Assembly: GCA_964479775.1 (NCBI GenBank)
Contig: CAYZNH010000001.1
Location: 30,032 to 76,009, forward strand
Length of the DNA: 45,978 nucleotides
Origin: an uncultured Candidatus Saccharibacteria bacterium
GTDB lineage: Bacteria > Patescibacteriota > Minisyncoccia > Phycocordibacterales > GWA1-40-21
Direction: 5' to 3'
Below the pieces are notes generated by a model, which ran no database searches, was not told where the DNA came from, and worked only from the letters and a program-made list of their open reading frames with translations. Made by a program: the position numbers and the translations under genes. Positions within the stretch are counted from its first letter, which is position 1, and each line of letters opens with the position of its first letter. Below, piece after piece: positions 1-45,978 of the stretch.

Positions 1-1
1 A

Positions 2-187
2 GTTAATGTTGATCCTAAAACTGGTGAAAAACATACTGCACACACCACAAATCCTGTTCCTTTTATTGTTACATCAAATAAATTTAAAGTTATAAAAGGA
101 GAATTATCTGATATAGCTCCAACTATATTAGCTATCCTGGGTATAAAAATTCCTAAAGGAATGAGTGGTAAAAAACTTATAAAATAG
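2..187 (+). CDS. gpmI: 2,3-bisphosphoglycerate-independent phosphoglycerate mutase, C-terminal fragment (5' end outside window)
   Basis: Frame 2 reads [25 protein letters not shown]...[27 protein letters not shown] then TAG at 185-187. This resembles the conserved iPGM C-terminus (HTxxxVPF ... APTIL). Confidence 0.65.
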
Positions 188-202
188 TGTATAATTCTAT
201 TC

Positions 203-664
203 ATGATTAGATTTATAATTAGATATTTTGATAGATTAGAAGATAAAGTAAGATCAAGACTTAGTCATAGATCAATGCTCTATGCTTTTATAGGAGGTTC
301 ACTTACTGTGATGTTTTGGAGAGCAATATGGCACACAGCAGATAAGCTTATGTTGGGTGGAAGTTTTTCTGATATGGTTAGTGAGGGATCTATACTTTTA
401 AAGGCTAATGGTTTTTGGGGGTTATTTTTTTATGAGCCGTTTACGTTGATATGGACAGTAGGTTTTTTACTCCTTACAGGACTTTTTGTGTCTATAATGA
501 TAGGAGACAGAATTATTCTTTCTGGTATAAAAAGGGAAAAGAGAGTTGATGAAAAGACAGAAGAGGAAATAAAAAGAGAAGAAGAAGAGATTAAAAATCT
601 CGCACAAAAGATTTCTGTTATGTCTAAAGATTTGGAAGAAATAAAACAATTACTGAAAAAATAA
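203..664 (+). CDS. hypothetical membrane protein with charged C-terminal coiled-coil tail
   Basis: 153-aa ORF with two hydrophobic segments, then a KREEEEIKNLAQK-type helix. Its stop overlaps the next ATG (TAATG at 662-666). Confidence 0.5.
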   Translation: MIRFIIRYFDRLEDKVRSRLSHRSMLYAFIGGSLTVMFWRAIWHTADKLMLGGSFSDMVSEGSILLKANGFWGLFFYEPFTLIWTVGFLLLTGLFVSIMIGDRIILSGIKREKRVDEKTEEEIKREEEEIKNLAQKISVMSKDLEEIKQLLKK

Positions 665-1581
665 TGTTTTGGAAGAAAAAGAAAATAAAAATAGCTGTTC
701 ATAGTGGTAAATTTCACGCTGATGATGTTTTTTCTGTTGCTACTTTTTGTATTTATAAGAATATTACTCCTGATAGTTTAGAAATAAAAAGAACAAGAGA
801 TGAAGAAGAAATTAAAAAAGCAGATTATGTTTTTGATGTTGGTTTTAAATATGATGGTGAAAGTAGATTTGATCATCATCAAGAAGGTTGGGCTGGTAAA
901 AGAATAGACGGTATACCATATGCGAGTTTCGGTTCTTTATGGAAAAGTTTTGGTGAAAAAATATGTGATAGTAAAGAAGTCGCAGAACATATTGATAAAA
1001 AGATTATAGAATCGCTTGATGCAGAAGATAATGGAGTAACTCTTTATAATAATATTTATGATGATGTATTTCCTTTTACTGTATCTGATTTAATTCACCA
1101 TATGAATCCAACTGATAAAGAGGGTGTAGATAAGATAGATAAGTTTTTTATTAAAGCAGTAGAATTTGCGATTACTATACTAAAAAGAGAAATAAAAAGA
1201 GCAAAAGATATTGTAGAGGTTAAACATGTTGCAAAAGTTGAAATAGAAAAGATTTATAATAGTACAGAAGACAAAAGAATATTAACTTTAGATAAAGATT
1301 TGCCTTGGAAAGATATTGTAAATAAATACGATGAGCCACTTTTTGTTATATCGAAAAATTTTTCTGATGGTGGCTGGAGAATTGACGCGGTAAAAAATAA
1401 TCCTAAGATTTTTAAAAATAGAAAAGATTTTCCAGAAAGTTGGGCTGGTAAAGAAAAAGATGAATTAGCTTTGATAAGTGGAGTAAAAGATGCTAGATTC
1501 TGTCATATAAGAAGATTTCTTTGTACAGCCAAAACTTTTGATGGTGCAATGGAGATGGCAAAAATAGCAGTTAATAATTAA
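664..1581 (+). CDS. MYG1/UPF0160 family metal-dependent hydrolase
   Basis: N-terminal IAVHSGKFHADDVFSVA and FDHHQ motifs are characteristic of the MYG1 family. Confidence 0.8.
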   Translation: MFWKKKKIKIAVHSGKFHADDVFSVATFCIYKNITPDSLEIKRTRDEEEIKKADYVFDVGFKYDGESRFDHHQEGWAGKRIDGIPYASFGSLWKSFGEKICDSKEVAEHIDKKIIESLDAEDNGVTLYNNIYDDVFPFTVSDLIHHMNPTDKEGVDKIDKFFIKAVEFAITILKREIKRAKDIVEVKHVAKVEIEKIYNSTEDKRILTLDKDLPWKDIVNKYDEPLFVISKNFSDGGWRIDAVKNNPKIFKNRKDFPESWAGKEKDELALISGVKDARFCHIRRFLCTAKTFDGAMEMAKIAVNN

Positions 1582-1590
1582 TTAAATACA

Positions 1591-2562
1591 ATGGCTTTAA
1601 TAGACGAATTAAAAATACATATAAAAGCAGGGAAAGGAGGAGATGGTGTTACAAGGTGGAGACACGAAAAAGGGATAGAATTAGCTGGTCCTGCTGGTGG
1701 AAATGGTGGAAAGGGTGGTGATGTTTATATCAGAGCCATAAGAGATATTGGTATACTTGAAAGATATAAAAATACCAAAGAGTTTTCCGCAGAGAATGGT
1801 GAAGCGGGAATGAAAAAAAGTATGCACGGAGCGAATGGGGAAGATTTGGTCATAGATTTACCCATTGGATCTATTGTGACTAATCTTGAAACCAGGGAAG
1901 TTTTTAATCTTATAGAAGATGGAAAAGAAATAAAGATTCTTAATGGTGGTAAGGGTGGACTTGGTAATGAACATTTTAAGAATTCTATAAACAGGGCACC
2001 AGAACATCAAACTGATGGTAAAGATGGTGAAGAAGCAGATTTTTATATAGAACTTGAACTTGTGGCAGATGCGGGGCTTATAGGTCTTCCAAATGCTGGA
2101 AAATCTAGTCTTATAAATGAACTTACAAATTCAAAATCAAAGATAGGAGCGTATCAATTTACTACACTCGAACCAGCGCTTGGAGATATGTACGGTTTTA
2201 TACTTGCAGATATCCCAGGTCTTATTGAAGGGGCTTCTGAAGGAAAGGGTCTCGGGCATAAGTTTCTTAGACATATTAAAAGAACAAAAGTTTTATTTCA
2301 TTGTATTTCTCTTGAGAATGAAGACGTTGTAAAAGCATATAAAGTTATAAGAAAAGAACTTAAAGATTATAGTGAGGAATTAGCAAATAAAAAAGAAGTC
2401 GTCATTTTAACAAAAACAGATTTAGTTGATGAAAAGGCTTTAAATTCTGTGATTAAAAAAATACAGAAATTAAATGATAAAGTTTTTAGTGTTACGGTAT
2501 ATGATAATAATTCAGTTAAGGAATTAAAAGATTATTTAATAAAAGTTTTAAGAGAAGAATAA
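1591..2562 (+). CDS. obg: GTPase Obg/CgtA
   Basis: Glycine-rich Obg fold (KAGKGGDGVTRWRHEK...GGNGGKGGDV), then G1 GLPNAGKSS, G3 DIPG and G4 TKTD. Confidence 0.9.
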   Translation: MALIDELKIHIKAGKGGDGVTRWRHEKGIELAGPAGGNGGKGGDVYIRAIRDIGILERYKNTKEFSAENGEAGMKKSMHGANGEDLVIDLPIGSIVTNLETREVFNLIEDGKEIKILNGGKGGLGNEHFKNSINRAPEHQTDGKDGEEADFYIELELVADAGLIGLPNAGKSSLINELTNSKSKIGAYQFTTLEPALGDMYGFILADIPGLIEGASEGKGLGHKFLRHIKRTKVLFHCISLENEDVVKAYKVIRKELKDYSEELANKKEVVILTKTDLVDEKALNSVIKKIQKLNDKVFSVTVYDNNSVKELKDYLIKVLREE

Positions 2563-2563
2563 A

Positions 2564-2597
2564 TAAAAAAGAAGTTCCTAACAGAACTTCTTTTTTT
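2564..2597 (+). terminator. rho-independent terminator after obg
   Basis: Stem GAAGTTC (2571-2577) / GAACTTC (2584-2590), loop CTAACA, followed by T7. Confidence 0.75.
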
Positions 2598-2623
2598 GAT
2601 TATTTATGATAACATACTGACAT

Positions 2624-4042
2624 ATGGAAAAAGAGTGTAAATACAAGACAACTATTGGATTAGAGATTCATGCTGAACTGAAGACAAATACAAAGATGTT
2701 TTGTTCTTGTAAAAATAATCCAGACGAAGAAAAACCAAATGTAAATATATGTTCTGTTTGTACTGCTCAACCAGGAACCCTTCCAGTACTTAATAAAGAA
2801 GCGATTAAACATGTCATAAGAGTCGGGCTTTCTTGTGGATCAACGATTGCAAATTTTACAGAATGGGATAGGAAAAATTATTTTTATCCAGATATACCCA
2901 AGGGGTATCAGATAAGTCAGTATAAATACCCGATAGTTTCTGGTGGATATCTAAAAGGGGTTAGACTTACTAGAATTCATTTGGAAGAGGATACTGCAAA
3001 ATCTTCACATGATCAGGGAGATTTTTCTCTTGTTGATTTTAATCGTTCGGGCGTGCCACTTATGGAGCTTGTTACTGAGCCGGTTATTCATACAGCCAAA
3101 GATGCTTCAGATTTTGCAAAAGAATTACAATTACTTTTACAATATTTAGGTGCAGGGGATGCAAATATGGATAAAGGAGAGATGAGGGTTGAAGCTAATA
3201 TTTCTATTAGTGATTGTGAAGATAGACTTGGTACAAAAGTTGAAGTTAAAAACCTGAATTCTTTTAGAGCTGTTGAGAGAGCTATTGCTTATGAGATAGA
3301 AAGACATATAGAAGTTTTGGAAAAAGGAGAAAAAATTATTCAGGAGACTCGTGGTTGGGATGAGGGTAAACAAAAAACTTTTTCTCAAAGAATAAAAGAA
3401 GATTCTCATGATTATAGATATTTTCCAGATCCAGATTTACCCAAGATGATGATATCTGAAGTTTTTGATTTAAAAGAAATAGAAAAAGGATTACCAGAAC
3501 TTCCATGGAACAAAAGAGATAGATATATAAAAAGTTTGGGTATAAAAGATCAGGATGCTGAGAGTTTTGTATCAAATATTGAGTTGGGAGATTTTTTTGA
3601 GAAAGTAATATCTAATTTTTTTGATAATAAAGATTTGATAAAAACTGCTTCAAATTATATTTCTTCCGATCTTGTTGGTTTAATGACCAAAGAATTAATA
3701 CAAAGTTTTCCAGATAGTAATAAATTTGCAAAATTAATTTTAATGGTTGGTAAAGGCGAATTATCTTCAAGGGCTGCAAAGGATTTGTTATTAAGAATGA
3801 TTAAAGAAAATATTGATCCAGAAGAAATTGCTAAAAAAGAAGGTTTATTACAACAAAACGATGAGGGTTCTTTGAGGGTGATAATTGAAAAACTAATTAT
3901 TGATAATCCAAAAGTAATGGCTGATTATAGATCTGGAAAGGAAGCTTCTTTACAGTTTTTTATCGGTCAGACAATAAAAGCTACAAAGGGTTCCGCAAAT
4001 CCACAAACTATTAAGAAAGTTCTTTTAGATTTACTCAAATAA
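2624..4042 (+). CDS. gatB: Asp-tRNA(Asn)/Glu-tRNA(Gln) amidotransferase subunit B
   Basis: TIGLEIHAELKTNTKMFCSC, RIHLEEDTAKS, and a C-terminal YqeY-like tail (QFFIGQTIKATKGSANP). Confidence 0.9.
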   Translation: MEKECKYKTTIGLEIHAELKTNTKMFCSCKNNPDEEKPNVNICSVCTAQPGTLPVLNKEAIKHVIRVGLSCGSTIANFTEWDRKNYFYPDIPKGYQISQYKYPIVSGGYLKGVRLTRIHLEEDTAKSSHDQGDFSLVDFNRSGVPLMELVTEPVIHTAKDASDFAKELQLLLQYLGAGDANMDKGEMRVEANISISDCEDRLGTKVEVKNLNSFRAVERAIAYEIERHIEVLEKGEKIIQETRGWDEGKQKTFSQRIKEDSHDYRYFPDPDLPKMMISEVFDLKEIEKGLPELPWNKRDRYIKSLGIKDQDAESFVSNIELGDFFEKVISNFFDNKDLIKTASNYISSDLVGLMTKELIQSFPDSNKFAKLILMVGKGELSSRAAKDLLLRMIKENIDPEEIAKKEGLLQQNDEGSLRVIIEKLIIDNPKVMADYRSGKEASLQFFIGQTIKATKGSANPQTIKKVLLDLLK

Positions 4043-4078
4043 TTTTTATTGCTTATTAATAAGTGGTATAATTAACCT

Positions 4079-4600
4079 ATGAAAGAAATTGGAATTATAA
4101 GTCACAAGCCTAAAATATTTATCGGTACCGATCATGCGGGTTTTGTTATAAAAGAAAATTTAATTCCATATATAAAAAAATTAGGTTATGAGGTTGTAGA
4201 TTTTGGTAATTTTAAATATGATGATACGGATGATTACATAGATTTTATTACTCCGGTTGCAAGAACTGTAGCTTTAAATCCAGAAGGCTCAAAAGGTATA
4301 ATTTTGGGTGGCTCTGGTCAAGGAGAAGCTATTGTGGCAAATCGTTTTCCTAATGTTCGGGCTGTTGTTTATTATGGAGAGGCTGGTTTTTTTCAAACTG
4401 ATATTATTAAACTTAGTAGGGAGCACAATGATTCAAATGTTCTTTCTTTAGGAGCTAGGTTTATAGATGTAGATACAGCGAAAAAAGTTGTAAAAAAATG
4501 GTTAGAAACAAAGTTTACAGGTGAGGAAAGACACTCAAGAAGGATTAAAAAAATCGAAGCAGTGTCTAGAGAAATTAAAAATAATATAGAATTTAAATAA
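4079..4600 (+). CDS. rpiB: ribose-5-phosphate isomerase B (RpiB/LacAB family)
   Basis: IFIGTDHAGFVIKENLIPYIKKLGYEVVDFG and GILLGGSGQGEAIVANR-type motifs. Extended -10 TGgTATAAT at 4064-4072 lies 6 nt from the ATG. Confidence 0.85.
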   Translation: MKEIGIISHKPKIFIGTDHAGFVIKENLIPYIKKLGYEVVDFGNFKYDDTDDYIDFITPVARTVALNPEGSKGIILGGSGQGEAIVANRFPNVRAVVYYGEAGFFQTDIIKLSREHNDSNVLSLGARFIDVDTAKKVVKKWLETKFTGEERHSRRIKKIEAVSREIKNNIEFK

Positions 4601-4604
4601 AAAA

Positions 4605-5333
4605 ATGACTGAGATAATCCCTGCAATAATACCAGAATCTTTTGAAGATTTAAAAGATAAGATGGCTTTCGTCAATGGACTTACTCATATGGTTCAGATA
4701 GATGTTTGTGATGGTGTTTTTGTTCCTTCTAAAAGTTGGCCTTATGTTGGTGATCATGAAAATGATTTTGATAAAATTATAAATGAGTCTGATGGTTTTC
4801 CTTTTTGGCAAACCTTAGATTTTGAGGTTGACTTAATGGTTAAAAATCCAGAGAAAGTTTTTGAAGATTGGGTTAGAGCGGGTGCAAAGAGAATTATTTT
4901 ACATGTCGAATCATCTTTAAAGTTATTTGATTTTGTAAAAGATATAAAAAATAAATACGGGTATTATGGAGAATCTGCTGTTAGTATAGAGGTTGGTATC
5001 TCATTAAATATAAAGACTCCCAATGAAGTAATTTTTGATTTTCTTAAACCAAATGAGAGCGGTAGGTCTCTAGTTGATTTCGTTCAATTTATGGGGATTA
5101 GAGACATTGGTTTTCAAGGTCAATATTTTGATGAAAGGGTTCTGGGAAAGATAAGAGAACTTAGACAAGAATTTCCAGATACCATAATTAGTGTTGATGG
5201 TGGTGTAAATTTTGATAATGTAACAGAATTAGTAAAAGCCGGAGTAAACAGACTTGTATCTGGATCTGCATTATATGAAAGTGAAGATATTGGAGAAGCC
5301 ATAAATGAGATGAAAAATATTAATTTAAAGTAA
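4605..5333 (+). CDS. rpe: ribulose-phosphate 3-epimerase family protein
   Basis: QIDVCDGVFVP and C-terminal ISVDGGVN...AGVNRLVSGSALY resemble Rpe TIM-barrel motifs. Sits next to rpiB. Confidence 0.65.
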   Translation: MTEIIPAIIPESFEDLKDKMAFVNGLTHMVQIDVCDGVFVPSKSWPYVGDHENDFDKIINESDGFPFWQTLDFEVDLMVKNPEKVFEDWVRAGAKRIILHVESSLKLFDFVKDIKNKYGYYGESAVSIEVGISLNIKTPNEVIFDFLKPNESGRSLVDFVQFMGIRDIGFQGQYFDERVLGKIRELRQEFPDTIISVDGGVNFDNVTELVKAGVNRLVSGSALYESEDIGEAINEMKNINLK

Positions 5334-5343
5334 TTTTGTTTTT

Positions 5344-5559
5344 ATGCAGAAAGGTATATATAAACATTATAAAGGTAATTTTTATCGAGTGATAGGTGAA
5401 GGAAAGCATTCTGAGACTTTAGAGGATTTGGTTTTTTATGAAGCTTTGTATAATAATCCAGTATCAAGATTTTGGATGAGACCTTTAAAAATGTTTAATG
5501 ATGAAATCGATACATTAGATGGAAAGAAGAAAAGATTTATTTTTATAAGAGAAGAATAA
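5344..5559 (+). CDS. DUF1653-like small protein
   Basis: YKHYKGNFYRVIGEGKHSETLEDLVFYEALY...RFWMRPLKMF is the pattern I recognise as DUF1653. Confidence 0.55.
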   Translation: MQKGIYKHYKGNFYRVIGEGKHSETLEDLVFYEALYNNPVSRFWMRPLKMFNDEIDTLDGKKKRFIFIREE

Positions 5560-5568
5560 TATAAAAAA

Positions 5569-6453
5569 ATGTTTTTTACAAAAAAGAAAAAGGGTTTAAG
5601 ACAATATATAAAAGAAGCAGAAGAAAAAGGTGTTGCTATAGGTCATTTTAATATTTCAAACCTTGAAACATTGAGAGGTATTTTTGACGCCGCGAAGAAA
5701 CTTGATTTACCGGTTATTATAGGAACAGCGGAAGGTGAAAGAAAATTTATAGGGACAAAACAAGCAGTTGCTCTCGTAAAAAGTTTGAGGGATGAATATG
5801 ATTATCCAATATTTCTAAATGCGGACCATACTTATTCTGTAGAAGGTGTAAAAGAATGTATAGATGCTGGTTATGATGCTGTAATATTTGATGGAACAGG
5901 TTTATCTCATGAGGAGAATATTAAAATTACAAAACAATGTGTAGATTATGCTAGAAGTATTAATCCAGAAATTATAGTTGAAGCTGAGCTCGGTTTTATC
6001 GGCACTTCTTCAAAAGTTTTAGATAAAATTCCTGAAGGTGTAAAAATAACTGAAGAATATTTAACTAAACCAGAAGACGCAAAAAAATTTATTGAAGATA
6101 CTGGTATAGACATGATTGCTCCTGCTGTTGGTAATATTCATGGAATGCTTAAGGGTGGGGTAGACCCAGCTTTAAATATTAAGTTAATAGGGGAAATACA
6201 AAAAGTGATAAATATTCCGATGGTACTTCATGGTGCTTCGGGAAATTCTACAAATGATATAAAAGAAGCTATAAAAAATGGAATGTCAGTTGTTCATGTT
6301 AATACTGAGATTCGCGTGTCTTTCAAAAAGGCACTTGAAGAATCATTAAAATCTAAACCAGATGAGGTTGCTCCATATAAGTATATGGACAAATGTATAG
6401 AGTCTGTGGAAGCTGTTGTTAAAGAAAAACTTAAGATTTTTAACTTTCTTTAG
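5569..6453 (+). CDS. fba: class II fructose-bisphosphate aldolase
   Basis: AIGHFNISNLE, LNADHT, and VLHGASG...HVNTE are class II aldolase zinc and substrate motifs. Confidence 0.85.
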   Translation: MFFTKKKKGLRQYIKEAEEKGVAIGHFNISNLETLRGIFDAAKKLDLPVIIGTAEGERKFIGTKQAVALVKSLRDEYDYPIFLNADHTYSVEGVKECIDAGYDAVIFDGTGLSHEENIKITKQCVDYARSINPEIIVEAELGFIGTSSKVLDKIPEGVKITEEYLTKPEDAKKFIEDTGIDMIAPAVGNIHGMLKGGVDPALNIKLIGEIQKVINIPMVLHGASGNSTNDIKEAIKNGMSVVHVNTEIRVSFKKALEESLKSKPDEVAPYKYMDKCIESVEAVVKEKLKIFNFL

Positions 6454-6541
6454 GTTATAGGTCCTAGTTTTTAGTTATTAGTAGAATAATGCCTTAAAAT
6501 AAGGTTTATTTTGCTTGTATTTTGACAAGATACAAAAAACC

Positions 6542-6570
6542 TTGACAAATACCCCAAAAGGTGTATTATT
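6542..6570 (+). promoter_or_regulatory. sigma70-type promoter of GC-rich cassette 1
   Basis: TTGACA 6542-6547, 16-nt spacer, TATTAT 6564-6569 preceded by TG. A second TTGACAA copy lies 20 nt upstream at 6522-6528. Confidence 0.6.
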
Positions 6571-6576
6571 ATATAT

Positions 6577-6726
6577 AAGATAGTTCTTTGAGTGAATCAA
6601 GAAGTTCGCCACATTTTTTAGTGGATTTACCATATAAATCAATTGAATTGATTTCGGGCAAGCAAAAGTCTATTGAAAACTGTGGCGAACTGTAGTAACC
6701 ACACAGAAAGAAACAAAAAAGAAAGG
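6577..6726 (+). promoter_or_regulatory. about 150-nt structured 5' leader of cassette 1
   Basis: 10-bp long-range stem GTTCGCCACA (6604-6613) / TGTGGCGAAC (6681-6690) encloses the hairpin AAATCAA-TTGAA-TTGATTT. The block CTGTGGCGAACTGTAGTA resembles the cassette 2 leader. Confidence 0.45.
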
Positions 6727-7416
6727 ATGATAATAGTGAACACACTAATTACATCTGGTCAGAAGGAATCGGTTATTCGAGTCGTTGTGGACGCAGTGCG
6801 AAAGGGAATGGACGCGGTGATCAATGAACTCTCCGCTTCTGGAACCATTAACACGGCGAATCTTCAGCGAGTGCTCGCACAAGGTGATGCTTTGGCGGGT
6901 CATCTGATTGCCGAAGCGAAAGCTAAGATGACCGAGCTCGCCGAACAAGTCGTCGGCTACCTCAAACTCATCTCTGGCTCCGAAATCATCACAATCGGCG
7001 AGACCTATGGCAAAAGCACCATTGCTCATGCCAAGGACACCTTTCCTGGATACATTGACTCAGATTTCCTGAACTATGGAACGGATGTCCAAGGTCAGCC
7101 GACCAAGGAAATACCTGTACAGGTGTTTGAGATGATCAAGAATGGTAACTTCGCTCAGATATTCGGTGGCTTCGGTGAAAACCTCGACCGTCTGTGTCTG
7201 ACACAGAGTCAAATCATCCGTTTTGTGAAGGATCACACCAAGTGGCTTCGCACAGATGGTTATGGAACCTTCTTCTTGTTCAAGGAAAACGGCGAGTTTT
7301 TCGTCGCTGGCGTGAGCTGGAGCGAGGGTAGGCTCAGGGTGGATGCTAGTCGTCTGTCGGACGACGGCGTTTGGAATGCCTGGTTCCGCCATCGGGTTGT
7401 GGTTCCGCAACTGTGA
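6727..7416 (+). CDS. hypothetical protein, GC-rich cassette 1 (distant paralogue of 28639-29298)
   Basis: The ORF track starts at TTG 6673. ATG 6727 (MIIVNTL...), preceded by AAAGGA, is the more likely start. Hand count gives 33/60 GC in 6781-6840 versus 20/60 in the neighbouring fba (6301-6360). I recognise no family. Confidence 0.6.
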   Translation: MIIVNTLITSGQKESVIRVVVDAVRKGMDAVINELSASGTINTANLQRVLAQGDALAGHLIAEAKAKMTELAEQVVGYLKLISGSEIITIGETYGKSTIAHAKDTFPGYIDSDFLNYGTDVQGQPTKEIPVQVFEMIKNGNFAQIFGGFGENLDRLCLTQSQIIRFVKDHTKWLRTDGYGTFFLFKENGEFFVAGVSWSEGRLRVDASRLSDDGVWNAWFRHRVVVPQL

Positions 7417-7418
7417 CA

Positions 7419-7470
7419 CTTTGTCACTTTGTTCTTTGTCTCTTTGAGACTTAGACACTTTGACCCTTTG
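7419..7470 (+). repeat. six CTTTG motifs at 7-8 nt (once 16 nt) spacing in the cassette 1 3' UTR
   Basis: CTTTG at 7419, 7427, 7434, 7442, 7458 and 7466, starting immediately after the TGA stop (7414-7416). Confidence 0.7.
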
Positions 7471-7509
7471 GTATCTTGCGTATGCAAGCTCTACCGAAGG
7501 GTCATTTTT
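7463..7509 (+). terminator. rho-independent terminator of cassette 1
   Basis: GACCCTTTGG (7463-7472) pairs with CCGAAGGGTC (7494-7503). Inner hairpin CTTGC-GTAT-GCAAG, then ATTTTT. Confidence 0.75.
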
Positions 7510-7541
7510 AATATAAAATTTGTTATTTTTTATAAAAAGAC

Positions 7542-7569
7542 TTGCTTTTTTGCTTAAAATATATATAAT
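7542..7569 (+). promoter_or_regulatory. promoter of ctc/rplY
   Basis: TTGCTT 7542-7547, 16-nt spacer, TATAAT 7564-7569. The ATG at 7579 is only 9 nt downstream and there is no SD. Confidence 0.55.
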
Positions 7570-7578
7570 ACTTTCACT

Positions 7579-8232
7579 ATGCTTACATTAAAAGTAGAAA
7601 AAAGAGATCCGAAGGCCAGCTTATCTGATATAAGAAAAGAAGGTAAAATGCCAGCGGTTTTTTATGGTAAAAAGGAGGAATCTACTCCAATAATGCTTTC
7701 TTATGCTGTTTTTGAAAAAACCTTAAAAGAAGCCGGAGAATCTACAATTATAAATTTAAATGGTGATGGTATAGATGTCGATGTTCTTATACATGAAATC
7801 GATTCTGATCCAGTTACAGATAAACCAAGACATGCAGACTTTTATGCTATAGAAAAAGGAAAGAAAATAGAAATAGATGTTCCTTTGGAATTCGTTGGTG
7901 TCGCTCCTGCTGTAAAAATCCTTGGTGGTGTATTAGTTAAAGTTATGCATGAAATTAAGATTGAAGCTTTACCTAAAGATTTACCTCAAAAGATTGAAGT
8001 TGATATATCAGTATTAAACACCTTTGAAGATGTTGTTACTGCTAAAGATTTAAAATTACCTAATGGAGTTGAGATTAAAGAAAAAGAAGATGAAGTTATT
8101 GTTTCAGTATATGAACCAAAAGATGAAGTCGTAGAAGCAGTGCCAGTTGATTTATCAACGATAGAAGTTCAGAAGAAAGGAAAGGAGGCTAAGGAAGGAG
8201 AAGCGACAGAAGGAACTGAAGAAAAGAAATAA
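7579..8232 (+). CDS. rplY: 50S ribosomal protein L25 / general stress protein Ctc (long form)
   Basis: LKVEKRD...IRKEGKMPAVFYGK N-terminus, a beta-barrel body and an acidic/lysine-rich tail. Confidence 0.85.
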   Translation: MLTLKVEKRDPKASLSDIRKEGKMPAVFYGKKEESTPIMLSYAVFEKTLKEAGESTIINLNGDGIDVDVLIHEIDSDPVTDKPRHADFYAIEKGKKIEIDVPLEFVGVAPAVKILGGVLVKVMHEIKIEALPKDLPQKIEVDISVLNTFEDVVTAKDLKLPNGVEIKEKEDEVIVSVYEPKDEVVEAVPVDLSTIEVQKKGKEAKEGEATEGTEEKK

Positions 8233-8284
8233 AAATAAATACAGAAAAAACTGCCTTTCGGCAGTTTTTTCTGTATTTATTTTT
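8233..8284 (+). terminator. long-stem terminator after rplY
   Basis: ACAGAAAAAACTGCC (8241-8255), loop TTTC, GGCAGTTTTTTCTGT (8260-8274), extended by flanking A/T runs. Confidence 0.8.
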
Positions 8285-8307
8285 ATTTTATAGTAGAATT
8301 GATATAA

Positions 8308-9666
8308 ATGTTAAAAAAAGTTTTTCTGTGTTTATTTTTTTTGTCTTTGATGTATACCGAGGTGTATGCTGTTTCTTGTGGTGATAGTGTTGATGGTAAA
8401 ACAGACAAACAACTTCAAGCCATTCTCGACCAATGTGATGTAGAAATATTAGAACAGAAAAAAATACTTGAGAATACCCAAAAACAATCATCAGAATTAG
8501 AGAAAGCCATCGGCGAAATAAATTATAATATTAATAAGACTGAATTAGAAATAAAAGCTAGAAATGCAAAGATTAAACAATTAGGTGAAAATATTGTAGC
8601 CAAAAAAGAATATATAGGTGAACTGTCTGTTAGAATGAGTGAAATAAAAAAGTCTATATCTAAAATGATAAAAGATTCTTATGATATAGGTAATATTTCT
8701 ATTGTTGAAACAGTGCTTTCAAGTGAAGATATATCTGATTTGTTTAAAGATATAGATGATTATTCTTCTATAAATAAAAGATTGAGAGATTTGATAGGTG
8801 AGCTTACTGGTGTTAAAAAAGATTCAGAATCAGAAAAGAAAAATCTTGAAGATAGGAAAATTCAAGAAGAAAAACTTAAATATGAGCAAGATGTAGAAAA
8901 GAGAAAGCTAGAAAATTATAAAAAAGAAAAACAAGAATTATTAAAATTTTCTAAGGGGCAAGAGAGTTTGTATCAAGCTTCAATATCAGAAAAAGAGAAA
9001 CAGAAAAATCAAATAAGAAGTAGGATGTTTAAAACAGTTGGTGGACAAGAGATTTCTTTTGGAGACGCATTAAAATTAATACAACCTTATGAAAGTTCTA
9101 TAGGAGTTAGTTCTGCTTTGGTTCTTGCTGTGTTGTTTCAAGAGTCTGCTGTTGATAATACAATTGGTAAAAATATTGGTAGATGTACTTATAATCAAGT
9201 GTCTTCTTGTGTGGTTGGTAAAACAGTAATGTCTGATACTCAAAAACCTGCTTTTTTAAGCATAATGAGTAATCTTGGACTTGATCCAGACAAAACTCCG
9301 ATTTCTTGTGCAATATGTAGAGATGGTAATTATGGTGGTGCTATGGGGCCGGCTCAGTTTATGCCAGAGACTTGGAATGCTATATCTTTACGTGTAGCAA
9401 AAATACTTAGTATAAAATATCCATCACCATTTGAGAATTTGCATGCTTTTACGGCATCTGCTGTTTTACTCAGGGACAATCAAGACAGATGTAAAACCGC
9501 TTTTACCAAAAAAAGTGATATTTGGGCTTGTTCTGCTTCAAAATATTATGGCGGATTATATTTAATGGGAAGTAGATTAACCAATTATATGTATTATGGT
9601 TACGGTGCTTCGGTTGCTAAGAGAGCCTTACAATTTGAAAAAGACATTGATTTGTTAAATTCTTAA
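8308..9666 (+). CDS. secreted coiled-coil protein with C-terminal MltB-like lytic transglycosylase domain
   Basis: Signal-like N-terminus, about 200 aa of heptad-rich sequence, then LFQESAVDN and GAMGPAQFMPETW (MltB/SLT-type motif). TAGAAT -10 at 8294-8299. Confidence 0.6.
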   Translation: MLKKVFLCLFFLSLMYTEVYAVSCGDSVDGKTDKQLQAILDQCDVEILEQKKILENTQKQSSELEKAIGEINYNINKTELEIKARNAKIKQLGENIVAKKEYIGELSVRMSEIKKSISKMIKDSYDIGNISIVETVLSSEDISDLFKDIDDYSSINKRLRDLIGELTGVKKDSESEKKNLEDRKIQEEKLKYEQDVEKRKLENYKKEKQELLKFSKGQESLYQASISEKEKQKNQIRSRMFKTVGGQEISFGDALKLIQPYESSIGVSSALVLAVLFQESAVDNTIGKNIGRCTYNQVSSCVVGKTVMSDTQKPAFLSIMSNLGLDPDKTPISCAICRDGNYGGAMGPAQFMPETWNAISLRVAKILSIKYPSPFENLHAFTASAVLLRDNQDRCKTAFTKKSDIWACSASKYYGGLYLMGSRLTNYMYYGYGASVAKRALQFEKDIDLLNS

Positions 9667-9672
9667 TATCTA

Positions 9673-9701
9673 TTGCATTTTTTATTTAATTCTGTTATTA
9701 T
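9673..9701 (+). promoter_or_regulatory. promoter of rpmE
   Basis: TTGCAT 9673-9678, 17-nt spacer, TGtTATTAT 9693-9701. ATG at 9710 is 8 nt downstream. Confidence 0.6.
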
Positions 9702-9709
9702 TCAAAACT

Positions 9710-9937
9710 ATGAAAAAAGATATACATCCAAAATATTTTGATAAAGCCGCTACTACTTGTGCTTGTGGTGCTAGTTATGACTTTGGATCAACAAAAGAAA
9801 ATATAAATATTGAAATTTGTGCTGCATGTCACCCTTTCTATACCGGTAATGAAAAGGTTATAGACACAGCTGGAAGAGTAGAAAAATTTAAAGCAAGAAA
9901 GGCCGCAAGTGTTGGAAAAAGTAAAAAAACAAAATAA
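9710..9937 (+). CDS. rpmE: 50S ribosomal protein L31
   Basis: MKKDIHPKY...CACG...CAACHPFYTG is the classic L31 pattern. Confidence 0.9.
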   Translation: MKKDIHPKYFDKAATTCACGASYDFGSTKENINIEICAACHPFYTGNEKVIDTAGRVEKFKARKAASVGKSKKTK

Positions 9938-10104
9938 CTGTTAGAATAGAAAAATCGTGCTTTTAAAGTGCGATTTTTTTATTGTTTATCTGTTAAAGTT
10001 TGTCAATGTTTAAACATTATTTTATACTGTAAAAATAGTAGAATAGAAAAACCCGTATCTTTTATTAATAAAATTTTTTCTGGTGAATAATTACAAACAA
10101 TAAA

Positions 10105-11097
10105 ATGCAAGATTCAATTGAAGAATTTAGAAAAAATAAAAAAACTTCATTTTTAGCAGAAGAATATATTAGATTGGAAAATGAAGAAGAGTCTATAAAA
10201 GAAATGGCGGAAAAAGACTCTGCTATGTTTGCTTTAGCTGAGGAAGAGTTAAATAATCTCCGAACTCAAAAAGAAAATATTTTTACACAAATGAAATCTA
10301 TCACTTCTTCAGAAGAAGAGGAGGATAAATTTCCAAATGAAGTTGTGATGGAAATTCGTGCAGGTGTTGGTGGTGAAGAAGCGGCTATTTTTGCAGAGGA
10401 TTTGTTGAGAATGTATGGAAGATTAGCAGATCTTAAAAAATGGTCTTTTAATTTGGTTGATGAATCAAAAAGTTCTTTGGGTGGGTATAAAGAAGTTTCT
10501 ATTGAAATAAAAGGTAGAGATGTATATAAAGAATTGAGGTTTGAGACTGGGGTTCATAGAGTTCAGAGAGTTCCCGCCACTGAAAAATCTGGAAGAGTAC
10601 ATACTTCAACGGCTTCTGTTGCGATACTTCCCATAAGAAAGAAGACAAAATTTGATATTAAACAAACAGATTTACAGATTGAATTTTCTAGATCTGGTGG
10701 AGCTGGTGGTCAAAATGTAAATAAAGTTGAAACCGCCGTTAGAATAGTTCACATACCGACTGGAATAGATGTTAGATCAACTGCAGAAAGAAGTCAGTTA
10801 AAAAACAGGGAAAAAGCGATGTCTATTCTTATTGCTAAATTAGAAATCTTAAAAGAAGAAGAAGAAGCAAAGAAGTTTGCTGGTGAAAGAAAAGAACAGA
10901 TAGGTACAGCCGATAGATCAGAGAAAATTAGAACTTATAATATCTTACAAGATAGAGTTACTGATCATAGGGTTAAACATTCTTGGTATAATATAGAAAA
11001 TATTTTAGCAGGAGATGGTCTTGTTGATATTGTTGATTATGTTGTTAAGGCAGAGTGTAAGCCACAGGCAGATGGTGATGTAAATAACGATGAATAA
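10105..11097 (+). CDS. prfA: peptide chain release factor 1
   Basis: PAT tripeptide (RVPATEKSGRVHTS) and GGQ motif (SGGAGGQNVNKVETAVRIVHIPTG). Confidence 0.9.
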   Translation: MQDSIEEFRKNKKTSFLAEEYIRLENEEESIKEMAEKDSAMFALAEEELNNLRTQKENIFTQMKSITSSEEEEDKFPNEVVMEIRAGVGGEEAAIFAEDLLRMYGRLADLKKWSFNLVDESKSSLGGYKEVSIEIKGRDVYKELRFETGVHRVQRVPATEKSGRVHTSTASVAILPIRKKTKFDIKQTDLQIEFSRSGGAGGQNVNKVETAVRIVHIPTGIDVRSTAERSQLKNREKAMSILIAKLEILKEEEEAKKFAGERKEQIGTADRSEKIRTYNILQDRVTDHRVKHSWYNIENILAGDGLVDIVDYVVKAECKPQADGDVNNDE

Positions 11098-11124
11098 TTA
11101 AAATCTATTAAATTGGGTTATCTA

Positions 11125-11152
11125 TTGATATTTTAAAAAATTCTGATATACT
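11125..11152 (+). promoter_or_regulatory. promoter of the rpsB-tsf operon
   Basis: TTGATA 11125-11130, 16-nt spacer, TGaTATACT 11144-11152. ATG at 11164. Confidence 0.55.
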
Positions 11153-11163
11153 CATTCTTACTT

Positions 11164-11898
11164 ATGATAGAAGAAAAGAAAACAAATTCAACTGCCTCTA
11201 CACAGGCAAAAAATAATGAAATTATAGAAGCAATGTTTAAAGTAGGTGCTCATTTTGGTTATCCAAAATCAAGAAGAAATGCCTCTGTATCAGGTTATGT
11301 TTATGGTACAAAAAATAAAACAGAAATTATAGATTTAGAAAAAACTTATGAAATGCTTGAAATAGCAACTAAGTTTGTTGCTGAACTAGCTTCACTTGGT
11401 AAACAAATTTTGTTTGTTAGTGGAAAAAATGAATCAAAGAACGCCATAAAGATTGGTGCTATGTCTGCTGATATGCCGTATGTTGCTGGTAGATGGATTG
11501 GTGGAACACTTACAAATTCTTTTGAAATTAAGAAGAGGGTTTCAAAATTTGAAGATTTACAAAAACAAAAAGAAAAAGGGGAGCTTTCAAAATATACAAA
11601 AAGAGAGAGAATGTTGATTGAGAAAGAAATAGAAAATCTTGATAAAATGTTCTCAGGTATTGTTGGTATGAAAGATTTACCTAAGGCTATTTTTGTTATT
11701 GATCCTAAAAAAGAAATAATAGCAGTATCTGAAGCAAAGAAAATGAATGTTCCTGTAATTGCTTTGGCTAATACAGATTGCGATATTAAAGGTATAGATT
11801 ATCCAATAGTTGCAAATGACGCTTCTTTATCTAGTGTAACTTTTTTTGTTAATGAGATAGTAAAAGCTTATAAAGTTGGTAAAAATTCTAAAAATTAA
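11164..11898 (+). CDS. rpsB: 30S ribosomal protein S2
   Basis: MFKVGAHFGY, GGTLTN and a VIALANTDCD-type motif. Canonical rpsB-tsf order. Confidence 0.9.
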   Translation: MIEEKKTNSTASTQAKNNEIIEAMFKVGAHFGYPKSRRNASVSGYVYGTKNKTEIIDLEKTYEMLEIATKFVAELASLGKQILFVSGKNESKNAIKIGAMSADMPYVAGRWIGGTLTNSFEIKKRVSKFEDLQKQKEKGELSKYTKRERMLIEKEIENLDKMFSGIVGMKDLPKAIFVIDPKKEIIAVSEAKKMNVPVIALANTDCDIKGIDYPIVANDASLSSVTFFVNEIVKAYKVGKNSKN

Positions 11899-11912
11899 TT
11901 TTTAAAATACAT

Positions 11913-12500
11913 ATGGAGATAACAATGGATCAAGTAAAAGAACTTAGAGAAAAAACAGGTATTTCTATAATGCAATGTAAAAAAGCCCTTGAAGATTCTA
12001 ATGGTGATATGGGTAAAGCGGTTATTTTATTACAAAAGAAAGGTGTAGAAACTGCTGCTAAAAAAGCTGAAAGAACATTGAAATCAAGTAGAATTGTTTC
12101 TTATGTTCATGGTGTTGGCACCGTTGGTGTTCTTTTGGAACTATGTAGTGAGTCAGATTTTGTATCTAAACATGAAGATTTTCAAAAACTTGGTTATGAC
12201 ATTGCTATGCAAATAGCTGCTACTAATCCATCTTTTCTTAAAAAAGATGATGTTCCAGAAGAAGAAAAGAATAAAGTCCTATCAGCTTTTGAAGATGAAG
12301 TAAAAGATAAACCAGAGGCCATGAAAGAAAAGATATTAAATGGAAAATTAGATTCATTCTTTAAAGAAAAGATATTGTTGGAACAAGATTTTATAAAAGA
12401 TCCTAGTATAAATATCAATACTTTGATTCAAGGTGCAATTCAAAAATTTGGAGAGAAGATAGAAATAGCAAGATTTGTTAGATATACTTCTGCAAAATAG
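11913..12500 (+). CDS. tsf: elongation factor Ts (short form)
   Basis: VKELREKTGISIMQCKKALEDSNGDMGKAVILLQKKG is a UBA-like N-terminus. Follows rpsB. Confidence 0.9.
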   Translation: MEITMDQVKELREKTGISIMQCKKALEDSNGDMGKAVILLQKKGVETAAKKAERTLKSSRIVSYVHGVGTVGVLLELCSESDFVSKHEDFQKLGYDIAMQIAATNPSFLKKDDVPEEEKNKVLSAFEDEVKDKPEAMKEKILNGKLDSFFKEKILLEQDFIKDPSININTLIQGAIQKFGEKIEIARFVRYTSAK

Positions 12501-12535
12501 TTTGTCAGGTTATTCTTATTAGGAATAACATCAAA

Positions 12536-12916
12536 ATGATCTTAATTTTATTTTATACATCTTTATTTATTATTATAGCTACTCTGATAATTAAAAGTAT
12601 TGGAGTAACTATTTTTGATCATATAGTTCTTAAGAAGATAAGGAGAGTTGGTGATAAAAGATGTTATGATTTTATTTGTGTAGTAAATTATTATTTTTCT
12701 AAAATTAAACTAAAAAATTTTAAAAAAATATCATTGTTAATAATTACTTTTGTTCAAAGAGAAACTATTTATTTAAAAAGAAAATTTGACAGTAAACAAC
12801 CAAAATTTTTCCTTAAACCTCAAAAAAATAATTTAAATAGTAAAAGTTCTGTCTCTTTTTTTCTTAAAAATGTGTCAGAGTATAAAGAAAGTTTAAGAAA
12901 AAATAGGTTAGATTAA
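12536..12916 (+). CDS. hypothetical small membrane/lysine-rich protein (uncertain)
   Basis: 126-aa ORF in very AT-rich DNA with one N-terminal hydrophobic helix. No recognisable motif, so it may not be a real gene. Confidence 0.3.
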   Translation: MILILFYTSLFIIIATLIIKSIGVTIFDHIVLKKIRRVGDKRCYDFICVVNYYFSKIKLKNFKKISLLIITFVQRETIYLKRKFDSKQPKFFLKPQKNNLNSKSSVSFFLKNVSEYKESLRKNRLD

Positions 12917-12920
12917 TTAG

Positions 12921-12948
12921 TTGTTTTTTGTAAATATTTTGTTATAAT
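12921..12948 (+). promoter_or_regulatory. promoter of tRNA-Thr
   Basis: TTGTTT 12921-12926, 16-nt spacer, TGtTATAAT 12940-12948. The tRNA starts at 12968. Confidence 0.55.
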
Positions 12949-12967
12949 CGGCAGGTGATAGTTAGTT

Positions 12968-13043
12968 GCCATCTTAGCTCAGTTGGTAGAGCAACTGTTT
13001 TGTAAACAGTAGGTCCCCGGTTCAAGCCCGGGAGATGGCTCCA
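12968..13043 (+). tRNA. tRNA-Thr (anticodon UGU), CCA encoded
   Basis: Hand-folded cloverleaf. Acceptor GCCATCT/AGATGGC, D stem GCTC/GAGC, anticodon stem ACTGT/ACAGT with loop TTTGTAA. T arm CCCGG-TTCAAGC-CCGGG, discriminator T, then CCA. Confidence 0.9.
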
Positions 13044-13050
13044 TAAAACA

Positions 13051-13078
13051 AAAGGCCGGATATCCGGTTTTTTTGTTT
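13051..13078 (+). terminator. terminator after tRNA-Thr
   Basis: GGCCGG-ATAT-CCGGTT hairpin followed by T7. Confidence 0.7.
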
Positions 13079-13092
13079 TTATAATATATAAT

Positions 13093-14631
13093 ATGGATTA
13101 TAGAGACAGCTTTTATTATAGAATAGGTAAAGCTACTGATTTAAAAGGTAGAGATTATCTTATATATCGGATATTAGAAATAATTCCAGGTTTTTTGGCT
13201 TGGTTTACTATAATATCAATGTTTATCTGTTCTTTTTTATTTCCATTTTATTGTGCGGTTTTTATAATTATCTTTGATATATATTGGATATTGAAAACTT
13301 TTTATCTATCTATATATTTAAGACAAAACTGGAATAAAACCAAACATAATTTAAATGTAGATTGGAAAGAAAAACTTTCTAATTTAAAATATGATAATAT
13401 CAGACATTTAATTTTACTTCCTTTTTATAATGAATCTTGGGAAGTTGTAGAGAAAAGTTTACACTCCTTATCTCAATGTGAGTATGATAATAAGAGAATG
13501 ATTATCGTGCTTGCAGGTGAAGAAAGAACAAAAGAACATTGTCTAAAAATTTTTGATTTAGCACGAAATAATTTTTCTAGTATTTTTGGAGAATTATATT
13601 TTACTATTCACCCGAGTGATGTTGTGGGTGAAATAAAAGGTAAGGGTTCAAATATAACCTTTGCTGTAGAAGAAACTAGAAAAAATATCATAGATAAAAA
13701 AGGTTATCTATATGAAGATATTTTAGTATCAGCTTTTGATATAGATACGGTTGTTTACCCACAATATTTTGAATGTTTAACTTGGAATTTTCTAACTACG
13801 GAAGATCGTATGAAAAGTTCTTTTCAACCAATACCTGTTTTTACAAATAATATTTGGGAAGCTCCAGCTTTATCTAGGGTCGATTCTTTTACTGCTACTT
13901 TTTGTCATATGATACAACAAGAAAGACCGGATATTTTAGCGACATTTTCTTCTCATTCTGTGTGTTTTAAAACATTATATGAAGTTGGATATTGGCAAAA
14001 GAATATTGTATCAGAAGATTCTAGAATATTTTGGAATTCTTTACTTGCAAATAATGGCGATTATAAAGTCGTCCCTTTGGCCTACCCGGTTTCCATGGAT
14101 GCTAATCTTGCAGAAAATTTTTGGCAGACTGTGAAAAATATATATAAACAACAAAGAAGATGGGCTTGGGGTGTTGAACATGGCCCATATGTACTTTTTG
14201 GTTTTTTAAAAAATAAAAATATACCCAGAAGAATTAAATTAAAATTTACTTTTTTTATGTATGAAGGTTTTTGGTCTTTATCAACAAATCCTTTAATAAT
14301 TTTCTTTTTGGGTTGGTTACCTATAATTTTTGGTGGTAGAGATTTTAATAATACTATTTTATCTTATAATCTTCCTTTTGTTACAAAAATCCTTATGACA
14401 ATTTCAATGTTAGGACTTTTTATGTGTCTTTTAATTTCTGCAAGTTTTCTACCAAAAGCACCAAAATGGACTGGACGTTCTCATAAAATTATAATGATGT
14501 TACAATGGTTATTGATTCCTCTTACTATAATAATATTTGGAGCCATACCAGGTCTTGATGCTCAAACTCGTTTAATGTTTGGTAAATATATGGGTTTTTG
14601 GGTAACACCCAAATATAGAAAAAATGATTAA
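13093..14631 (+). CDS. processive family-2 glycosyltransferase (cellulose/chitin-synthase-like), polytopic membrane protein
   Basis: DxD (SAFDIDTV), ED (VSEDSRIFW) and QxxRW (KQQRRWAWG) motifs in the right order. Several TM helices at both ends. Confidence 0.75.
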   Translation: MDYRDSFYYRIGKATDLKGRDYLIYRILEIIPGFLAWFTIISMFICSFLFPFYCAVFIIIFDIYWILKTFYLSIYLRQNWNKTKHNLNVDWKEKLSNLKYDNIRHLILLPFYNESWEVVEKSLHSLSQCEYDNKRMIIVLAGEERTKEHCLKIFDLARNNFSSIFGELYFTIHPSDVVGEIKGKGSNITFAVEETRKNIIDKKGYLYEDILVSAFDIDTVVYPQYFECLTWNFLTTEDRMKSSFQPIPVFTNNIWEAPALSRVDSFTATFCHMIQQERPDILATFSSHSVCFKTLYEVGYWQKNIVSEDSRIFWNSLLANNGDYKVVPLAYPVSMDANLAENFWQTVKNIYKQQRRWAWGVEHGPYVLFGFLKNKNIPRRIKLKFTFFMYEGFWSLSTNPLIIFFLGWLPIIFGGRDFNNTILSYNLPFVTKILMTISMLGLFMCLLISASFLPKAPKWTGRSHKIIMMLQWLLIPLTIIIFGAIPGLDAQTRLMFGKYMGFWVTPKYRKND

Positions 14632-15496
14632 GACTATACAGAAAAAAATGAGATTAATTATATTTTTTTTAATCTTTGTTGTTGTCTCACCAATTATTGT
14701 TTTATATGCAAACGGTGATATTTTTAATGATGGTTGGAGTATATTAAAAACAGGGGGTGTGTATGTAAATTCCGCACCAAATGGTTCTAGTATTTTTATA
14801 GATAATAAATTAAAAGGAAATACATCTTTTTTTGAAAGAGATTTGTTAATAAAAAATTTGAGACCAGGTGTTTATAAAATCGATGTTAAAAAAGATGGTT
14901 TTAATGTGTGGTCAAAAAATATTACAGTACTGAATAATATGGTCACAGATGCAAATGTTTTTATTTTACCTAAAATAATTGATTTTAGGGATATACCACA
15001 AAAAATTGATAGTGAAAAAAAGATTGGTACATCAACTATTATTATTAAGAAGGATAATCAGGAGTATTTTAATTTATTAAAAATATTTTCGATATCAACT
15101 ACTACTAAAAAACAAGAGATAGAAAATTTATTAGGGACAAAAGATAATCCAATTGTAAACGGAAAAATTCGTTTGTGGGTTGAAGATAAAAAAGTGTTTG
15201 TCTCTTGGAATGGAAAGTTAGAGTCTGCACCAAAATATTTTTGTGATAATGGAGAATGTTTTACTTCTATAGAAGTGATTAATTTAATTAAAGAACCTGA
15301 ATATTTTGATTTCTTATTAAATTATGATGGAGTTATTATTGTTTCTTCAAATAATAAAATTTTTGCTGTTCAAATAGAAAAAAATCCATTAAAAGAAATA
15401 CAACTAATTTATGAGGGTGTTAAACCATCTTTAAAAATATATGATGGTTTGTTATATATTAAAGACGGTGAATTATTAAGAGAATATTCAATATAA
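14624..15496 (+). CDS. membrane-anchored PEGA-domain protein
   Basis: N-terminal TM helix. VNSAPNGSSIFIDNKLKGNT...LRPGVYKIDVKKDGFNVW fits the PEGA pattern. Overlaps the GT2 stop by 8 nt (ATGATTAA). Confidence 0.6.
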   Translation: MIKTIQKKMRLIIFFLIFVVVSPIIVLYANGDIFNDGWSILKTGGVYVNSAPNGSSIFIDNKLKGNTSFFERDLLIKNLRPGVYKIDVKKDGFNVWSKNITVLNNMVTDANVFILPKIIDFRDIPQKIDSEKKIGTSTIIIKKDNQEYFNLLKIFSISTTTKKQEIENLLGTKDNPIVNGKIRLWVEDKKVFVSWNGKLESAPKYFCDNGECFTSIEVINLIKEPEYFDFLLNYDGVIIVSSNNKIFAVQIEKNPLKEIQLIYEGVKPSLKIYDGLLYIKDGELLREYSI

Positions 15497-15499
15497 CCT

Positions 15500-15528
15500 T
15501 TGATTTTTTAGGTTTTTTTAGCTACAAT
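15500..15528 (+). promoter_or_regulatory. promoter of pheS
   Basis: TTGATT 15500-15505, 17-nt spacer, TACAAT 15523-15528. ATG at 15535 is 6 nt downstream. Confidence 0.55.
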
Positions 15529-15534
15529 TTAAAC

Positions 15535-16347
15535 ATGGAAAATTTGGATAAAAAACCAATTCATGTGCACCCTATTACTAGAGTTATAGAAGATATAAAT
15601 CGTATTTTTTTTGAATTAGGTTTTTCTCTTACTGATGGTCCAGAACTTGAAACTGAGTTTTATAACTTCGATGCTTTGAATGTCCCTAAAGATCATCCTG
15701 CCCGTGATATGCAAGACACTTTTTGGCTAAAAACACCCTTAGGCATTTTGCCCGATAATTCTGATAAACAAAATGATTTAGGGATTAAGAGTGACAAAAA
15801 TTCTCCTGGTATAGTTAATAAATTATTAAGAACACAGACCAGTGCAATGCAAGTTCATTATATGCAAGAAAATAACCCCCCTTTTAAAATTATTTCTCCT
15901 GGAAAAGTTTTTAGAAATGAAGCGACTGATGCTAGACATGAAATGCTTTTTCATCAGTTTGAGGGATTGTTGGTAGATAGAGAAGCTTCTTTGGCTTCTT
16001 TAAAAACCTACCTCAATGCTTTTTTTGATAAGTTTTTTGAGAAGGATACTGAAATAAGATTTAGACCAAGTTATTTTCCTTTTGTTGAACCAGGAGTTGA
16101 AATAGATGTTTCTTGTTTTAAATGTAAAGGAGAAGGATGTTCTTTTTGTGGCGGTTCTGGTTGGATTGAAGTTATGGGGGCTGGTGTAGTGCATCCTAAG
16201 GTATTAAATAATTTAGGTATAAATCCAAATGAATGGAAGGGCTTTGCTTTTGGTGGTGGTGTGGATAGATTAGCAATGCTCAAATATGAAATAGATGATA
16301 TAAGGTTGTTTTATTCAGGAGACCTAAGATTAGTAAATCAGTTTTGA
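15535..16347 (+). CDS. pheS: phenylalanine--tRNA ligase alpha subunit (short N-terminus)
   Basis: HPITRVIEDI, DHPARDMQDTFW, FRNEATDARH and GFAFGGGVDRLAM are class II motifs. At 270 aa it lacks the usual N-terminal coiled coil. Confidence 0.9.
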   Translation: MENLDKKPIHVHPITRVIEDINRIFFELGFSLTDGPELETEFYNFDALNVPKDHPARDMQDTFWLKTPLGILPDNSDKQNDLGIKSDKNSPGIVNKLLRTQTSAMQVHYMQENNPPFKIISPGKVFRNEATDARHEMLFHQFEGLLVDREASLASLKTYLNAFFDKFFEKDTEIRFRPSYFPFVEPGVEIDVSCFKCKGEGCSFCGGSGWIEVMGAGVVHPKVLNNLGINPNEWKGFAFGGGVDRLAMLKYEIDDIRLFYSGDLRLVNQF

Positions 16348-16577
16348 GAAAAAACACGAGCATAGCGACTAGTTTTTTCTCAACCCTGTCAAATAAACTT
16401 TAAATTCGAAAATAGAATATAATATTTAAAGTTTAAGATTTAATGATTATAATGACACATGATTAAGTTTACAAAAGATAAAAAGTTAGTAATATTAAAA
16501 TATCGTTACATATTAAATTAAATCTTATTTGACGGGGTGATGATTTTTATATTCACTTCGTTCATTAAAAATCAATC
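16346..16577. repeat. inverted-repeat-bounded AT-rich element filling the pheS-pheT spacer (MITE-like)
   Basis: Left hairpin GAGAAAAAAC (16346-16355) / GTTTTTTCTC (16372-16381) with loop ACGAGCATAGCGACTA. Inverted repeat CCCTGTCAAATAA (16384-16396) / TTATTTGACGGGG (16525-16537). Right hairpin GATTTTTA (16542-16549) / TAAAAATC (16566-16573). Confidence 0.6.
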
Positions 16578-18977
16578 ATGAAAATATCTTACAATTGGTT
16601 AAATGCTTTTTTAAACAATAAAGCACCAGAGGCTCAAAAAGTAGCAGAGGCTCTTACGATGAATTCTATGGAAGTTGAAGGAGTAGAAAAACTTTCTAAT
16701 GATTTTTTGATGGAAGTAAAGACAACTCCAGACAAAAACCATTCTTGTTTATGTCACAGGGGTGTTGCAAAAGAAGCTGGGGCTATTCTTAATATAAAGA
16801 CAATAAAAAAATCTAGAGAGTATGCTGATTTTAAAATTTCTGAAACTGATAAAAAAATTGATGTAAAGATTGAAGATGAAAAACTTTGTAAAAGATATAT
16901 TGGTAGGGTTATAGAAGGTATAAAAGTTGGACCATCGCCACTTTGGCTAAAAGAGAGATTAGAATCGGTCGGACAGAGGTCTATAAATAACGTTGTTGAT
17001 GCAACAAATTTTGTAATGTTTGATATTGGCCAACCAATGCATGTTTTTGATGCGGATAAAATTGACGGACGGATTATTGTAAGGAAAGCCTTACAAGATG
17101 AACAAGTTGATTTATTAGGTCATGAAATAACTGCTAAGGGGGGAGAAACAATGATTCAGGACAGAAATATGACTCTTTCTGGTTCTGAGCTTGTTATAAC
17201 AGATAATAGCTCTGTTTTAGCTTTGGCGGGTATAAAGGGGGGTAAAAAAGCTGAATTAACAGATGAATCAGTAAATCTATTTTTGGAATCAGCAAATTTT
17301 GATCCAGTTTGTATTAGAAAGACAGCGAGCTTTTTTAAATTACAAACTGATGCCACAAAAAGATATGAGAATGAAATAAGTCCAGAAATTGCTTCTGAAG
17401 CCATGGATATTTTGACTAGAATAATAATTGAGACAGCAGGAACTCCTGATACGAAAATTGGTGAGATGGTGGATAATTATCCAAGAAGAGAAAATAAATT
17501 TAAACTTGGTATTTCAAGTGAAGAGGCTAGCTCTATAATTGGTGCTGACATAAAAGATTCTGACATAGAAGATATCTTTAATAGATTTGATTTTGAATGG
17601 AAAAAAGTTAAACCAATAGATGAAATTTTAAAAACAGCTGAGTCTTTTGTTGATGTACCTTATAAACTCGGTGCGAGTGTTTTAAGAGAAGCACCTAATT
17701 TTTTTGATTGTTCAGGTTTCATGTGTTTTTTATTTAATAATTATGGTGTATCTCTTCCTAGAATTTCAGTTGATCAATATGTTTGGGGAAAGAAAATTGA
17801 TAAAGAAGATTTAATCTCTGGCGATGTTATTTATTCAAATACAGGAGAAGGGAAGATACATACAAAAACAATAGAATTTTTGCCCGGTACAGATGTTTCT
17901 GAAGGAGTTGATCATTGTGGTTTGTATTTAGGAAATAATAAAATAATTCATGCAACCTCACTTTTTGGTAAGGTCATTATTGAAGATTTAGATAAGGCTG
18001 AAAGATTTAAAAATATAGTAGGGTTTAGAAGAATGTCTGATAATAAAGAAAGATTTGTTATTACTGTACCTGACGAAAGACTTGATCTTCGAATTAAAGA
18101 GGATTTAGCAGAAGATATAGGAAGAATATATGGTTATGATAAAGTAAAAGATTTAGAAATTCCAAAGAACATAGAAAAACCTAAAATTGATCAGGTTTTT
18201 GCCTATAAGCAGAGGATAAAAGAAATTCTTTATGAGGAGGGTTTTTCTGAAGTTATGAATTATACTTTTGTTGAGGATGGGGATTTTGAATTGGCAAATC
18301 CAACTTCACCAGAAAAAAGATTTTTAAGAACGAATCTTACTTTTGGTATGAAAAATTGTTTAGAATTTAATTCAAGATATTCTGAACTTATTGATATGCA
18401 ACAAATTAGAGTTTTTGAATTTGGCCATGTATTTTTAAAGTCTGGAGAGGAAAATCATTTTATAATTGGTATTAAAAATCCGCCAGGTTTTAAGACTATA
18501 AAAGAAAAAGAGTATTTAGATTCAATTTTAAAGAAACTCGAAGAAAAACTTGGACTTAAGCTTAATAAAATAAATAATGACGACAATATTGCTGAGTTTG
18601 ATCTAGATATTTTAGTAAAAGGATTACCAGAATTAACAGAATATAAACCAGAAATTTTCTCAGACGAATGGATTAAATTTAAACATATATCTCAATATCC
18701 TTTTATGACTCGTGATATAGCAGTTTTTACACCGGAAGGAACTAAACCTGAAGAAGTTTTTTCTATTATTTCTAGTGAGGCCGGAGAGCTTATGATAAAA
18801 AATAGACTTTTTGATGTATTTACAAAAAAGTTTCCTGATGGAGTATCAAAGACATCTTATGCATATCGTTTAATTTTTCAATCTTATGAAAAAACTCTTT
18901 CAGATGAAGAGGTGAATGTGATAATGCAAAAAATTACAGATAAGATGAATGCTAATGTTGGTTGGCAAGTAAGATAG
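16578..18977 (+). CDS. pheT: phenylalanine--tRNA ligase beta subunit with an inserted NlpC/P60-like domain
   Basis: MKISYNWL start, B3/4 region (QPMHVFDADKI), B5 halves (KFKLGISSEEASSIIG... and ...VITVPDERLDLRIKEDLAEDIGRIYGYDKV), and C-terminal FDVF...SYAYRLIFQS. Residues about 345-490 are an NlpC/P60 module. Confidence 0.9.
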   Translation: MKISYNWLNAFLNNKAPEAQKVAEALTMNSMEVEGVEKLSNDFLMEVKTTPDKNHSCLCHRGVAKEAGAILNIKTIKKSREYADFKISETDKKIDVKIEDEKLCKRYIGRVIEGIKVGPSPLWLKERLESVGQRSINNVVDATNFVMFDIGQPMHVFDADKIDGRIIVRKALQDEQVDLLGHEITAKGGETMIQDRNMTLSGSELVITDNSSVLALAGIKGGKKAELTDESVNLFLESANFDPVCIRKTASFFKLQTDATKRYENEISPEIASEAMDILTRIIIETAGTPDTKIGEMVDNYPRRENKFKLGISSEEASSIIGADIKDSDIEDIFNRFDFEWKKVKPIDEILKTAESFVDVPYKLGASVLREAPNFFDCSGFMCFLFNNYGVSLPRISVDQYVWGKKIDKEDLISGDVIYSNTGEGKIHTKTIEFLPGTDVSEGVDHCGLYLGNNKIIHATSLFGKVIIEDLDKAERFKNIVGFRRMSDNKERFVITVPDERLDLRIKEDLAEDIGRIYGYDKVKDLEIPKNIEKPKIDQVFAYKQRIKEILYEEGFSEVMNYTFVEDGDFELANPTSPEKRFLRTNLTFGMKNCLEFNSRYSELIDMQQIRVFEFGHVFLKSGEENHFIIGIKNPPGFKTIKEKEYLDSILKKLEEKLGLKLNKINNDDNIAEFDLDILVKGLPELTEYKPEIFSDEWIKFKHISQYPFMTRDIAVFTPEGTKPEEVFSIISSEAGELMIKNRLFDVFTKKFPDGVSKTSYAYRLIFQSYEKTLSDEEVNVIMQKITDKMNANVGWQVR

Positions 18978-19030
18978 AAAAGAATGTTGAATATTGAATA
19001 TCGAATTTAGAAAAATACAATATAACAAAT

Positions 19031-19597
19031 ATGAAAATTGATATACCTTTTCATTCTCAATATTCAGATTCTATAGAAAAAGATTGGCAGGATAGATCCT
19101 GTGCAGTTCTCTGTTTGCAAATGGTTTTAGATTTTTATGGGAAGAAAGTTGAACCAATGAATCTTATAAAAGAGGGTTTAGAAATATCTGAATTACTTAA
19201 AGAAAAAGGGAGAGAAAAAGATGGATATACTAGAGGATTTGGTTGGGGGCACGAGCTACTTGTTATTTTATTAAAAAATAACGGAGTATTAGCTTATCGA
19301 CAAGATTTTAAAAATTCAAAATTTGAAAAAGAATATTTTGAATTAGGTTTAGAAAAAATAAGACAAAACTTATTAAATAAAAAACCTGTAATCACTTCTA
19401 TTGCAAAAGATATAAACAATCCCAAAACCTCTGGGCACATGGTTGTTGTCTCTGGTTTTGAAGAAGATAGTGGGGAAGTTAAGGGTTTTTATATAAAAGA
19501 TCCAGAACAAAAAGATTCTTCAGAGAATTTGGATATTTTTATTAGTTTAAATGACTTTAAAGAAGTCTGGAAAAAACTTGTTATTTTTGTAAATTAA
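19031..19597 (+). CDS. peptidase C39-like (papain-fold) domain protein
   Basis: IPFHSQYSD...QDRSCAVLCLQMVLDFYGK (Cys motif) and SGHMVVVSGF (His motif) resemble C39-like cysteine peptidase domains. Confidence 0.5.
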   Translation: MKIDIPFHSQYSDSIEKDWQDRSCAVLCLQMVLDFYGKKVEPMNLIKEGLEISELLKEKGREKDGYTRGFGWGHELLVILLKNNGVLAYRQDFKNSKFEKEYFELGLEKIRQNLLNKKPVITSIAKDINNPKTSGHMVVVSGFEEDSGEVKGFYIKDPEQKDSSENLDIFISLNDFKEVWKKLVIFVN

Positions 19598-19627
19598 AAG
19601 GCACGCGTAGTCGCGTGCCGTTTTTTG
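19596..19627. terminator. bidirectional terminator between 19031-19597 and the minus-strand small ORF
   Basis: GGCACGCG (19600-19607), loop TAGT, CGCGTGCC (19612-19619). Flanked by AAAA upstream and TTTTTT downstream. Confidence 0.8.
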
Positions 19628-19634
19628 TTGGTTT

Positions 19635-19811
19635 TTAGGCTGCATTTTCAAAGAGCGAAGCCCAAACCTTTTTTGTGAGATCATTGAGAAGAGGGGCGTT
19701 ATAGACGCCGTGTTTAAGACCAAATTGAGCCAGTTTGTAGCAAGGAATAGTTTTTGTCCTATTCATTGCCAGATAATTTTGGATTTCAGATTCAACAGCC
19801 TCTTGATTCAT
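19635..19811 (-). CDS. 58-aa hypothetical protein, below the ORF-track cutoff, SD-led and GC-enriched
   Basis: Reverse complement reads AAGGAGGttaaaATG AAT CAA GAG ... GCA GCC TAA, giving MNQEAVESEIQNYLAMNRTKTIPCYKLAQFGLKHGVYNAPLLNDLTKKVWASLFENAA. Perfect SD at 19817-19823 and its own terminator. Confidence 0.45.
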   Translation of the reverse strand: MNQEAVESEIQNYLAMNRTKTIPCYKLAQFGLKHGVYNAPLLNDLTKKVWASLFENAA

Positions 19812-20041
19812 TTTAACCTCCTTGTTTAGAGAACATTTAATAACCTACTAAAAACGATAACACATTAATATAATATATGCAATAAAAAATGTATAAAAGC
19901 TCATTTTTTATCTAAAATTTAACTTTCTTTTGTTTTTTATTTTTGATATAATTATTATATAAAAAGTAATAAAATTATTAAAAATAAAGGTTATTTTACT
20001 AAATTAACTGTTTTAGAGACCTTTCTTTTTTAAACAAAAAA

Positions 20042-22108
20042 ATGGCTAAAGAAAAAGATAAAAAAGATATAAAAAACGAAGGTCATTATGATGCTAGTTC
20101 TATTCAAGTTCTTGAGGGATTAGAGCCTGTCAGAAAGCGTCCTGGTATGTATATTGGTACTACTGGTCCAGATGGATTACACCATCTTATTACAGAAATT
20201 TTTGATAATTCTCGTGACGAAGCGATGGGTGGTTTTTGTGATCATATCGAGGTTGTACTTTTACCCAATAACAGGATAAGAGTTACAGATAATGGTAGAG
20301 GTATTCCTGTTGATTTGCATAAACAGACAAAAGTTTCTGCCCTAGAAACCATTATGACCGTTCTTCATGCTGGAGGTAAATTTGGAGGAGAAGGAACTGG
20401 TTATAAAGTTTCCGGTGGTCTTCATGGTGTGGGTGCTTCTGTTGTAAATGCTCTCTCTACATATATGAGAGTTACTGTTCATAAAGATGAAGGAATTTTT
20501 TATCAAGAATATTCAAAAGGTAAAGTAAAAGCTCCAGTCAAAAAAATCGGTAAAACAGATAAACACGGAACTACTGTTGTATTTGAACCCGATCCAGAAA
20601 TCTTTAAAGAGGGAATTATTTTTGATTATAACAAAGTTGTTTCTCATATGAGACAACAAGCTTATCTTGTTAAAGGGTTGAGAATTACCACGATAGATGC
20701 AAGAGAATCTACAGAAAAATTTGACGAGAAAGAATGTTTCTATTTTACAGAATTAAATATTGAAGCTTTATCTAATTCATTTTATTTTGAAGGAGGTCTT
20801 TTGTCATTGGTTAGATTTTATAATCAATTTCAAAAACCAATACATAAAAATGTTTTCTATGTAGAAAAGAAAACAGAAACAGTAGAATCTGTAGAAGTAT
20901 CATTACAATATGTAGATGATATTTCTGCTAGGATAATGGCCTTTGCAAATAATATTTATAACCCAGAGGGTGGAACACATATAACTGGTTTTAAAACTGC
21001 ACTTACGAGAACTTTAAATAATTATGCTAGAAAAAACAATCTCATAAAAGATAGTGAAGATAACTTTACTGGTGATGATGTTCTTGAGGGATTAACAGCC
21101 GTTGTTTCTGTAAAGATAAGAGAGATTCAGTTTGAAGGTCAGACAAAAGCAAAACTTGGTTCTGTCGAAGCAAGAGGTGCTGTGGACGAGGTCTTTAGTG
21201 AAGCTTTTGCTATGTTTCTCGAAGAAAATCCAGATGATGCAAGATCTATGGTTTCAAAGGTTATACTTGCTCTTAAAGCCAGAAAGGCCGCTAAAGCCGC
21301 TAAGGATTCTATATTGAGAAAAGGAGCCCTTGAAGGTATGACTCTTCCCGGTAAACTTGCAGACTGTCAAAGCAAAGATGCTTCGGAATCAGAGTTGTTT
21401 ATTGTTGAGGGAGATTCTGCTGGTGGTACTGCAAAAATGGGAAGAGACAGAAAGACCCAAGCTATTCTTCCACTTAGAGGAAAAATCTTAAATATTGAAA
21501 GAGCTAGACTTGATAGAATGCTTGATTCTGAAATGATTAAGAATCTTGTTGTTGCTATAGGTACAGCTATAGGAGATACTTTTGATATTGAAAAATTAAG
21601 ATATCATAAAATAATTATAGCTACTGATGCTGATGTCGACGGTGCTCATATTAGAACCCTATTACTTACATTATTCTATAGATATTTTAGACCACTTATA
21701 GATGCTGGAAATATTTGTATTGCTCAACCACCTTTGTATAAAGTAAAGATTGGTAAAGAAATTCATTATTTTTATGCAGAAGAAGAAAAGGCGGATTTTT
21801 TTAAAAAATCTAAAATAAGTGATGAAGAGGTAGAGGAAACAGAACAACTAGAGGAAAGTATTGATAGTGAAAATGAAAATAAAAAATCACCAAAAGTTCA
21901 TGTTCAGAGATATAAAGGTTTGGGAGAAATGAATGCTGAAGAATTGTGGGAAACCACCATGGATCCAACAAGAAGGCTGATGAAGAGAGTTACTGTAGAT
22001 GATGCTCAAGATGCAGATAAAGTTTTTGATATGCTTATGGGTACTGATGTCCCTGCAAGAAAAGCTTTTATACAATCAAATGCTAAGTTGGCAAATATAG
22101 ATATTTAA
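20042..22108 (+). CDS. gyrB: DNA gyrase subunit B
   Basis: YDASSIQVLEGLEPVRKRPGMYIG, GGLHGVGASVVNALS, EGDSAGG, PLRGKILN and IATDADVDGAHI. Confidence 0.95.
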   Translation: MAKEKDKKDIKNEGHYDASSIQVLEGLEPVRKRPGMYIGTTGPDGLHHLITEIFDNSRDEAMGGFCDHIEVVLLPNNRIRVTDNGRGIPVDLHKQTKVSALETIMTVLHAGGKFGGEGTGYKVSGGLHGVGASVVNALSTYMRVTVHKDEGIFYQEYSKGKVKAPVKKIGKTDKHGTTVVFEPDPEIFKEGIIFDYNKVVSHMRQQAYLVKGLRITTIDARESTEKFDEKECFYFTELNIEALSNSFYFEGGLLSLVRFYNQFQKPIHKNVFYVEKKTETVESVEVSLQYVDDISARIMAFANNIYNPEGGTHITGFKTALTRTLNNYARKNNLIKDSEDNFTGDDVLEGLTAVVSVKIREIQFEGQTKAKLGSVEARGAVDEVFSEAFAMFLEENPDDARSMVSKVILALKARKAAKAAKDSILRKGALEGMTLPGKLADCQSKDASESELFIVEGDSAGGTAKMGRDRKTQAILPLRGKILNIERARLDRMLDSEMIKNLVVAIGTAIGDTFDIEKLRYHKIIIATDADVDGAHIRTLLLTLFYRYFRPLIDAGNICIAQPPLYKVKIGKEIHYFYAEEEKADFFKKSKISDEEVEETEQLEESIDSENENKKSPKVHVQRYKGLGEMNAEELWETTMDPTRRLMKRVTVDDAQDADKVFDMLMGTDVPARKAFIQSNAKLANIDI

Positions 22109-22118
22109 TTTATATTAA

Positions 22119-22166
22119 AAATAACAAAAAAACAGACACACATATGTGTCTGTTTTTTTGTTATTT
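22119..22166. terminator. bidirectional terminator between convergent gyrB and 22161-23084
   Basis: CAGACACA (22133-22140), loop CATA, TGTGTCTG (22145-22152). Extended by AAATAACAAAAAAA / TTTTTTTGTTATTT arms. Confidence 0.8.
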
Positions 22167-23084
22167 AACTTTTATACTTCCACAATCTTTAGAATATATT
22201 TGATTGTTATAATTTATTGTAACTTTTGCTGTTTTTGTTCCTTTTGTATCATATATTTTATTAACTCCATTGGCAGTAGATTGTATTGAAAGTAATCCAT
22301 CTGAACCTTGCCAAGAATATAGATATTGTCCATAACCACCGCTGACCGTTACATACCAAGTAACAATTTCTCCAACTTTTGGGGTATCATCTGATACATT
22401 ACAAGATATTTTAATAGTATTTGAATAATTATTTGTTGTGTTTTTTGTATTATTTATTTTAAAAGGTATATTTAAATAATTATTTGATTCTGATGATTCT
22501 ATTATGTTGTTTGTATAATCTATAACTATATATCCAGTAAGATTTCCAGTATCTACTGGATTTTCAAAACTTGTTGTATATTCTATTCTATCACCTGGTT
22601 TGAGTGAAATTTGATAATCAGAAATATATTCAGGTGTTGTTTTTGATGGTACAATTATCTTTAGTCTCCATTCTTTTGATATATTTGTGCCTATATTTTT
22701 TACTTGGAATTTTACTCCAATGATATTGTCTTTTCCTATTTCGTTTGAATAGTATAATATACCAGTCTTTTGATCTACGAAGCCGACACCGATTAAGTCT
22801 ATGGATAAATCTGGATTACCATAATATTTATTTATTTGAGATATATTTGGTGTTTTGTCTTCTTCTTTGTTGTCCTTATTATCATCTTTTTTTTCTGTAT
22901 TTTCTTCGTTTGATATAAAAAGGGAAGATAGAGTAGTTGCTATAAATGATGTCCCTTTTGACATCATTTGTGGTATTATTTTAAAAGGAATATATAATAT
23001 AATTATTACTATAATTATAATAAAAGCTGCAACTACAGCAGTTTGAAATGATTCTTTAATTTTTAACCAGATTTTTTTGATCAT
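22161..23084 (-). CDS. N-terminally anchored surface protein with CARDB-like and PKD-like domains
   Basis: TM helix near the N-terminus and an acidic/lysine linker. CARDB-like VKFQVKNIGTNISKEW...ESSESNN. C-terminal unit ISCNVSDDTPKVGEIVTWYVTVSGGYGQYLYSWQGSDG is homologous to the repeats in 23886-25808. Confidence 0.6.
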   Translation of the reverse strand: MIKKIWLKIKESFQTAVVAAFIIIIVIIILYIPFKIIPQMMSKGTSFIATTLSSLFISNEENTEKKDDNKDNKEEDKTPNISQINKYYGNPDLSIDLIGVGFVDQKTGILYYSNEIGKDNIIGVKFQVKNIGTNISKEWRLKIIVPSKTTPEYISDYQISLKPGDRIEYTTSFENPVDTGNLTGYIVIDYTNNIIESSESNNYLNIPFKINNTKNTTNNYSNTIKISCNVSDDTPKVGEIVTWYVTVSGGYGQYLYSWQGSDGLLSIQSTANGVNKIYDTKGTKTAKVTINYNNQIYSKDCGSIKVK

Positions 23085-23122
23085 TTTATGATTTTACACT
23101 TATATATTGTATTATACATCAA

Positions 23123-23770
23123 TTGGTTTTTAATGTCAAGCTAAATATAAATAATAAAATGGGTAATTTTCTAAAATTAATTAATAAAAACAAAATGGCT
23201 TTTTTATTAAACTTTTTTATTGTGTGTAGTATTACTTTTTCTTTTTTATATATGTTTGGTCTTGTTCCGGAAGAATTTAAAATGACTGTTGGTAGATATA
23301 TGTCTGGACAATATCAGAAAAATGGAGAAGGTGAGTTACCCGTTAAAATAGTTATAAAAAATGTTGGAATAAATTCTATTGTCTATAATCCCAATACAGA
23401 TGATATAAAAATATTAGATGATTTCTTATTGAAAGGAGTTGTTCGTTATCCTGGCTCGGGTTTTTTGGGTGAAGATGGTAATGTTTTTTTGTTTGCACAC
23501 AGTACTGGTATTAAAATTGTTAACAATCAGGCTTTTAAAGCTTTTAATGGACTTAAGGATCTTAAAAAAGATGATTTAATATCAGTTTTTTCTGAAAATA
23601 AAGAATATGTTTATCGGGTTATTGGGGTAAAGCTAGTAGGAGCAGATAAGGAGCTCGTTGATTTTAATACTTATGGTAAAAAGCTTACTCTTTCTACTTG
23701 TAATACTTTTGGTGCAAAGATAGAGAGATATGTGGTTGAAGCAGAATTAGATAAAATTATTTCTATTTAA
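23123..23770 (+). CDS. sortase family transpeptidase
   Basis: N-terminal TM, FLFAHS (His), LTLSTC (TLxTC Cys) and ERYVV (Arg). The ORF track starts at TTG 23123. ATG 23159 (MGNFLK) is an alternative start. Confidence 0.75.
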   Translation: MVFNVKLNINNKMGNFLKLINKNKMAFLLNFFIVCSITFSFLYMFGLVPEEFKMTVGRYMSGQYQKNGEGELPVKIVIKNVGINSIVYNPNTDDIKILDDFLLKGVVRYPGSGFLGEDGNVFLFAHSTGIKIVNNQAFKAFNGLKDLKKDDLISVFSENKEYVYRVIGVKLVGADKELVDFNTYGKKLTLSTCNTFGAKIERYVVEAELDKIISI

Positions 23771-23828
23771 GAATACGGCTAATAATAAGGGTTTTGTAGT
23801 CTTTACTATAGTGAAGTAGTATTTACTA

Positions 23829-23857
23829 TTGACTTTTTATTTATTATAGTATATAAT
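23829..23857 (+). promoter_or_regulatory. consensus promoter of the PKD-repeat protein gene
   Basis: TTGACT 23829-23834, 17-nt spacer, TATAAT 23852-23857. Confidence 0.6.
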
Positions 23858-23885
23858 ACTAATAATAATCATATTAAACATTATT

Positions 23886-25808
23886 ATGAAAAATAAAACA
23901 GTAAACAAAACAATATTCTCAAAAAATGCTTTTTCTGTAGAAAAAACTTTTATAATTTCTATATTAGTAGTTAGTCTATTTTCTATATTAACAAAGAATG
24001 CTCAAGCTGATGTTAATACTCCTTGTTCTGCAACATGTAGTCAATATTCTAATAGTGGTAATTATACCTCTTGGAGAGTTAGTGCTGTTTCTGGTTCTTG
24101 TGATAATAACAGTAAAAAATATTATTATAAGACAGATGAAAGTAATACAGATAGATTGTTTTATACTTCAGCAGTTGGTTTATCAAGTAATACTTCTCGT
24201 GTTTTTTCTACTCCTTCAGATGTTGGTAGTGTTTACGTTCGTATAACAACTGAAAATGATGGTAGTACAGGATGGATTTCTTGTGGTTCTGGTAGTAAAG
24301 AGAATATCGATAATATATCTTCTTTAACAGCTTCTTGTTCTCCGAATAAGAGTTCTATAGAAATTGGTGAATCTGTTGTTTGGACAGTCAATGCTTCTGG
24401 TCCTTATTCAAATTATTCTTATACTTGGTCTGGTACAGATGATATTTCAAGTAATAATAGTTCTGTAACAAAAACATACAATACTTCAGGTACAAAAACA
24501 GCGAGGGTTACTGTTAAAAATTATAAAACATGTTCGTCTTGTTCAAAAACAATAACTGTGTCTTGTGGTTCTGTTGTTGTTAATGATATAGACGATCTTG
24601 ATGTTTCTTGTTCGGCTAATCCAGATAATATTGAAATTGGTGAATCTACAACTTGGACAGCAAGTGTCTCTGGTGGTACAGGTTCATATTCATACTCATG
24701 GTCAGGTACAAACAGTTTGTCTGGTAGTTCAAAGACTATTACAAAAACATATACTAGTGAAGGGACAAAGTCTGCAACTGTTAGGGTAACATCTGGTGGT
24801 AAAACTGGTTATGCAAACTGTTCTATGAGTGTGGAGGAAGAGATTAACGATAATCTAGAAGTTTCTTGTTATGCTGATGATGATTCTGTAGAAACAGGTG
24901 ATTCAATTAAATGGATTGCTGAAGCAGATGGTGGAAGTGGTTCATATTCATACTCATGGTCAGGTACAAACAGTTTATCTGGTAGTTCAAAGACTGTTAC
25001 AAAAAAATATACTTCAGATGGTGAAAAATATGCAAAGGTTAGAGTAACTTCTGGTGGACAAACAGAATATGCTACATGTTATGCAGATGTTGAGGAAGAA
25101 GATGAAGATGATGACTTAGAAGTTTCTTGTTATGCTGATGATGATTCTGTAGAAACGGGTGATTCAATTAAATGGATTGCTGAAGCTGACGGCGGAAGTG
25201 GTTCGTATAAATACAGCTGGTCTGGTACAGATGATCTTGATGGAAGTTCACGAACAGTAACAGAAAGGTATTATGACGAGGGTGAAAAAAAAGCTAGAGT
25301 TAAGGTAACTTCTGGTGGACAAACAGAATATGCCACATGTTATGCAGATGTTGAAGACGATAATCAAGTTTTGTCATATGTTCAAACATCTAATACTATG
25401 CCTTTGGTTTCTTCTGTATATTTAAGTGATATTCCTTATACTGGTGCTGGTGATAATATTAAGATAGTATTGTTCATTACAGCTTTGGTTTTGTGGAGTA
25501 TGCTATTGGCTTATTATTTCTTAAAAAAGAAATTAAATAACAATGAGGTTGTTCCTGAAATAATAAAAAATTCTGATAACAAATCTTTTGAAGTAAGTAA
25601 TCTTTTTGAAGAAAAAAGTGTAACTGAAAATAAAGCAATACAAGATATAGAAGATTATGCAAGAATGAATAAAATTATACTTTCATCTTCTGCATCAGAA
25701 AAAATCTTTAAACTTTCAAAACTTGGAAAAGTTAAAGCGAATGAAGTTATAAAAGGTTTATCTATTGGTGATTGGGTTGCTGTAAGTGAGGAAGATATAA
25801 GAGAATAA
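23886..25808 (+). CDS. surface protein with four PKD-like repeats, an internal sortase-type signal (IPYTG + TM + KKK) and a 90-aa cytoplasmic tail
   Basis: N-terminal signal/anchor. Four repeats of the pattern SC..(N/D)..(I/V)E.GES..W.A...GG.GSY.YSWSGT. IPYTGAG at residues 516-522, then a hydrophobic stretch and KKK. Confidence 0.7.
   Translation: MKNKTVNKTIFSKNAFSVEKTFIISILVVSLFSILTKNAQADVNTPCSATCSQYSNSGNYTSWRVSAVSGSCDNNSKKYYYKTDESNTDRLFYTSAVGLSSNTSRVFSTPSDVGSVYVRITTENDGSTGWISCGSGSKENIDNISSLTASCSPNKSSIEIGESVVWTVNASGPYSNYSYTWSGTDDISSNNSSVTKTYNTSGTKTARVTVKNYKTCSSCSKTITVSCGSVVVNDIDDLDVSCSANPDNIEIGESTTWTASVSGGTGSYSYSWSGTNSLSGSSKTITKTYTSEGTKSATVRVTSGGKTGYANCSMSVEEEINDNLEVSCYADDDSVETGDSIKWIAEADGGSGSYSYSWSGTNSLSGSSKTVTKKYTSDGEKYAKVRVTSGGQTEYATCYADVEEEDEDDDLEVSCYADDDSVETGDSIKWIAEADGGSGSYKYSWSGTDDLDGSSRTVTERYYDEGEKKARVKVTSGGQTEYATCYADVEDDNQVLSYVQTSNTMPLVSSVYLSDIPYTGAGDNIKIVLFITALVLWSMLLAYYFLKKKLNNNEVVPEIIKNSDNKSFEVSNLFEEKSVTENKAIQDIEDYARMNKIILSSSASEKIFKLSKLGKVKANEVIKGLSIGDWVAVSEEDIRE
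24321..25367 (+). repeat. in-frame tandem repeats (about 261 bp) encoding four PKD-like modules, mosaic identity
   Basis: Repeat 3 (24855-25115) and repeat 4 (25116-25367) are near-identical over the first 70 nt and the last 50 nt. The middle of repeat 3 (24941-25012) instead matches repeat 2 (24681-24755). Confidence 0.85.
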
Positions 25809-25811
25809 AAA

Positions 25812-25860
25812 AAATACAAATACAAAGAGCGAGCCGTAAACGGCTCGCTTTTTGTATTTT
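25812..25860. terminator. bidirectional terminator between 23886-25808 and thrS
   Basis: AGCGAGCCG (25828-25836), loop TAAA, CGGCTCGCT (25841-25849). A-rich and T-rich flanks. Confidence 0.8.
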
Positions 25861-25892
25861 TACATGTATAACAACTATAACACTTACAACGA

Positions 25893-27632
25893 CTATAACT
25901 TCTTATTGTCTCTTTCTTCTATTATCTTTTCAATAAACTCTTTTAAATCCATTTGTCCAAGTTGTCCTTTGTCTCTGTTTTCTACAGTTATTTTATTTAC
26001 TGCGATATCTTTATCACCAATTATTATTGTATAGGGGATTTTTTTATTTTTTGCATCGCGTATTTTTCCACCCATATTACCTTCATTCATATCACAATCT
26101 ACTCGGAATCCATTTGCTTTAAGTTCGTCTCCAACTTGTTTTGCTATATCATTATGGTTTTCTCTTACTGGTACAATTTTAATCTGTACTGGAGAAAGCC
26201 AAAGAGGAAAGTTTCCTGCATAGTGTTCTATCATAACCCCCATAAATCTTTCAAGTGATCCAGAGACCGCTCTGTGTATAACAACCGGTCTTTCCTTTTC
26301 ACCTTTTTCATTTGTAAAAGATAAATCAAATCTTTCTGGTAAGTTGAAGTCACATTGTATTGTGGCCAGTTGCCATTCTCTTCCTATTGCATCCTTAAAC
26401 ATAAAGTCTAGTTTTGGTCCATAAAAAGCAGCTTCACCTTCAACTCTTTTATAATTTAATTCGTTTTCTTTTGCGGCTTTTTCTAGGGCAGATTCAGCTT
26501 TCTCCCAAACTTCATCTCCTCCAAGATATTTACTTCTATCATCACCACGAACAGAAAGTCTTACCCAATAACCACTCATCATGTTCATTGTTGTGTAGAA
26601 TTCTTTGATGATTTTTACTATAGTTCCAACCTCTTCAGATATTTGAGATACTCTACAAAATAAGTGTCCGTCGTCTTGAGTTATAGCACGAACTCTTGTA
26701 AGTCCAGAAAGTTGTCCTGCTTTTTCATATCTATAAACTGTTGCTGGTTCAAAATATCTTACTGGCATATCTCTATAGGAGAATTGATTGTCAGAAAAGA
26801 TTTGCATATGGTGAGGACAGTTCATTGGCTTCATGAAAAACTCTTCGTCACCTCCTTTTACTCGGAAAAGTTCTTCTCCAAACTTCGCTGCATGTCCTGA
26901 TGTTTCGTAAAGTCCCTTTTTTGTGATATGTGGAGTCCAAACTCTGTCATATCCTTTACTCTTATGTAAATCCCACAAATAATCTTCAATCTCTTTTCTG
27001 AGTATCATTCCATTTGGTTGTAATAGCGGAAGACCTGCACCTACCAAGTCAGATATTGTAAAGAGCTTAAGTTCTTTACCGATTTTTCTATGGTCTCTTT
27101 TTCTTGCTTCTTCTTGTTGTAACTCATATGCAATAAGTTCTTCTTTTGTGGCAAAAGCTAAACCATATATTCTTGTGAGCATTTTATTATTTTCATTTCC
27201 TTTCCAGTAAGCTCCAGCAATTCTTTCAAGTTTAAAAGCATCTGTTTTAATTTCATCCATTTTTTCAATATGTGGTCCAGCACAAAGATCTGTAAAATCT
27301 CCAGATGTATAGGTACTGAGTTCTTTTCCATCTTTATTATATTCTTCTATAAGTTCAAGTTTATAAGGATTTCCTTCAAAAAGTTTTTTTGCTTCTTCAT
27401 AAGAAATATTTTTCTTTTCAAAACCTTGCCATTTCTTGAAAATCTCACGCATCTTTTGTTCTATATTTTCTAAATCTTTTTCTGTAATGGGTGTTGTAAA
27501 GTCGAAGTCATAGTAAAAGCCATTTTCAATAGCAGGACCTGTGGCTATTTTTACATCAGGATATAGTTCTAATACAGCCGCACCAAGTAAGTGGGCTAGG
27601 GAATGTCTTATTTTAAAAATTTTGTCTTCCAT
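25893..27632 (-). CDS. thrS: threonine--tRNA ligase (no N-terminal TGS domain)
   Basis: Starts at the editing/SAD domain (RHSLAHLLGAAV). Class II motifs (FRVKGGDEEFFMKPMNCPHH, YRYEKAGQLSGLTRVR, GPKLDF) and a C-terminal anticodon-binding domain. Confidence 0.95.
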   Translation of the reverse strand: MEDKIFKIRHSLAHLLGAAVLELYPDVKIATGPAIENGFYYDFDFTTPITEKDLENIEQKMREIFKKWQGFEKKNISYEEAKKLFEGNPYKLELIEEYNKDGKELSTYTSGDFTDLCAGPHIEKMDEIKTDAFKLERIAGAYWKGNENNKMLTRIYGLAFATKEELIAYELQQEEARKRDHRKIGKELKLFTISDLVGAGLPLLQPNGMILRKEIEDYLWDLHKSKGYDRVWTPHITKKGLYETSGHAAKFGEELFRVKGGDEEFFMKPMNCPHHMQIFSDNQFSYRDMPVRYFEPATVYRYEKAGQLSGLTRVRAITQDDGHLFCRVSQISEEVGTIVKIIKEFYTTMNMMSGYWVRLSVRGDDRSKYLGGDEVWEKAESALEKAAKENELNYKRVEGEAAFYGPKLDFMFKDAIGREWQLATIQCDFNLPERFDLSFTNEKGEKERPVVIHRAVSGSLERFMGVMIEHYAGNFPLWLSPVQIKIVPVRENHNDIAKQVGDELKANGFRVDCDMNEGNMGGKIRDAKNKKIPYTIIIGDKDIAVNKITVENRDKGQLGQMDLKEFIEKIIEERDNKKL

Positions 27633-27641
27633 ATTATTTCT

Positions 27642-27709
27642 GTCATTGCGAGGTAATCCGTGGCAATCCAGGAACTAATTCTGGTTTGCTTCGCTTTATT
27701 CGCAAAGAC
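27642..27709. repeat. palindromic double-hairpin repeat (GCGAAGC-core family) inside the thrS leader
   Basis: GTCATTGCGAGGTAATCCGTGGCAATCCAG ... CTGGTTTGCTTCGCTTTATTCGCAAAGAC. The arms are imperfect reverse complements and each arm is itself a hairpin (ATTGC..GCAAT, TTGC..GCAA). A related copy lies at 29560-29666. Confidence 0.7.
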
Positions 27710-27718
27710 GATTAAGTT

Positions 27719-27893
27719 AATAAAAAATAAATCGCCCCGATAAAAAACAAATTAATTGTTTTTTATCGGGGCGACTCAGTATCGCGGTTCCACCCGAATT
27801 TCTCTTAAAAAGAGAATCTCTTTAGTTTTTTTATAGATTAGCCATTTTGGTCCTTTTAGGGGATTATGGTTGGTAGCCATAACAATCTCTATG
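27719..27893 (-). promoter_or_regulatory. T-box riboswitch leader of thrS
   Basis: The minus strand carries the T-box core GGGTGGAACCGCG (27783-27795). It is followed directly by a terminator, GTCGCCCCGATAAAAAACAA / TTGTTTTTTATCGGGGCGA (27731-27775), plus a U tract. Stem III-like AAAGAGA-TTC-TCTCTTT and an AGAGA motif sit near the 5' end. ACC (Thr) codons at 27872-27874 and 27849-27851 are each followed by A. Confidence 0.75.
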
Positions 27894-27898
27894 TATCT

Positions 27899-27926
27899 AT
27901 AATAGTAGATTGTAGCAGGATGTCAA
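27899..27926 (-). promoter_or_regulatory. promoter of the thrS T-box leader
   Basis: Minus strand: TTGACA (27926-27921), 16-nt spacer, TATTAT (27904-27899). Confidence 0.6.
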
Positions 27927-27961
27927 ATAAAATAAGGAGTGATAATTCACGATTATATTTT

Positions 27962-28074
27962 ATTGACCCCGTCATCATTTTAACAAATTAAGAATGATTA
28001 TAATTGTTTAGATAAAGAAAATATAATTTATTATTATTGATATATTAATAATAAAAATGGTGTTGGGGGTCAAT
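27962..28074. repeat. AT-rich spacer clamped by a 9-bp GC inverted repeat
   Basis: ATTGACCCC (27962-27970) and GGGGTCAAT (28066-28074) are perfect inverted repeats around about 95 nt of AT-rich DNA. Same architecture as 16384-16537 and 29444-29541. Confidence 0.5.
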
Positions 28075-28108
28075 TGTTAGGTTGTTTATTTTTTGATATA
28101 ACTGATCT

Positions 28109-28438
28109 ATGAAAAAAGATACTTCATTTTATGATTTTGTTATTTATGATTTGATGAATAGCCTTTCTGATATTTCTTCACGACCAATGATGAGTGGTTG
28201 GTGTATTTATTCTAATAAAATTCCTTTTGCTGCGATTATTGGAAATGAACTATTTTTTAAAGTAAAAGATAGTGAGATGAAAGAGAAGTTAAAAAAACTT
28301 GGATCTCTACAATTTAAATATAAAAAGAAAGATAAAAAAGTAGTAACGATGTCTTACTGGTCTGTACCAGAAGAGTCGATAGATAACTCAGATTTATTTC
28401 TTGAATTGGCGAATGAAGTTATAAAAGGCGTAATTTGA
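28109..28438 (+). CDS. TfoX N-terminal domain protein
   Basis: LSDISSRPMMSGWCIYSNKIPFAAIIGNELFFKV matches the TfoX_N pattern (R.MFGG..ly..g..fa.i.d..lylK). Confidence 0.55.
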   Translation: MKKDTSFYDFVIYDLMNSLSDISSRPMMSGWCIYSNKIPFAAIIGNELFFKVKDSEMKEKLKKLGSLQFKYKKKDKKVVTMSYWSVPEESIDNSDLFLELANEVIKGVI

Positions 28439-28463
28439 CAAGTGATATTAATAGGTGTATAAT
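28435..28463 (+). promoter_or_regulatory. perfect-consensus sigma70 promoter of GC-rich cassette 2
   Basis: TTGACA 28435-28440 (overlaps the TGA stop of the upstream gene), 17-nt spacer, TATAAT 28458-28463. Shares TTGACAA and AGGTGTAT with the cassette 1 promoter. Confidence 0.7.
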
Positions 28464-28469
28464 TAACAT

Positions 28470-28638
28470 AGAGTAAGGTCTTTAAAAAGTCATTTAAAAT
28501 TTGCCACAGCAGAAAGTCTTTAGATTATTGAGGTCTTTCTGCTGTGGCAAAACTACAGTACTTTTAGCTCTCTCTTATAACTAAGGCAATTCCGCTTTAG
28601 AATATTAGACGGCAGAAGTAGAAGGAAGGAAACTGACC
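28470..28638 (+). promoter_or_regulatory. about 170-nt structured 5' leader of cassette 2
   Basis: Perfect 16-bp stem, 28501-28516 (TTGCCACAGCAGAAAG) with 28535-28550 (CTTTCTGCTGTGGCAA). Followed by AACTACAGTA, then SD GAAGGAAGGA at 28621-28630. Confidence 0.55.
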
Positions 28639-29298
28639 ATGGATATCATGCTCAGAGAAGTACTAAAGGAACTCGTATATGTCCAAGAAAATCTTCTTGG
28701 GATAATTTACGACTTCTTGAAGAAGTTGAATGCCGACAAGACGGGGGAATTTTTGAAGCGATTCAAACTTTTTCTTCGTGACGAGCTCGTCGTTAGTAAA
28801 CCCGTTCGAGTTTGGAAAACGTGGATGACGATCAAACTCGGCACACTCAAGAATGTTGAAGAAATTCGCAAAGCCCTCAAGGCTGGCGGAAACAACATCA
28901 GTGACTGGGCGAATGACATCCTCGGCAAGCCCGCTTTCACGGTGAGCGAAACCGAACAGGAAGTCGAACTCGTGAATGTCTCCGTCGAAGAGTTGGGCTT
29001 CAAGCAAGGTGCTTGCTATGCAGACATCTGCAAGCGTGCATTGGAGCTTGGACTCGACCTGTGTCCTGCTGAAGTTGGTCCCCAACTGCGTTTGCAGTAT
29101 AAGGATCAGCCCAAGGGAACATACGTGGTAGTGGCGATGAATGCTATTATCGCTTCGGATGGCGATCTCATCGTGTTCGGTGTGGGGAGTTACGATGGTA
29201 GCGATCAGTATCTCGATGCCGACTTCGGCTATGCTGGCTATGTCTGGGTCGCTCACAGCCGTTTTGTGTTCCTGCGTCGCAAGAGCACTCAGAACTAG
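28639..29298 (+). CDS. hypothetical protein, GC-rich cassette 2 (distant paralogue of 6727-7416)
   Basis: 219-aa ORF with an SD 8 nt upstream. Hand count gives 34/60 GC in 28921-28980. The C-terminal region LCPAEVGPQLRLQYKDQPKG...VFGVGSYDG...LDAD...VWVAHSRFVFLRRK aligns by eye with the C-terminus of cassette 1. Confidence 0.65.
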   Translation: MDIMLREVLKELVYVQENLLGIIYDFLKKLNADKTGEFLKRFKLFLRDELVVSKPVRVWKTWMTIKLGTLKNVEEIRKALKAGGNNISDWANDILGKPAFTVSETEQEVELVNVSVEELGFKQGACYADICKRALELGLDLCPAEVGPQLRLQYKDQPKGTYVVVAMNAIIASDGDLIVFGVGSYDGSDQYLDADFGYAGYVWVAHSRFVFLRRKSTQN

Positions 29299-29368
29299 GT
29301 CCCTCAGATCTTTTGGATCCTTGGACCTTGGTTTAGTTAGAAGTACTGAAAAGGATGGTTAATAAATT

Positions 29369-29408
29369 GGCGGTGTTCTGTGTAATGCAGAACATCGCCT
29401 TTTCTTTT
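29369..29408 (+). terminator. rho-independent terminator of cassette 2
   Basis: GGCGGTGTTCTG (29369-29380) / CAGAACATCGCC (29388-29399), then TTTTCTTTT. Confidence 0.8.
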
Positions 29409-29541
29409 GGAAAATAACGAGCGAAGCGACTATATTTTCCTAGACCCCATTAAACTTTTTTGATTATTAAATTATTTATATAATAATTATATATATGTAA
29501 CTTATGTAAATAATATACAAAAGTAAAAAGTTGTACGGGGT
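29409..29541. repeat. second copy of the hairpin-plus-GC-clamp AT-rich element
   Basis: Stem GGAAAATA (29409-29416) / TATTTTCC (29433-29440). Its 16-nt loop ACGAGCGAAGCGACTA is 14/16 identical to the loop at 16356-16371. Then ACCCC (29444-29448) ... GGGGT (29537-29541) around AT-rich DNA. Confidence 0.55.
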
Positions 29542-29559
29542 TTTGCATTTTTTTGTATT

Positions 29560-29666
29560 GTCATTACGAGAAGGTACTCCGACGTAGTAATCCATGTTTG
29601 TATTTATTTTTAAAATTAAATTAATTAACCTGGATTGCCACAGGTGAGTACACCTTCGCAATGACG
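29560..29666. repeat. palindromic double-hairpin repeat (GCGAAGC-core family), copy 2
   Basis: The left arm is GTCATTACGAGAAGGTACTCCGACGTAGTAATCCATG. The reverse complement of the right arm is CGTCATTGCGAAGGTGTACTCACCTGTGGCAATCCAGG. An AT-rich loop of about 32 nt separates them, and the ends match copy 27642-27709. Confidence 0.65.
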
Positions 29667-29669
29667 TGC

Positions 29670-29681
29670 GGGGGGGGGGGG
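29670..29681. repeat. G12 homopolymer tract
   Basis: Twelve consecutive G (29670-29681) immediately after the palindromic element, in a genome of about 30% GC. Confidence 0.9.
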
Positions 29682-29791
29682 TATTATTGATAGTGAGCGA
29701 AGCTGAGCTTTTTGAAAGCCTTACGGAAATAAATTTGTAGCAACAAATTTCTTGAGTAGAGAATAAATTTTCTGACGAAAAAATTTATATC

Positions 29792-29822
29792 GTGCTTTAT
29801 AAAAGTTCTGCAAGCGAACTTT
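29792..29822 (-). terminator. terminator of dnaE
   Basis: AAAGTTC (29802-29808) / GAACTTT (29816-29822) hairpin abuts the dnaE stop. On the minus strand it is followed by TTTTAT. Confidence 0.55.
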
Positions 29823-32800
29823 TATTCAAGAATTTTAATTCTTTCCACAATCAAACTCACCTCATCATTTCTCTCTGAAACTTTACAGACAGCTGCAATA
29901 CATTTATCTACTGCCAAATTATTTTTTATTTGTGTATAAGTTTTAGGGAAGATGACTGCGTCTATTGAACCAGTAAAATCCGCAATTTTAATAAACACCA
30001 TCGGCTCATTTTTCTTTGTCATTATTTCTCTTATTTCTTCTATAATTCCACCAATAGGCCTACCCTCATTAACCAAATCTCTAACTGACTTAGTTTCTCT
30101 TGCCCCGTGAAGTTTTGAATCCTCTACTTCACTGGGGTCTTTTATCCTTTTAATATTTATATCTTGTTTATCAAGAACAGTTCTAAATCTGTCGAGTGGA
30201 TGTCCAGAAATGTAGAGTCCGAGAAGTTCTTTTTCCCAGAGAAGTTTATCTTTCATTGAGGCTTCAGGGGCTAGCTCGAGGGTAAATGCTTCTTTTTTAC
30301 CATCGTCAAACATACCAAAAAGTGAATCTTGACTATCATCTTTTTTGCTAACTTCTTTATTGTATTTCAAAAGATTCTCACAATTTGCTAGAAGCTGACC
30401 CCTTTCTCCAAATTCATCGAGCGCACCCGTCTTTATAAGAGCTTCAAGAGATTTTTTATTCATATTTCTATCAACAATTCTCTCGAGGAAATCTGATAAT
30501 GTTTTAAATTTACCTTTTTCTTTTCTGTTTTCTATAATAATTTTTGAAATACCTTCACCAAAGTTTTTAATAGTTGTAAGTCCAAACCTTATCTTGTCTG
30601 GTTCACCTTCAACTTTTACAACAGTAAAGTCACTGTAACTTTCATTTATAGATGGTGGAAGAACTGGAATTTGCATTCTTTTGCATTCAGTAATAAATTC
30701 ACCAATTTTTTCAACATCTCCAGCATCAGCAGTAAGTACAGCAGACATGTAAATAGCGGGGAAGTTTGCCTTCATATAAGAAGTCTGATACGACACTCTT
30801 CCATAGCTTGCAGCATGGGCTTTGTTAAATCCGTAAGCGGCGAAGGGCTCGATAAGCTTCCAAAGAGTTTGTGCTTTTTTGTCTGTTAGACCGTGTTCAA
30901 TAAAACCTTTGAGAAGTTTATCTTTTTGAGCTTCCATTTCTGCTGGGATTTTTTTACCCATAGCTTTTCTAAGTTTATCTGCCTCAAGCCAAGAATATCC
31001 CGCAAGTTTAATAGCAGTAAGCATAACGTCGTCCTGATATGTGATAACTCCATAAGATTGGTCCAGATACTCTTTCATTCTAGGATCCATATATTTAATT
31101 TTTTCTGGATGATGTTTTCTATCAATATATTCTGGAATGGATTCTATAGGACCAGGACGGTAAAGTGCCACCATAGCATTGATATCGTGTATAACTGTCG
31201 GTTTTAAATCTTTTAAATATTTCGTCATACCAGAACCATTGAGTTGAAAAAGACCACATGTCTCTCCACGAGCAAGCATGTCAAAAGTTTTTTTATCATC
31301 TAGTGGTATTTGTTCTATATCTAAATCAATATTTTCTATTTTTTTAACTCTATGCACTGCATCTGCAAGAATAGAAAGATTTTTAATACCAAGAAAGTCA
31401 AACTTCAAAAGTCCAACACCATCTTCTCCAACTCCATGCATATCGTATTGAGTGATAATCTTACCTTCACCTTTAGGATCGTATTGAAGTGGAACATAGT
31501 CTGTGAGAGGGGTAGGAGCTATCACAACACCAGCAGCATGAACAGAAATGTGTCGTGCACACCCTTCAATTTTTTGAGCCATATCTATAATTGCTTTTAC
31601 ATCTGCTTGTGTGTCATACATTTCTTTGAGTTCAGGAACTTCATCGAGAGCTCTTTTGAGAGTCATGGGAAAACCTTGTGCTCCCATGGGTACGAGTTTT
31701 GCTATTTTGTCGGCAAGTGGAAGAGGATATCTGAGGGCACGAGCAACATCTCGACATGCTCCACGAGCCATCATAGTACCGAATGTACCTATTTGAGCGA
31801 CATTATCATTACCATATTTTTGTCTTGCATATCGAATAACGTCATCACGTCTGTTATCAGCGTAGTCCATATCGATATCGGGAGCAGAAGGTCTTTCAGG
31901 GTTTAAAAATCTTTCAAAAGGAAGCTTAAAACTTATGGGGTCAACTTTTGTAATACCAGTAAGATAGGTGACAAGTGAACCAGCGACAGAACCTCTAATA
32001 TTTGTATATATATCATTTTCTGCAGAAAATCTGAGGAGGTCGGCTACCACCAGAAAGTATTTTGAGTATCCTTTATTTTTAATAACTTCAAGTTCATATT
32101 CAAGTCTTTTAATAACTTCTTCAGAATGTGGAAGACCTCTTTTATCGATACCTAAGTAAGCAATTCTTTTTAATTCTTCATCATTACTTAATCCGCTCTC
32201 TACAATATAGTTGGGGAATTTCCAAGCAGCTTGTCCAAGGATGATTTCAATATTGCATGCGTCTGCAATTTTAACAGTATTTTCTATCGCATCTGGAGTG
32301 TCCTTGAAATATTCAAGGGCTTTTTCTTCAGAGATGAGAGAAAAGTCATCGTTTGTTTCTTTTTGTTCTCTATCAGAAAAATCAGAGTGAGAGTTGACCA
32401 TTACTAGAGTATCTCTAGCCGTTTTGTCTTCTGGCTTTAAATAATAAACATCGTGTGCTGCGACAAGCTGTGTGTTTGTTTCTCTGGCAATTTTAATTAT
32501 TTTTTCTTTGAGTTCTATCTGGCCGTCTATTTCTGGGTGGTGAGTTATTTCAAGGAAAAAGTTGTCAGCACCATAAACTTTTTTGTACCAGTCAATAATA
32601 TTTTTTGCTTTTTCAAAATCATTATTTTTTAAAGCTCCTGAGGTTTCTCCAGAAAAATGTGGCATGATACATATTAAACCTTCAGAATATTTTTCTATAA
32701 GTTCTCGGTCGATTCTTGGTTTGTAGTAAAAACCTTCAAAATAAGAACCAGTAACTATTTTGATGAGGTTTTTATACCCGATTTCATTTTTAGCTAAAAG

Positions 32801-33070
32801 AACAAGTCTTGTTCTCCTATTATCAAGTCCTCCTTGTTTATCGTGCCTAGTTCTTGCAGCAACATAAAAATCAACACCAAGTATTGGTTTGATCTCGTTT
32901 TTCTTGCATACTTGATAAAATTCTATTGCACCATACATATTACCAGCGTCTGTAAGTGCTACAGAAGTCATACCTTTTTCTTTAACTGATTTTACAAGGT
33001 CTTTAAGCTGTGGAAGTGCATTAAGTAGAGAATAATGGCTATGAACGTGTAAGTGTATAAATTTTGACAT
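29822..33070 (-). CDS. dnaE: DNA polymerase III alpha subunit
   Basis: PHP domain start (FIHLHVHSHYSLLNA), GSVAGSLV, FERFLNPERPSAPDIDMD, KFDFLG and OB-fold tail. 1082 aa. Confidence 0.95.
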   Translation of the reverse strand: MSKFIHLHVHSHYSLLNALPQLKDLVKSVKEKGMTSVALTDAGNMYGAIEFYQVCKKNEIKPILGVDFYVAARTRHDKQGGLDNRRTRLVLLAKNEIGYKNLIKIVTGSYFEGFYYKPRIDRELIEKYSEGLICIMPHFSGETSGALKNNDFEKAKNIIDWYKKVYGADNFFLEITHHPEIDGQIELKEKIIKIARETNTQLVAAHDVYYLKPEDKTARDTLVMVNSHSDFSDREQKETNDDFSLISEEKALEYFKDTPDAIENTVKIADACNIEIILGQAAWKFPNYIVESGLSNDEELKRIAYLGIDKRGLPHSEEVIKRLEYELEVIKNKGYSKYFLVVADLLRFSAENDIYTNIRGSVAGSLVTYLTGITKVDPISFKLPFERFLNPERPSAPDIDMDYADNRRDDVIRYARQKYGNDNVAQIGTFGTMMARGACRDVARALRYPLPLADKIAKLVPMGAQGFPMTLKRALDEVPELKEMYDTQADVKAIIDMAQKIEGCARHISVHAAGVVIAPTPLTDYVPLQYDPKGEGKIITQYDMHGVGEDGVGLLKFDFLGIKNLSILADAVHRVKKIENIDLDIEQIPLDDKKTFDMLARGETCGLFQLNGSGMTKYLKDLKPTVIHDINAMVALYRPGPIESIPEYIDRKHHPEKIKYMDPRMKEYLDQSYGVITYQDDVMLTAIKLAGYSWLEADKLRKAMGKKIPAEMEAQKDKLLKGFIEHGLTDKKAQTLWKLIEPFAAYGFNKAHAASYGRVSYQTSYMKANFPAIYMSAVLTADAGDVEKIGEFITECKRMQIPVLPPSINESYSDFTVVKVEGEPDKIRFGLTTIKNFGEGISKIIIENRKEKGKFKTLSDFLERIVDRNMNKKSLEALIKTGALDEFGERGQLLANCENLLKYNKEVSKKDDSQDSLFGMFDDGKKEAFTLELAPEASMKDKLLWEKELLGLYISGHPLDRFRTVLDKQDINIKRIKDPSEVEDSKLHGARETKSVRDLVNEGRPIGGIIEEIREIMTKKNEPMVFIKIADFTGSIDAVIFPKTYTQIKNNLAVDKCIAAVCKVSERNDEVSLIVERIKILE

Positions 33071-33133
33071 ATGATACTATAATAATACTTTAATTTACGA
33101 TAAATAAAAGTCTTGATTAAGATTGAAAAATAG

Positions 33134-33736
33134 ATGCAAAAAATAGTCAAAAAACCTAAATATATTATAGGTATAGATGAGGTTGGTAGAGGACCTTTAG
33201 CTGGACCTGTAGCTACTGGTGTTTTTTGTGTAAAAAAAGATTTTAATTTTAAAAAACTTTTAGGTATAAGAGATTCAAAAAAACTAACACCAGAAAAAAG
33301 AGAATGTTTTTTTGAAAAAATTTTAGAATTAGAAGAAAAGGGTGAAGTAGAATTTTCTGTGTCTTATGTAAGTGCAAAAGAAATAGATAAAAATGGTATT
33401 AGTCCTGCAATCAAAAAAGCTCTAAATAATTCTTTAAATAAATTAAATAAAGATCCAAAAGAGTGTAGTATCTTTTTAGATGGTGGGCTTTATGCTAGAG
33501 AAGAATATAAGAGACAAAAAACCATAATAAAAGGGGATGATAAAATAAAAGTTATTTCTTGCGCTTCTGTGGTAGCAAAAGTTTTGAGAGATAGGTTGAT
33601 GTGTAAGTTAGCAAAAAAATATCCTAAATATGGTTTTGAAATACATAAGGGATATGGTACAAAAAAACATTGTGAAAGTATAAGAAAAAATGGTATTTGT
33701 CCTGAACATAGAAAGTGTTTTTTAAAGAATTTTTAA
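33134..33736 (+). CDS. rnhB: ribonuclease HII
   Basis: IIGIDEVGRGPLAGPV catalytic motif, DSKKLTPEKRE and HKGYGTKKH. Confidence 0.9.
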   Translation: MQKIVKKPKYIIGIDEVGRGPLAGPVATGVFCVKKDFNFKKLLGIRDSKKLTPEKRECFFEKILELEEKGEVEFSVSYVSAKEIDKNGISPAIKKALNNSLNKLNKDPKECSIFLDGGLYAREEYKRQKTIIKGDDKIKVISCASVVAKVLRDRLMCKLAKKYPKYGFEIHKGYGTKKHCESIRKNGICPEHRKCFLKNF

Positions 33737-33738
33737 AA

Positions 33739-33798
33739 GCATACCATCCTCGGGGTAAACCCCGAGGATGGTATGCGAGGATGATTTGTTTTTTAAAC
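33739..33798 (+). terminator. strong GC hairpin after rnhB
   Basis: 17-bp stem GCATACCATCCTCGGGG (33739-33755) / CCCCGAGGATGGTATGC (33760-33776), loop TAAA. The T run begins about 13 nt later (33789-33794), so it is not a textbook terminator. Confidence 0.6.
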
Positions 33799-33822
33799 CA
33801 AAGTGTTTTATAATTAAAATAT

Positions 33823-34692
33823 ATGGAAAATCTTAGTAAACAACAGATAATATTGCTTACACTTCTTGTTAGTTTTGTAACATCTATTGCTACTGGTATT
33901 GTTACTGTTGCCCTTATGAATCAAGCACCAGTTGGTGTTACTCAGACTATTAACAGGGTTGTTGAGAGAACGATAGAAAAGGTTGTTCCAGCTACACCAA
34001 CAAAAGAAACTCAGACAATTGTAAAGGAAACTGTTGTTGTAAATACAGACGATCAGATTGTTAGTGCTGTAGAAAAAAATTCCAAGAGTATAGTAAGAAT
34101 TTATAGTAGAGAGAGTAGTAGGTCATATGATTCTGATTCGGTAAGATTTATTGGGCTTGGTGCTGTTGTTTCTGATGATAATGTGATTATTGCTGATAAT
34201 AATACTTTTGTTTTTGATGGTGGTAGATATTTTATAAAAATAGAAGGTAATAAAAACATAGACCTTGAGATTTTAAGAGCTGTTTCTGGTGAAGAAGTTG
34301 CTATATTTAAGATAAAAGATGATAGTTCTGAAATTATAAAATTACCTAAAGCTAATATTGCATCAAAAGACAATATAAAATTAGGACAGACTATTGTATA
34401 TATAGGAGGTGAGATTAAAGACACTGTATCTACAGGTATTATATCTGGAATTAATATCGAAAATCAGACAGATAAAAATTCTACAAGTACTGAAAAAATA
34501 ATGACTTCTATAGAAACAAACATATCTTCTGAAAAATTTATTCCCGGAGGTTTACTTGTTAATCTTTCTGGTGAGATAGTAGCAATAAAAACCAATTATC
34601 CAGATTATATAAGAACAGATTTATTCGCACCTGCAAATTATATAGAAAGTTCATTAAATAAAGCTATTCTATCAGCCAACAAAACTGAGTAG
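33823..34692 (+). CDS. membrane-anchored HtrA/trypsin-fold protein lacking the catalytic His and Ser (pseudoprotease)
   Basis: N-terminal TM. S1C-like blocks are present: SIVRIY, GLGAVVSDDNVIIADNN where TNxHV is expected, VAIFKI, STGIISGI, and IPGGLLVNLSGEIVAIK where GNSGGPL is expected. Confidence 0.5.
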   Translation: MENLSKQQIILLTLLVSFVTSIATGIVTVALMNQAPVGVTQTINRVVERTIEKVVPATPTKETQTIVKETVVVNTDDQIVSAVEKNSKSIVRIYSRESSRSYDSDSVRFIGLGAVVSDDNVIIADNNTFVFDGGRYFIKIEGNKNIDLEILRAVSGEEVAIFKIKDDSSEIIKLPKANIASKDNIKLGQTIVYIGGEIKDTVSTGIISGINIENQTDKNSTSTEKIMTSIETNISSEKFIPGGLLVNLSGEIVAIKTNYPDYIRTDLFAPANYIESSLNKAILSANKTE

Positions 34693-34760
34693 TTGAAACT
34701 CTTTTCAAAAAATACTTTTTTGTTAGAATCTTAAGGAAACTTAATTAATTTTTTATTTTT

Positions 34761-37439
34761 ATGCCACCATTTAATAATTTTACAACAAAAGCAAAAGAGG
34801 TTATAAGAAGGGCTCACGAGCTTGCTATTGAACGTGGACAAAATCATGTTAATCCACTTCATCTTTTAACAGCACTTGTCTTACAAGAAGAAAGTGTAGT
34901 TTCTTCCATTCTTGATAGGCTGGAGATAGACATAATTCTTTTTACTGATTCGATACTTGAGGCAATAGAAGCCACAAACACTTCAACAACTATTTCTCCA
35001 TCAAATCAAATTTATTTAACCCCAGATTTAGCACAGATTTTAGAATTATCTGGAAAAGAAACACAAGATTTAAAAGACGAATTCATTTCAACTGAACATT
35101 TATTTTTAGCGATTTTAGATACTCAATGTTCTGCAAAAGATTTGTTACAGAGATTTAAAATAGATAAAACAAAAATTTTAAATATTCTTTCTGAAATAAA
35201 AACCCTTAAGGGAGATGAAATAAATCAACCCAAAAAATATCGATCAATTTTAAAATATACTAGGAATCTTACAAAACTTGTGAGGGATAATAAACTCGAT
35301 CCTGTTATCGGAAGAGATAATGAAATCTCTAGAATAATTCAAATACTTTCAAGAAGGACAAAAAATAATCCTATTCTTATCGGTGAGGCAGGTGTTGGTA
35401 AAACTGCAATAGTAGAAGGACTTGCTATAAGGATTGCAAACGGTGATGTCCCAGAATCTTTAAAAGATAAAGAGTTGGTTTCACTTGATATGGGTTTATT
35501 GGTTGCGGGTACAAAATATAGAGGTGAGTTTGAAGAAAGATTAAAAAATATTATCAAAGAAATTGAAAAGTCAGAGGGTAAAATAATTCTTTTTATTGAT
35601 GAAATACACACTATTGTTGGAGCTGGTTCTGCCGAAGGATCTCTCGATGCTTCAAATATGTTGAAACCCGCTTTATCGAGAGGTGAACTTAGAACTATTG
35701 GTGCGACAACATTAAAAGAATATCAAAAGATAGAAAAAGATCCTGCTTTAACAAGAAGATTCCAACCTGTTTTGGTAAATGAGCCATCCATTGAAGATGC
35801 TGTAGCTATTTTAAGAGGACTTAAAGAAAAATATGAACTTTATCATGGTGTAAGAATTACTGACGATGCTATTCTTACAGCTGTAAATTTGAGCAGTAGA
35901 TATATTACAGATAGATTCTTACCAGACAAAGCTGTTGATCTTATAGATGAATCTGCTTCTATGCTTAAAATTTCTCTTGAAAATATGCCACCTGCTCTTG
36001 AGGAAACAAGAAGAAAAATAATGAGACTTGAGATTGAGAAAGAGGCTCTTAAAAAAGAGGTTGATGGAGAACGAAAGAAAGAAACAAAAAAAAGAATAGA
36101 AAACATAGAAAAAGAAATTGCAGATTTGAAGGAAAAAACTTCAGACCTTGAATTGCGTTGGACTACAGAAAAAGAAATTTTAACTGGTATTAAAAGTCTA
36201 AAAAAACAACTTGAAACACTTAGGATAGAAGCTGAAAATGCTGAAATTCAAGCTGATCTTTCAAAAGCTGCTGAAATACGATATGGAAAGATTCCTCAAG
36301 CCGAAAAAGAATTAGATATAAAAACTAAAAAACTTAAGAAACTTCAGTCAAATAGAAGGGTGTTGAAAGAAGAAATTACAGAAGAAGATATTGCTTTTGT
36401 TGTTTCTAAGTGGACTGGTGTACCAGTTTCTAGAATGCTTGAAAGTGAAATAAATAAACTTATGAGAATGGAGGATGGGCTTAAGGATAAAATCATTGGT
36501 CAGGATGAAGCTGTAAAGAAAATTTCAGAAACAATAAAGAGGTCTCGTGCTGGCATTGCTGATCCAAATAGACCTATTGGTTCATTTATATTTCTTGGTC
36601 CAACTGGTGTTGGTAAGACAGAACTTACAAAAGCTCTTGCTGAGTTTCTTTTTGATGATGAGAAAGCTTTGATACGAGTAGATATGTCTGAGTTTATGGA
36701 AAAGCATGCCACATCAAAGCTTATAGGTCCTCCACCAGGATATGTTGGATATGAAGAAGGTGGTTCGCTCACTGAAATTGTAAGACATAGACCATATTCT
36801 GTAATTCTTTTTGATGAAATAGAAAAAGCACATCCAGAAGTTTTTAACTTATTGTTGCAGGTTCTTGATGGAGGAAGACTTACTGATTCAAAAGGTAGAG
36901 TAGTTAACTTCAAAAATACTGTAATTATAATGACTTCAAATATTGGTGCTCAGTTTATCGACAAGATGGAGCAGATTGGTTTCTCTACATCAGAAAATAA
37001 AAATGATGAATATAATTTGGTAAAAGAAAAAGTTATGACAAGTTTGAAAGATTTCTTTAGACCAGAATTTATAAACCGTCTTGATGATATAGTTATCTTT
37101 GATATTTTGAGTCCTCTTGCTATAAGAAAAATTGTAGATATACAGATTGGACAAGTTAGAGAAAGGTTGTTATCTAAGAATATAAAAATGGATATAAAGG
37201 ACGGAGTATTAGAGTATCTTTCAAAGGAAGGTTACAATCCACAATACGGTGCAAGACCATTAAGAAGACTTATTCAAACCAAAATACTTAATCCGATTGC
37301 ATCTTTGATGATATCTCAAGGTATAATAAGCGGAGGAACAATAATAATCGGTATAAAGAACAATGAATTTACTTTTGATGTAAAGAAAGGGAAGAGAAAC
37401 GGTAATCTTGTAAAAGAAGTAATAGATATAGAAGAATAA
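34761..37439 (+). CDS. clpB: ATP-dependent chaperone ClpB
   Basis: Clp_N repeats, Walker [10 protein letters not shown] and GPTGVGKTE, a long middle coiled coil, and GARPLRR near the C-terminus. Confidence 0.95.
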
Positions 37440-37444
37440 TTTTT

Positions 37445-37477
37445 AAAATCCACCGAGGTTAAACCTCGGTGGATTTT
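37445..37477 (+). terminator. terminator after clpB
   Basis: AAAATCCACCGAGG / CCTCGGTGGATTTT with loop TTAAA. Confidence 0.8.
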
Positions 37478-37488
37478 AAAAATTATAT

Positions 37489-37516
37489 TTGAAAAAAGTA
37501 AAAAAGATGCTATTAT
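37489..37516 (+). promoter_or_regulatory. promoter of tRNA-Tyr
   Basis: TTGAAA 37489-37494, 16-nt spacer, TGcTATTAT 37508-37516. The tRNA starts at 37526. Confidence 0.55.
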
Positions 37517-37525
37517 ATTTCCGAT

Positions 37526-37609
37526 GCGTAGGTGGCGGAGTGGTCAATCGCAACTGACTGTAAATCAGTCGTCCTATGGACTACGTAGGTTCAAATCCTA
37601 CCCTACGCA
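37526..37609 (+). tRNA. tRNA-Tyr (anticodon GUA), long variable arm, CCA not encoded
   Basis: Acceptor GCGTAGG/CCTACGC, 3-bp D stem GCG/CGC, anticodon stem ACTGA/TCAGT with loop CTGTAAA. Variable arm GTCC-TAT-GGAC, T arm GTAGG-TTCAAAT-CCTAC, discriminator A. Confidence 0.9.
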
Positions 37610-37613
37610 CAAA

Positions 37614-37638
37614 ATAAATCGCGAATAGCGATTTTTTT
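37614..37638 (+). terminator. terminator after tRNA-Tyr
   Basis: AATCGC (37617-37622) / GCGATT (37628-37633), then T7. Confidence 0.7.
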
Positions 37639-37946
37639 GTGCGTAGGAGAAAGTGCTGGGGAGCACTTTCGTGTAGGATTTGAAGCCCGATTGAGCAGAT
37701 TTTGTGAGTGTTAACGAAACAAAATATCCAATCGGGGTACTGATCCTGTAAGGATCAAAATTCCTACCCATTCTTAGAATTTGAAAGACGGAAATCATTT
37801 TTATAGTAATAAATTTAATTGAGTCGGGGTCGCATAATTTTACGAACGACGGTGAGTAAAATATATGTGACCAAATCCTACCCTAAACTACTTTTAAAAA
37901 AAATAGGAAACCTGTACTGACCATGTAATGGTCAAAATTCCTACCT
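37639..37946 (+). repeat. array of tRNA-Tyr 3'-end-derived fragments (one inverted, three direct)
   Basis: GTGCGTAGG (37639-37647) and GTAGGATTTGAA (37673-37684) are reverse complements of tRNA positions 37602-37610 and 37590-37601. Direct copies occur at three sites. TCAAAATTCCTACCC lies at 37755-37769. CAAATCCTACCCTA at 37872-37885 is a 14-nt exact match to 37592-37605. TCAAAATTCCTACC lies at 37932-37945. Confidence 0.75.
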
Positions 37947-37999
37947 TATATACTAAAAACATTCTTTATTTTGTAGTTTAGATTAGATTTGAATTAAAC

Positions 38000-38028
38000 T
38001 TGACAAAAAAGATGATTAGTGCTATTCT
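38000..38028 (+). promoter_or_regulatory. promoter of GC-enriched cassette 3
   Basis: TTGACA 38000-38005 (again TTGACAA), 17-nt spacer, TGcTATTCT 38020-38028. Confidence 0.55.
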
Positions 38029-38122
38029 GTTAAATGGAAATCGGATCTTTGAGTTGTCTTAACGCTCGGACGAAACTGACTCAAAAGAGCCATAGAGCGT
38101 ATGCTAGAGGAAGGAGTTAAGT

Positions 38123-38878
38123 ATGAAGAGTAATGGTAACTGGAGTGAAAACAATTGGTCAGTTTTTTTGTGGCGGTTTTTTGGTTCGTCTATCGTTGGG
38201 CTCATTCTACCAGTTTTTGTTGGACTTTTCTGCTGTCTCTTCCGTTGCCTTGATGGCTGGAAAAGTCATCATTGGACGACGGAGGGCTTGTGGAGTTATC
38301 TGGCTATAACTGGTACGTTCGGATTCGTTTTCTTTTGTCTGAATTTCTGGTCAGAACACGCTCACATTTTTGTGACCAGACTGGAGAATGGAATAATCAT
38401 TTATGATAAGGCGAAAGGAAATCTTAGGGTAATAAGGGTGTTAGATCGGGTGATATTTGTTCGCGATAACCACCCATTCCTTAGTGATCTCTTTAAACTT
38501 TTTGTTATGTATGAGAGACACGGTGGTGAAGTCACTGTTCATCCAGTGACGGCAAATCCTAAAGTTCGGGATATTACATGTTATCTTTGTCTCAAGGTTG
38601 AAGCGATGACAGTTGAAAACCTCAATCGAGTGATTCGCTTTGTAGGTTTTGATCATCTCGGGTTTGCATATAGTTGGAGTGAAAGTGCAGATCTCAGTGA
38701 TGTTGCTAGAAGTTTACTCTATGATTTCGCAGAAGCTTATTCTCGAGACCTAGGTACACTCTTTAATCCGCTGAACGAAGACCAACAAGCCAGGTTCAAA
38801 GAATGGCTCACTGCCTTCGTCAATCCGAAACTGGCGGGATCTGGACTCGTGGTTGATTCTTGTTCCTTCAGTATATAA
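38123..38878 (+). CDS. hypothetical two-TM membrane protein, GC-enriched cassette 3
   Basis: Strong SD GAGGAAGGAG (38107-38116). Two hydrophobic helices (about residues 13-40 and 56-76), then a soluble domain of about 170 aa that I do not recognise. Confidence 0.6.
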   Translation: MKSNGNWSENNWSVFLWRFFGSSIVGLILPVFVGLFCCLFRCLDGWKSHHWTTEGLWSYLAITGTFGFVFFCLNFWSEHAHIFVTRLENGIIIYDKAKGNLRVIRVLDRVIFVRDNHPFLSDLFKLFVMYERHGGEVTVHPVTANPKVRDITCYLCLKVEAMTVENLNRVIRFVGFDHLGFAYSWSESADLSDVARSLLYDFAEAYSRDLGTLFNPLNEDQQARFKEWLTAFVNPKLAGSGLVVDSCSFSI

Positions 38879-38898
38879 TAAGAAGTTTTTTGTTAAGT

Positions 38899-38951
38899 CC
38901 ACTTCGTGAGCGGGAAAAAGTCCTGCTTTCACGAGTGGGCTTTTTCTTTTA
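38899..38951 (+). terminator. terminator of cassette 3
   Basis: CCACTTCGTGA... / ...TCACGAGTGGG imperfect stem followed by CTTTTTCTTTT. Confidence 0.6.
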
Positions 38952-38990
38952 TTTAAATTATATTTTTTCATTTAATATTATGATATATTT

Positions 38991-40214
38991 ATGCTAATGA
39001 AAAAGAAGATAACTTATTGGGCAATGTATGATTTTGCAAATTCATTTGTGCAAATGGCATACCTTTTCTATTTTTCTCAATGGTTGGTTATCGATCAAGG
39101 CAAATCAGCTTGGTGGTACAATTTGGCACTTGTTTTATCTTCTATTTTATTTTTTCTTACAGCTCCTTATATTGGTAAAAAAATTGATATATCAAAAAAG
39201 AAAGTTGTTGGTTTACGTATTTGGACTTTACTATCATTTACTGGCTTTTTGATTCTATCTTTATTGATGATGCTTACAAATGATCAAGAAATATTGGCTA
39301 CAGGATTATTTATTTTTTCAACGTATTTTTATTTAGTTAGTTTTCTTTATTATACTCCAATATTGAATGATCTTTCCACAAAAGATAATTGTTCTCTGGT
39401 TTCTGGTATTGGTTTTGGGGCAAATAGTGTTGGTCAAGTTTTGGGTATTTTAGTTACAATACCATTTGTCAACGGGTTAACTTTGTTTGGTGATCCCGGA
39501 CGAGCACAAGCGTTATTACCAGCAACAATTCTTTTTGGTCTTTTTTCAATACCAATGACTTTTTTGTATCGAGAAGAAAAGATTATTAATAATTTTGTTG
39601 AAGAAAAAACTAAACCATCTGTTATCTCTATGTTTAAATCAGTTTTTTCTCATAAATCTCTTGCTTTTGTGTTGATATCATATTTTTTGTTTAGTGACTC
39701 TCTCTTAACTTTTGCTAATAATTTTCCTTTATATTTAGAAGTTGTCTTTAAGGCTACTGATACAACCAAATCTCTTTTAACTGCAGGTATTTTAATTCTC
39801 TCGGCCCTGGGTGCATTAATATTTGGTAAAATTTCTGATAAGATTGGAAATGTTAAAATACTTAAAACAATTATTATCGTTTGGTGTGTGTTGTTTTTGT
39901 TGATGTCAGTGACTACAAATTTTAATTTTGCCATTCCAATTTTTCTTTTTGCTGGTATATTGTTTGGACCAATTTTTTCAATCTCTCGTTCTCTTGTTGG
40001 TTTGTTATCACCAGAACATTTACGAGCTTCGTCTTATAGTTATTTAGTACTAGCTGAAAGATTTGCTACTTTTATTGGGCCGGCTGTTTGGAGTGTCGTT
40101 CTCATTATGGCAGGTGAGACAATAACTGGTTATCGTGCAGGTCTGTTTTCTTTGGGAATTCTTCTTGTTGTTAGTTTATTCGCTCTTAATAGGGTTAAAG
40201 AACCAGATAATTAA
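38991..40214 (+). CDS. MFS transporter, UMF1/Atg22-like family
   Basis: YWAMYDFANSFVQMAYLFYFSQW N-terminal signature and about 12 hydrophobic segments. The -10 TATATT at 38984-38989 suggests the real, leaderless start is the second ATG at 38997. Confidence 0.75.
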   Translation: MLMKKKITYWAMYDFANSFVQMAYLFYFSQWLVIDQGKSAWWYNLALVLSSILFFLTAPYIGKKIDISKKKVVGLRIWTLLSFTGFLILSLLMMLTNDQEILATGLFIFSTYFYLVSFLYYTPILNDLSTKDNCSLVSGIGFGANSVGQVLGILVTIPFVNGLTLFGDPGRAQALLPATILFGLFSIPMTFLYREEKIINNFVEEKTKPSVISMFKSVFSHKSLAFVLISYFLFSDSLLTFANNFPLYLEVVFKATDTTKSLLTAGILILSALGALIFGKISDKIGNVKILKTIIIVWCVLFLLMSVTTNFNFAIPIFLFAGILFGPIFSISRSLVGLLSPEHLRASSYSYLVLAERFATFIGPAVWSVVLIMAGETITGYRAGLFSLGILLVVSLFALNRVKEPDN

Positions 40215-40268
40215 GATATTGATATTTAAAAGTATGAGATTTTGTTAATTTTTAAATTATTATTTTAT

Positions 40269-40296
40269 TTGCATTTTTTTATTAAATTGCTAATCT
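40269..40296 (+). promoter_or_regulatory. promoter of the zinc-ribbon cassette
   Basis: TTGCAT 40269-40274, 16-nt spacer, TGcTAATCT 40288-40296. Confidence 0.45.
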
Positions 40297-40340
40297 ATTT
40301 CTTAGACGTATCAAACTTAAACGACGAGAGGAGGATTCAG

Positions 40341-40514
40341 ATGGGCTATAAGAATAAGCATTATTCGAAGAAAGATCGGACTAACGGTAATGGTCACCAC
40401 TGTACAGGGTGTAAGAAACCTCTTTCTGGTTCAAGAATCAAAGCTCAAAAAACGATGTGTGTCGGATGTGAGGCAGAATCTCATCAGACCCACCGTCAGC
40501 TTTCTCGCTGGTAG
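40341..40514 (+). CDS. 57-aa basic zinc-ribbon protein (CxxC-x16-CxxC), GC-enriched cassette 4
   Basis: SD GAGAGGAGGA (40326-40335), then ATG 40341. Sequence MGYKNKHYSKKDRTNGNGHHCTGCKKPLSGSRIKAQKTMCVGCEAESHQTHRQLSRW. The ORF-track TTG start at 40242 adds an implausible AT-rich extension. Confidence 0.5.
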   Translation: MGYKNKHYSKKDRTNGNGHHCTGCKKPLSGSRIKAQKTMCVGCEAESHQTHRQLSRW

Positions 40515-40521
40515 TTTTTTT

Positions 40522-40553
40522 AAAAAAACGGGTCGCTTGCGACTCGTTTTTAT
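40522..40553 (+). terminator. terminator of the zinc-ribbon cassette
   Basis: ACGGGTCG (40528-40535) / CGACTCGT (40540-40547), loop CTTG. A-run before and T-run after. Confidence 0.75.
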
Positions 40554-40605
40554 TTATAATAATAAAATAGGTTTTATTATTATAAAAATATTGTATATTA
40601 GAGAT

Positions 40606-41748
40606 ATGAATAAAGAGCTAAGAAAAGGTCTAAGAACTTGGATAGAAATAGATAAAAAAGCTATTAAACATAATTTTAATACATTTAAAAAACTTTCTGG
40701 TGATAAAACAAAACTTTTAGCTGTTGTAAAATCCAATGCATATGGTCACAGTCTTGTGGATTTTTCTAAAGAAATGGTTACCCTTGGAGCAGATTTCCTG
40801 GGAGTAGACTCTATAGTTGAAGGTTTGGCATTGAGAAAAGAAAATATTAAAAAACCCATACTTGTACTCGGTTACACCTTACCAGAGCTTTTTATTGATG
40901 CTATAGAGAAAAATATAAGTATTACACTTTCAAGTTTTGATACAATCTCTGAAATAAAAAAGCTAGAAAATAAAACAAATAAAAAAATAAAAGTTCATCT
41001 AAAAGTTGATACAGGAATGTGTCGGCATGGTTTTCTTTTGAAAGATTTAGAAAAAGTTATAAAAGAAATAAAGAAATTAAAAAATATTGAGATAGAGGGT
41101 TTGTATACACATTTTTCTATTGCAAAAGATCCAGCTTCTCCAAACTTTACAAGAAAACAAATAAAAGAATTTATCCTTTGGAAAGAATCTTTTGAAAAGG
41201 AAGGGTTTAAACCAATTTGTCATACAAGTGCAACTTCTGGAGCTATAGTTTTTCCAGAAGCGAAGTTTGATATGGTGAGAATTGGTATTGGGCTTTATGG
41301 TCTTTGGCCATCAAAAGAAACAGAAATGGCTTTCTCGAATAAAATATTTTTAAAACCTGTTTTGAGTTGGAAGACAATAATAGGTGAGATAAAAACCTTA
41401 CCAAAGGGTTCGAGAGTGGGGTATGACGGAACAGAGATCTTAGAAAAAGAAACAAAAATTGCTATTTGCCCTGTTGGATATTGGCATGGTTTTCTCCGCG
41501 ATCTTTCTTGTAAAGCAAAGGTTCTAGTAAATGGAAAAAAGTGCAAAGTTCTTGGTAGAGTTTGTATGGATATAATAATGATAGATGTTTCAGAAATAAA
41601 AAATATTAAAGTAGGGGACGAAGTTGTAATAATAGGAGAGTCAGGAAAAGAAAAAATAACCGTTGATGACATGTCCTCAATAATATCAGGTTCAAGTTAT
41701 GAGTTTCTCACAAGAATAAATCCACTGATTAAAAGATTTTATTTGTAA
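40606..41748 (+). CDS. alr: alanine racemase
   Basis: AVVKSNAYGHS (PLP lysine motif) and GYDGT...ICPVGYWHG. The ORF-track start at 40390 overlaps the zinc-ribbon gene and its terminator. ATG 40606 (MNKELRKGLRTW) lies 6 nt after a -10 (TATATT 40594-40599). Confidence 0.85.
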   Translation: MNKELRKGLRTWIEIDKKAIKHNFNTFKKLSGDKTKLLAVVKSNAYGHSLVDFSKEMVTLGADFLGVDSIVEGLALRKENIKKPILVLGYTLPELFIDAIEKNISITLSSFDTISEIKKLENKTNKKIKVHLKVDTGMCRHGFLLKDLEKVIKEIKKLKNIEIEGLYTHFSIAKDPASPNFTRKQIKEFILWKESFEKEGFKPICHTSATSGAIVFPEAKFDMVRIGIGLYGLWPSKETEMAFSNKIFLKPVLSWKTIIGEIKTLPKGSRVGYDGTEILEKETKIAICPVGYWHGFLRDLSCKAKVLVNGKKCKVLGRVCMDIIMIDVSEIKNIKVGDEVVIIGESGKEKITVDDMSSIISGSSYEFLTRINPLIKRFYL

Positions 41749-41823
41749 AAATTTTGATTTTAGGAAGTTTATTGTTAGAATAATGAAAGTTTTGTTTTTA
41801 TTATTTTAATAAATAAATTTCTA

Positions 41824-44800
41824 ATGATATTTTTAATTAAAAAACCGTTTTTAATTCTGACGGTATTTTTGTCCATGTTTATCTTTAATAACTCTTTTGC
41901 AGAAACGTATATTGAGGATAATATTATATCTGTTGATACTACTTGGGCAAAAGAAAATAGCCCTTATATTTTAGGGGGCGATATTATTATAGATTCTGGA
42001 GTGACATTAACAATTGAATCTGGTGTTATTGTAAAAATTTTAAATAATTCTTATATAAATGTTTTTGGTAGTCTGTTTTCTAATGGGCAAGATGAGAATA
42101 TTAGTTTTATAACCGATGAGGGTTCTGTTTGGGGAGGTATCTATGTGGCTGATGGTGGAAGATTAGATATAAAAAATAATATAATTTCAAATGCTATAGA
42201 TTCTTTGTTGTTTGAAGATAGTAGTGGTTCTATAGATAACGTGCAAATAGTTGATTGTCAGGAAGGTATTAGTTTATATAGTAGTGAAATAGAATTAAAA
42301 AATAGTTCTCTAACAAATATTTTAAATTATTCTATTTATTTATCTTCTGCTTCAAAAATAATAATTAACAATACTAATTTTAGTAATATAGGAAGTAGTG
42401 TTGTTAATTTAAGTAATAATTCTTATTTAGATTTTATAAATTCAAATATTGATAATACAGATAGTTATTCTTTTTATGTTTTTAATAATAGTCATGCAAA
42501 AATATTAGATTCTAATATTAACAATACTTTAAAAGGTTTTTCTGCTTTTGGTGATAGTAGTATAGAAATTAAAAATTCCTCTTTTGATGGAATTATGAAT
42601 AATGATTGGTCTACTATTCCAATTTTTAATAATAGTAGTTTGATCATTTCTAGTTCAACGATTAAAAATATTTTTACTGATTCTCTTTTTCAAATATTTA
42701 ATGGTAGTACAGCATATATTTCTGGTTTGTTTGTTGACAATGTTGTTACTGATAATGTTTTTGTGGTTTTTGGTAGTGAATATTATGATAAAACTATTCT
42801 TAATATTGAAAACTCTAATATAAGAAATAAAAATGGTAATTCTTTTCAAATTTTTTCTAATACAAAAGCAAATATTTCAAAAACAAAAATAATAGACTCT
42901 TTAAATATTGGAATAGAAACTTTTTTATATCCAGAAATTACCATTGAAGATAGTGAGATATCTGGAAACGATATTGGTATAGCAAGTTACGGATCAAACT
43001 TAGAAGTAAAAAATAGTTCTATTGTTGGTAATAAGACTTTTGGAATATATAATATACCAATTGAAAGCGGTGCTCTTTCTATAAAAGCTATAAATAATTG
43101 GTGGGGTGATAAAAGTGGTCCATATAATGAATTATTAAATGCTACGGGGACAGGAAATATAGTTACTGAAAATGTTGGTTTCGTCCCCTGGTTAGAAAGT
43201 GATCCTAATAGTAAGAGAAATCCAGTAATTATTATTCCTGGAATATTGTCTAGTTACCTTAATAAAAATAATTACACGCACGAAGAAGTTTGGTTGAATT
43301 TGGAAAAGGCTTTATTGTCGAGAAATGATAATTATTTGGATGATTTACTTATGACAGAGTTTGGTGAACCAGATATGACTAAGACTTTGGTTTTACCAAC
43401 AGATATATTTAGGAAAATAAAAGTAACGAGTTTTGTTGAGGAAGATTTTTTTGATGGATTGATAAAAGAACTTGAAGAAGGTGGTTATAAAGAAGGAGAA
43501 GATTTGTTCGTTTTTCCTTACGACTGGCGTCTTGATATAAGAGATATTGTGGATAATTCCTATACATCACTAAATAAATCATTGAAAGATATGATAGATG
43601 AAATTTTAGAAAAAACTGGATCAGAAAAAATAGATATTGTAGCTCATAGTATGGGTGGTTTGATTTCAAAATATTATATTAAAAATTATGGTCAAGATAA
43701 GGTGGATGATTTTATAGATATTACTACTCCACATTTAGGTTCACCAGACGCTTTGAAAATTTTGATGTCGGGTGATGATATGGGAATAGGAGCAAAGGGT
43801 TTATCATTTCTTAATAAAAATAAAGTAAAAGAAATTTCTCAAAATATGCCTTCTGTATATCAACTACTACCAAGTCAGTCATATTTTTCTACTTCATTAC
43901 CCGATTATAATTATTACATAGATGACTTGGATGATTATGATGACAATAATATAAAAGGAAGATTATCTTTTGAAGAATCAAATAATTTTATAAAAAATAC
44001 TGGAAGAAATAGTTATGTTATGGACAGGTCTGTAAATATACATGATGAAATTGACTCTTTTAATTCTGAAGATTATGGTGTAGAAACATATAATGTTGTT
44101 GGTTGTGGCATTCCTACTGTTGGTAAGATCTTTACTTTGGGTAAGCAAAATGAATCAGATCCAGAATTTGATATTGCATATATAAATGGTGACGGGACTG
44201 TTCCACAAAGGAGCGCAGAAGCTTTAGTTTCAAAAAATACATATTATAAAACTGGAATAAAACATCCTATTATTTCTAGTTCAGATGGTGTAAAGGAGTT
44301 AGTATTTTCTTTATTAGAAAATAATATTGAGAGTTTTGACTATAGTTCTTTTAATACTATCTCTACTACTTCCGATAATTGTAAATTACCAAATGGAACA
44401 ACTTTGAGTTTTCATAGTCCCGTTGATGTGCATATTTATGATGAGTTAGGTAACCATACAGGACCAGATATAAATGGTGATATAGAAAATGGTATAGATG
44501 AGATATCTTATAATATTTTTGAAAATAATAAATTTGTATTTTTACCTGAAGGGAAAGAATATGAAATAAAATTACAAGCAACAGATATTGGTAGTTTTAG
44601 TTCTCATATTAAAAAGATTGAAGAAGGTGGTATAGTTTCTACTTCTTATTTTAGTACTATTCCTTTAAACAGTACAAGTACAAAGGCAAATGTGATTATA
44701 AAAGATGATATCCAAACCATAGAATTAGATAAAAATGGAGATGGATTGATAGAACAAATTATAAAACCATCTTCTATTATAATTGGAGATTCTCTGGTTG

Positions 44801-45567
44801 ATAGAGATACCCCGATTACAGCAGTAAATTTTATAAATATTAAAGAATCAGAAAATTCTTGGTATTCAAGGGATGTAGAAATAATGTTTAATGCAACAGA
44901 TACAGAATCGGGTATATTAAAAACAGAGTATTCTTTGGATAATGGTATTAATTATATTCAGGCTACAAGTAGTATAAAACTATCAAAAGAAGGAGAAAAT
45001 AAAATATTATATCGTTCTATAGATAAGGCAGGAAATATAGAAAAAGAAAAAAATATAAATATAAATATAGATAAAACAATACCAGAATTTTTATTTAATA
45101 TTGATTCTAAAAAGTTTGAATTAAATATTATTGGTTTTGATAATATTTCTTCTACTACATTAAAAGTATCTGATATTACAAAGAAACCAATTAAAAATCA
45201 TGTTTTCAAGAAGAGTAAAACTTATTTGTATAAAGTTTCTGATTTATCTGAATTAACTAATGAATTGATTTTAGAAATTAATCGTGAGAACGATAAAGTT
45301 CTTGATTATGATATTAGATTTCCAAATTTTAAAGATAATAAAAATATTTCTGTAACTGTTGTTAGGGATATTGATAAAAAGGGAAAAGTTAGAAGTTTTG
45401 TTCAAACAATAAGACAAGAGAGAGATATGATAACATACGTATATAATTCAAGGAGTAATAAAACAGTTATTTTTACAAAAGACGGTAGAGAAATTAGTAG
45501 AAAGATATATAATGAAGAAAAATTAGTTGAGTTTATTAGTGATAAGGGTGTAATAAAAATAAAGTAA
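41824..45567 (+). CDS. secreted 1247-aa protein: right-handed beta-helix repeats + LCAT/PGAP1-like alpha/beta-hydrolase (lipase) + Ig-like C-terminal modules
   Basis: Signal peptide. About 400 aa of N/S/I-rich 22-25-aa beta-helix-like repeats. PVIIIPGILSSYL and the nucleophile elbow VAHSMGG (43639-43659). Later WYSRDVEIMFNATDTESGILKTEYSLDNG...YRSIDKAGNIE (Ig-like / OmpL47-type module). Confidence 0.65.
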   Translation: MIFLIKKPFLILTVFLSMFIFNNSFAETYIEDNIISVDTTWAKENSPYILGGDIIIDSGVTLTIESGVIVKILNNSYINVFGSLFSNGQDENISFITDEGSVWGGIYVADGGRLDIKNNIISNAIDSLLFEDSSGSIDNVQIVDCQEGISLYSSEIELKNSSLTNILNYSIYLSSASKIIINNTNFSNIGSSVVNLSNNSYLDFINSNIDNTDSYSFYVFNNSHAKILDSNINNTLKGFSAFGDSSIEIKNSSFDGIMNNDWSTIPIFNNSSLIISSSTIKNIFTDSLFQIFNGSTAYISGLFVDNVVTDNVFVVFGSEYYDKTILNIENSNIRNKNGNSFQIFSNTKANISKTKIIDSLNIGIETFLYPEITIEDSEISGNDIGIASYGSNLEVKNSSIVGNKTFGIYNIPIESGALSIKAINNWWGDKSGPYNELLNATGTGNIVTENVGFVPWLESDPNSKRNPVIIIPGILSSYLNKNNYTHEEVWLNLEKALLSRNDNYLDDLLMTEFGEPDMTKTLVLPTDIFRKIKVTSFVEEDFFDGLIKELEEGGYKEGEDLFVFPYDWRLDIRDIVDNSYTSLNKSLKDMIDEILEKTGSEKIDIVAHSMGGLISKYYIKNYGQDKVDDFIDITTPHLGSPDALKILMSGDDMGIGAKGLSFLNKNKVKEISQNMPSVYQLLPSQSYFSTSLPDYNYYIDDLDDYDDNNIKGRLSFEESNNFIKNTGRNSYVMDRSVNIHDEIDSFNSEDYGVETYNVVGCGIPTVGKIFTLGKQNESDPEFDIAYINGDGTVPQRSAEALVSKNTYYKTGIKHPIISSSDGVKELVFSLLENNIESFDYSSFNTISTTSDNCKLPNGTTLSFHSPVDVHIYDELGNHTGPDINGDIENGIDEISYNIFENNKFVFLPEGKEYEIKLQATDIGSFSSHIKKIEEGGIVSTSYFSTIPLNSTSTKANVIIKDDIQTIELDKNGDGLIEQIIKPSSIIIGDSLVDRDTPITAVNFINIKESENSWYSRDVEIMFNATDTESGILKTEYSLDNGINYIQATSSIKLSKEGENKILYRSIDKAGNIEKEKNININIDKTIPEFLFNIDSKKFELNIIGFDNISSTTLKVSDITKKPIKNHVFKKSKTYLYKVSDLSELTNELILEINRENDKVLDYDIRFPNFKDNKNISVTVVRDIDKKGKVRSFVQTIRQERDMITYVYNSRSNKTVIFTKDGREISRKIYNEEKLVEFISDKGVIKIK

Positions 45568-45568
45568 A

Positions 45569-45865
45569 ATGTCAAAGATAAAATTGTTCCTTGTGTTTTT
45601 AATTAGTAATATCGTTCTTGTTGTACTTCCTTTAATTTGTTTTTATTTAATTAGTAGATTTAATTTTAGTTTAGATATAGCTTGGTTCTTGTACTACCTA
45701 TTAATTATGCCATTATTGGTGAATTCAATTATCTTATTTAAATTTAGAATTTATGACTTTTCTTATGTTTTTATGTTGTTTTTTACTATTTTTAGTTATT
45801 TTGTTTCTTATTATTCAGGCTTATTTTTTATTAGCGAAGTAATAAAAAATAGTTATTTGTTTTAA
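45569..45865 (+). CDS. hypothetical small polytopic membrane protein
   Basis: 98-aa ORF made almost entirely of hydrophobic helices. Starts 1 nt after the upstream stop. Confidence 0.4.
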   Translation: MSKIKLFLVFLISNIVLVVLPLICFYLISRFNFSLDIAWFLYYLLIMPLLVNSIILFKFRIYDFSYVFMLFFTIFSYFVSYYSGLFFISEVIKNSYLF

Positions 45866-45867
45866 TA

Positions 45868-45978
45868 ATGAAAATTAAAGATTTTCAAAAAGTTGATAGA
45901 CCTCGTGAAAAATTAAAAAAATATGGAACGAGTAAATTATCAGATAAGGAATTATTAGCGATTATTTTGTCTTCTGGT
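45868..45978 (+). CDS. radC: RadC-like JAB domain protein, N-terminal fragment (3' end outside window)
   Basis: MKIKDFQKVDRPREKLKKYGTSKLSDKELLAIILSSG matches the RadC N-terminal pattern (RPREKL...LSD.ELLAILL..G). Confidence 0.7.
   Translation, partial: MKIKDFQKVDRPREKLKKYGTSKLSDKELLAIILSSG

Follow-up and report, generated by a model that had tools for sequence, protein, structure and literature searches.

The locus described here is a self-contained unit (cassette 1) at positions 6522-7510 of the 45,978-nt stretch of DNA that was analysed (the window), and it reads, like all features given below, on the + strand. The unit has ~51% GC and a GC content at third codon positions (GC3) of 0.57, against 31.2% GC for the window overall and a host GC3 of 0.18. 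In 200-nt segments, positions 6651-7500 reach up to 54% GC, the sole other such stretch being 28651-29450, and ~30% GC is regained on both flanks of cassette 1. The open reading frame has a GC content of 50.6%, with 0.565, 0.383 and 0.570 at codon positions 1, 2 and 3, compared with 0.434, 0.320 and 0.177 in 26 host genes (GC3 sd 0.049, maximum 0.381), so that its GC3 lies ~8 sd from that of the host genes. An earlier note, made from the sequence alone, had described a ~55% GC unit in a ~30% GC genome, equipped with a promoter, a structured leader and a terminator and with flanks that return at once to host composition, and had proposed a sliding-window GC and codon-adaptation check. All of the described features are present, the background and the flanks are as claimed, and composition marks cassette 1 as an outlier; the figure of ~55% is too high for the reading frame itself.

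The 229-aa reading frame recognised in the note is present at 6727-7416 when counted from ATG 6727; judged by the homologues, GTG 6736, ~8 nt 3' of an AAAGGA Shine-Dalgarno motif at 6722-6727, is more likely the true start (226 aa). The AlphaFold (AF2) model of the protein (pLDDT 90.6) has three helices in its N-terminal part and an alpha/beta domain at the C-terminus. No signal peptide or transmembrane (TM) segment is apparent in the protein, which is apparently cytoplasmic.

Upstream of the gene, the TTGACAA box is duplicated (6522 and 6542), as had been seen before. The copy at 6522-6528 reads as a second -35-like hexamer without a good -10, and that at 6542 opens a sigma-70-type promoter (TTGACA, 16 nt, TATTAT; 6542-6569) with an 11/12 match, placing the predicted transcription start site (TSS) near 6576-6577. 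A duplicated box resembling this pair also occurs at homologous locus L006, and TTGACA, ~17 nt, (G)TGTATAAT is found at the same position in the loci homologous to cassette 1. A conserved TSS-proximal box, AAGATAGTTCTTTGA (6577-6591), has counterparts in most family loci and in a second cassette of the window (AGWTAGTTCTTTRA at 28472-28486). The remainder of the leader (6692-6735) comprises a CTGTAGTAACCACACAG box and a conserved AAAGAAAGGATGATAA ribosome-binding region, which locus comparison finds kept in L001, L002, L004, L007, L017, L022, L025 and L028.

Between these elements lies a 5'-leader RNA hairpin (6603-6691) of 11+14 bp with an MFE of -41.7 kcal/mol (z = -4.6; 0 of 200 shuffles fold as well); the long-range leader stem claimed earlier is therefore real but longer than the 10 bp assigned to it. 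The leader hairpin is common to several target families as a 23-bp, 56-nt motif with strong covariation, and that of cassette 1 equals the conserved family hairpin plus a ~34-nt loop insertion. Its homologue at L001 (4908-4962) scores 51 bits with RNA motif model R1, which gives no score to cassette 1's own copy because of the loop insertion, and the homology of this copy is based on the L001 comparison and the fold. The canonical form of the motif occurs in the second cassette at 28498-28553 (R1 59.3 bits, E = 2e-14; fold z = -6.3), the sense strand scoring above the antisense strand. A riboswitch-like switch, in which CTGTGG would pair with a downstream CCACACAG box, was rejected since many family members carry GAGTCCAGCAA there. 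Rfam 15 at gathering level returned two tRNAs and nothing else for the whole window, and relaxed Rfam searches with leader, body and tail of both cassettes gave far sub-threshold generic hairpin matches only.

The gene is followed by a pyrimidine-rich YCTTTG repeat tract (7414-7460) that folds into small hairpins at 7413-7427 and 7438-7450, and an equivalent tract is kept 3' of the stop codon family-wide. Next comes a 13+5-bp hairpin, GACCCTTTGGTA..TACCGAAGGGTC, with a T-run (7461-7510; hairpin at 7461-7504). The repeat-rich 3' UTR and the terminator of the earlier description correspond to these repeats, the three hairpins and the U-run, and the 3' tail as a whole folds with z = -8.8.

Cassette 2, at 28435-29408, has a layout identical to that of cassette 1: a promoter (TTGACA, 17 nt, TATAAT; 28435-28463) read from the sequence and aligned to that of cassette 1, the leader hairpin, a 219-aa gene of a different family (28639-29298), and a 3' tail (29299-29408) that reads as CCTTGG-type repeats, a hairpin at 29369-29399 and a T-run. 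The two proteins (ORF1 and ORF2) do not match by BLASTP, and a weak in-register alignment of their profiles spans 131 columns (hhalign E = 0.0016, probability 16%), which hints that cassette 2 may come from a sister family of cassette 1.

Both families are restricted to Patescibacteria, with at least 394 members for ORF1 (family 1) and at least 940 for ORF2 (family 2), and their genes occupy different, non-syntenic loci in different genomes. The best match among the GTDB representatives listed, to which the source genome does not belong, is 70% identical, and one comparison locus, L001, encodes a protein 83% identical to that of cassette 1. Alignments A4 and A3 display an invariant scaffold interleaved with hypervariable positions in the last ~45 residues only. 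Pfam, PHROGs and PADLOC searches with both proteins gave no significant match and PDB sequence-profile searches no match at all, in keeping with the lack of any recognised motif in the first reading. C-type lectin domains are the canonical scaffold of variable regions (VRs) in diversity-generating retroelements (DGRs). With the ORF1 model as query, Foldseek found nothing in the PDB at E <= 0.001 and no C-type lectin in the top 50; the top matches of the ORF2 model are C-type lectin domains, weak ones (E 0.1-1; TM on target 0.42-0.47). The models suggest, at best, a distant variant of the fold seen in C-type lectins.

The nature of these genes is revealed by their homologues. In a DGR, error-prone reverse transcription is used to alter the tail of a binding protein, and the hallmark is that the mismatches between the repeats fall at template adenines. 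In dozens of other genomes the target gene is followed ~330-360 nt downstream by a template repeat (TR) and then by a reverse transcriptase (RT). Among reference genomes, 25 family-1 loci have the order gene, TR (median 332 nt downstream) and RT (~600 nt further), with 399 of 417 mismatches (95.7%) at TR adenines. Ten further family-1 loci, where the tblastn match runs into the TR, contribute 162 of 175, and the corresponding count for 23 family-2 loci is 404 of 416 (97.1%). At L001, for example, the 3' end of the gene (5573-5695) is repeated at 6029-6151 with 84% identity and 18 of 20 mismatches at TR adenines, and the RT is encoded at 6724-7539; at L004 all 18 mismatches are of this type. 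The variable protein columns fall where the TRs have AAC/AAT codons. The RT lies within ~1.5 kb downstream in ~28 family-1 and ~25 family-2 loci, and ~25 family-1 loci have neither TR nor RT within 10 kb. Two MAGs that contain both kinds of contig demonstrate, at the sequence level, that such remote copies are served in trans in other genomes: the VR of remote L014 and a TR on another contig (L009) of the same MAG differ by 13 mismatches, 12 of them at adenines, and remote L035 compares with the L022 TR at 14 of 16. L065 and the L072 TR, tried as a trans pair within one MAG, share 70% identity with mixed mismatches and no adenine-only pattern, so that L065 probably depends on a different TR or on none. 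The VR of L026 is 99% identical to its TR, and thus not all copies look recently diversified.

Given the adenine-specific TR/VR mismatches in the homologues, the last ~114 nt of the cassette 1 gene (7300-7413) are identified as the VR, which ends in an IMH-like ...CATCGGGTTGTGGTTCCGCAACTG. The scattered hypervariable columns of A4 map to this segment. Over the 114-nt alignment to the L001 TR, the mismatch rate is 0.52 at TR adenines and 0.06-0.21 at other bases; for both VRs of the window against foreign TRs it is 0.45-0.58 per TR adenine against 0.06-0.33, adenine mismatches being 2-5 times those at other bases. The cassette 2 VR (~29155-29282) was delimited by its hypervariable C-terminus and by alignment to foreign TRs. 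All inspected family-1 pairs have a VR end of ...CCGCAACTG and a TR end of ...CCGAAACTG, a difference that is consistent with the IMH/IMH* distinction. No TR copy of either VR was found in the window by repeat search and blastn (word size 7), nor any RT or Avd by tblastn with the family RT and Avd; with no TR or RT in the window, cassette 1 is therefore a remote target. Its terminal hairpin and T-run are kept in family loci, TR-adjacent and remote alike. By analogy with BPP-1 (PMC3240598), we read the 7461-7510 hairpin as an intrinsic terminator and candidate DGR target-site hairpin, and the 3' tail would thereby act as a homing signal in retrohoming target recognition.

On the evidence of its reading frame, its family, the AF2 model and the VR/TR pairs in homologues, the gene at 6727-7416 is assigned as a DGR variable-protein (target) gene. 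The VR/TR/RT architecture of the family replaces the expression cassette of unknown function of the earlier note, and the membership of cassette 1 in a DGR-target family is virtually certain, with cassette 2 read as a second target. We further propose that cassette 1 is a stand-alone remote target of a Patescibacteria-type DGR that is diversified in trans today, and we consider it likely that this statement holds in full, present-day diversification included, for a single sequence whose cognate DGR would lie outside the 45,978-nt window. Cassette 1 would be transcribed from its own sigma-70 promoter, and its product would be a small protein of two parts, apparently cytoplasmic, with the variable region in the final ~38 codons (7300-7413). 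A DGR elsewhere in the genome, presumably still active and consisting of RT, Avd and a TR rich in AAC codons, would supply cDNA with random copying of the template adenines. This cDNA would replace the VR, with the conserved VR end (...GTGGTTCCGCAACTG) and the 3' tail rich in hairpins as guides, elements that are conserved in the window copy, and about a dozen residues on a surface that presumably binds a ligand would be continually re-randomised.

Two other readings concern the gene itself. It could be an orphan or fossil target, a family member whose DGR or TR has been lost and whose VR is frozen in one fixed specificity, as might be expected from 46 kb without TR, RT or Avd, from the ~25 family-1 loci that likewise have nothing within 10 kb, and from the near identity of VR and TR at L026. 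However, remote copies in two MAGs differ from a TR elsewhere almost only at adenines, cassette 1 has an intact VR end and intact homing-related 3' elements that closely resemble those of L001, a TR-adjacent copy, being near-identical to them, and two different intact targets are retained in one genome; we regard this explanation as unlikely. In AT-rich genomes a GC-rich island is often a structured RNA, and a large structured non-coding RNA with an open frame by chance would fit such an island as well as its strongly structured leader and tail. That reading is rejected as exceedingly improbable given the frame-preserving conservation of the gene: hundreds of protein-level homologues (at least 394) keep length and frame, 34 synonymous against 26 amino-acid differences separate the 190 non-VR codons from those of the 83%-identical L001 homologue, the AF2 models are confident (pLDDT 90.6 for cassette 1) and Rfam is without a match, all in agreement with the coding interpretation of the earlier note.

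That note had further concluded that the cassette was recently acquired or mobile, i.e. an expression unit from a GC-richer donor that has not yet drifted to host composition. In favour of this reading are the contrast in GC3 (0.57 vs 0.18), the different, non-syntenic positions of the gene across genomes, and the promoter, leader and terminator that travel along with it, the homology to L001 extending ~17 nt beyond the T-run. The different loci stand; recency does not, although composition is indeed an outlier and the frame is conserved. GC excess was found in 33 of 34 and 44 of 45 homologous loci with flank GC of 31-55%, and between family members in AT-rich hosts the four-fold degenerate sites show just 27-46% identity, near saturation, yet GC3 stays high in all of them. 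The RT genes beside TR-adjacent copies are host-like (GC 0.369, against 0.399 for the flanks and 0.494 for the target over 44 loci), and GC-richness is therefore not a sign of recent transfer; it is family-wide, long-maintained and specific to the target genes. The window holds no integrase, transposase or flanking direct repeats at cassette 1, and since every homologue belongs to Patescibacteria, there is no sign of a GC-rich donor from outside. A recent or mobile acquisition is accordingly very improbable, and the remote DGR target remains the preferred reading.

Several known systems invite comparison. The Patescibacteria-restricted DGR clade 2 has targets without recognisable domains or TM segments (Roux et al. 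2021, PMC8144416), and CPR DGRs have unclassified 'UVR' VR classes (Wu et al. 2018, PMC5758913). The present genes resemble these targets in taxon, C-terminal VR, adenine-specific TR/VR mismatches, the order target, TR, RT in TR-adjacent relatives, and small proteins without TM segment, signal peptide or Pfam domain. Unlike them, both copies in the window are remote, the 46 kb containing neither a TR nor an RT, a class stated as not detectable by Roux et al. (PMC8144416) and not found for CPR by Wu et al. (PMC5758913). The target site of Mtd in BPP-1 comprises the VR, the IMH and a downstream hairpin/cruciform, with a single 8-bp GC-rich stem and a GRNA tetraloop 4 nt past the VR (Guo et al. 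2011, PMC3240598). Cassette 1 likewise has its VR at the gene 3' end, a VR end that is conserved, escapes mutation and is unlike that of the TR, and inverted repeats just 3' of the stop codon; it differs in its ~45-nt YCTTTG tract with small hairpins followed by the 13+5-bp terminator-like hairpin, for which a role in homing is presumed, and in that its protein is not a phage tail fibre. The arrangement proposed here, one DGR that serves several dispersed targets in trans, also occurs in Treponema, with seven non-adjacent targets (Wu et al. 2018, PMC5758913), but those targets, which are surface or lipoproteins, have VR domains of clear C-type lectin type, whereas the present proteins are apparently cytoplasmic. 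Like RT-10 and the other RT motifs of Rfam that are associated with DGRs (Weinberg et al. 2017, PMC5737381), the leader hairpin is a structured, DGR-linked RNA recognised by covariation; it differs from them in lying in the 5' UTR of target mRNAs, remote targets included, and in having no Rfam family. We found no mention of a target-specific GC island or of the leader hairpin in the DGR papers compared here, and both appear to be undescribed.

What had looked like a mystery mobile cassette thus receives a concrete, testable identity, that of two hypermutation targets at separate sites of a single ultra-small genome. The number of diversified Patescibacteria proteins is probably underestimated, and the GC3 island in an AT-rich genome and the 56-nt covarying leader hairpin may serve as markers for orphan targets without an adjacent RT. 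A broader idea, which we put forward tentatively and consider doubtful, is that patescibacterial DGR targets make up a modular regulon whose genes are small and GC-rich, and in which the hairpin and the whole-gene GC content are functionally tied to the DGR. If true, shuffled N-terminal modules would be joined to C-terminal VR domains of at least three or four families, with one common leader hairpin ahead of them all. The link could be a recognition or processing element that couples homing with the target mRNA (or target transcription), or a DGR-linked conversion process by which the entire gene stays GC-rich (target genes have ~50-60% GC, RT genes do not) and the neighbouring RT AT-rich. 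In BPP-1, sequence upstream is not needed for homing. Avoidance of adenine as the cause of the GC island was rejected, as third positions outside the VR are depleted of A and T to a similar degree (0.20 and 0.25, against 0.37 and 0.46 in the host); a depletion specifically of A is seen only in the VR, where its frequency at third codon positions is 0.03.

Only two stretches of the window, whose overall GC content is 31.2%, exceed 50% GC in 200-nt windows: 6651-7500 (maximum 54%) and 28651-29450 (maximum 54.5%). The first belongs to cassette 1 (6522-7510), which carries TTGACAA boxes at 6522 and 6542, a promoter (TTGACA at 6542, 16 nt, TATTAT; score 11/12), a leader hairpin at 6603-6691 (11+14 bp, z = -4.6), a 229-aa ORF (ORF1, 6727-7416) and a 3' tail (YCTTTG repeats and three hairpins, the last at 7461-7504, then a U-run; z = -8.8). 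The features listed for this unit in the earlier note (GC-rich ORF, TTGACAA boxes, promoter, ORF and repeat tail) were all found, and the long stem claimed for the leader is present as the 6603-6691 hairpin. ORF1 has 50.6% GC, with 0.565/0.383/0.570 at codon positions 1/2/3 compared with 0.434/0.320/0.177 in 26 host genes (GC3 standard deviation 0.049, maximum 0.381), which bears out the description of a GC-rich unit in an AT-rich genome. Comparison with homologues suggests GTG 6736 as the true start, since it lies about 8 nt past a conserved AAAGGA and ATG 6727 overlaps that Shine-Dalgarno sequence. Cassette 2 (28435-29408) has the same layout: promoter, perfect leader hairpin (17+5 bp), 219-aa ORF (ORF2, 28639-29298; GC3 0.577), repeat-rich tail and terminator. 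Between it and dnaE lies an inverted repeat (GTCATTACGAGAAGGTACTC at 29560-29579, GAGTACACCTTCGCAATGAC at 29646-29665) followed by a 12-G run (29670-29681); the whole element may be a small MITE-like repeat, and the leader-hairpin loop of a homologous locus, L002, holds GTCATTCCC...GGGAATGAC-type elements similar to the inverted repeat. At 24332-25351, three to four tandem repeats of about 261 nt (61-80% identical) lie within the 640-aa ORF 23886-25808, whose product is a repeat-domain protein.

The ORF1 and ORF2 proteins have no match in Pfam, PHROGs, PADLOC or PDB sequences. At E <= 0.01 their families comprise 394 (family 1) and 940 (family 2; over 940 in another count) proteins, all unannotated. 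Wherever a source or record is named, the name is that of a Patescibacteria lineage, among them Paceibacteria and Nomura-, Zambryski-, Taylor-, Moran-, Falkow- and Uhrbacteria; some member MAGs bear automatic 'Saccharibacteria' or 'Gammaproteobacteria' labels. The family-2 alignment has almost invariant central residues (about 130) and a tail of about 45 residues in which invariant positions are interleaved with positions accepting nearly any residue; family 1 has the same pattern. At L001, the locus of an 83%-identical ORF1 homologue, the gene's 3'-terminal 123 nt are repeated 334 nt downstream with 84% identity, 18 of the 20 mismatches fall at adenines of the downstream copy, and this copy, the template repeat (TR), reads NWNEGRLKVNANRLSNDNVWNAENRHRIVVPKL and is followed by a reverse transcriptase (RT) ORF. 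All 18 mismatches between variable region (VR) and TR at L004 are at adenines. The order gene, TR (median 332 nt downstream) and RT (about 600 nt further) recurs in 25 family-1 loci of reference genomes, with 399/417 mismatches at TR adenines; the proportion is 162/175 in ten further family-1 loci where the protein match extends into the TR itself, and 404/416 in 23 metagenomic loci of family 2. Adenine-specific TR-to-VR differences beside an RT are the hallmark of diversity-generating retroelements (DGRs). Because their homologues show exactly such differences adjoining an RT, ORF1 and ORF2 are assigned, on comparative grounds, as variable-protein genes of DGRs, with 7300-7413 as the VR in cassette 1; the label 'unknown function' attached to cassette 1 can thus be dropped. 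At L001 an Avd-like ORF (Pfam bAvd; 6160-6336, minus strand) lies between TR and RT on the strand opposite to both; either the architecture is unusual or the ORF call is an artefact. The L026 VR (10550-10671) differs from its TR (11001-11122) at 1 of 122 positions, and this target looks undiversified or newly reset. Paralogous targets at L056 (10301-10531 and 7923-8153) and L006 (2735-2965 and 817-1049) have 3' ends, VR included, that are 100% identical over 231 nt and 90% identical over 233 nt, respectively, suggesting that one target was recently duplicated from, or converted by, the other.

A blastn search at word 7 finds neither VR repeated within the window, and tblastn detects no RT or Avd there; about 25 family-1 loci are also without a TR or RT inside 10 kb. 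In two MAGs, contigs with such a remote copy and contigs with a TR were both available for comparison: the L014 VR differs from the TR of L009, on a separate contig of one assembly, with 12 of 13 mismatches at adenines, and the L035 VR from the L022 TR with 14 of 16. These adenine-biased mismatches identify remote copies as genuine trans targets; a third same-MAG pair (L065/L072) does not fit the pattern. Set against the closest TRs of other genomes, not their own TR, the window VRs mismatch at rates of 0.45-0.58 at adenines and 0.06-0.33 at other positions. We consider it probable that both window targets are diversified in trans by a DGR elsewhere in the genome; the absence of an RT from the window would be shared by orphan targets whose genome's DGR is gone, a reading that we regard as unlikely. 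At its end the VR reads ...CCGCAACTG, and TRs read ...CCGAAACTG. The tract and hairpin 3' of the VR are kept in TR-adjacent and remote copies alike, and window and L001 match nearly base for base here until about 17 nt beyond the T-run. Retrohoming in BPP-1 depends in cis on the end of the VR (IMH) and on a hairpin downstream of it, upstream sequence being dispensable (PMC3240598); by likeness to these, the VR end and 3' hairpin of cassette 1 are candidate retrohoming elements. At L009, L010, L012, L018, L020 and other TR-adjacent loci, the terminator T-run is immediately followed by TGTATACT or TGTATAAT, probably the -10 of a promoter for the TR-containing RNA; the matching spot in the window reads TGTTATTTT.

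The GC excess had been taken as the sign of a recently acquired or mobile cassette, a reading that the families do not sustain. Gene GC exceeds that of the flanks by a mean of 0.134 in family 1 (34 full-length loci, >0.05 in 33) and 0.148 in family 2 (45 loci, >0.05 in 44), and it tracks host GC only partially (slopes 0.40 and 0.56; hosts 31-55% GC). Among members in AT-rich hosts, four-fold degenerate sites are 27-46% identical, which is near saturation, and each copy nevertheless retains a GC3 of about 0.55. In 44 RT-containing loci the targets average 0.494 GC, the RT genes 0.369 and the flanks 0.399. Since GC3 is kept across nearly saturated sites and the RT is host-like, the enrichment is a maintained trait that belongs to the target gene rather than to the DGR or a donor genome. 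The VR alone is A-poor (A3 = 0.03); at third positions outside it A and T are both depleted, so that adenine avoidance does not account for the island.

The upstream regions of both families have in common a promoter, a box AGWTAGTTCTTTRA at about +1, a hairpin of about 56 nt and a ribosome-binding region AAAGAAAGGATGAYAA. The hairpin occurs in the window, L001 and about 90 other loci, is lost in some lineages (L004, L008, L022) and has no match in Rfam 15. Across 33 distinct hairpins its 23-bp stem is 92.5% paired, against 35-46% with the 3' partner slid; 18 of the 23 pairs have changes on both sides, and compensatory cells number 151 against 40 +/- 5 in shuffles (0/500), the seed set having needed an exact 6-nt complement that favoured six of the 23 pairs. 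Two G.U pairs are conserved, and most matches score 10-19 bits higher with the covariance model on the sense than on the antisense strand, two near-perfect palindromes giving similar scores on both; these observations point to a structure formed by the mRNA and not to a palindrome in the DNA. Over 1.26 Mb of window and family-1 sequence and 0.57 Mb of family-2 loci, nearly all significant matches to the model (R1) are located 50-450 nt upstream of target genes, and extra matches in those loci precede more small GC-rich ORFs with VR-like C-termini; several families of DGR-target genes have the hairpin, which is specific to them. In the window R1 scores just the cassette 2 hairpin (28498-28553, 59.3 bits), missing that of cassette 1, which is of the L001 type (L001 4908-4962) with a loop insertion of about 34 nt. 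RNase III substrates typically include 23-bp perfect helices, and a role in the processing of target mRNAs, or in controlling their stability, is our tentative preference; mRNA stability, from a GC-rich body set between the 5' hairpin and several 3' hairpins, would also be one coherent guess at the cause of the GC island.

The window targets belong to a known kind, the domain-less targets of Patescibacteria DGR clade 2 (PMC8144416) and the CPR VR classes left unclassified (PMC5758913). What the window contributes beyond these is a pair of remote targets, one from each family, in a single genome; large surveys were unable to detect this class (PMC8144416), and one survey found none for CPR (PMC5758913). 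The GC island confined to the target gene and the leader hairpin, both family-wide, also appear not to have been reported before.

In the AlphaFold models of ORF1 (pLDDT 90.6) and ORF2 (86.9), both confident, a helical N-terminal part precedes a C-terminal alpha/beta domain; the order of secondary-structure elements is identical, and the VR supplies the final three or four strands. Comparing the two profiles gives a weak in-register alignment over 131 columns (E = 0.0016, probability 16%). For the ORF1 model, the PDB yields no significant match. The top matches of the ORF2 model are weak (E 0.1-1; TM on target 0.42-0.47) and consistently C-type lectin domains (Mincle, BDCA2, NKG2D, NKp80, NKR-P1), which would fit, without proving, the expectation of Roux et al. 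that CPR VR domains lacking annotation will prove to be diverged C-Lec variants (PMC8144416). Neither protein has an apparent signal peptide or TM segment, as is also the case for clade-2 targets (PMC8144416). N-terminal modules are shuffled among C-terminal families, the module MKY..L.LGQ.EA.VNKLGG being joined to ORF1-type, ORF2-type and a third VR-like C-terminus. GC-rich, hairpin-headed ORFs of about 180-210 aa at L113 (1544-2143), L158 (3179-3718) and L085 (1154-1777) have N-terminal modules that also occur in families 1 and 2, joined to VR-like C-termini of other types (such as ...GWNAGFQVLSRK and ...RWLSRGWSDNDPAVVFGK), and look like additional DGR-target families.

Follow-up and report, generated by a model that had tools for sequence, protein, structure and literature searches.

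A predicted NlpC/P60 hydrolase module nested in the B5 domain of a phenylalanyl-tRNA synthetase beta subunit, and its putative C39-like partner

What does a peptidase domain do in the middle of phenylalanyl-tRNA synthetase (PheRS)? The question is raised by the pheT gene of the window, the whole stretch of 45,978 nucleotides analysed here. An earlier note on this DNA had described an apparently intact NlpC/P60 (C40) domain splitting the B5 domain of the PheRS beta subunit. As its role, a moonlighting or editing-related amidase activity or a domesticated insertion had been suggested, and a profile search, an alignment with E. coli PheT, a structure prediction and a survey of Patescibacteria PheT had been proposed. 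Essential aminoacyl-tRNA synthetases (aaRS) rarely have a complete, active-looking enzyme nested in a core domain. The architecture is not described in the literature searched for NlpC/P60 or C40 in PheT/PheRS, for B5 insertions and for novel aaRS domains in CPR bacteria. The features of the locus are collected in Table 1.

Table 1. Features of the pheT locus, in positions of the window
Feature	Position	Strand	Evidence
pheS (PheRS alpha, 270 aa, short form)	15535..16347	+	Pfam tRNA-synt_2d, E 4e-95
pheT (PheRS beta, 799 aa), host gene of the insert	16578..18977	+	Pfam B3_4, B5, tRNA_synthFbeta, FDX-ACB
B3/B4 editing domain, aa 104-288, editing site intact	16887..17441	+	Pfam B3_4, E 1.6e-55
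B5 N-terminal half, aa ~305-344 (strand, helix, helix, strand)	17490..17609	+	E. coli PheT alignment up to residue 436
NlpC/P60 (C40) cysteine hydrolase domain in the B5 hairpin, aa 345-491	17610..18050	+	PF00877, PDB 7cfl, Foldseek, insert-less relatives
Predicted catalytic Cys378 codon (FDCSG)	17709..17711	+	Aligned with catalytic Cys of Acd24020 and Spr
Predicted catalytic His446 codon (VDHCG)	17913..17915	+	PDB alignment; conservation
Predicted third catalytic residue, His458 codon (IIHAT)	17949..17951	+	PDB alignment; conservation
B5 C-terminal half, aa 492-520; RFVITVPDERLDLRIKEDLAEDIGRIYGY	18051..18137	+	B5 profile positions 28-67 (Pfam, aa 481-520)
B6/B7 catalytic-like module and B8 FDX-ACB anticodon-binding domain	18186..18974	+	PF17759 aa 537-625, PF03147 aa 705-799
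C39-like (Peptidase_C39_2) cysteine peptidase, 188 aa, putative partner	19031..19597	+	PF13529, E 7e-13, 49.7 bits vs cutoff 24
gyrB, conserved synteny anchor downstream	20042..22108	+	ORF translation; synteny

The host gene has the domain set of a PheRS beta subunit, with B1, B3/B4, B5, B6/B7 (CLM) and B8 (FDX-ACB), and adjoins pheS, which lies directly 5' of pheT in related loci too. The best Foldseek matches of the PheT model are PheRS beta chains. The TIGR00472 equivalog score in the NCBIfam search is 397.7 bits, just below the cutoff of 402.65, and because the match begins only at model position 156 the B2 (EMAP/tRNA_bind) domain is absent from the window PheT, as it is from the insert-less relatives of about 641 amino acids. 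The sub-cutoff score and the missing B2 explain the NCBI name 'beta subunit-related protein'; such genes are labelled by NCBI with this name or as 'C40 family peptidase', not as PheT. Despite both the score and the missing domain, the window protein is regarded as the functional PheT. Residues N144, H155, E237 and T257 correspond to N254, H265, E334 and T354 of E. coli PheT in the alignment with 3pco_B and are invariant in the alignment of PheTs with and without the insert. The idea that the insert replaces a lost editing site was rejected since these residues are intact in both groups. An Rfam scan of the window found two tRNAs only and nothing in the 230-nt spacer between pheS and pheT.

The NLPC_P60 profile (PF00877) is assigned to PheT residues 360-484 with 60.7 bits against a gathering cutoff of 23 (E 1.5e-16) and over profile positions 2-104 of 105. 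With phmmer the insert matches the autolysin Acd24020 in PDB (7cfl, E 9e-16). The motifs FDCSG (Cys378), DHCG (His446) and IIHA (His458) are in register with the catalytic Cys/His/His of 7cfl, 2k1g (Spr/MepS) and 4xcm, and the residues also align with RipA. The domain thus has the Cys and both His that had been claimed for it. A weak NCBIfam match of the insert to the inactive RipD family was also seen, and the PHROG matches are generic NlpC/P60 tail lysins.

That the domain splits B5 was established from E. coli PheT and from the relatives without the insert. Query residues 340 and 487 map to Ec436 and Ec438 in the 3pco_B alignment, which places an insertion of about 147 residues at one point in B5. 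The insertion point is confirmed as the beta-hairpin ('wing') of the helix-turn-helix B5, at about residue 437 of E. coli PheT. The borders are clean, FEWKK(V)/KPID...NKE/RFVITVP against FEWKKE-G-DQFVITVP in insert-less relatives, and the coordinates first given (17610-18047, aa 345-490) were right within one residue; they are refined to those in Table 1. In the AlphaFold2 model the insert has pLDDT 93-97 throughout and is flanked by the B5 strands 340-344 and 492-496. The N-terminal half of B5 consists of E309-312, H314-321, H327-337 and E340-344 and the C-terminal half of E492-496 and H507-518. The proposed structure prediction thus gives an NlpC/P60 fold, papain-like alpha+beta, with a TM score of 0.88 and an rmsd of 2.2 A to 7cfl_A (Foldseek) and a TM score of 0.85 to MepS and 7v6s. 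A conserved extra hairpin specific to the family (aa ~423-443) adjoins the active site, and one sub-lineage of the insert has a correlated D377S/R395S/Q400K switch. On account of the hairpin and the switch, the substrate may differ from classical stem peptides. An intein or other mobile protein insertion was rejected, as the insert starts with KPIDE, ends with NKE/RF and has no splicing motifs, no HINT/intein Pfam match and no compositional break against the flanks; its GC content and skew equal theirs.

The feature is widespread and not confined to this genome. In the survey of Patescibacteria PheT, clustering at 50% identity gave over 100 clusters with the insert in Paceibacteria/Parcubacteria, from NCBI, JGI, ENA and Logan, in match lists that favour insert-bearing PheTs. 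An assembly chimera was rejected on this distribution. Both Cys378 and His446 are kept in all 93 insert-bearing PheTs compared (44-91% identical) and His458 in 85 of them. In a set of 243 homologues, of which 179 are embedded, 48 stand alone and 16 are fused, 241 have Cys378, 241 have His446 and 228 have His458; Y, Q or N takes the place of His458 in the others. The insert is under purifying selection similar to that on the host protein, with a dN/dS of about 0.1 (0.09-0.11 in the insert against 0.06-0.11 in the PheT flanks). Insert identity tracks flank identity across PheTs (0.598 against 0.591, r = 0.86). The insertion into B5 would be old and vertically inherited.

In 28 close relatives, whose flanks are 55-65% identical, exactly the insert is missing and PheT is a normal protein of 641 amino acids. 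In a tree of the flank columns alone, built by neighbour-joining without support values, the insert-less PheTs are scattered at several positions. The insert appears to have been lost repeatedly from otherwise normal PheTs and to be dispensable for PheRS.

The module is found outside PheT as well. Stand-alone B5::NlpC/P60 proteins of about 220 amino acids make up at least 35 clusters, and fusions with Peptidase_C39_2 of about 395 amino acids at least 15 (39-73% identical). Both active sites are intact in 16 of 16 fusions. At one locus (L087) the order is module-C39-GyrB without PheT. At another (L173) the module is kept in the pheT slot before gyrB, and PheS/PheT are replaced by a single-chain PheRS-like protein of 380 amino acids; the literature searched for bacterial single-chain PheRS and for SrmL gave nothing relevant. 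Among the neighbours of the stand-alone and fused forms are genes for FtsW, MurG, MraY, a Peptidase_S11 DD-carboxypeptidase, VanW/PG_binding and M23. The B5 halves are always retained with the module, in the stand-alone and fused forms too, which could mean a role related to PheRS or to nucleic acids. PheT, the stand-alone and fused forms and the C39-like protein all begin directly with conserved domain residues, and no signal peptide or transmembrane segment was found in the three architectures or in the C39-like protein. A search for SH3b, LysM and CWB domains in PheT, the module forms and the C39-like protein detected none.

The gene after pheT had been read as a papain-fold, C39-like peptidase, and the Peptidase_C39_2 assignment bears this out. 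Q10, C24 and H136 of the protein are invariant and D157 is conserved to at least 90%. The AlphaFold2 model (pLDDT 93) has Foldseek matches to C39 proteases, 3erv, phytochelatin synthase and PeiR, which do not point to a particular substrate, and the PDB sequence search gave a marginal match to 3erv only. Peptidase_C39_2 is listed among endolysin domains in published phage surveys. No PADLOC match was obtained for the insert, the C39-like protein or the fusion protein, and a role in anti-phage defence was set aside.

A C39-like gene, counted when within 1 kb downstream and on the same strand, follows pheT directly in 32 of 52 non-redundant insert-bearing loci. None was found in 60 insert-less loci (Fisher p = 1e-14) nor in the 22 of Patescibacteria (p = 2e-7), p-values that overstate the significance because the loci are phylogenetically non-independent. 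A contig scan with an alignment of whole PheT, whose patterns are generic to PheT, gave at least three insert-bearing loci among the matches listed, and its insert-less loci were used as controls. In five insert-less relatives with the synteny S2-EF-Ts-...-PheS-PheT-[ ]-GyrB-CARDB-sortase the C39-like gene is absent too. At the remaining 20 of the 52 insert-bearing loci the neighbouring C39-like gene is missing, yet the insert keeps its catalytic triad. The partnership is therefore frequent and not obligatorily encoded in cis; in those loci the partner could be elsewhere in the genome or not be needed. The C39-like neighbour was the most informative clue of the earlier note.

With the editing site of PheT intact, the module is most likely autonomous, and probably a cytoplasmic hydrolase working with the C39-like enzyme. 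The NlpC/P60 domain in B5, with its papain fold and Cys-His-His, is predicted to be catalytically competent. Together, B5 and NlpC/P60 would be an enzyme module complete in itself that PheT carries or scaffolds and that works independently of aminoacylation and editing. With the C39-like cysteine peptidase it would make up a two-peptidase system whose members are presumably in physical contact. This core of the explanation, an autonomous and active hydrolase module that is partnered with a C39-like enzyme and unrelated to aminoacylation, is considered probable. As signal peptides are missing from both the PheT-borne module and the C39-like protein, the cytoplasm is their most likely site of action. 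Against this it has to be set that canonical NlpC/P60 peptidoglycan hydrolases are extracellular and that the location is assumed solely from the missing signal peptide. The closest solved relatives of the insert are peptidoglycan endopeptidases. Peptidoglycan-type peptides are a tentative choice of substrate, suggested by homology and gene neighbourhood; the foremost candidates would be gamma-D-glutamyl-containing peptides, in muropeptide salvage or in the processing of cell-wall precursor peptides. The explanation as a whole, with an active module nested in PheT as carrier, a C39-like partner, action in the cytoplasm and peptidoglycan-type peptides, is judged rather likely, somewhat less so than its core. 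The moonlighting first suggested is nearer the mark, but the activity would belong to a self-contained module that PheT carries and that has a C39-like partner.

The strongest competitor is an exported or released cell-wall hydrolase, in which the module and the C39-like enzyme form an autolysin or a pair attacking the host wall. Lysis or a non-classical route would bring them to the wall, and PheRS would moonlight at the surface. The nearest homologues are autolysins and endolysin-type domains and the stand-alone and fused forms lie among genes of cell-wall synthesis and remodelling, which agrees with this reading, as does the fact that Patescibacteria are epibionts that need to breach or remodel walls. 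It is nevertheless unlikely, since neither any of the architectures nor the C39-like protein has a signal peptide or transmembrane segment, and the commonest architecture lies inside an essential cytoplasmic heterotetramer. Less probable still is a two-protease complex of module and C39-like partner that docks on PheRS via B5 and has a translation-dependent task. The retention of B5 would then reflect docking or nucleic-acid binding beyond structural scaffolding. The task might be an acyl- or peptidyl-transfer or a deacylation that uses aminoacyl-tRNA for the modification of cell-wall peptides or proteins, or a regulatory link between Phe-tRNA charging and the turnover of cell-wall peptides. 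About as improbable, or slightly more so, is an extra editing or tRNA-linked hydrolase that would broaden PheRS quality control, either by removing the amino acid from mischarged or non-canonical aminoacyl-tRNA(Phe) or by taking Phe-tRNA as acyl donor. In favour of it, the host subunit of the domain also bears the editing site, B5 is always kept with the domain, CtdA (9f7e; PMC12449066), a free-standing editing protein derived from PheT, is among the Foldseek matches, and ester hydrolysis and acyl-thioester formation are reactions that papain-fold Cys enzymes of the LRAT and NlpC/P60 superfamily can carry out. The canonical editing residues are, however, invariant with and without the insert, and the insert is repeatedly lost without other change to PheT. 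The module also persists without the catalytic and editing parts of PheRS and beside a single-chain PheRS-like protein. Its neighbours in sequence and structure are all peptidoglycan endopeptidases, and its linkage is to the C39-like peptidase and cell-wall genes, not to tRNA genes. The editing-related amidase proposed at the outset is given up on the same grounds.

Two further readings are the least probable of all. Peptidases that free amino acids, including Phe, from scavenged peptides beside the synthetase would suit the reduced biosynthesis of Patescibacteria. An aaRS-appended enzyme that feeds the synthetase core has a precedent (PMC7694997). This supply of substrate is highly improbable, as the module occurs without PheRS in many genomes and the insert is dispensable in close relatives. 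In addition, NlpC/P60 enzymes (family C40) cleave gamma-D-Glu linkages and do not release Phe. A non-catalytic passenger or structural domain, be it neutral, stabilising or a RipD-like peptidoglycan-binding pseudo-enzyme, or in a variant an assembly artefact, would account for close relatives that do without the insert and for the weak match to the inactive RipD family. It is equally hard to maintain: catalytic Cys and His persist in 241/243 copies under a dN/dS of about 0.1, independent metagenomes and sources yield over 100 clusters (50% identity) with the insert, and the module is retained where the rest of PheT is gone (L173). The domesticated insertion, if taken as an inactive passenger, is contradicted by this near-complete conservation and the low dN/dS.

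The B5::NlpC/P60 module and the C39-like enzyme would constitute a previously undescribed, widespread two-peptidase system in Paceibacteria, with a function deduced from comparative genomics. Little is understood of how these uncultivated epibionts run their cell-wall metabolism and scavenge nutrients, and the module is a candidate for the cytoplasmic processing of muropeptides or cell-wall peptides in them. Natural control experiments are provided by the loci in which the insert is precisely deleted, or the module is freed, fused with its neighbour or survives the replacement of the host subunit. The system offers a natural model for domain insertions that are tolerated in, and later released from, essential proteins.

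Compared with known systems, the insert is like C. difficile Acd24020 (7CFL) and E. coli MepS/Spr in profile, triad register and fold (TM 0.85-0.88, 25-33% identity). It differs from the NlpC/P60 (MEROPS C40) peptidoglycan endopeptidases in lacking a signal peptide, SH3b and a wall-binding domain, in being nested in an aaRS B5 and linked to a C39-like peptidase, and in having, ahead of the catalytic His, an additional conserved hairpin about 12-20 residues long; its activity is predicted from homology. YkfC-type gamma-D-Glu-L-Lys/mDAP endopeptidases (3H41) are cytoplasmic NlpC/P60 enzymes that act on free cell-wall peptides, and 3h41 is among the PDB sequence matches of the insert (phmmer). 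The C39-like partner has the Gln-Cys-His-Asp set and the fold in common with 3ERV (B. anthracis), double-glycine leader peptidases, Alr0975, a primitive phytochelatin synthase, and PeiR, a pseudomurein endoisopeptidase. Unlike the C39 leader peptidases, it has no ABC-transporter context and no nearby leader-peptide substrate, and its pairing or fusion with B5::NlpC/P60 is a combination not described in the literature searched. CtdA (9F7E), a B3/B4-like trans-editing deacylase, resembles the module in being a piece of PheT that has become an independent gene; CtdA-type proteins keep tRNA editing, whereas the free module is B5 with a foreign peptidase and tRNA function is not indicated. In Mycoplasma penetrans MetRS an N-terminal aminotransferase is appended and supplies the substrate of the synthetase (PMC7694997). 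Common to this MetRS and to PheT is an unrelated enzyme on an essential aaRS in a genome-reduced, host-dependent bacterium. The MetRS domain is terminal and serves the synthetase, whereas the PheT insert is internal, nested and apparently independent of the synthetase.

Domain set, synteny and editing residues identify the gene carrying the insert as a pheT, despite a missing B2 domain and an equivalog score below the cutoff. Pfam recognized B3_4 at aa 104-288, the C-terminal part of B5 (profile positions 28-67), the catalytic-like module and FDX-ACB, together with NLPC_P60 at aa 360-484 (E 1.5e-16; 60.7 bits, cutoff 23). The score against the NCBIfam model pheT_bact (TIGR00472) is 397.7 bits, slightly under the cutoff of 402.65, and the match begins at model position 156 and residue 39 of the protein; the B2 (EMAP/tRNA_bind) domain is therefore absent. 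The lack of B2 and the score just under the cutoff explain why databases name such genes 'beta subunit-related protein' and 'C40 family peptidase'. The clade typically has a reduced PheRS, since relatives without the insert have about 641 aa. The PheS of the window has only 270 aa, and most of its N-terminal coiled coil is seemingly missing.

Coordinates of features in the window and in related loci (prefix L)
Feature	Position	Strand	Basis
Glycosyltransferase and PEGA-domain genes	13093-15496
pheS, upstream of pheT	15535..16347	+
pheS-pheT spacer	16348-16577
pheT, PheRS beta, 799 aa	16578..18977	+	ORF directly after PheS
NlpC/P60 insert, aa 345-491	17610-18050
D377S/R395S/Q400K sites	17706-17777
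Extra beta-hairpin, aa ~423-443	17844-17906
C39-like gene, Peptidase_C39_2	19031-19597	+	Pfam
Peptidase_M15 gene	L003:9936-10595
gyrB, two calls	L001:11764-13852
380-aa single-chain protein	L173:5820-6962	-	JGI Ga0172368_10000057
CAP/SCP gene (PF00188)	L086:6964-7938
CAP/SCP gene (PF00188)	L172:5992-6909
CAP/SCP gene (PF00188)	L174:5081-6016

Alignment with E. coli PheT pairs residue 340 with E. coli 436 and residue 487 with E. coli 438; about 147 residues are therefore inserted at a single point in B5. The borders are sharp, reading FEWKK(V), KPID...NKE and RFVITVP in insert-bearing relatives and FEWKKE-G-DQFVITVP in insert-less ones, and GC content and skew are unbroken across the insert. 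The earlier note, which had described an NlpC/P60 domain splitting B5 and had proposed this alignment and a PF00877 profile search, was correct in observation and coordinates, as Pfam, phmmer, the E. coli alignment and AlphaFold2/Foldseek agree.

The spacer between pheS and pheT, at 230 nt, is unusually long, and it is rich in AT (GC about 0.24-0.26). It opens directly after pheS with a terminator-like inverted repeat, GAGAAAAAAC...GTTTTTTCTC, and gave no Rfam match in a scan of the window. The corresponding spacer is only 62 nt in L001, a 733-kb contig of a relative encoding the insert-bearing PheT P0010. Directly upstream of pheS lie overlapping genes for a family-2 glycosyltransferase of 512 aa and a PEGA-domain protein of 290 aa, a pair kept in L001 and in a second relative, L168. 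The gyrB of L001 is divided between two gene calls, HATPase_c (254 aa) and a remainder of 453 aa, which indicates that the gene is split or frameshifted or that assembly or gene calling went wrong.

The insert is a member of the NlpC/P60 family by profile, catalytic residues and fold. A phmmer search of the PDB placed its FDCSG, DHCG and IIHA motifs in register with the catalytic Cys/His/His of Acd24020 (7cfl, E 9e-16), Spr/MepS, 4xcm and others, and aa 348-483 gave weak NCBIfam matches to RipB, MepS and other NlpC/P60 enzymes. The AlphaFold2 model of the window PheT, built from a 64-sequence alignment, has a mean pLDDT of 89.9. As to the structure prediction that had been suggested, the insert is confidently folded (pLDDT 93-97) within the B5 hairpin, between strands 340-344 and 492-496. 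With Foldseek the whole model matched PheRS beta chains, and the insert matched 7cfl_A (TM 0.88, rmsd 2.2 A, 33% identity) and MepS (TM 0.85). All relatives of the insert found by NCBIfam, phmmer and Foldseek are peptidoglycan stem-peptide endopeptidases; PMC12542765 describes Acd24020 as an autolysin of C. difficile with a groove that binds gamma-D-Glu, mDAP and D-Ala.

The whole-protein search returned dozens of PheTs of 780-820 aa with PF00877 (44-91% identity), labelled Paceibacterota, Taylorbacteria, Yonathbacteria and Minisyncoccia, and interleaved among them PheTs of about 641 aa without NlpC/P60. The exhaustive phmmer search with the insert only, against 1.84 billion representatives, answers the survey proposed earlier: the insert recurs in more than 100 clusters at 50% identity, in proteins of about 770-840 aa and at about residues 335-490. 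Among 93 insert-bearing proteins, Cys378 and His446 are invariant and residue 458 is His in 85 and Tyr, Gln or Asn in the others; F376, D377, S379, R395, D399, G415, D416 and Y450 are invariant as well, and Q400 is found in 92. Identity to the window PheT is equal in the insert (0.598) and the flanks (0.591) and correlates between them (r = 0.86), and dN/dS against two relatives of about 85% identity is 0.09-0.11 and 0.06-0.11, respectively. The insert thus has a long history of vertical inheritance and is under the same constraint as the essential host protein. It is an intact hydrolase domain under purifying selection.

In the neighbour-joining tree of flank columns, which is without support values and drawn from a top-120 match list that favours insert-bearing sequences, 28 insert-less proteins take several separate positions among insert-bearing ones (for example P0087 by P0012, P0096/P0102 by P0061, P0086 by P0010/P0047). 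This scatter therefore points to repeated precise loss, repeated gain being less parsimonious, and PheRS can do without the insert. The editing-site residues N144, H155, E237 and T257 (E. coli N254, H265, E334 and T354) are invariant in an alignment spanning both PheT forms; the insert is therefore not compensating for a lost editing function.

The downstream gene, taken from the start for a C39-like papain-fold peptidase, is indeed Peptidase_C39_2 with a C39-type fold (model pLDDT 93), resembling C39 leader peptidases, B. anthracis 3erv, the primitive phytochelatin synthase Alr0975 and the pseudomurein endoisopeptidase PeiR. Q10, C24 and H136 show no variation, and conservation of D157 is 90% or higher. 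Linkage was analysed by ORF calling and profile search in 80 metagenomic loci fetched with the insert alignment and in loci from other look-ups, counting non-redundant PheT loci in which at least 1 kb of sequence follows pheT and scoring a C39-like gene within 1 kb downstream on the same strand. Such a gene was found in 32 of 52 insert-bearing loci, often overlapping pheT or a few bases away, against 0/60 insert-less loci of all taxa (Fisher p about 1e-14) and 0/22 from Patescibacteria (p about 2e-7); these p-values overstate significance because the loci are phylogenetically non-independent. Nineteen insert-bearing loci still keep Cys/His/His with no C39-like gene in any of the downstream sequence fetched; adjacency is therefore frequent, not obligatory.

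Five insert-less close relatives share the order S2, EF-Ts, ..., PheS, PheT, slot, GyrB, CARDB, sortase. The C39-like gene is absent from all five slots (Peptidase_M15, nothing in two, a 119-aa unknown, an MraY-like gene) and occupies the slot beside P0010, so insert and C39-like gene are jointly absent at several tree positions. The Peptidase_M15 gene, of the VanY-type D-Ala-D-Ala carboxypeptidase family, adjoins insert-less P0080; the MraY-like gene, in locus L171, is a Glycos_transf_4 gene. The slot may be a cell-wall gene hotspot, or its occupants functional replacements.

The module also occurs without PheT. Exhaustive searching found stand-alone proteins of about 200-240 aa (B5 N-terminal half, NlpC/P60, B5 C-terminal half) bounded by proper start and stop codons, and fusions of about 392-399 aa in which this unit precedes a C39_2 domain. 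A search with one fusion protein gave at least 35 stand-alone and at least 15 fusion clusters; the fusions are 39-73% identical, and one of them lies on a 534-kb contig. The C39 Q/C/H/D set is intact in 16/16 fusions. Across 243 copies (179 embedded, 48 stand-alone, 16 fused), Cys378 and His446 are each kept in 241 and His458 in 228. Stand-alone and fused forms fall at no fewer than three positions inside the embedded diversity of a weakly resolved neighbour-joining module tree, consistent with an origin inside PheT and several escapes.

Locus L087 reads GT2(-), module, C39_2, GyrB, the window arrangement without PheS or the remainder of PheT. In L173 (L31, RF1, S2, EF-Ts, ..., GT2(-), 380-aa protein, module, GyrB, ThrRS, DnaE) the beta subunit is gone and only the B5::NlpC/P60 portion is left in place. 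The 380-aa protein (tRNA-synt_2d + FDX-ACB) takes the place of pheS/pheT in a Patescibacteria genome whose synteny is otherwise conserved, scoring 244 bits against TIGR00469 pheS_mito (cutoff 258) and 253 against NF051887 'PheS-related mystery ligase SrmL' (cutoff 300). Its PheRS alpha catalytic core and FDX-ACB (B8) anticodon-binding domain match the architecture of the monomeric mitochondrial PheRS, which a review (PMC3275996) calls the only known monomeric class II PheRS; a bacterial single-chain counterpart replacing PheST would therefore be notable. In L172 (stand-alone) and L086 (fusion) the module follows ScpA, ScpB, Peptidase_S11, MraY and a CAP-domain gene, with FtsW and MurG upstream in L086 and VanW/PG_binding_4 and M23 downstream in L172; the L174 fusion likewise follows a CAP-domain gene. 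The CAP/SCP gene lies shortly upstream in these three independent loci, directly adjoining the module in L086 and L172 and separated from it by a VIT1 gene in L174.

Two features counsel caution on the exact substrate. A conserved, family-specific beta-hairpin close to the active site (GxGKIxxETxEFLPGTKVxEG), ahead of the catalytic His, is absent from Acd24020 and Spr and leaves a 12-residue gap in the 7cfl alignment. The correlated triple switch D377S/R395S/Q400K adjoins the catalytic Cys (homologues P0206, P0248, P0177 and P0262) and is present in 16/16 fusions, 21/48 stand-alone forms and 6-8 embedded copies; this covariation suggests a single substrate-contact unit made up of the three residues, and a past switch in specificity.

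The fate of the insert is uncoupled from PheRS function; adjacency, joint absence and gene fusion couple it to the C39-like peptidase. An editing or tRNA-linked activity, put forward earlier as an 'editing-related amidase', is contradicted by the intact editing site, the repeated losses and the PheT-free forms. Supply of an amino acid to PheRS, by analogy with the M. penetrans MetRS (PMC7694997), is disfavoured by the autonomy of the module. Homology and gene context would fit an exported autolysin, but this reading is disfavoured by the lack of an export signal and the residence of the module inside a cytoplasmic heterotetramer. The N-termini of module-bearing and C39-like proteins start with conserved domain residues, leaving no room for a signal peptide, and the sole hydrophobic stretch near the C39-like N-terminus is the catalytic helix. 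Conservation and recurrence rule out an inactive passenger or assembly artefact, Pfam matches and insert borders exclude an intein, and a defence system is excluded, with no PADLOC match.

A cytoplasmic two-peptidase system of module and C39-like protein, whose substrates would be peptidoglycan-type (gamma-D-glutamyl) peptides undergoing salvage or precursor processing, is favoured because of the missing signal peptide, the stem-peptide endopeptidase relatives, the cell-wall genes around free and fused forms, and phage surveys. These surveys mention both Peptidase_C39_2 and NlpC, which suggests that Peptidase_C39_2 also occurs in endolysins. We infer the substrate, the location and a physical contact between the module and the C39-like protein; PheT would serve as a carrier guaranteeing expression and stability, and the B5 halves a structural clamp gripping both ends of the inserted domain.

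In the literature searched, neither an NlpC/P60 domain nested in B5, nor a B5::NlpC/P60 mini-protein, nor one paired or fused with a C39-like peptidase is described. The comparative data are unusually rich and the architecture is striking; the biochemical function is probably that of a conventional hydrolase. Aminoacyl-tRNA synthetases carrying extra enzymes are already known, as are stand-alone PheT-derived domains such as CtdA, which was among the Foldseek matches of the window PheT model.

Follow-up and report, generated by a model that had tools for sequence, protein, structure and literature searches.

Two stand-alone cassettes of a Patescibacterial genome very probably encode DGR variable proteins

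The DGR of Bordetella phage BPP-1 (mtd-avd-TR-brt) requires both Avd and the RT. Conserved stem-loops in 5' UTRs, among them the ompA 5' stem-loop and RNase III sites, stabilise or regulate bacterial mRNAs. Guo et al. 2011 reportedly described a hairpin after the variable region (VR) of the BPP-1 DGR, and Paul et al. 2017 (Nat Microbiol 2:17045) are said to have presented the first survey of DGRs in Patescibacteria (CPR). The CPR DGRs make up the 'CPR set' of Wu et al. 2018 (PMC5758913) and DGR clade 2 of Roux et al. 2021 (PMC8144416), and the clade 2 targets carry no recognisable transmembrane or Pfam domain (PMC8144416). In the Treponema denticola DGR (TvpA), one core acts in trans on targets scattered over the chromosome (PMC5758913). 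Such remote targets escape surveys in which the VR must have an RT next to it, as stated by Roux et al. 2021 (PMC8144416).

Here, we describe two cassettes on the forward strand of a 45,978-nt stretch of Patescibacterial DNA (the window), cassette 1 at positions 6542 to 7509 and cassette 2 at positions 28435 to 29408. With a probability of roughly 0.9, both are self-contained transcription units that each encode a Patescibacterial DGR variable protein. The cassettes belong to an already known kind of system, i.e., DGR targets, with side features of interest.

Layout and relatedness of the two cassettes

The promoter of cassette 2 (28435 to 28463) consists of TTGACA (28435 to 28440), a 17-nt spacer, and TATAAT (28458 to 28463), with GGTG preceding the -10 box, and matches the consensus at 12 of 12 positions, in agreement with the perfect promoter named in a preliminary description of this DNA. 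The arrangement TTGACA...GGTGTATAAT is recurrent upstream of the relatives of cassette 2. The distance from the -10 box to the ATG at 28639 is about 175 nt, close to the 170-nt leader given previously, and the expected Shine-Dalgarno sequence, AAGGA (28626 to 28630), is located 8 nt 5' of this ATG. Within the leader, positions 28494 to 28569 match the RNA covariance model R1 described below with 63 bits, the sequence itself being part of the seed, and have a fold z-score of -5.8; the hairpin proper (28500 to 28551) comprises 17 bp, a 1-nt mismatch, and 5 further bp.

The ORF of cassette 2 (28639 to 29298) has the proposed length of 219 aa, possesses homologues, which we designate DGR variable protein family 2, and was modelled by AF2 with a pLDDT of 87.5. 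Its first 58 residues (28639 to 28812) form an N-terminal helical module, with helices predicted by AF2 at residues 3 to 13, 17 to 32, and 37 to 46, which is poorly conserved in the family-2 alignment and is swapped between paralogues: in L001a and L001b, the cores are near-identical whereas the adjoining N-termini are unrelated. The module is followed by a conserved α/β core (28813 to 29145) containing the invariant motif CPAEVGPQL and by the variable region VR2 (29146 to 29282), which ends in ...CGTCGCAA (RRK) and whose position matches that of the VRs in 12 family-2 VR/TR pairs from 11 loci. Single-sequence folds place a nested hairpin, GGTCC..GATC-TTTTG-GATC..GGACC, directly behind it (29298 to 29327). 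This hairpin is the origin of the CTTGG repeats noted earlier in the 3' UTR (CTTTTGG/CCTTGG, 29311 to 29331), and across 12 family-2 sequences four of the five pairs of its central stem are kept, with compensatory changes. It may correspond to the hairpin involved in target recognition by DGRs. The unit closes with the anticipated intrinsic terminator (29369 to 29408), a 14-bp stem followed by TTTTCTTTT. Its GC content had been put at about 57%, a value that holds for positions 28921 to 28980 (34 of 60) but not for the ORF as a whole (49%). An antisense ORF of 197 aa is located opposite cassette 2 (28663 to 29256).

Cassette 1 has a promoter of the same near-consensus sigma-70 type (6542 to 6569; TTGACA, a 16-nt spacer, TATTAT, GGTG before the -10 box) with 11 of 12 consensus matches, and the two promoters do share TTGACAA and AGGTGTAT, as had been pointed out. 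Its leader matches R1 at positions 6599 to 6706 (54.7 bits, E ~8e-11, outside the seed; fold z-score -5.4), the base of the stem being formed by 6604 to 6613 and 6681 to 6690 and the loop being enlarged. The ORF (6736 to 7416) encodes 226 aa from the GTG at 6736, or 229 aa from an alternative ATG at 6727, represents DGR variable protein family 1, and yielded an AF2 model with a pLDDT of 89.5. Its variable region VR1 (7299 to 7413), placed by family-1 VR/TR pairs, ends in ...GTTCCGCAACTG (VPQL). The post-VR element (7410 to 7478) comprises a hairpin, GTGACA-CTT-TGTCAC, that spans the stop codon, and six copies of a CTTTG unit with an 8-nt period, which are the repeats previously seen in this 3' UTR. 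An inverted repeat (7461 to 7473 and 7492 to 7504) and a T run constitute the intrinsic terminator (7461 to 7509). Scans of both proteins against Pfam and PHROGs assigned them to no family. A further GC-elevated ORF (38123 to 38878) was considered as a third cassette and rejected; it gave no R1 match, its N-terminus is transmembrane, and its context differs from that of the cassettes.

The preliminary description regarded cassette 2 as a paralogue of cassette 1 in promoter, leader, protein C-terminus, and 3' UTR. At the level of DNA, this similarity could not be recovered, as blastn with a word size of 7 gave no match between the cassettes. BLASTP of the two proteins was equally negative (best E value 0.76), and the C-terminal match that had been aligned by eye, 11 of 35 residues, received an E value of 21. 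Comparison of the profiles with hhalign did recover the LC and VW.A..R columns of that alignment and gave a P value of 0.0015 to 0.0017 at a probability of only 15 to 17%, a weak score that was nevertheless reached by none of 150 column shuffles and by 2 of 150 block shuffles. The C-terminal residues aligned by eye are the VR scaffold of both proteins (29146 to 29282 and 7299 to 7413), and the last ~100 aa have a similar order of predicted secondary structure elements. A search with the family-2 profile is uninformative on paralogy, since its best 150 matches were family-2 proteins only and no bridge between the families was found among them. Common to both cassettes are the promoter type, the covarying leader hairpin, for which the detection of the cassette 1 leader by R1 confirms a match beyond chance, and a pyrimidine-rich element between ORF and terminator. 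Paralogy is thus supported in part: the cassettes encode members of different target families, but they are built to one plan and probably descend from a distant common ancestor.

DGR loci of relatives and the stand-alone targets

The assignment to DGRs is based on the loci of relatives. For family 2, 940 homologues were found at E<=1e-3 (90%-identity clusters), and a profile search of 1.84 billion representatives retrieved 6322 at E<=1e-3 (50%-identity representatives); family 1 has 395 homologues. An RT ORF with the motifs LGNLTSQ and YADD, which correspond to the DGR-specific [I/L]GxxxSQ and to YxDD, was present in 27 of 80 fetched family-2 loci, on the same strand as the target and 0.8 to 1.4 kb downstream of it in most of the 27, and an RT was found in 22 of 80 fetched family-1 loci. 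In complete loci, the TR, an antisense Avd, and a DGR-type RT lie about 450 to 490 bp downstream of the target, with the Avd ORF lying between TR and RT. Pfam confirmed RVT_1 and bAvd in one locus per family, with bAvd E values of 7e-14 and 4.5e-10. In their complete loci, the two families are accompanied by sister DGRs with the same gene order, whose RTs are 60% and whose Avd proteins are 34% identical. Mismatches between VR and TR are located at TR adenines in 224 of 227 cases for family 2 (12 pairs, 11 loci) and in 219 of 235 cases for family 1 (14 pairs, 14 loci). Consistently, the alignments of both families display hypervariable C-terminal columns with the residue set of AAY mutagenesis, interleaved with invariant columns, and third codon positions of the VRs carry A at a frequency of 0.00 to 0.05 (0.00 in VR2). 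Structural comparison assigned no fold: a Foldseek search of the PDB with the family-2 model gave as best, weak matches the C-type lectin domains of Mincle and DCAR2 (E values of 0.4 to 1.4, TM scores of ~0.3 to 0.45), while the family-1 model had no meaningful match, and PDB sequence-profile searches for the fold of both proteins found nothing.

By analogy with BPP-1, RT-Avd would copy the TR RNA into cDNA, misincorporating opposite adenines, and this cDNA would replace the VR, rewriting its AAY codons; the ligand-binding surface of the protein would be altered by this rewriting. In each cassette ORF, the rewritten part would correspond to the C-terminal ~40 to 45 codons, preceded by the helical N-terminal module and the α/β domain.

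The closest of the fetched relatives of cassette 1, locus L161, encodes a protein with 82% identity to that of cassette 1; the DNAs are ~85% identical over 6664 to 7526, i.e., from leader to terminator, and 79% identical over the promoter region. The L161 target adjoins a TR, Avd, and RT, the RT being split and Avd truncated. A codon comparison of VR1 of the window with the L161 TR revealed differences at AAY codons, with the remainder mostly being third-position changes.

In the window, both cassettes sit alone among housekeeping genes. Permissive blastn searches detected no TR-like repeat of VR1 or VR2 in the 46 kb, a Pfam scan of 30 large window ORFs found no RVT_1 or Avd domain, and no TR or RT is present within 6 to 38 kb of the cassettes. 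Therefore, the window harbours only targets and not a complete DGR, and both genes are either remote targets, which DGR cores at other sites of the genome would serve in trans, or orphans; as VR1 and VR2 are unrelated in DNA, two different TRs would be required. Such isolation is frequent in both families: among targets whose flanks each extend over 3 kb or more, 30 of 54 family-2 and 8 of 24 family-1 members have no RT in the locus. A congener whose gyrB is 97% identical to that of the window in amino acids and 88.6% in nucleotides has at least four solo cassettes among housekeeping genes. In two of these, the cores are 97.9% and the VRs 71.5% identical, and 18 of the 39 VR differences fall into the 27 conserved TR-A columns, where ~8 were expected. 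This contrast between cores and VRs indicates VR-specific diversification of solo copies.

It is conceivable, though we consider it the less probable outcome, that the two cassettes are orphan relics, i.e., that TR, Avd, and RT were lost from the genome and that the cassettes now evolve as ordinary genes, kept for their present binding specificity. The missing TR and RT of the window and the many solo targets lacking a nearby TR would fit such a scenario, and the split RT and truncated Avd of L161 make loss of the DGR core plausible in this lineage. In addition, no RT from the source contig or the congener contig was among the best 120 relatives of the L161 RT, which is a weak test. On the other hand, neither cassette has a disrupted ORF or VR; nucleotide identity with L161 amounts to ~79 to 85% across promoter, leader hairpin, post-VR element, and terminator; the congener's solo copies diversify specifically in the VR; and DGRs are known to work in trans on remote targets (PMC5758913).

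Cis-acting elements, composition, and dispersal

The seed of the covariance model R1 comprised the leaders of 13 relatives and that of cassette 2 itself, and in the window R1 matched only the leaders of the two cassettes. In the sequence searched, its location is immediately upstream of DGR target genes. The 22-bp leader hairpin precedes targets of both families, usually once per target gene. In the hairpin family, 94% of the cells are paired compared to 69% in shuffles and ~43% when the alignment is slid, and 18 of the 22 pairs show compensatory covariation. The sequence at the base of the hairpin is conserved (UUCGCCACAGC / GCUGUGGCGAA, or GUCAUAGCC / GGCUAUGAC), as is an internal A-U/G.U step. 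The conserved G.U pair, together with higher scores of the plus strand, points to a sense-strand RNA, and the hairpin would presumably exert its effect within the sense mRNA, on stability, on processing, or on the control of translation. A role as terminator of the upstream gene was rejected because of the missing U tract, the fixed position relative to the target, and the strand-specific G.U pairs. In Rfam 15, only two tRNAs of the window exceeded the gathering score and the leader hairpins fell into no family; permissive Rfam scans of both leaders gave only sub-threshold matches to miRNA-like hairpins. In the DGR literature searched, we found no description of the shared leader hairpin or of the GC3 excess detailed below.

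A further hairpin is predicted directly 3' of each VR. On a speculative and rather unlikely reading, the leader hairpin forms, together with the post-VR hairpin or CTTTG array, a dedicated cis-RNA module that is new for DGR targets of Patescibacteria, and the family-wide GC3 excess is the footprint of recurrent homogenisation of the unit. The module might mark transcripts or loci for RT-Avd, or couple target expression to diversification; if real, it would let targets work stand-alone and dispersed far from the DGR core. Irrespective of this, there is good support for the leader hairpin as a structured RNA that adjoins DGR targets and lies outside Rfam, and both the hairpin and the elevated GC3 of targets relative to their own RT can be tested for a role in regulating or targeting hypermutation.

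The two cassettes are compositional islands in a Patescibacterial genome of ~30% GC. GC3 amounts to 0.60 in the core of cassette 2 versus ~0.17 in host genes; family-wide, targets have a GC3 of ~0.6 to 0.7 whereas the adjacent RT is host-like, and the mean GC content of target cores in 21 loci was 0.58 versus 0.37 for the adjacent RT. High GC is thus a property of the gene family and not a sign of recent transfer. The cassette core differs from its congener copy by ~12% of nucleotides, about as much as gyrB (11%), which again argues that any transfer was not recent. Hence, the preliminary description's notion of two foreign genes was not upheld, and recent horizontal transfer was rejected as the cause of the high GC content. 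Adenine depletion was likewise rejected, as A and T are about equally reduced at third positions outside the VR. The assignment as DGR targets accounts for both islands.

The same description went beyond foreign genes and proposed a dispersed family that duplicates or moves as a whole unit. The multi-copy and dispersed nature is borne out by the congener, and positions differ between close relatives. Movement of whole units, in which an expression cassette from a GC-richer donor, either autonomous or open to mobilisation, would be duplicated or transposed intact, nevertheless appears improbable. Homology with L161 does extend from the promoter region to just beyond the terminator with different flanks, and GC3 is three times as high as in the host; however, the high GC is family-wide next to a host-like linked RT, and core divergence equal to that of gyrB is inconsistent with a recent arrival. 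An identical protein, P0206, was found in two different contexts from two samples, but these may reflect repeat-induced misassembly. Terminal inverted repeats and target-site duplications are absent at both cassettes, their flanks sharing only AT-rich chance repeats, and no transposase, integrase, or recombinase domain was detected among the 30 large window ORFs scanned. Moreover, the cassette DNAs do not align with each other, and the congener's paralogues are mosaics, with near-identical leader and core next to unrelated N-termini, instead of whole-unit copies. The interpretation of the islands as structured non-coding RNAs with artefactual ORFs in stop-poor GC-rich sequence is effectively refuted: although the long antisense ORF opposite cassette 2 and the frequent identity of GC islands in AT-rich genomes with RNA genes would suit it, hundreds to thousands of homologues are conserved in the same frame at the amino acid level, AF2 models are confident (pLDDT 87 to 90), ~20% of identical-residue codons differ at the third position between window and congener, VR variation is codon-structured, and no Rfam family matches.

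Comparison with known systems

Assigning the cassettes to DGR targets gives a role to two very large families of "hypothetical proteins". The loci of their relatives resemble CPR DGRs in featuring a target, a TR, Avd, an RT with LGNLTSQ and YADD, and adenine-specific VR/TR mismatches, and the cassette proteins resemble clade 2 targets in having no recognisable transmembrane or Pfam domain. Unlike the targets of complete CPR DGR loci, those of the window are isolated, and neither a TR nor an RT occurs within 6 to 38 kb of them. Since solo targets make up about a third to a half of those family members whose flanks were long enough, DGRs probably reach further in these episymbiotic bacteria than has been estimated. 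Remote VRs of T. denticola all match one known TR of the same genome, whereas those of the window would need two.

With BPP-1, the cassettes and their relatives share a VR that closes the target ORF at its 3' end, AAY codons whose two leading positions are the TR adenines, and a hairpin, predicted for the cassettes, after the VR. They differ in that Avd is antisense between TR and RT in the relatives' loci and that the target is cellular and not a phage tail fibre; moreover, matches to the C-type lectin fold, on which variable proteins of the Mtd/TvpA type display the VR, reach an E value of ~0.4 at best. Similar to stem-loops of the ompA type, the leader hairpin is a long, sense-strand-specific structure of a strongly promoted gene, located downstream of the promoter and ahead of the Shine-Dalgarno sequence. 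It is set apart from those stem-loops by its conserved base sequence, its internal A-U/G.U step, and its site upstream of DGR targets.

Variable-protein families and complete retroelement loci of relatives

Cassette 1 (6542-7509, ORF 6736-7416) and cassette 2 (28435-29408, ORF 28639-29298) are variable-protein genes that stand alone. They belong to a lineage of diversity-generating retroelements (DGRs) already known, and abundant, in Patescibacteria, an identity missed by the preliminary description. Neither protein was matched in Pfam or PHROGs. Both belong to large Patescibacterial families annotated as "hypothetical," with 395 matches for the cassette 1 family (family 1) and 940 for the cassette 2 family (family 2) in clusters at 90% identity; a profile search with the latter yielded 6322 representatives at 50% identity, and the source names of the homologues indicate Patescibacteria/Paceibacteria. 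In the family alignments, the body of both proteins is well conserved, and the last ~40 to 45 residues consist of invariant columns interspersed with columns of N, D, Y, H, S, G, C, R, F, L, I, V, and A. This residue set is the signature of DGR adenine mutagenesis at AAY codons, and it was the reason for proposing a DGR hypothesis for both families. The variable regions (VRs) were assigned by homology to positions 7299-7413 (VR1, cassette 1) and 29146-29282 (VR2, cassette 2); the C-terminal columns previously aligned by eye are located within these VR scaffolds.

For the cassette 2 family, an ORF encoding a reverse transcriptase (RT) with LGNLTSQ and YADD motifs was present in 27 of 80 fetched genome loci, mostly 0.8 to 1.4 kb downstream of the target and on the same strand. 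The final 130 to 137 nt of the target gene recur ~490 bp downstream, and 224 of the 227 mismatches between VR and template repeat (TR) fall at adenines of this downstream copy (12 pairs, 11 loci). For the cassette 1 family, an RT was found in 22 of 80 metagenome loci, the final ~118 nt recur ~450 bp downstream, and TR adenines account for 219 of 235 mismatches. The RTs match RVT_1, and the interval between TR and RT is occupied by an antisense ORF of 113 to 123 aa matching Pfam bAvd (accessory variability determinant, Avd). Adenine-specific mismatches, RT, and bAvd together therefore identify the relatives of both cassettes as genuine DGR variable proteins. In loci L082 (7139-7480), L016 (11038-11409), and L161 (11160-11336), Avd lies on the minus strand, antisense to target, TR, and RT.

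Of the relatives fetched for cassette 1, L161 is the closest, with 82% protein identity and a DNA identity of ~85% over window positions 6664-7526, i.e., from the leader to just beyond the terminator (79% in the promoter region). Its target adjoins TR, Avd, and RT, and a codon-by-codon comparison of VR1 with the L161 TR revealed differences at AAY codons, the remaining differences being mostly at third positions. At L161 11160-12539, the RT is broken into ORFs of 50 and 271 aa and Avd is a 58-aa fragment; decay of the DGR core is therefore possible, although sequencing errors could equally explain the broken ORFs. A small number of family 2 genes (L051, L062, L064, and L071) came from contigs assigned to Bryobacterales, Limisphaerales, Syntrophorhabdaceae (a 5.5-Mb chromosome), and Verrucomicrobiota, reflecting mis-binning, chimeric assembly, or real occurrence outside Patescibacteria.

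Solo status, setting, and composition of the cassettes

No TR-like copy of VR1 or VR2 is present within the window, and neither RT nor Avd was found among the 30 large ORFs scanned with Pfam; each cassette is therefore either a remote target or an orphan, and since the DNA of VR1 is unrelated to that of VR2, two cognate TRs would be required. DGRs are known to modify remote targets in trans (PMC5758913), and surveys requiring adjacency state that remote targets are missed (PMC8144416). When only targets flanked by 3 kb or more on each side are counted, 30 of 54 in the cassette 2 family and 8 of 24 in the cassette 1 family had no RT in the fetched locus. A congener, whose gyrB is 97% (protein) and 88.6% (DNA) identical to that of the window, carries at least four solo cassettes amid housekeeping genes on one 248-kb contig. 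Two of its family 2 copies share 97.9% identity in the core but just 71.5% in the VR, with an enrichment of differences in the columns corresponding to TR adenines (18 of 39 in 27 of 137 columns); solo copies have thus undergone VR-specific diversification.

Movement of the cassettes as whole units appears unlikely: neither cassette is bordered by terminal repeats or target-site duplications, no recombinase domain was found among the 30 large ORFs scanned, and paralogues are mosaics, not whole-unit copies. In L001, two family 2 paralogues of one genome (4258-5400 and 9751-10850) are near-identical in leader and core (97.9%) but differ in their 3' UTRs and have N-terminal coding regions that are unrelated, a pattern suggestive of gene conversion or modular recombination. 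The protein P0206 is identical in two loci from different samples, L164 (10001-10615, flanked by PriA and EPSP synthase genes) and L165 (170-784, flanked by gyrB); rearrangement or repeat-induced misassembly could account for the two contexts.

The window has a GC content of ~30%, with two islands of ~50% at 6600-7500 and 28800-29400, and encodes ordinary housekeeping proteins according to Pfam annotation of the 30 ORFs, including Obg, GatB, fructose-bisphosphate aldolase, L25, RF-1, S2, EF-Ts, PheS/T, GyrB, ThrRS, DnaE, RNase HII, ClpB, and alanine racemase. Cassette 1 is flanked by the aldolase gene and rplY (L25), and cassette 2 by a TfoX_N gene and the dnaE 3' end. GC3 is 0.57 to 0.61 in the cassettes versus 0.13 to 0.23 in 13 host genes. 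Averaged over 21 complete loci, the GC of target cores is 0.58 and their GC3 0.68, compared with a GC of 0.37 for adjacent RTs and 0.42 for the remaining locus; high GC3 is thus a family-wide property of the target genes. Across the window cassettes and L004-L078, target GC3 is ~0.6 to 0.7 regardless of host composition, the neighbouring RT being host-like or lower. Adenine-specific depletion was ruled out as the cause, as the excess outside the VR is not adenine-specific, and so was recent transfer, as core divergence from the congener equals that of gyrB. Our guess would be GC-biased conversion among multi-copy cores.

Elsewhere in the window, the tRNA-Tyr 3' end (CAAATCCTACCCTA; region 37526-37948) is repeated at 37872-37885 with a degraded copy at 37935-37948, and a 32-nt T-arm-like piece occurs at 37737-37768 and 37914-37945; these repeats resemble att scars left in a stack by integrative elements. 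The next ORF 38123-38878 (251 aa, transmembrane N terminus, GC3 of 0.38 versus ~0.17 for the host, no Pfam match) may be cargo of such elements. The interval from the cassette 2 terminator to the 3' end of dnaE contains a palindrome rich in AT, an inverted repeat with imperfect arms, and 12 consecutive G (29444-29541 and 29555-29690); the fold is no better than that of shuffles (z = -0.95). The PheT (phenylalanyl-tRNA synthetase beta) ORF at 16578-18977 contains an inserted NlpC/P60 peptidase domain (residues 360 to 484).

Relationship between the two cassettes

The two cassettes had been described as apparent paralogues. Their nucleotide sequences gave no match on alignment, and BLASTP of the two proteins was not significant. 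Profile-profile comparison reproduced the columns noted earlier (LC motif, VW.A..R), but with a probability of just 15 to 17% (P ~0.0015 to 0.0017); the observed score was reached by none of 150 column shuffles and 2 of 150 block shuffles. In both AlphaFold2 models, which are confident (pLDDT 89.5 for cassette 1 and 87.5 for cassette 2), a helical N-terminal module precedes an alpha/beta domain, and the order of elements across the last ~100 residues is comparable. In Foldseek, the top matches of the cassette 2 protein were C-type lectin domains, not significant, and the cassette 1 protein retrieved nothing; novel C-type lectin variants are suspected among CPR targets (Roux et al., PMC8144416). 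The DGR cores of the two families share 60% identity in RT, 34% in Avd, and the unusual antisense Avd, and are sister systems. The earlier interpretation is right in part: the two units have a common design and probably a common ancestor.

The strongest link between the cassettes is the leader hairpin, with the common consensus UUCGCCACAGC...AAAG-loop-UU...GCUGUGGCGAA (folding z = -5.4 for the cassette 1 leader and -5.8 for the cassette 2 leader versus shuffles). A covariance model derived from 14 leaders, that of cassette 2 among them, matched only the two cassette leaders in the window and, in relatives of both families, sites directly upstream of target genes, usually one per target, the sense strand always outscoring the other. 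In 41 sequences, 94% of hairpin cells are paired, versus 69% in shuffles and ~43% with partner columns slid; compensatory changes occur in 18 of 22 pairs, and one G.U pair is conserved. The motif matched no Rfam family, and a literature search found no published description; together with the GC3 excess, it is a side feature worth follow-up.

All elements described earlier for cassette 2 (28435-29408) were recovered, namely the leader itself, the TTGACA-17-TATAAT promoter (12/12 match), the 219-aa ORF, the GC count (34/60 in 28921-28980), the CTTGG-type repeats, and the terminator (29369-29408). The promoter TTGACA...GGTGTATAAT is repeated across relatives' loci, and the 3' UTR repeats are genuine and family-wide. 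A 14-nt segment just past the cassette 2 leader hairpin (28556-28569) is 86% complementary to one just before the terminator (29335-29348), a feature not seen in cassette 1; pairing of the 5' and 3' UTRs could occur via these segments, or the match may be due to chance. Directly after the VR lies a small hairpin, and the pyrimidine-rich CTTTG/CTTGG units form nested stems ahead of the terminator. A target-recognition hairpin is known from BPP-1, and by analogy the post-VR element may correspond to it.

Follow-up and report, generated by a model that had tools for sequence, protein, structure and literature searches.

Structured non-coding units directly 3' of tRNA genes in CPR bacteria, and a decaying array of them behind a tRNA-Tyr gene

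Among described systems, the tyrT-tyrV locus of Escherichia coli is the nearest analogue of the units that we report here from CPR bacteria (Patescibacteria). There, likewise, a tRNA-Tyr gene is followed by tandem units that each hold a copy of the tRNA 3' end; strain MG1655 has three such units at 178-bp spacing, with six direct copies of the 16-mer CCTTCCCCCACCACCA, and rttR and tpr are annotated at the locus. RttR is cut out of the tRNA operon transcript. The E. coli units differ from those of CPR bacteria in having neither inverted copies nor arms, and hence no mimic of a tRNA minihelix. They show no homology to R1, the covariance model defined in this analysis (at most 9.8 bits), and RttR is absent from the Rfam matches of the DNA studied here. 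They are also confined to one locus and one tRNA in enterobacteria, whereas the CPR units are spread over many kinds of tRNA.

Other systems share single traits with the CPR units. At the att sites of islands and prophages in tRNA genes, the tRNA 3' segment is duplicated from the T loop onwards, downstream of an intact tRNA gene, and occupancy differs between relatives, as it does for the units. The latter, unlike att sites, come with no integrase and no cargo, and they contain a structured insert of 100-155 nt, an internal complement and identical tandem copies. The tRNA-like domain of tmRNA, the bacterial Y-RNA-like YrlA and mascRNA are, like the units, coaxial mimics of the acceptor stem and T-stem with a discriminator, in which the other arms are replaced or reduced. 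RNase P, RNase Z or the CCA-adding enzyme can act on mimics of this type (for YrlA, PMC4201824). In contrast to these RNAs, the CPR units copy the particular tRNA next to them, form tandem repeats, belong to no Rfam family and have a paired extension and a variable core in place of the T loop. REP/BIME sequences, palindromes derived from IS200/IS605 and MITEs resemble the units in size, richness in hairpins, patchy and multicopy occurrence and truncated copies, but they lack the strict site and orientation behind tRNAs and the target-matched arms, and no partner transposase was seen among the ORFs scanned in the DNA studied here.

We analysed a window of 45,978 nt, one contiguous stretch of the chromosome of an uncultured Candidatus Saccharibacteria bacterium. 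An initial annotation of this stretch had described repeats of the 3' end of a tRNA-Tyr gene and offered two readings of them: scars of serial integration that could have brought in the downstream genes ('cassette 3'), or a structured tRNA-like non-coding RNA under selection. CPR bacteria make up a large share of bacterial diversity, and their RNA biology is almost unexplored. Elements of about 130 nt behind their tRNA genes are a testable object for the processing of tRNA precursors with minimal RNase sets, and they bear on whether tRNA mimics can act as selfish passengers of tRNA genes and on whether selection or template switching keeps the arms fitted to a partner that changes.

The array behind tRNA-Tyr in the window

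The tRNA-Tyr gene (anticodon GTA, 37526-37610; this and the features below are on the + strand) was identified by ARAGORN and by Rfam (64.2 bits). It lies downstream of clpB (34761-37439), has the acceptor GCGTAGG/CCTACGC and the T arm GTAGG-TTCAAAT-CCTAC, and does not encode CCA. A promoter-like site (TTGAAA, 16 nt, TATTAT; 37489-37516) precedes it as a match to the consensus. Its trailer (37611-37640) consists of a terminator-like hairpin, AAATCGC-GAATA-GCGATTT (37616-37634), and a T run, and the trailer palindrome reaches outward into the acceptor 3' strand of tRNA-Tyr. A second palindrome, a perfect 25-nt inverted repeat with 1 nt between its arms (37436-37486), forms a bidirectional terminator after clpB and accounts for weak spurious Rfam hits to miRNA and sRNA families.

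The inverted and direct repeats behind the gene were all found where the initial annotation had placed them. The last 21 nt of tRNA-Tyr do recur in inverted orientation, split by a hairpin: the sequence 37632-37647 is 94% complementary to 37602-37617, at and just past the end of the gene, GTAGGATTTGAA at 37673-37684 is the perfect complement of 37590-37601, and the hairpin AAAGTGCT-GGGG-AGCACTTT (37650-37669) separates the two. The 14-nt direct copy was confirmed as well, CAAATCCTACCCTA being exact at both 37592 and 37872. Copies of this 14-mer with up to three mismatches were not rare (5 found, 5.0 expected), and because their number is that of chance, the degenerate copies count in context only. 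Two modules, M1 (37737-37768) and M3 (37914-37945), had been called related, and they are so far beyond chance: 28 of 32 positions are identical, with 0 matches expected (100 shuffles), and the four differences form two compensatory pairs in a 7-bp stem around GTA.

These repeats are parts of three units. Unit A (37641-37769) starts 31 nt past tRNA-Tyr and matches R1 over its full length with 92.8 bits. It opens with the 5' strand of helix P1, GCGTAGG (37641-37647), which copies the 5' acceptor strand of the tRNA and equals the complement of its 3' strand. An invariant AG, the hairpin named above, which is P2, and an invariant CGT follow (37648-37672). The 5' strand of P3 (37673-37685) reads GTAGG, which repeats the 5' strand of the T-stem, then ATTTGAA, complementary to the T loop, and lastly G. 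P4 (37686-37736) is a two-part long hairpin, CCCGATTG...CAATCGGG, with the apical sequence GAG...CGAA. The last segment (37737-37769), that of M1, comprises the junction GTACT, P5 with GATCCT-GTA-AGGATC (37742-37756) and the tail AAAATTCCTACCC, a degenerate copy of the 3' half of the T loop and of the T-stem 3' strand. The part from 37641 to 37685 fits the strict motif given below and corresponds to R1 positions 1-42; the P4-GUACU-P5 core lies at 37686-37756, and all features up to P5 are as in the R1 family. The tail ends after CCTACCC, so that P3 is present and the acceptor 3' strand is absent, which is why P1 is marked as non-paired in the R1 alignment of this unit. Folding of unit A gave -49.3 kcal/mol (z = -5.6).

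Unit B (37773-37885), which aligns with loci L109, L004, L120, L149 and L001, is truncated at its 5' end and is without acceptor copy and P2. It has a degenerate T-loop complement, TAGAATTTGAA (37775-37785), and a core of the 'GTGAC' type, it retains the tail sequence CCTACCCTA, and its tail at 37872-37885 is the exact copy of 37592-37605 already mentioned. Unit C (37906-37948), which contains M3, is a remnant with a local match to R1 positions 96-115. It consists of the end of the P4 3' strand, GGAAACCT, GTACT, P5 with GACCAT-GTA-ATGGTC (37919-37933) and the tail AAAATTCCTACCTTA, a module that is also present in L132, L085 and L117. Units B and C have no 5' arms. The three units represent three subtypes, unit C being only the last part of its own.

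We read the repeats of the window as an array in decay that comprises three copies, each of a different subtype, from a family of structured elements at tRNA 3' ends, and we consider it very likely that they belong to the conserved family described in the next section. All copies of the tRNA-Tyr 3' end lie within 37592-37948 and none was found in 37949-45978; a search of 37611-38000 with ARAGORN and Rfam RF00005, even at E<=10, yielded no further tRNA or tRNA pseudogene. The end of the array is marked by a promoter-like site (38000-38028) of the downstream operon, whose genes run from 38123 on, and no promoter-like site was found within the array, from 37640 to 38000. The array belongs with the tRNA and not with 'cassette 3'. 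The window copy is probably a relic, placed as it is after a terminator, without its own promoter-like site and with the P1 3' strand missing.

The surrounding sequence is low-GC chromosomal DNA of about 30% G+C. Stretches of 36-40% occur at 38001-39000, 6001-8000 and 29001-32000, against roughly 30% elsewhere; the first of them (40%) covers an ORF of 251 aa (38123-38878) just past the array, which had no Pfam match. Exact-protein look-ups of ClpB and of this ORF found no record. The 37 window ORFs scanned with Pfam are housekeeping, surface or unassigned proteins, and no integrase, transposase, recombinase or HUH enzyme was detected among them, nor a Y1 HUH transposase (TnpA/RAYT). One ORF (16578-18977) encodes a phenylalanyl-tRNA synthetase beta chain with an NlpC/P60 peptidase domain (residues 360-484) between the B3_4 and B5 domains, an unusual insertion for PheT. 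A repeat search over the whole window revealed no repeated 'cassettes' at the DNA level.

A family of units behind CPR tRNA genes

The closest relatives of the window's ClpB (61-73% identity) belong to metagenome-assembled genomes of Patescibacteria. In several of them tRNA-Tyr is downstream of clpB, and in L001, L003, L004 and L005 the same architecture follows it, with segments that copy each genome's own tRNA. Units are absent from L002 and L010. The divergence in ClpB between all these genomes is too great to fix the junctions. The genes downstream of tRNA-Tyr are different in every relative, and some are on the opposite strand.

Metagenome sequences were scanned with the strict motif AGAAAG-N(8-20)-CTTTCGT-NNN-GGATTYGAA, which was present in 78 contigs, about 55 of them with a tRNA on the same strand 3-60 nt upstream; a scan of viral contigs gave 0 matches. 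Model R1 (132 positions, 45 pairs) was derived from a seed of six units of equal P2 length, with a structure written by hand, because MAFFT misaligned the 5' arm when P2 lengths differed. It produced 98 hits at E<0.01 and 0 hits at E<=1 on 1.16 Mb from 70 non-CPR loci. For 70 of the 98 hits an upstream tRNA was identified (within about 60 nt, same strand), and these tRNAs comprise 17 anticodon types. Several contigs (L103, L107, L094, L088, L113) carry more than one tRNA, each with its own unit. Rfam 15, searched at the gathering threshold and at E<=10, contained no family matching the units and returned for the window only the tRNA and chance hits to the palindrome after clpB; a literature search, thin on subscription journals, found no description of such an element. 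The family is apparently undescribed; in CPR bacteria, the kinds of tRNA gene that it follows number at least 17.

Twenty loci without an ARAGORN tRNA were searched with Rfam, which called tRNAs and one group I intron only. The intron (RF00028, 76.3 bits) is at 191-429 on the - strand of L157, a contig that also bears two units. In L084 (reverse strand; about 10800-11095 of the oriented copy), a tRNA-Asn(GTT) is split in the anticodon loop by an intron-like insertion of about 220 nt, which is why ARAGORN misses it and which Rfam did not call at the gathering threshold; this tRNA, too, is trailed by a unit.

A full unit has about 100-155 nt and is colinear with the tRNA that it follows. It begins with a copy of positions 1-7 of the acceptor strand, AG, a hairpin with the base AAAG...CUUU (P2) and CGU, continues with a copy of the T-stem 5' strand, the T-loop complement and a variable core, and ends with a copy of the T-loop 3' half, the T-stem 3' strand, the acceptor 3' strand and the discriminator. 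AG and CGU are invariant and the AAAG/CUUU base is almost so; AG, P2 and CGU take the place of the D arm, anticodon arm and variable arm. The core, which replaces the T loop, is mostly P4, GUACU and P5 with a GUA triloop. By pairing between the 5' arms and the 3' tail (P1 and P3), the unit mimics the acceptor/T-stem minihelix around a conserved three-way junction, whose unpaired nucleotides AG, CGU, GAAG and GGUACU are conserved. In most units 10-12 of 12 positions match between arm and tail, over many different acceptor sequences.

The fold is well supported by covariation. In 82 distinct units, all 45 base pairs of R1 have changed on both sides, and covariation is very strong in all six helices. 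Paired cells amounted to 92.7%, as compared with 62.6% in shuffles, and the covariation score was 0.597, as compared with 0.149 in shuffles (reached in 0 of 500) and at most 0.089 with partners slid; as the alignment was fitted by R1 itself, these figures are somewhat inflated. P2 was paired in 99.1% of cases, with covariation in its upper stem, while P1 was the weakest helix, at 82.7%. On the tRNA-sense strand G.U-type pairs outnumbered A.C-type pairs by 129 to 59, measured on an alignment by a model that prefers G.U over A.C. For the family, then, covariation in six helices and the z value of unit A uphold the idea of a structured tRNA-like element under selection. The element is not specific to Tyr, however, and the array in the window is partly decayed. 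The GTA loop of P5, which had been taken for the Tyr anticodon triplet, is a coincidence: it is shared by 57 of the 82 distinct units, whose identified neighbours include 13 non-Tyr anticodon types. Besides tRNA-Tyr, the tRNAs that precede it are those for Ser, Leu, Arg, Gly, Pro, Val, Glu and Asn, so it is not an anticodon copy.

Units occur singly or in identical tandem copies (three in L139 at 155 nt, two each in L129 and L104), and their number is unequal in near-identical contexts (L129 vs L139, L104 vs L146). An array often closes with a partial unit, P2 and then a T run, and truncated units are common across the family. Likeness between cores is independent of tRNA identity. The core of the window's Tyr-associated unit is 93% identical to an Arg-associated core and 87% identical to a Ser-associated one; the figure for the core of L132 is 93%. 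Among units on different contigs that follow tRNAs of one kind or of related kinds, some are 91-92% alike. The distance of 115-180 nt between copies of the tRNA 3' end is taken up by conserved structured non-coding sequence and not by cargo. At the tRNA 3' end the units have been inserted duplicatively, and each closes with a copy of that end. Both variation and covariation were found among the homologous loci; the initial annotation had reckoned with the absence of both if its two readings were wrong.

Further copies of the window core, with other arms, exist in the window's source sample. With run X1, short-read contigs of that sample broke inside the array (37595-37675), and contigs from other copies of the core piled up on 37676-37763. 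Such units probably interrupt assemblies behind tRNA genes in CPR genomes generally.

RNA-level and DNA-level readings of the units

The best explanation overall, to which we give a probability of about 0.6, is that the repeats are a decaying array from a family of small non-coding structured elements directly 3' of CPR tRNA genes, together with the mechanism proposed here. That the units act at the RNA level and are processed by the tRNA machinery is a more tentative proposal, with slightly less than even odds. On this proposal, the sense strand would be the folded strand, and the RNA would arise by co-transcription or by read-through from the tRNA promoter. Minihelices are substrates of the enzymes that process tRNA ends, namely RNase P, RNase Z and the CCA-adding enzyme. 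With its tRNA-like ends a unit could therefore be a substrate for these three enzymes, which might free it from the transcript as a discrete small RNA. Tandem amplification would be driven by the tRNA 3' segment that is repeated, through unequal recombination, and the arms would be held matched to the neighbour tRNA by selection, possibly aided by template switching during replication in the palindrome. Template switching is known to create and maintain perfect stems (PMC8794818), and would explain how arms stay matched to each tRNA. The element would behave more like a selfish or accessory passenger of tRNA genes than like an essential part of them.

We considered the possibility that the units act as DNA, the sense strand folding as single-stranded DNA, for instance on the lagging-strand template, and RNA playing no part. 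The unit would then be a non-autonomous mobile element or one generated by replication, and the duplex of arm and tail would mimic the double-stranded 3' end of the tRNA gene or simply result from repeated template switching and slippage around the terminator palindrome. Perfect palindromes of up to about 24-36 bp link the tRNA 3' strand, the trailer and the arms, and the family contains two conserved GNA triloops, C-GAA-G within the trailer motif ACGAAGTGA and Y-GTA-R in P5. GNA triloops are exceptionally stable in single-stranded DNA; seen along with the long perfect palindromes that extend into the tRNA gene, they would suit a structure at the DNA level just as well. The tandem amplification, the truncated copies and the patchy occurrence agree with a DNA element, and the strand bias of G.U (or G.T) over A.C pairs is as compatible with single-stranded DNA as with RNA; in the window it is the G-rich strand that folds, which is probably the lagging-strand template.

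Transcription bears on both readings. At 27 of 51 distinct loci, one of them that of the window, tRNA and unit are separated by a terminator-like hairpin and T run of the window's trailer type, which is in keeping with a DNA element and because of which many units would be transcribed by read-through only. In L093, on the other hand, a unit lies between tRNA-Ser and tRNA-Leu, inside a tRNA operon, the spacers being 18 and 6 nt long and a terminator being absent; this implies co-transcription, so that here a unit must be part of the operon transcript. RNA runs mapped to L136 covered the tRNA alone, with reads from other organisms' tRNAs. Furthermore, an RNA on which tRNA enzymes act would account more readily for a conserved unpaired junction and a design colinear with tRNA, the Pfam scan of window ORFs detected no transposase, integrase or HUH enzyme, and the motif was absent from the viral contigs scanned. 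Taken together, we regard the DNA-level explanation as unlikely, though it retains some weight.

A bolder variant, which we hold to be improbable, makes the units a new class of elements that are non-coding, propagate themselves and are specific to tRNA genes. In a small RNA or single-stranded DNA, a split 'guide' would be the complement of three parts of the host tRNA gene, its T-loop, T-stem and acceptor 3' strand, and pairing of this guide, together with a conserved junction that is perhaps catalytic or recruits a host enzyme, would lead to excision, copying and reinsertion behind tRNA genes. In one version of it, the core would be a new self-cleaving or ligating ribozyme that produces unit-length RNAs from tandem arrays. 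A search of 37400-38200 with Rfam at E<=10 found no hammerhead, twister, pistol, hatchet, hairpin or HDV-like ribozyme. Likeness to hammerhead, hairpin ribozyme and group II domain V, considered by eye, was rejected, as the core motifs misfit and none is found in Rfam.

Much less probable still is the first reading of the initial annotation, by which the copies are what remains (attL/attR) of genomic islands or prophages that an integrase inserted serially at the 3' end of tRNA-Tyr, one of them bringing the downstream genes. Direct copies of the tRNA 3' end do lie downstream of the gene, the site is variable, with a gene content after tRNA-Tyr that differs per relative, and the 1 kb from 38001 stands out from its surroundings in G+C. 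Yet every copy in the window is upstream of the downstream genes and none lies beyond them, and what separates the copies is conserved structured sequence 115-180 nt long. Inverted copies are foreign to att scars, and the units stand behind 17 tRNA types with arms matched to each, a match that att sites do not need. The search for an integrase that had been proposed was negative for the ORFs scanned in the 46-kb window. CCA is kept by the distal copy alone in L090, L092, L139 and L155, as would be the case for a displaced native 3' end, but the polarity is inconsistent, the opposite pattern being seen in L127 and L142. The reading is largely refuted; what stands of it is a kernel, namely that there are duplicative insertions at the tRNA 3' end whose copy number varies between relatives, whereas the arrival of 'cassette 3' with them is not supported. 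In practice, R1 explains why tRNA genes of CPR metagenome-assembled genomes can be followed by repeats and breaks in assembly, and it guards against mistaking units for the att sites of islands that have integrated.

A cis-regulatory leader (T-box-like or an attenuator) that senses tRNA-Tyr and controls the operon from 38123 would suit the location upstream of that operon and the hairpins and sequences complementary to tRNA, but it is scarcely credible, as the downstream genes are unrelated between loci and in some cases on the other strand, a separate promoter-like site follows the array, Rfam shows no T-box or other leader even at E<=10, the complement targets the paired 3' strand of the tRNA and not the anticodon or NCCA, and units are also found between tRNA genes.

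Two further ideas were tried and rejected. The units are not primer-binding sites complementary to the 3' end of the mature tRNA, since the complement tracks the genomic trailer (CACAAAA/TTTTGTG) and not CCA. Nor do CPR tRNA genes in general carry, past the terminator, an extension complementary to the acceptor: it was present in 10 of 79 unit-less tRNAs, as compared with 7 of 79 in the control, and most of these 10 cases are units missed by R1.

Other sequences were noticed next to the family. A second conserved non-coding sequence terminates in CGAAATAYATTCGAACTTYGTCC, after which come 8-10 nt and then only the last 4-6 nt of a tRNA acceptor 3' strand. This sequence has no Rfam match and lies directly upstream of units where an intact tRNA is absent (in oriented copies, L081 at about 150-250, L108 at about 440-530, L115 at about 4290-4330 and L122 at about 110-170); it may be another element associated with tRNA 3' ends. 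In L001, tRNA-Lys (90-163) and tRNA-Leu (3517-3598), both on the - strand, are followed by a perfect 7-nt acceptor complement and then by AAGAAG instead of AGAAAG, which suggests further unit variants missed by R1.
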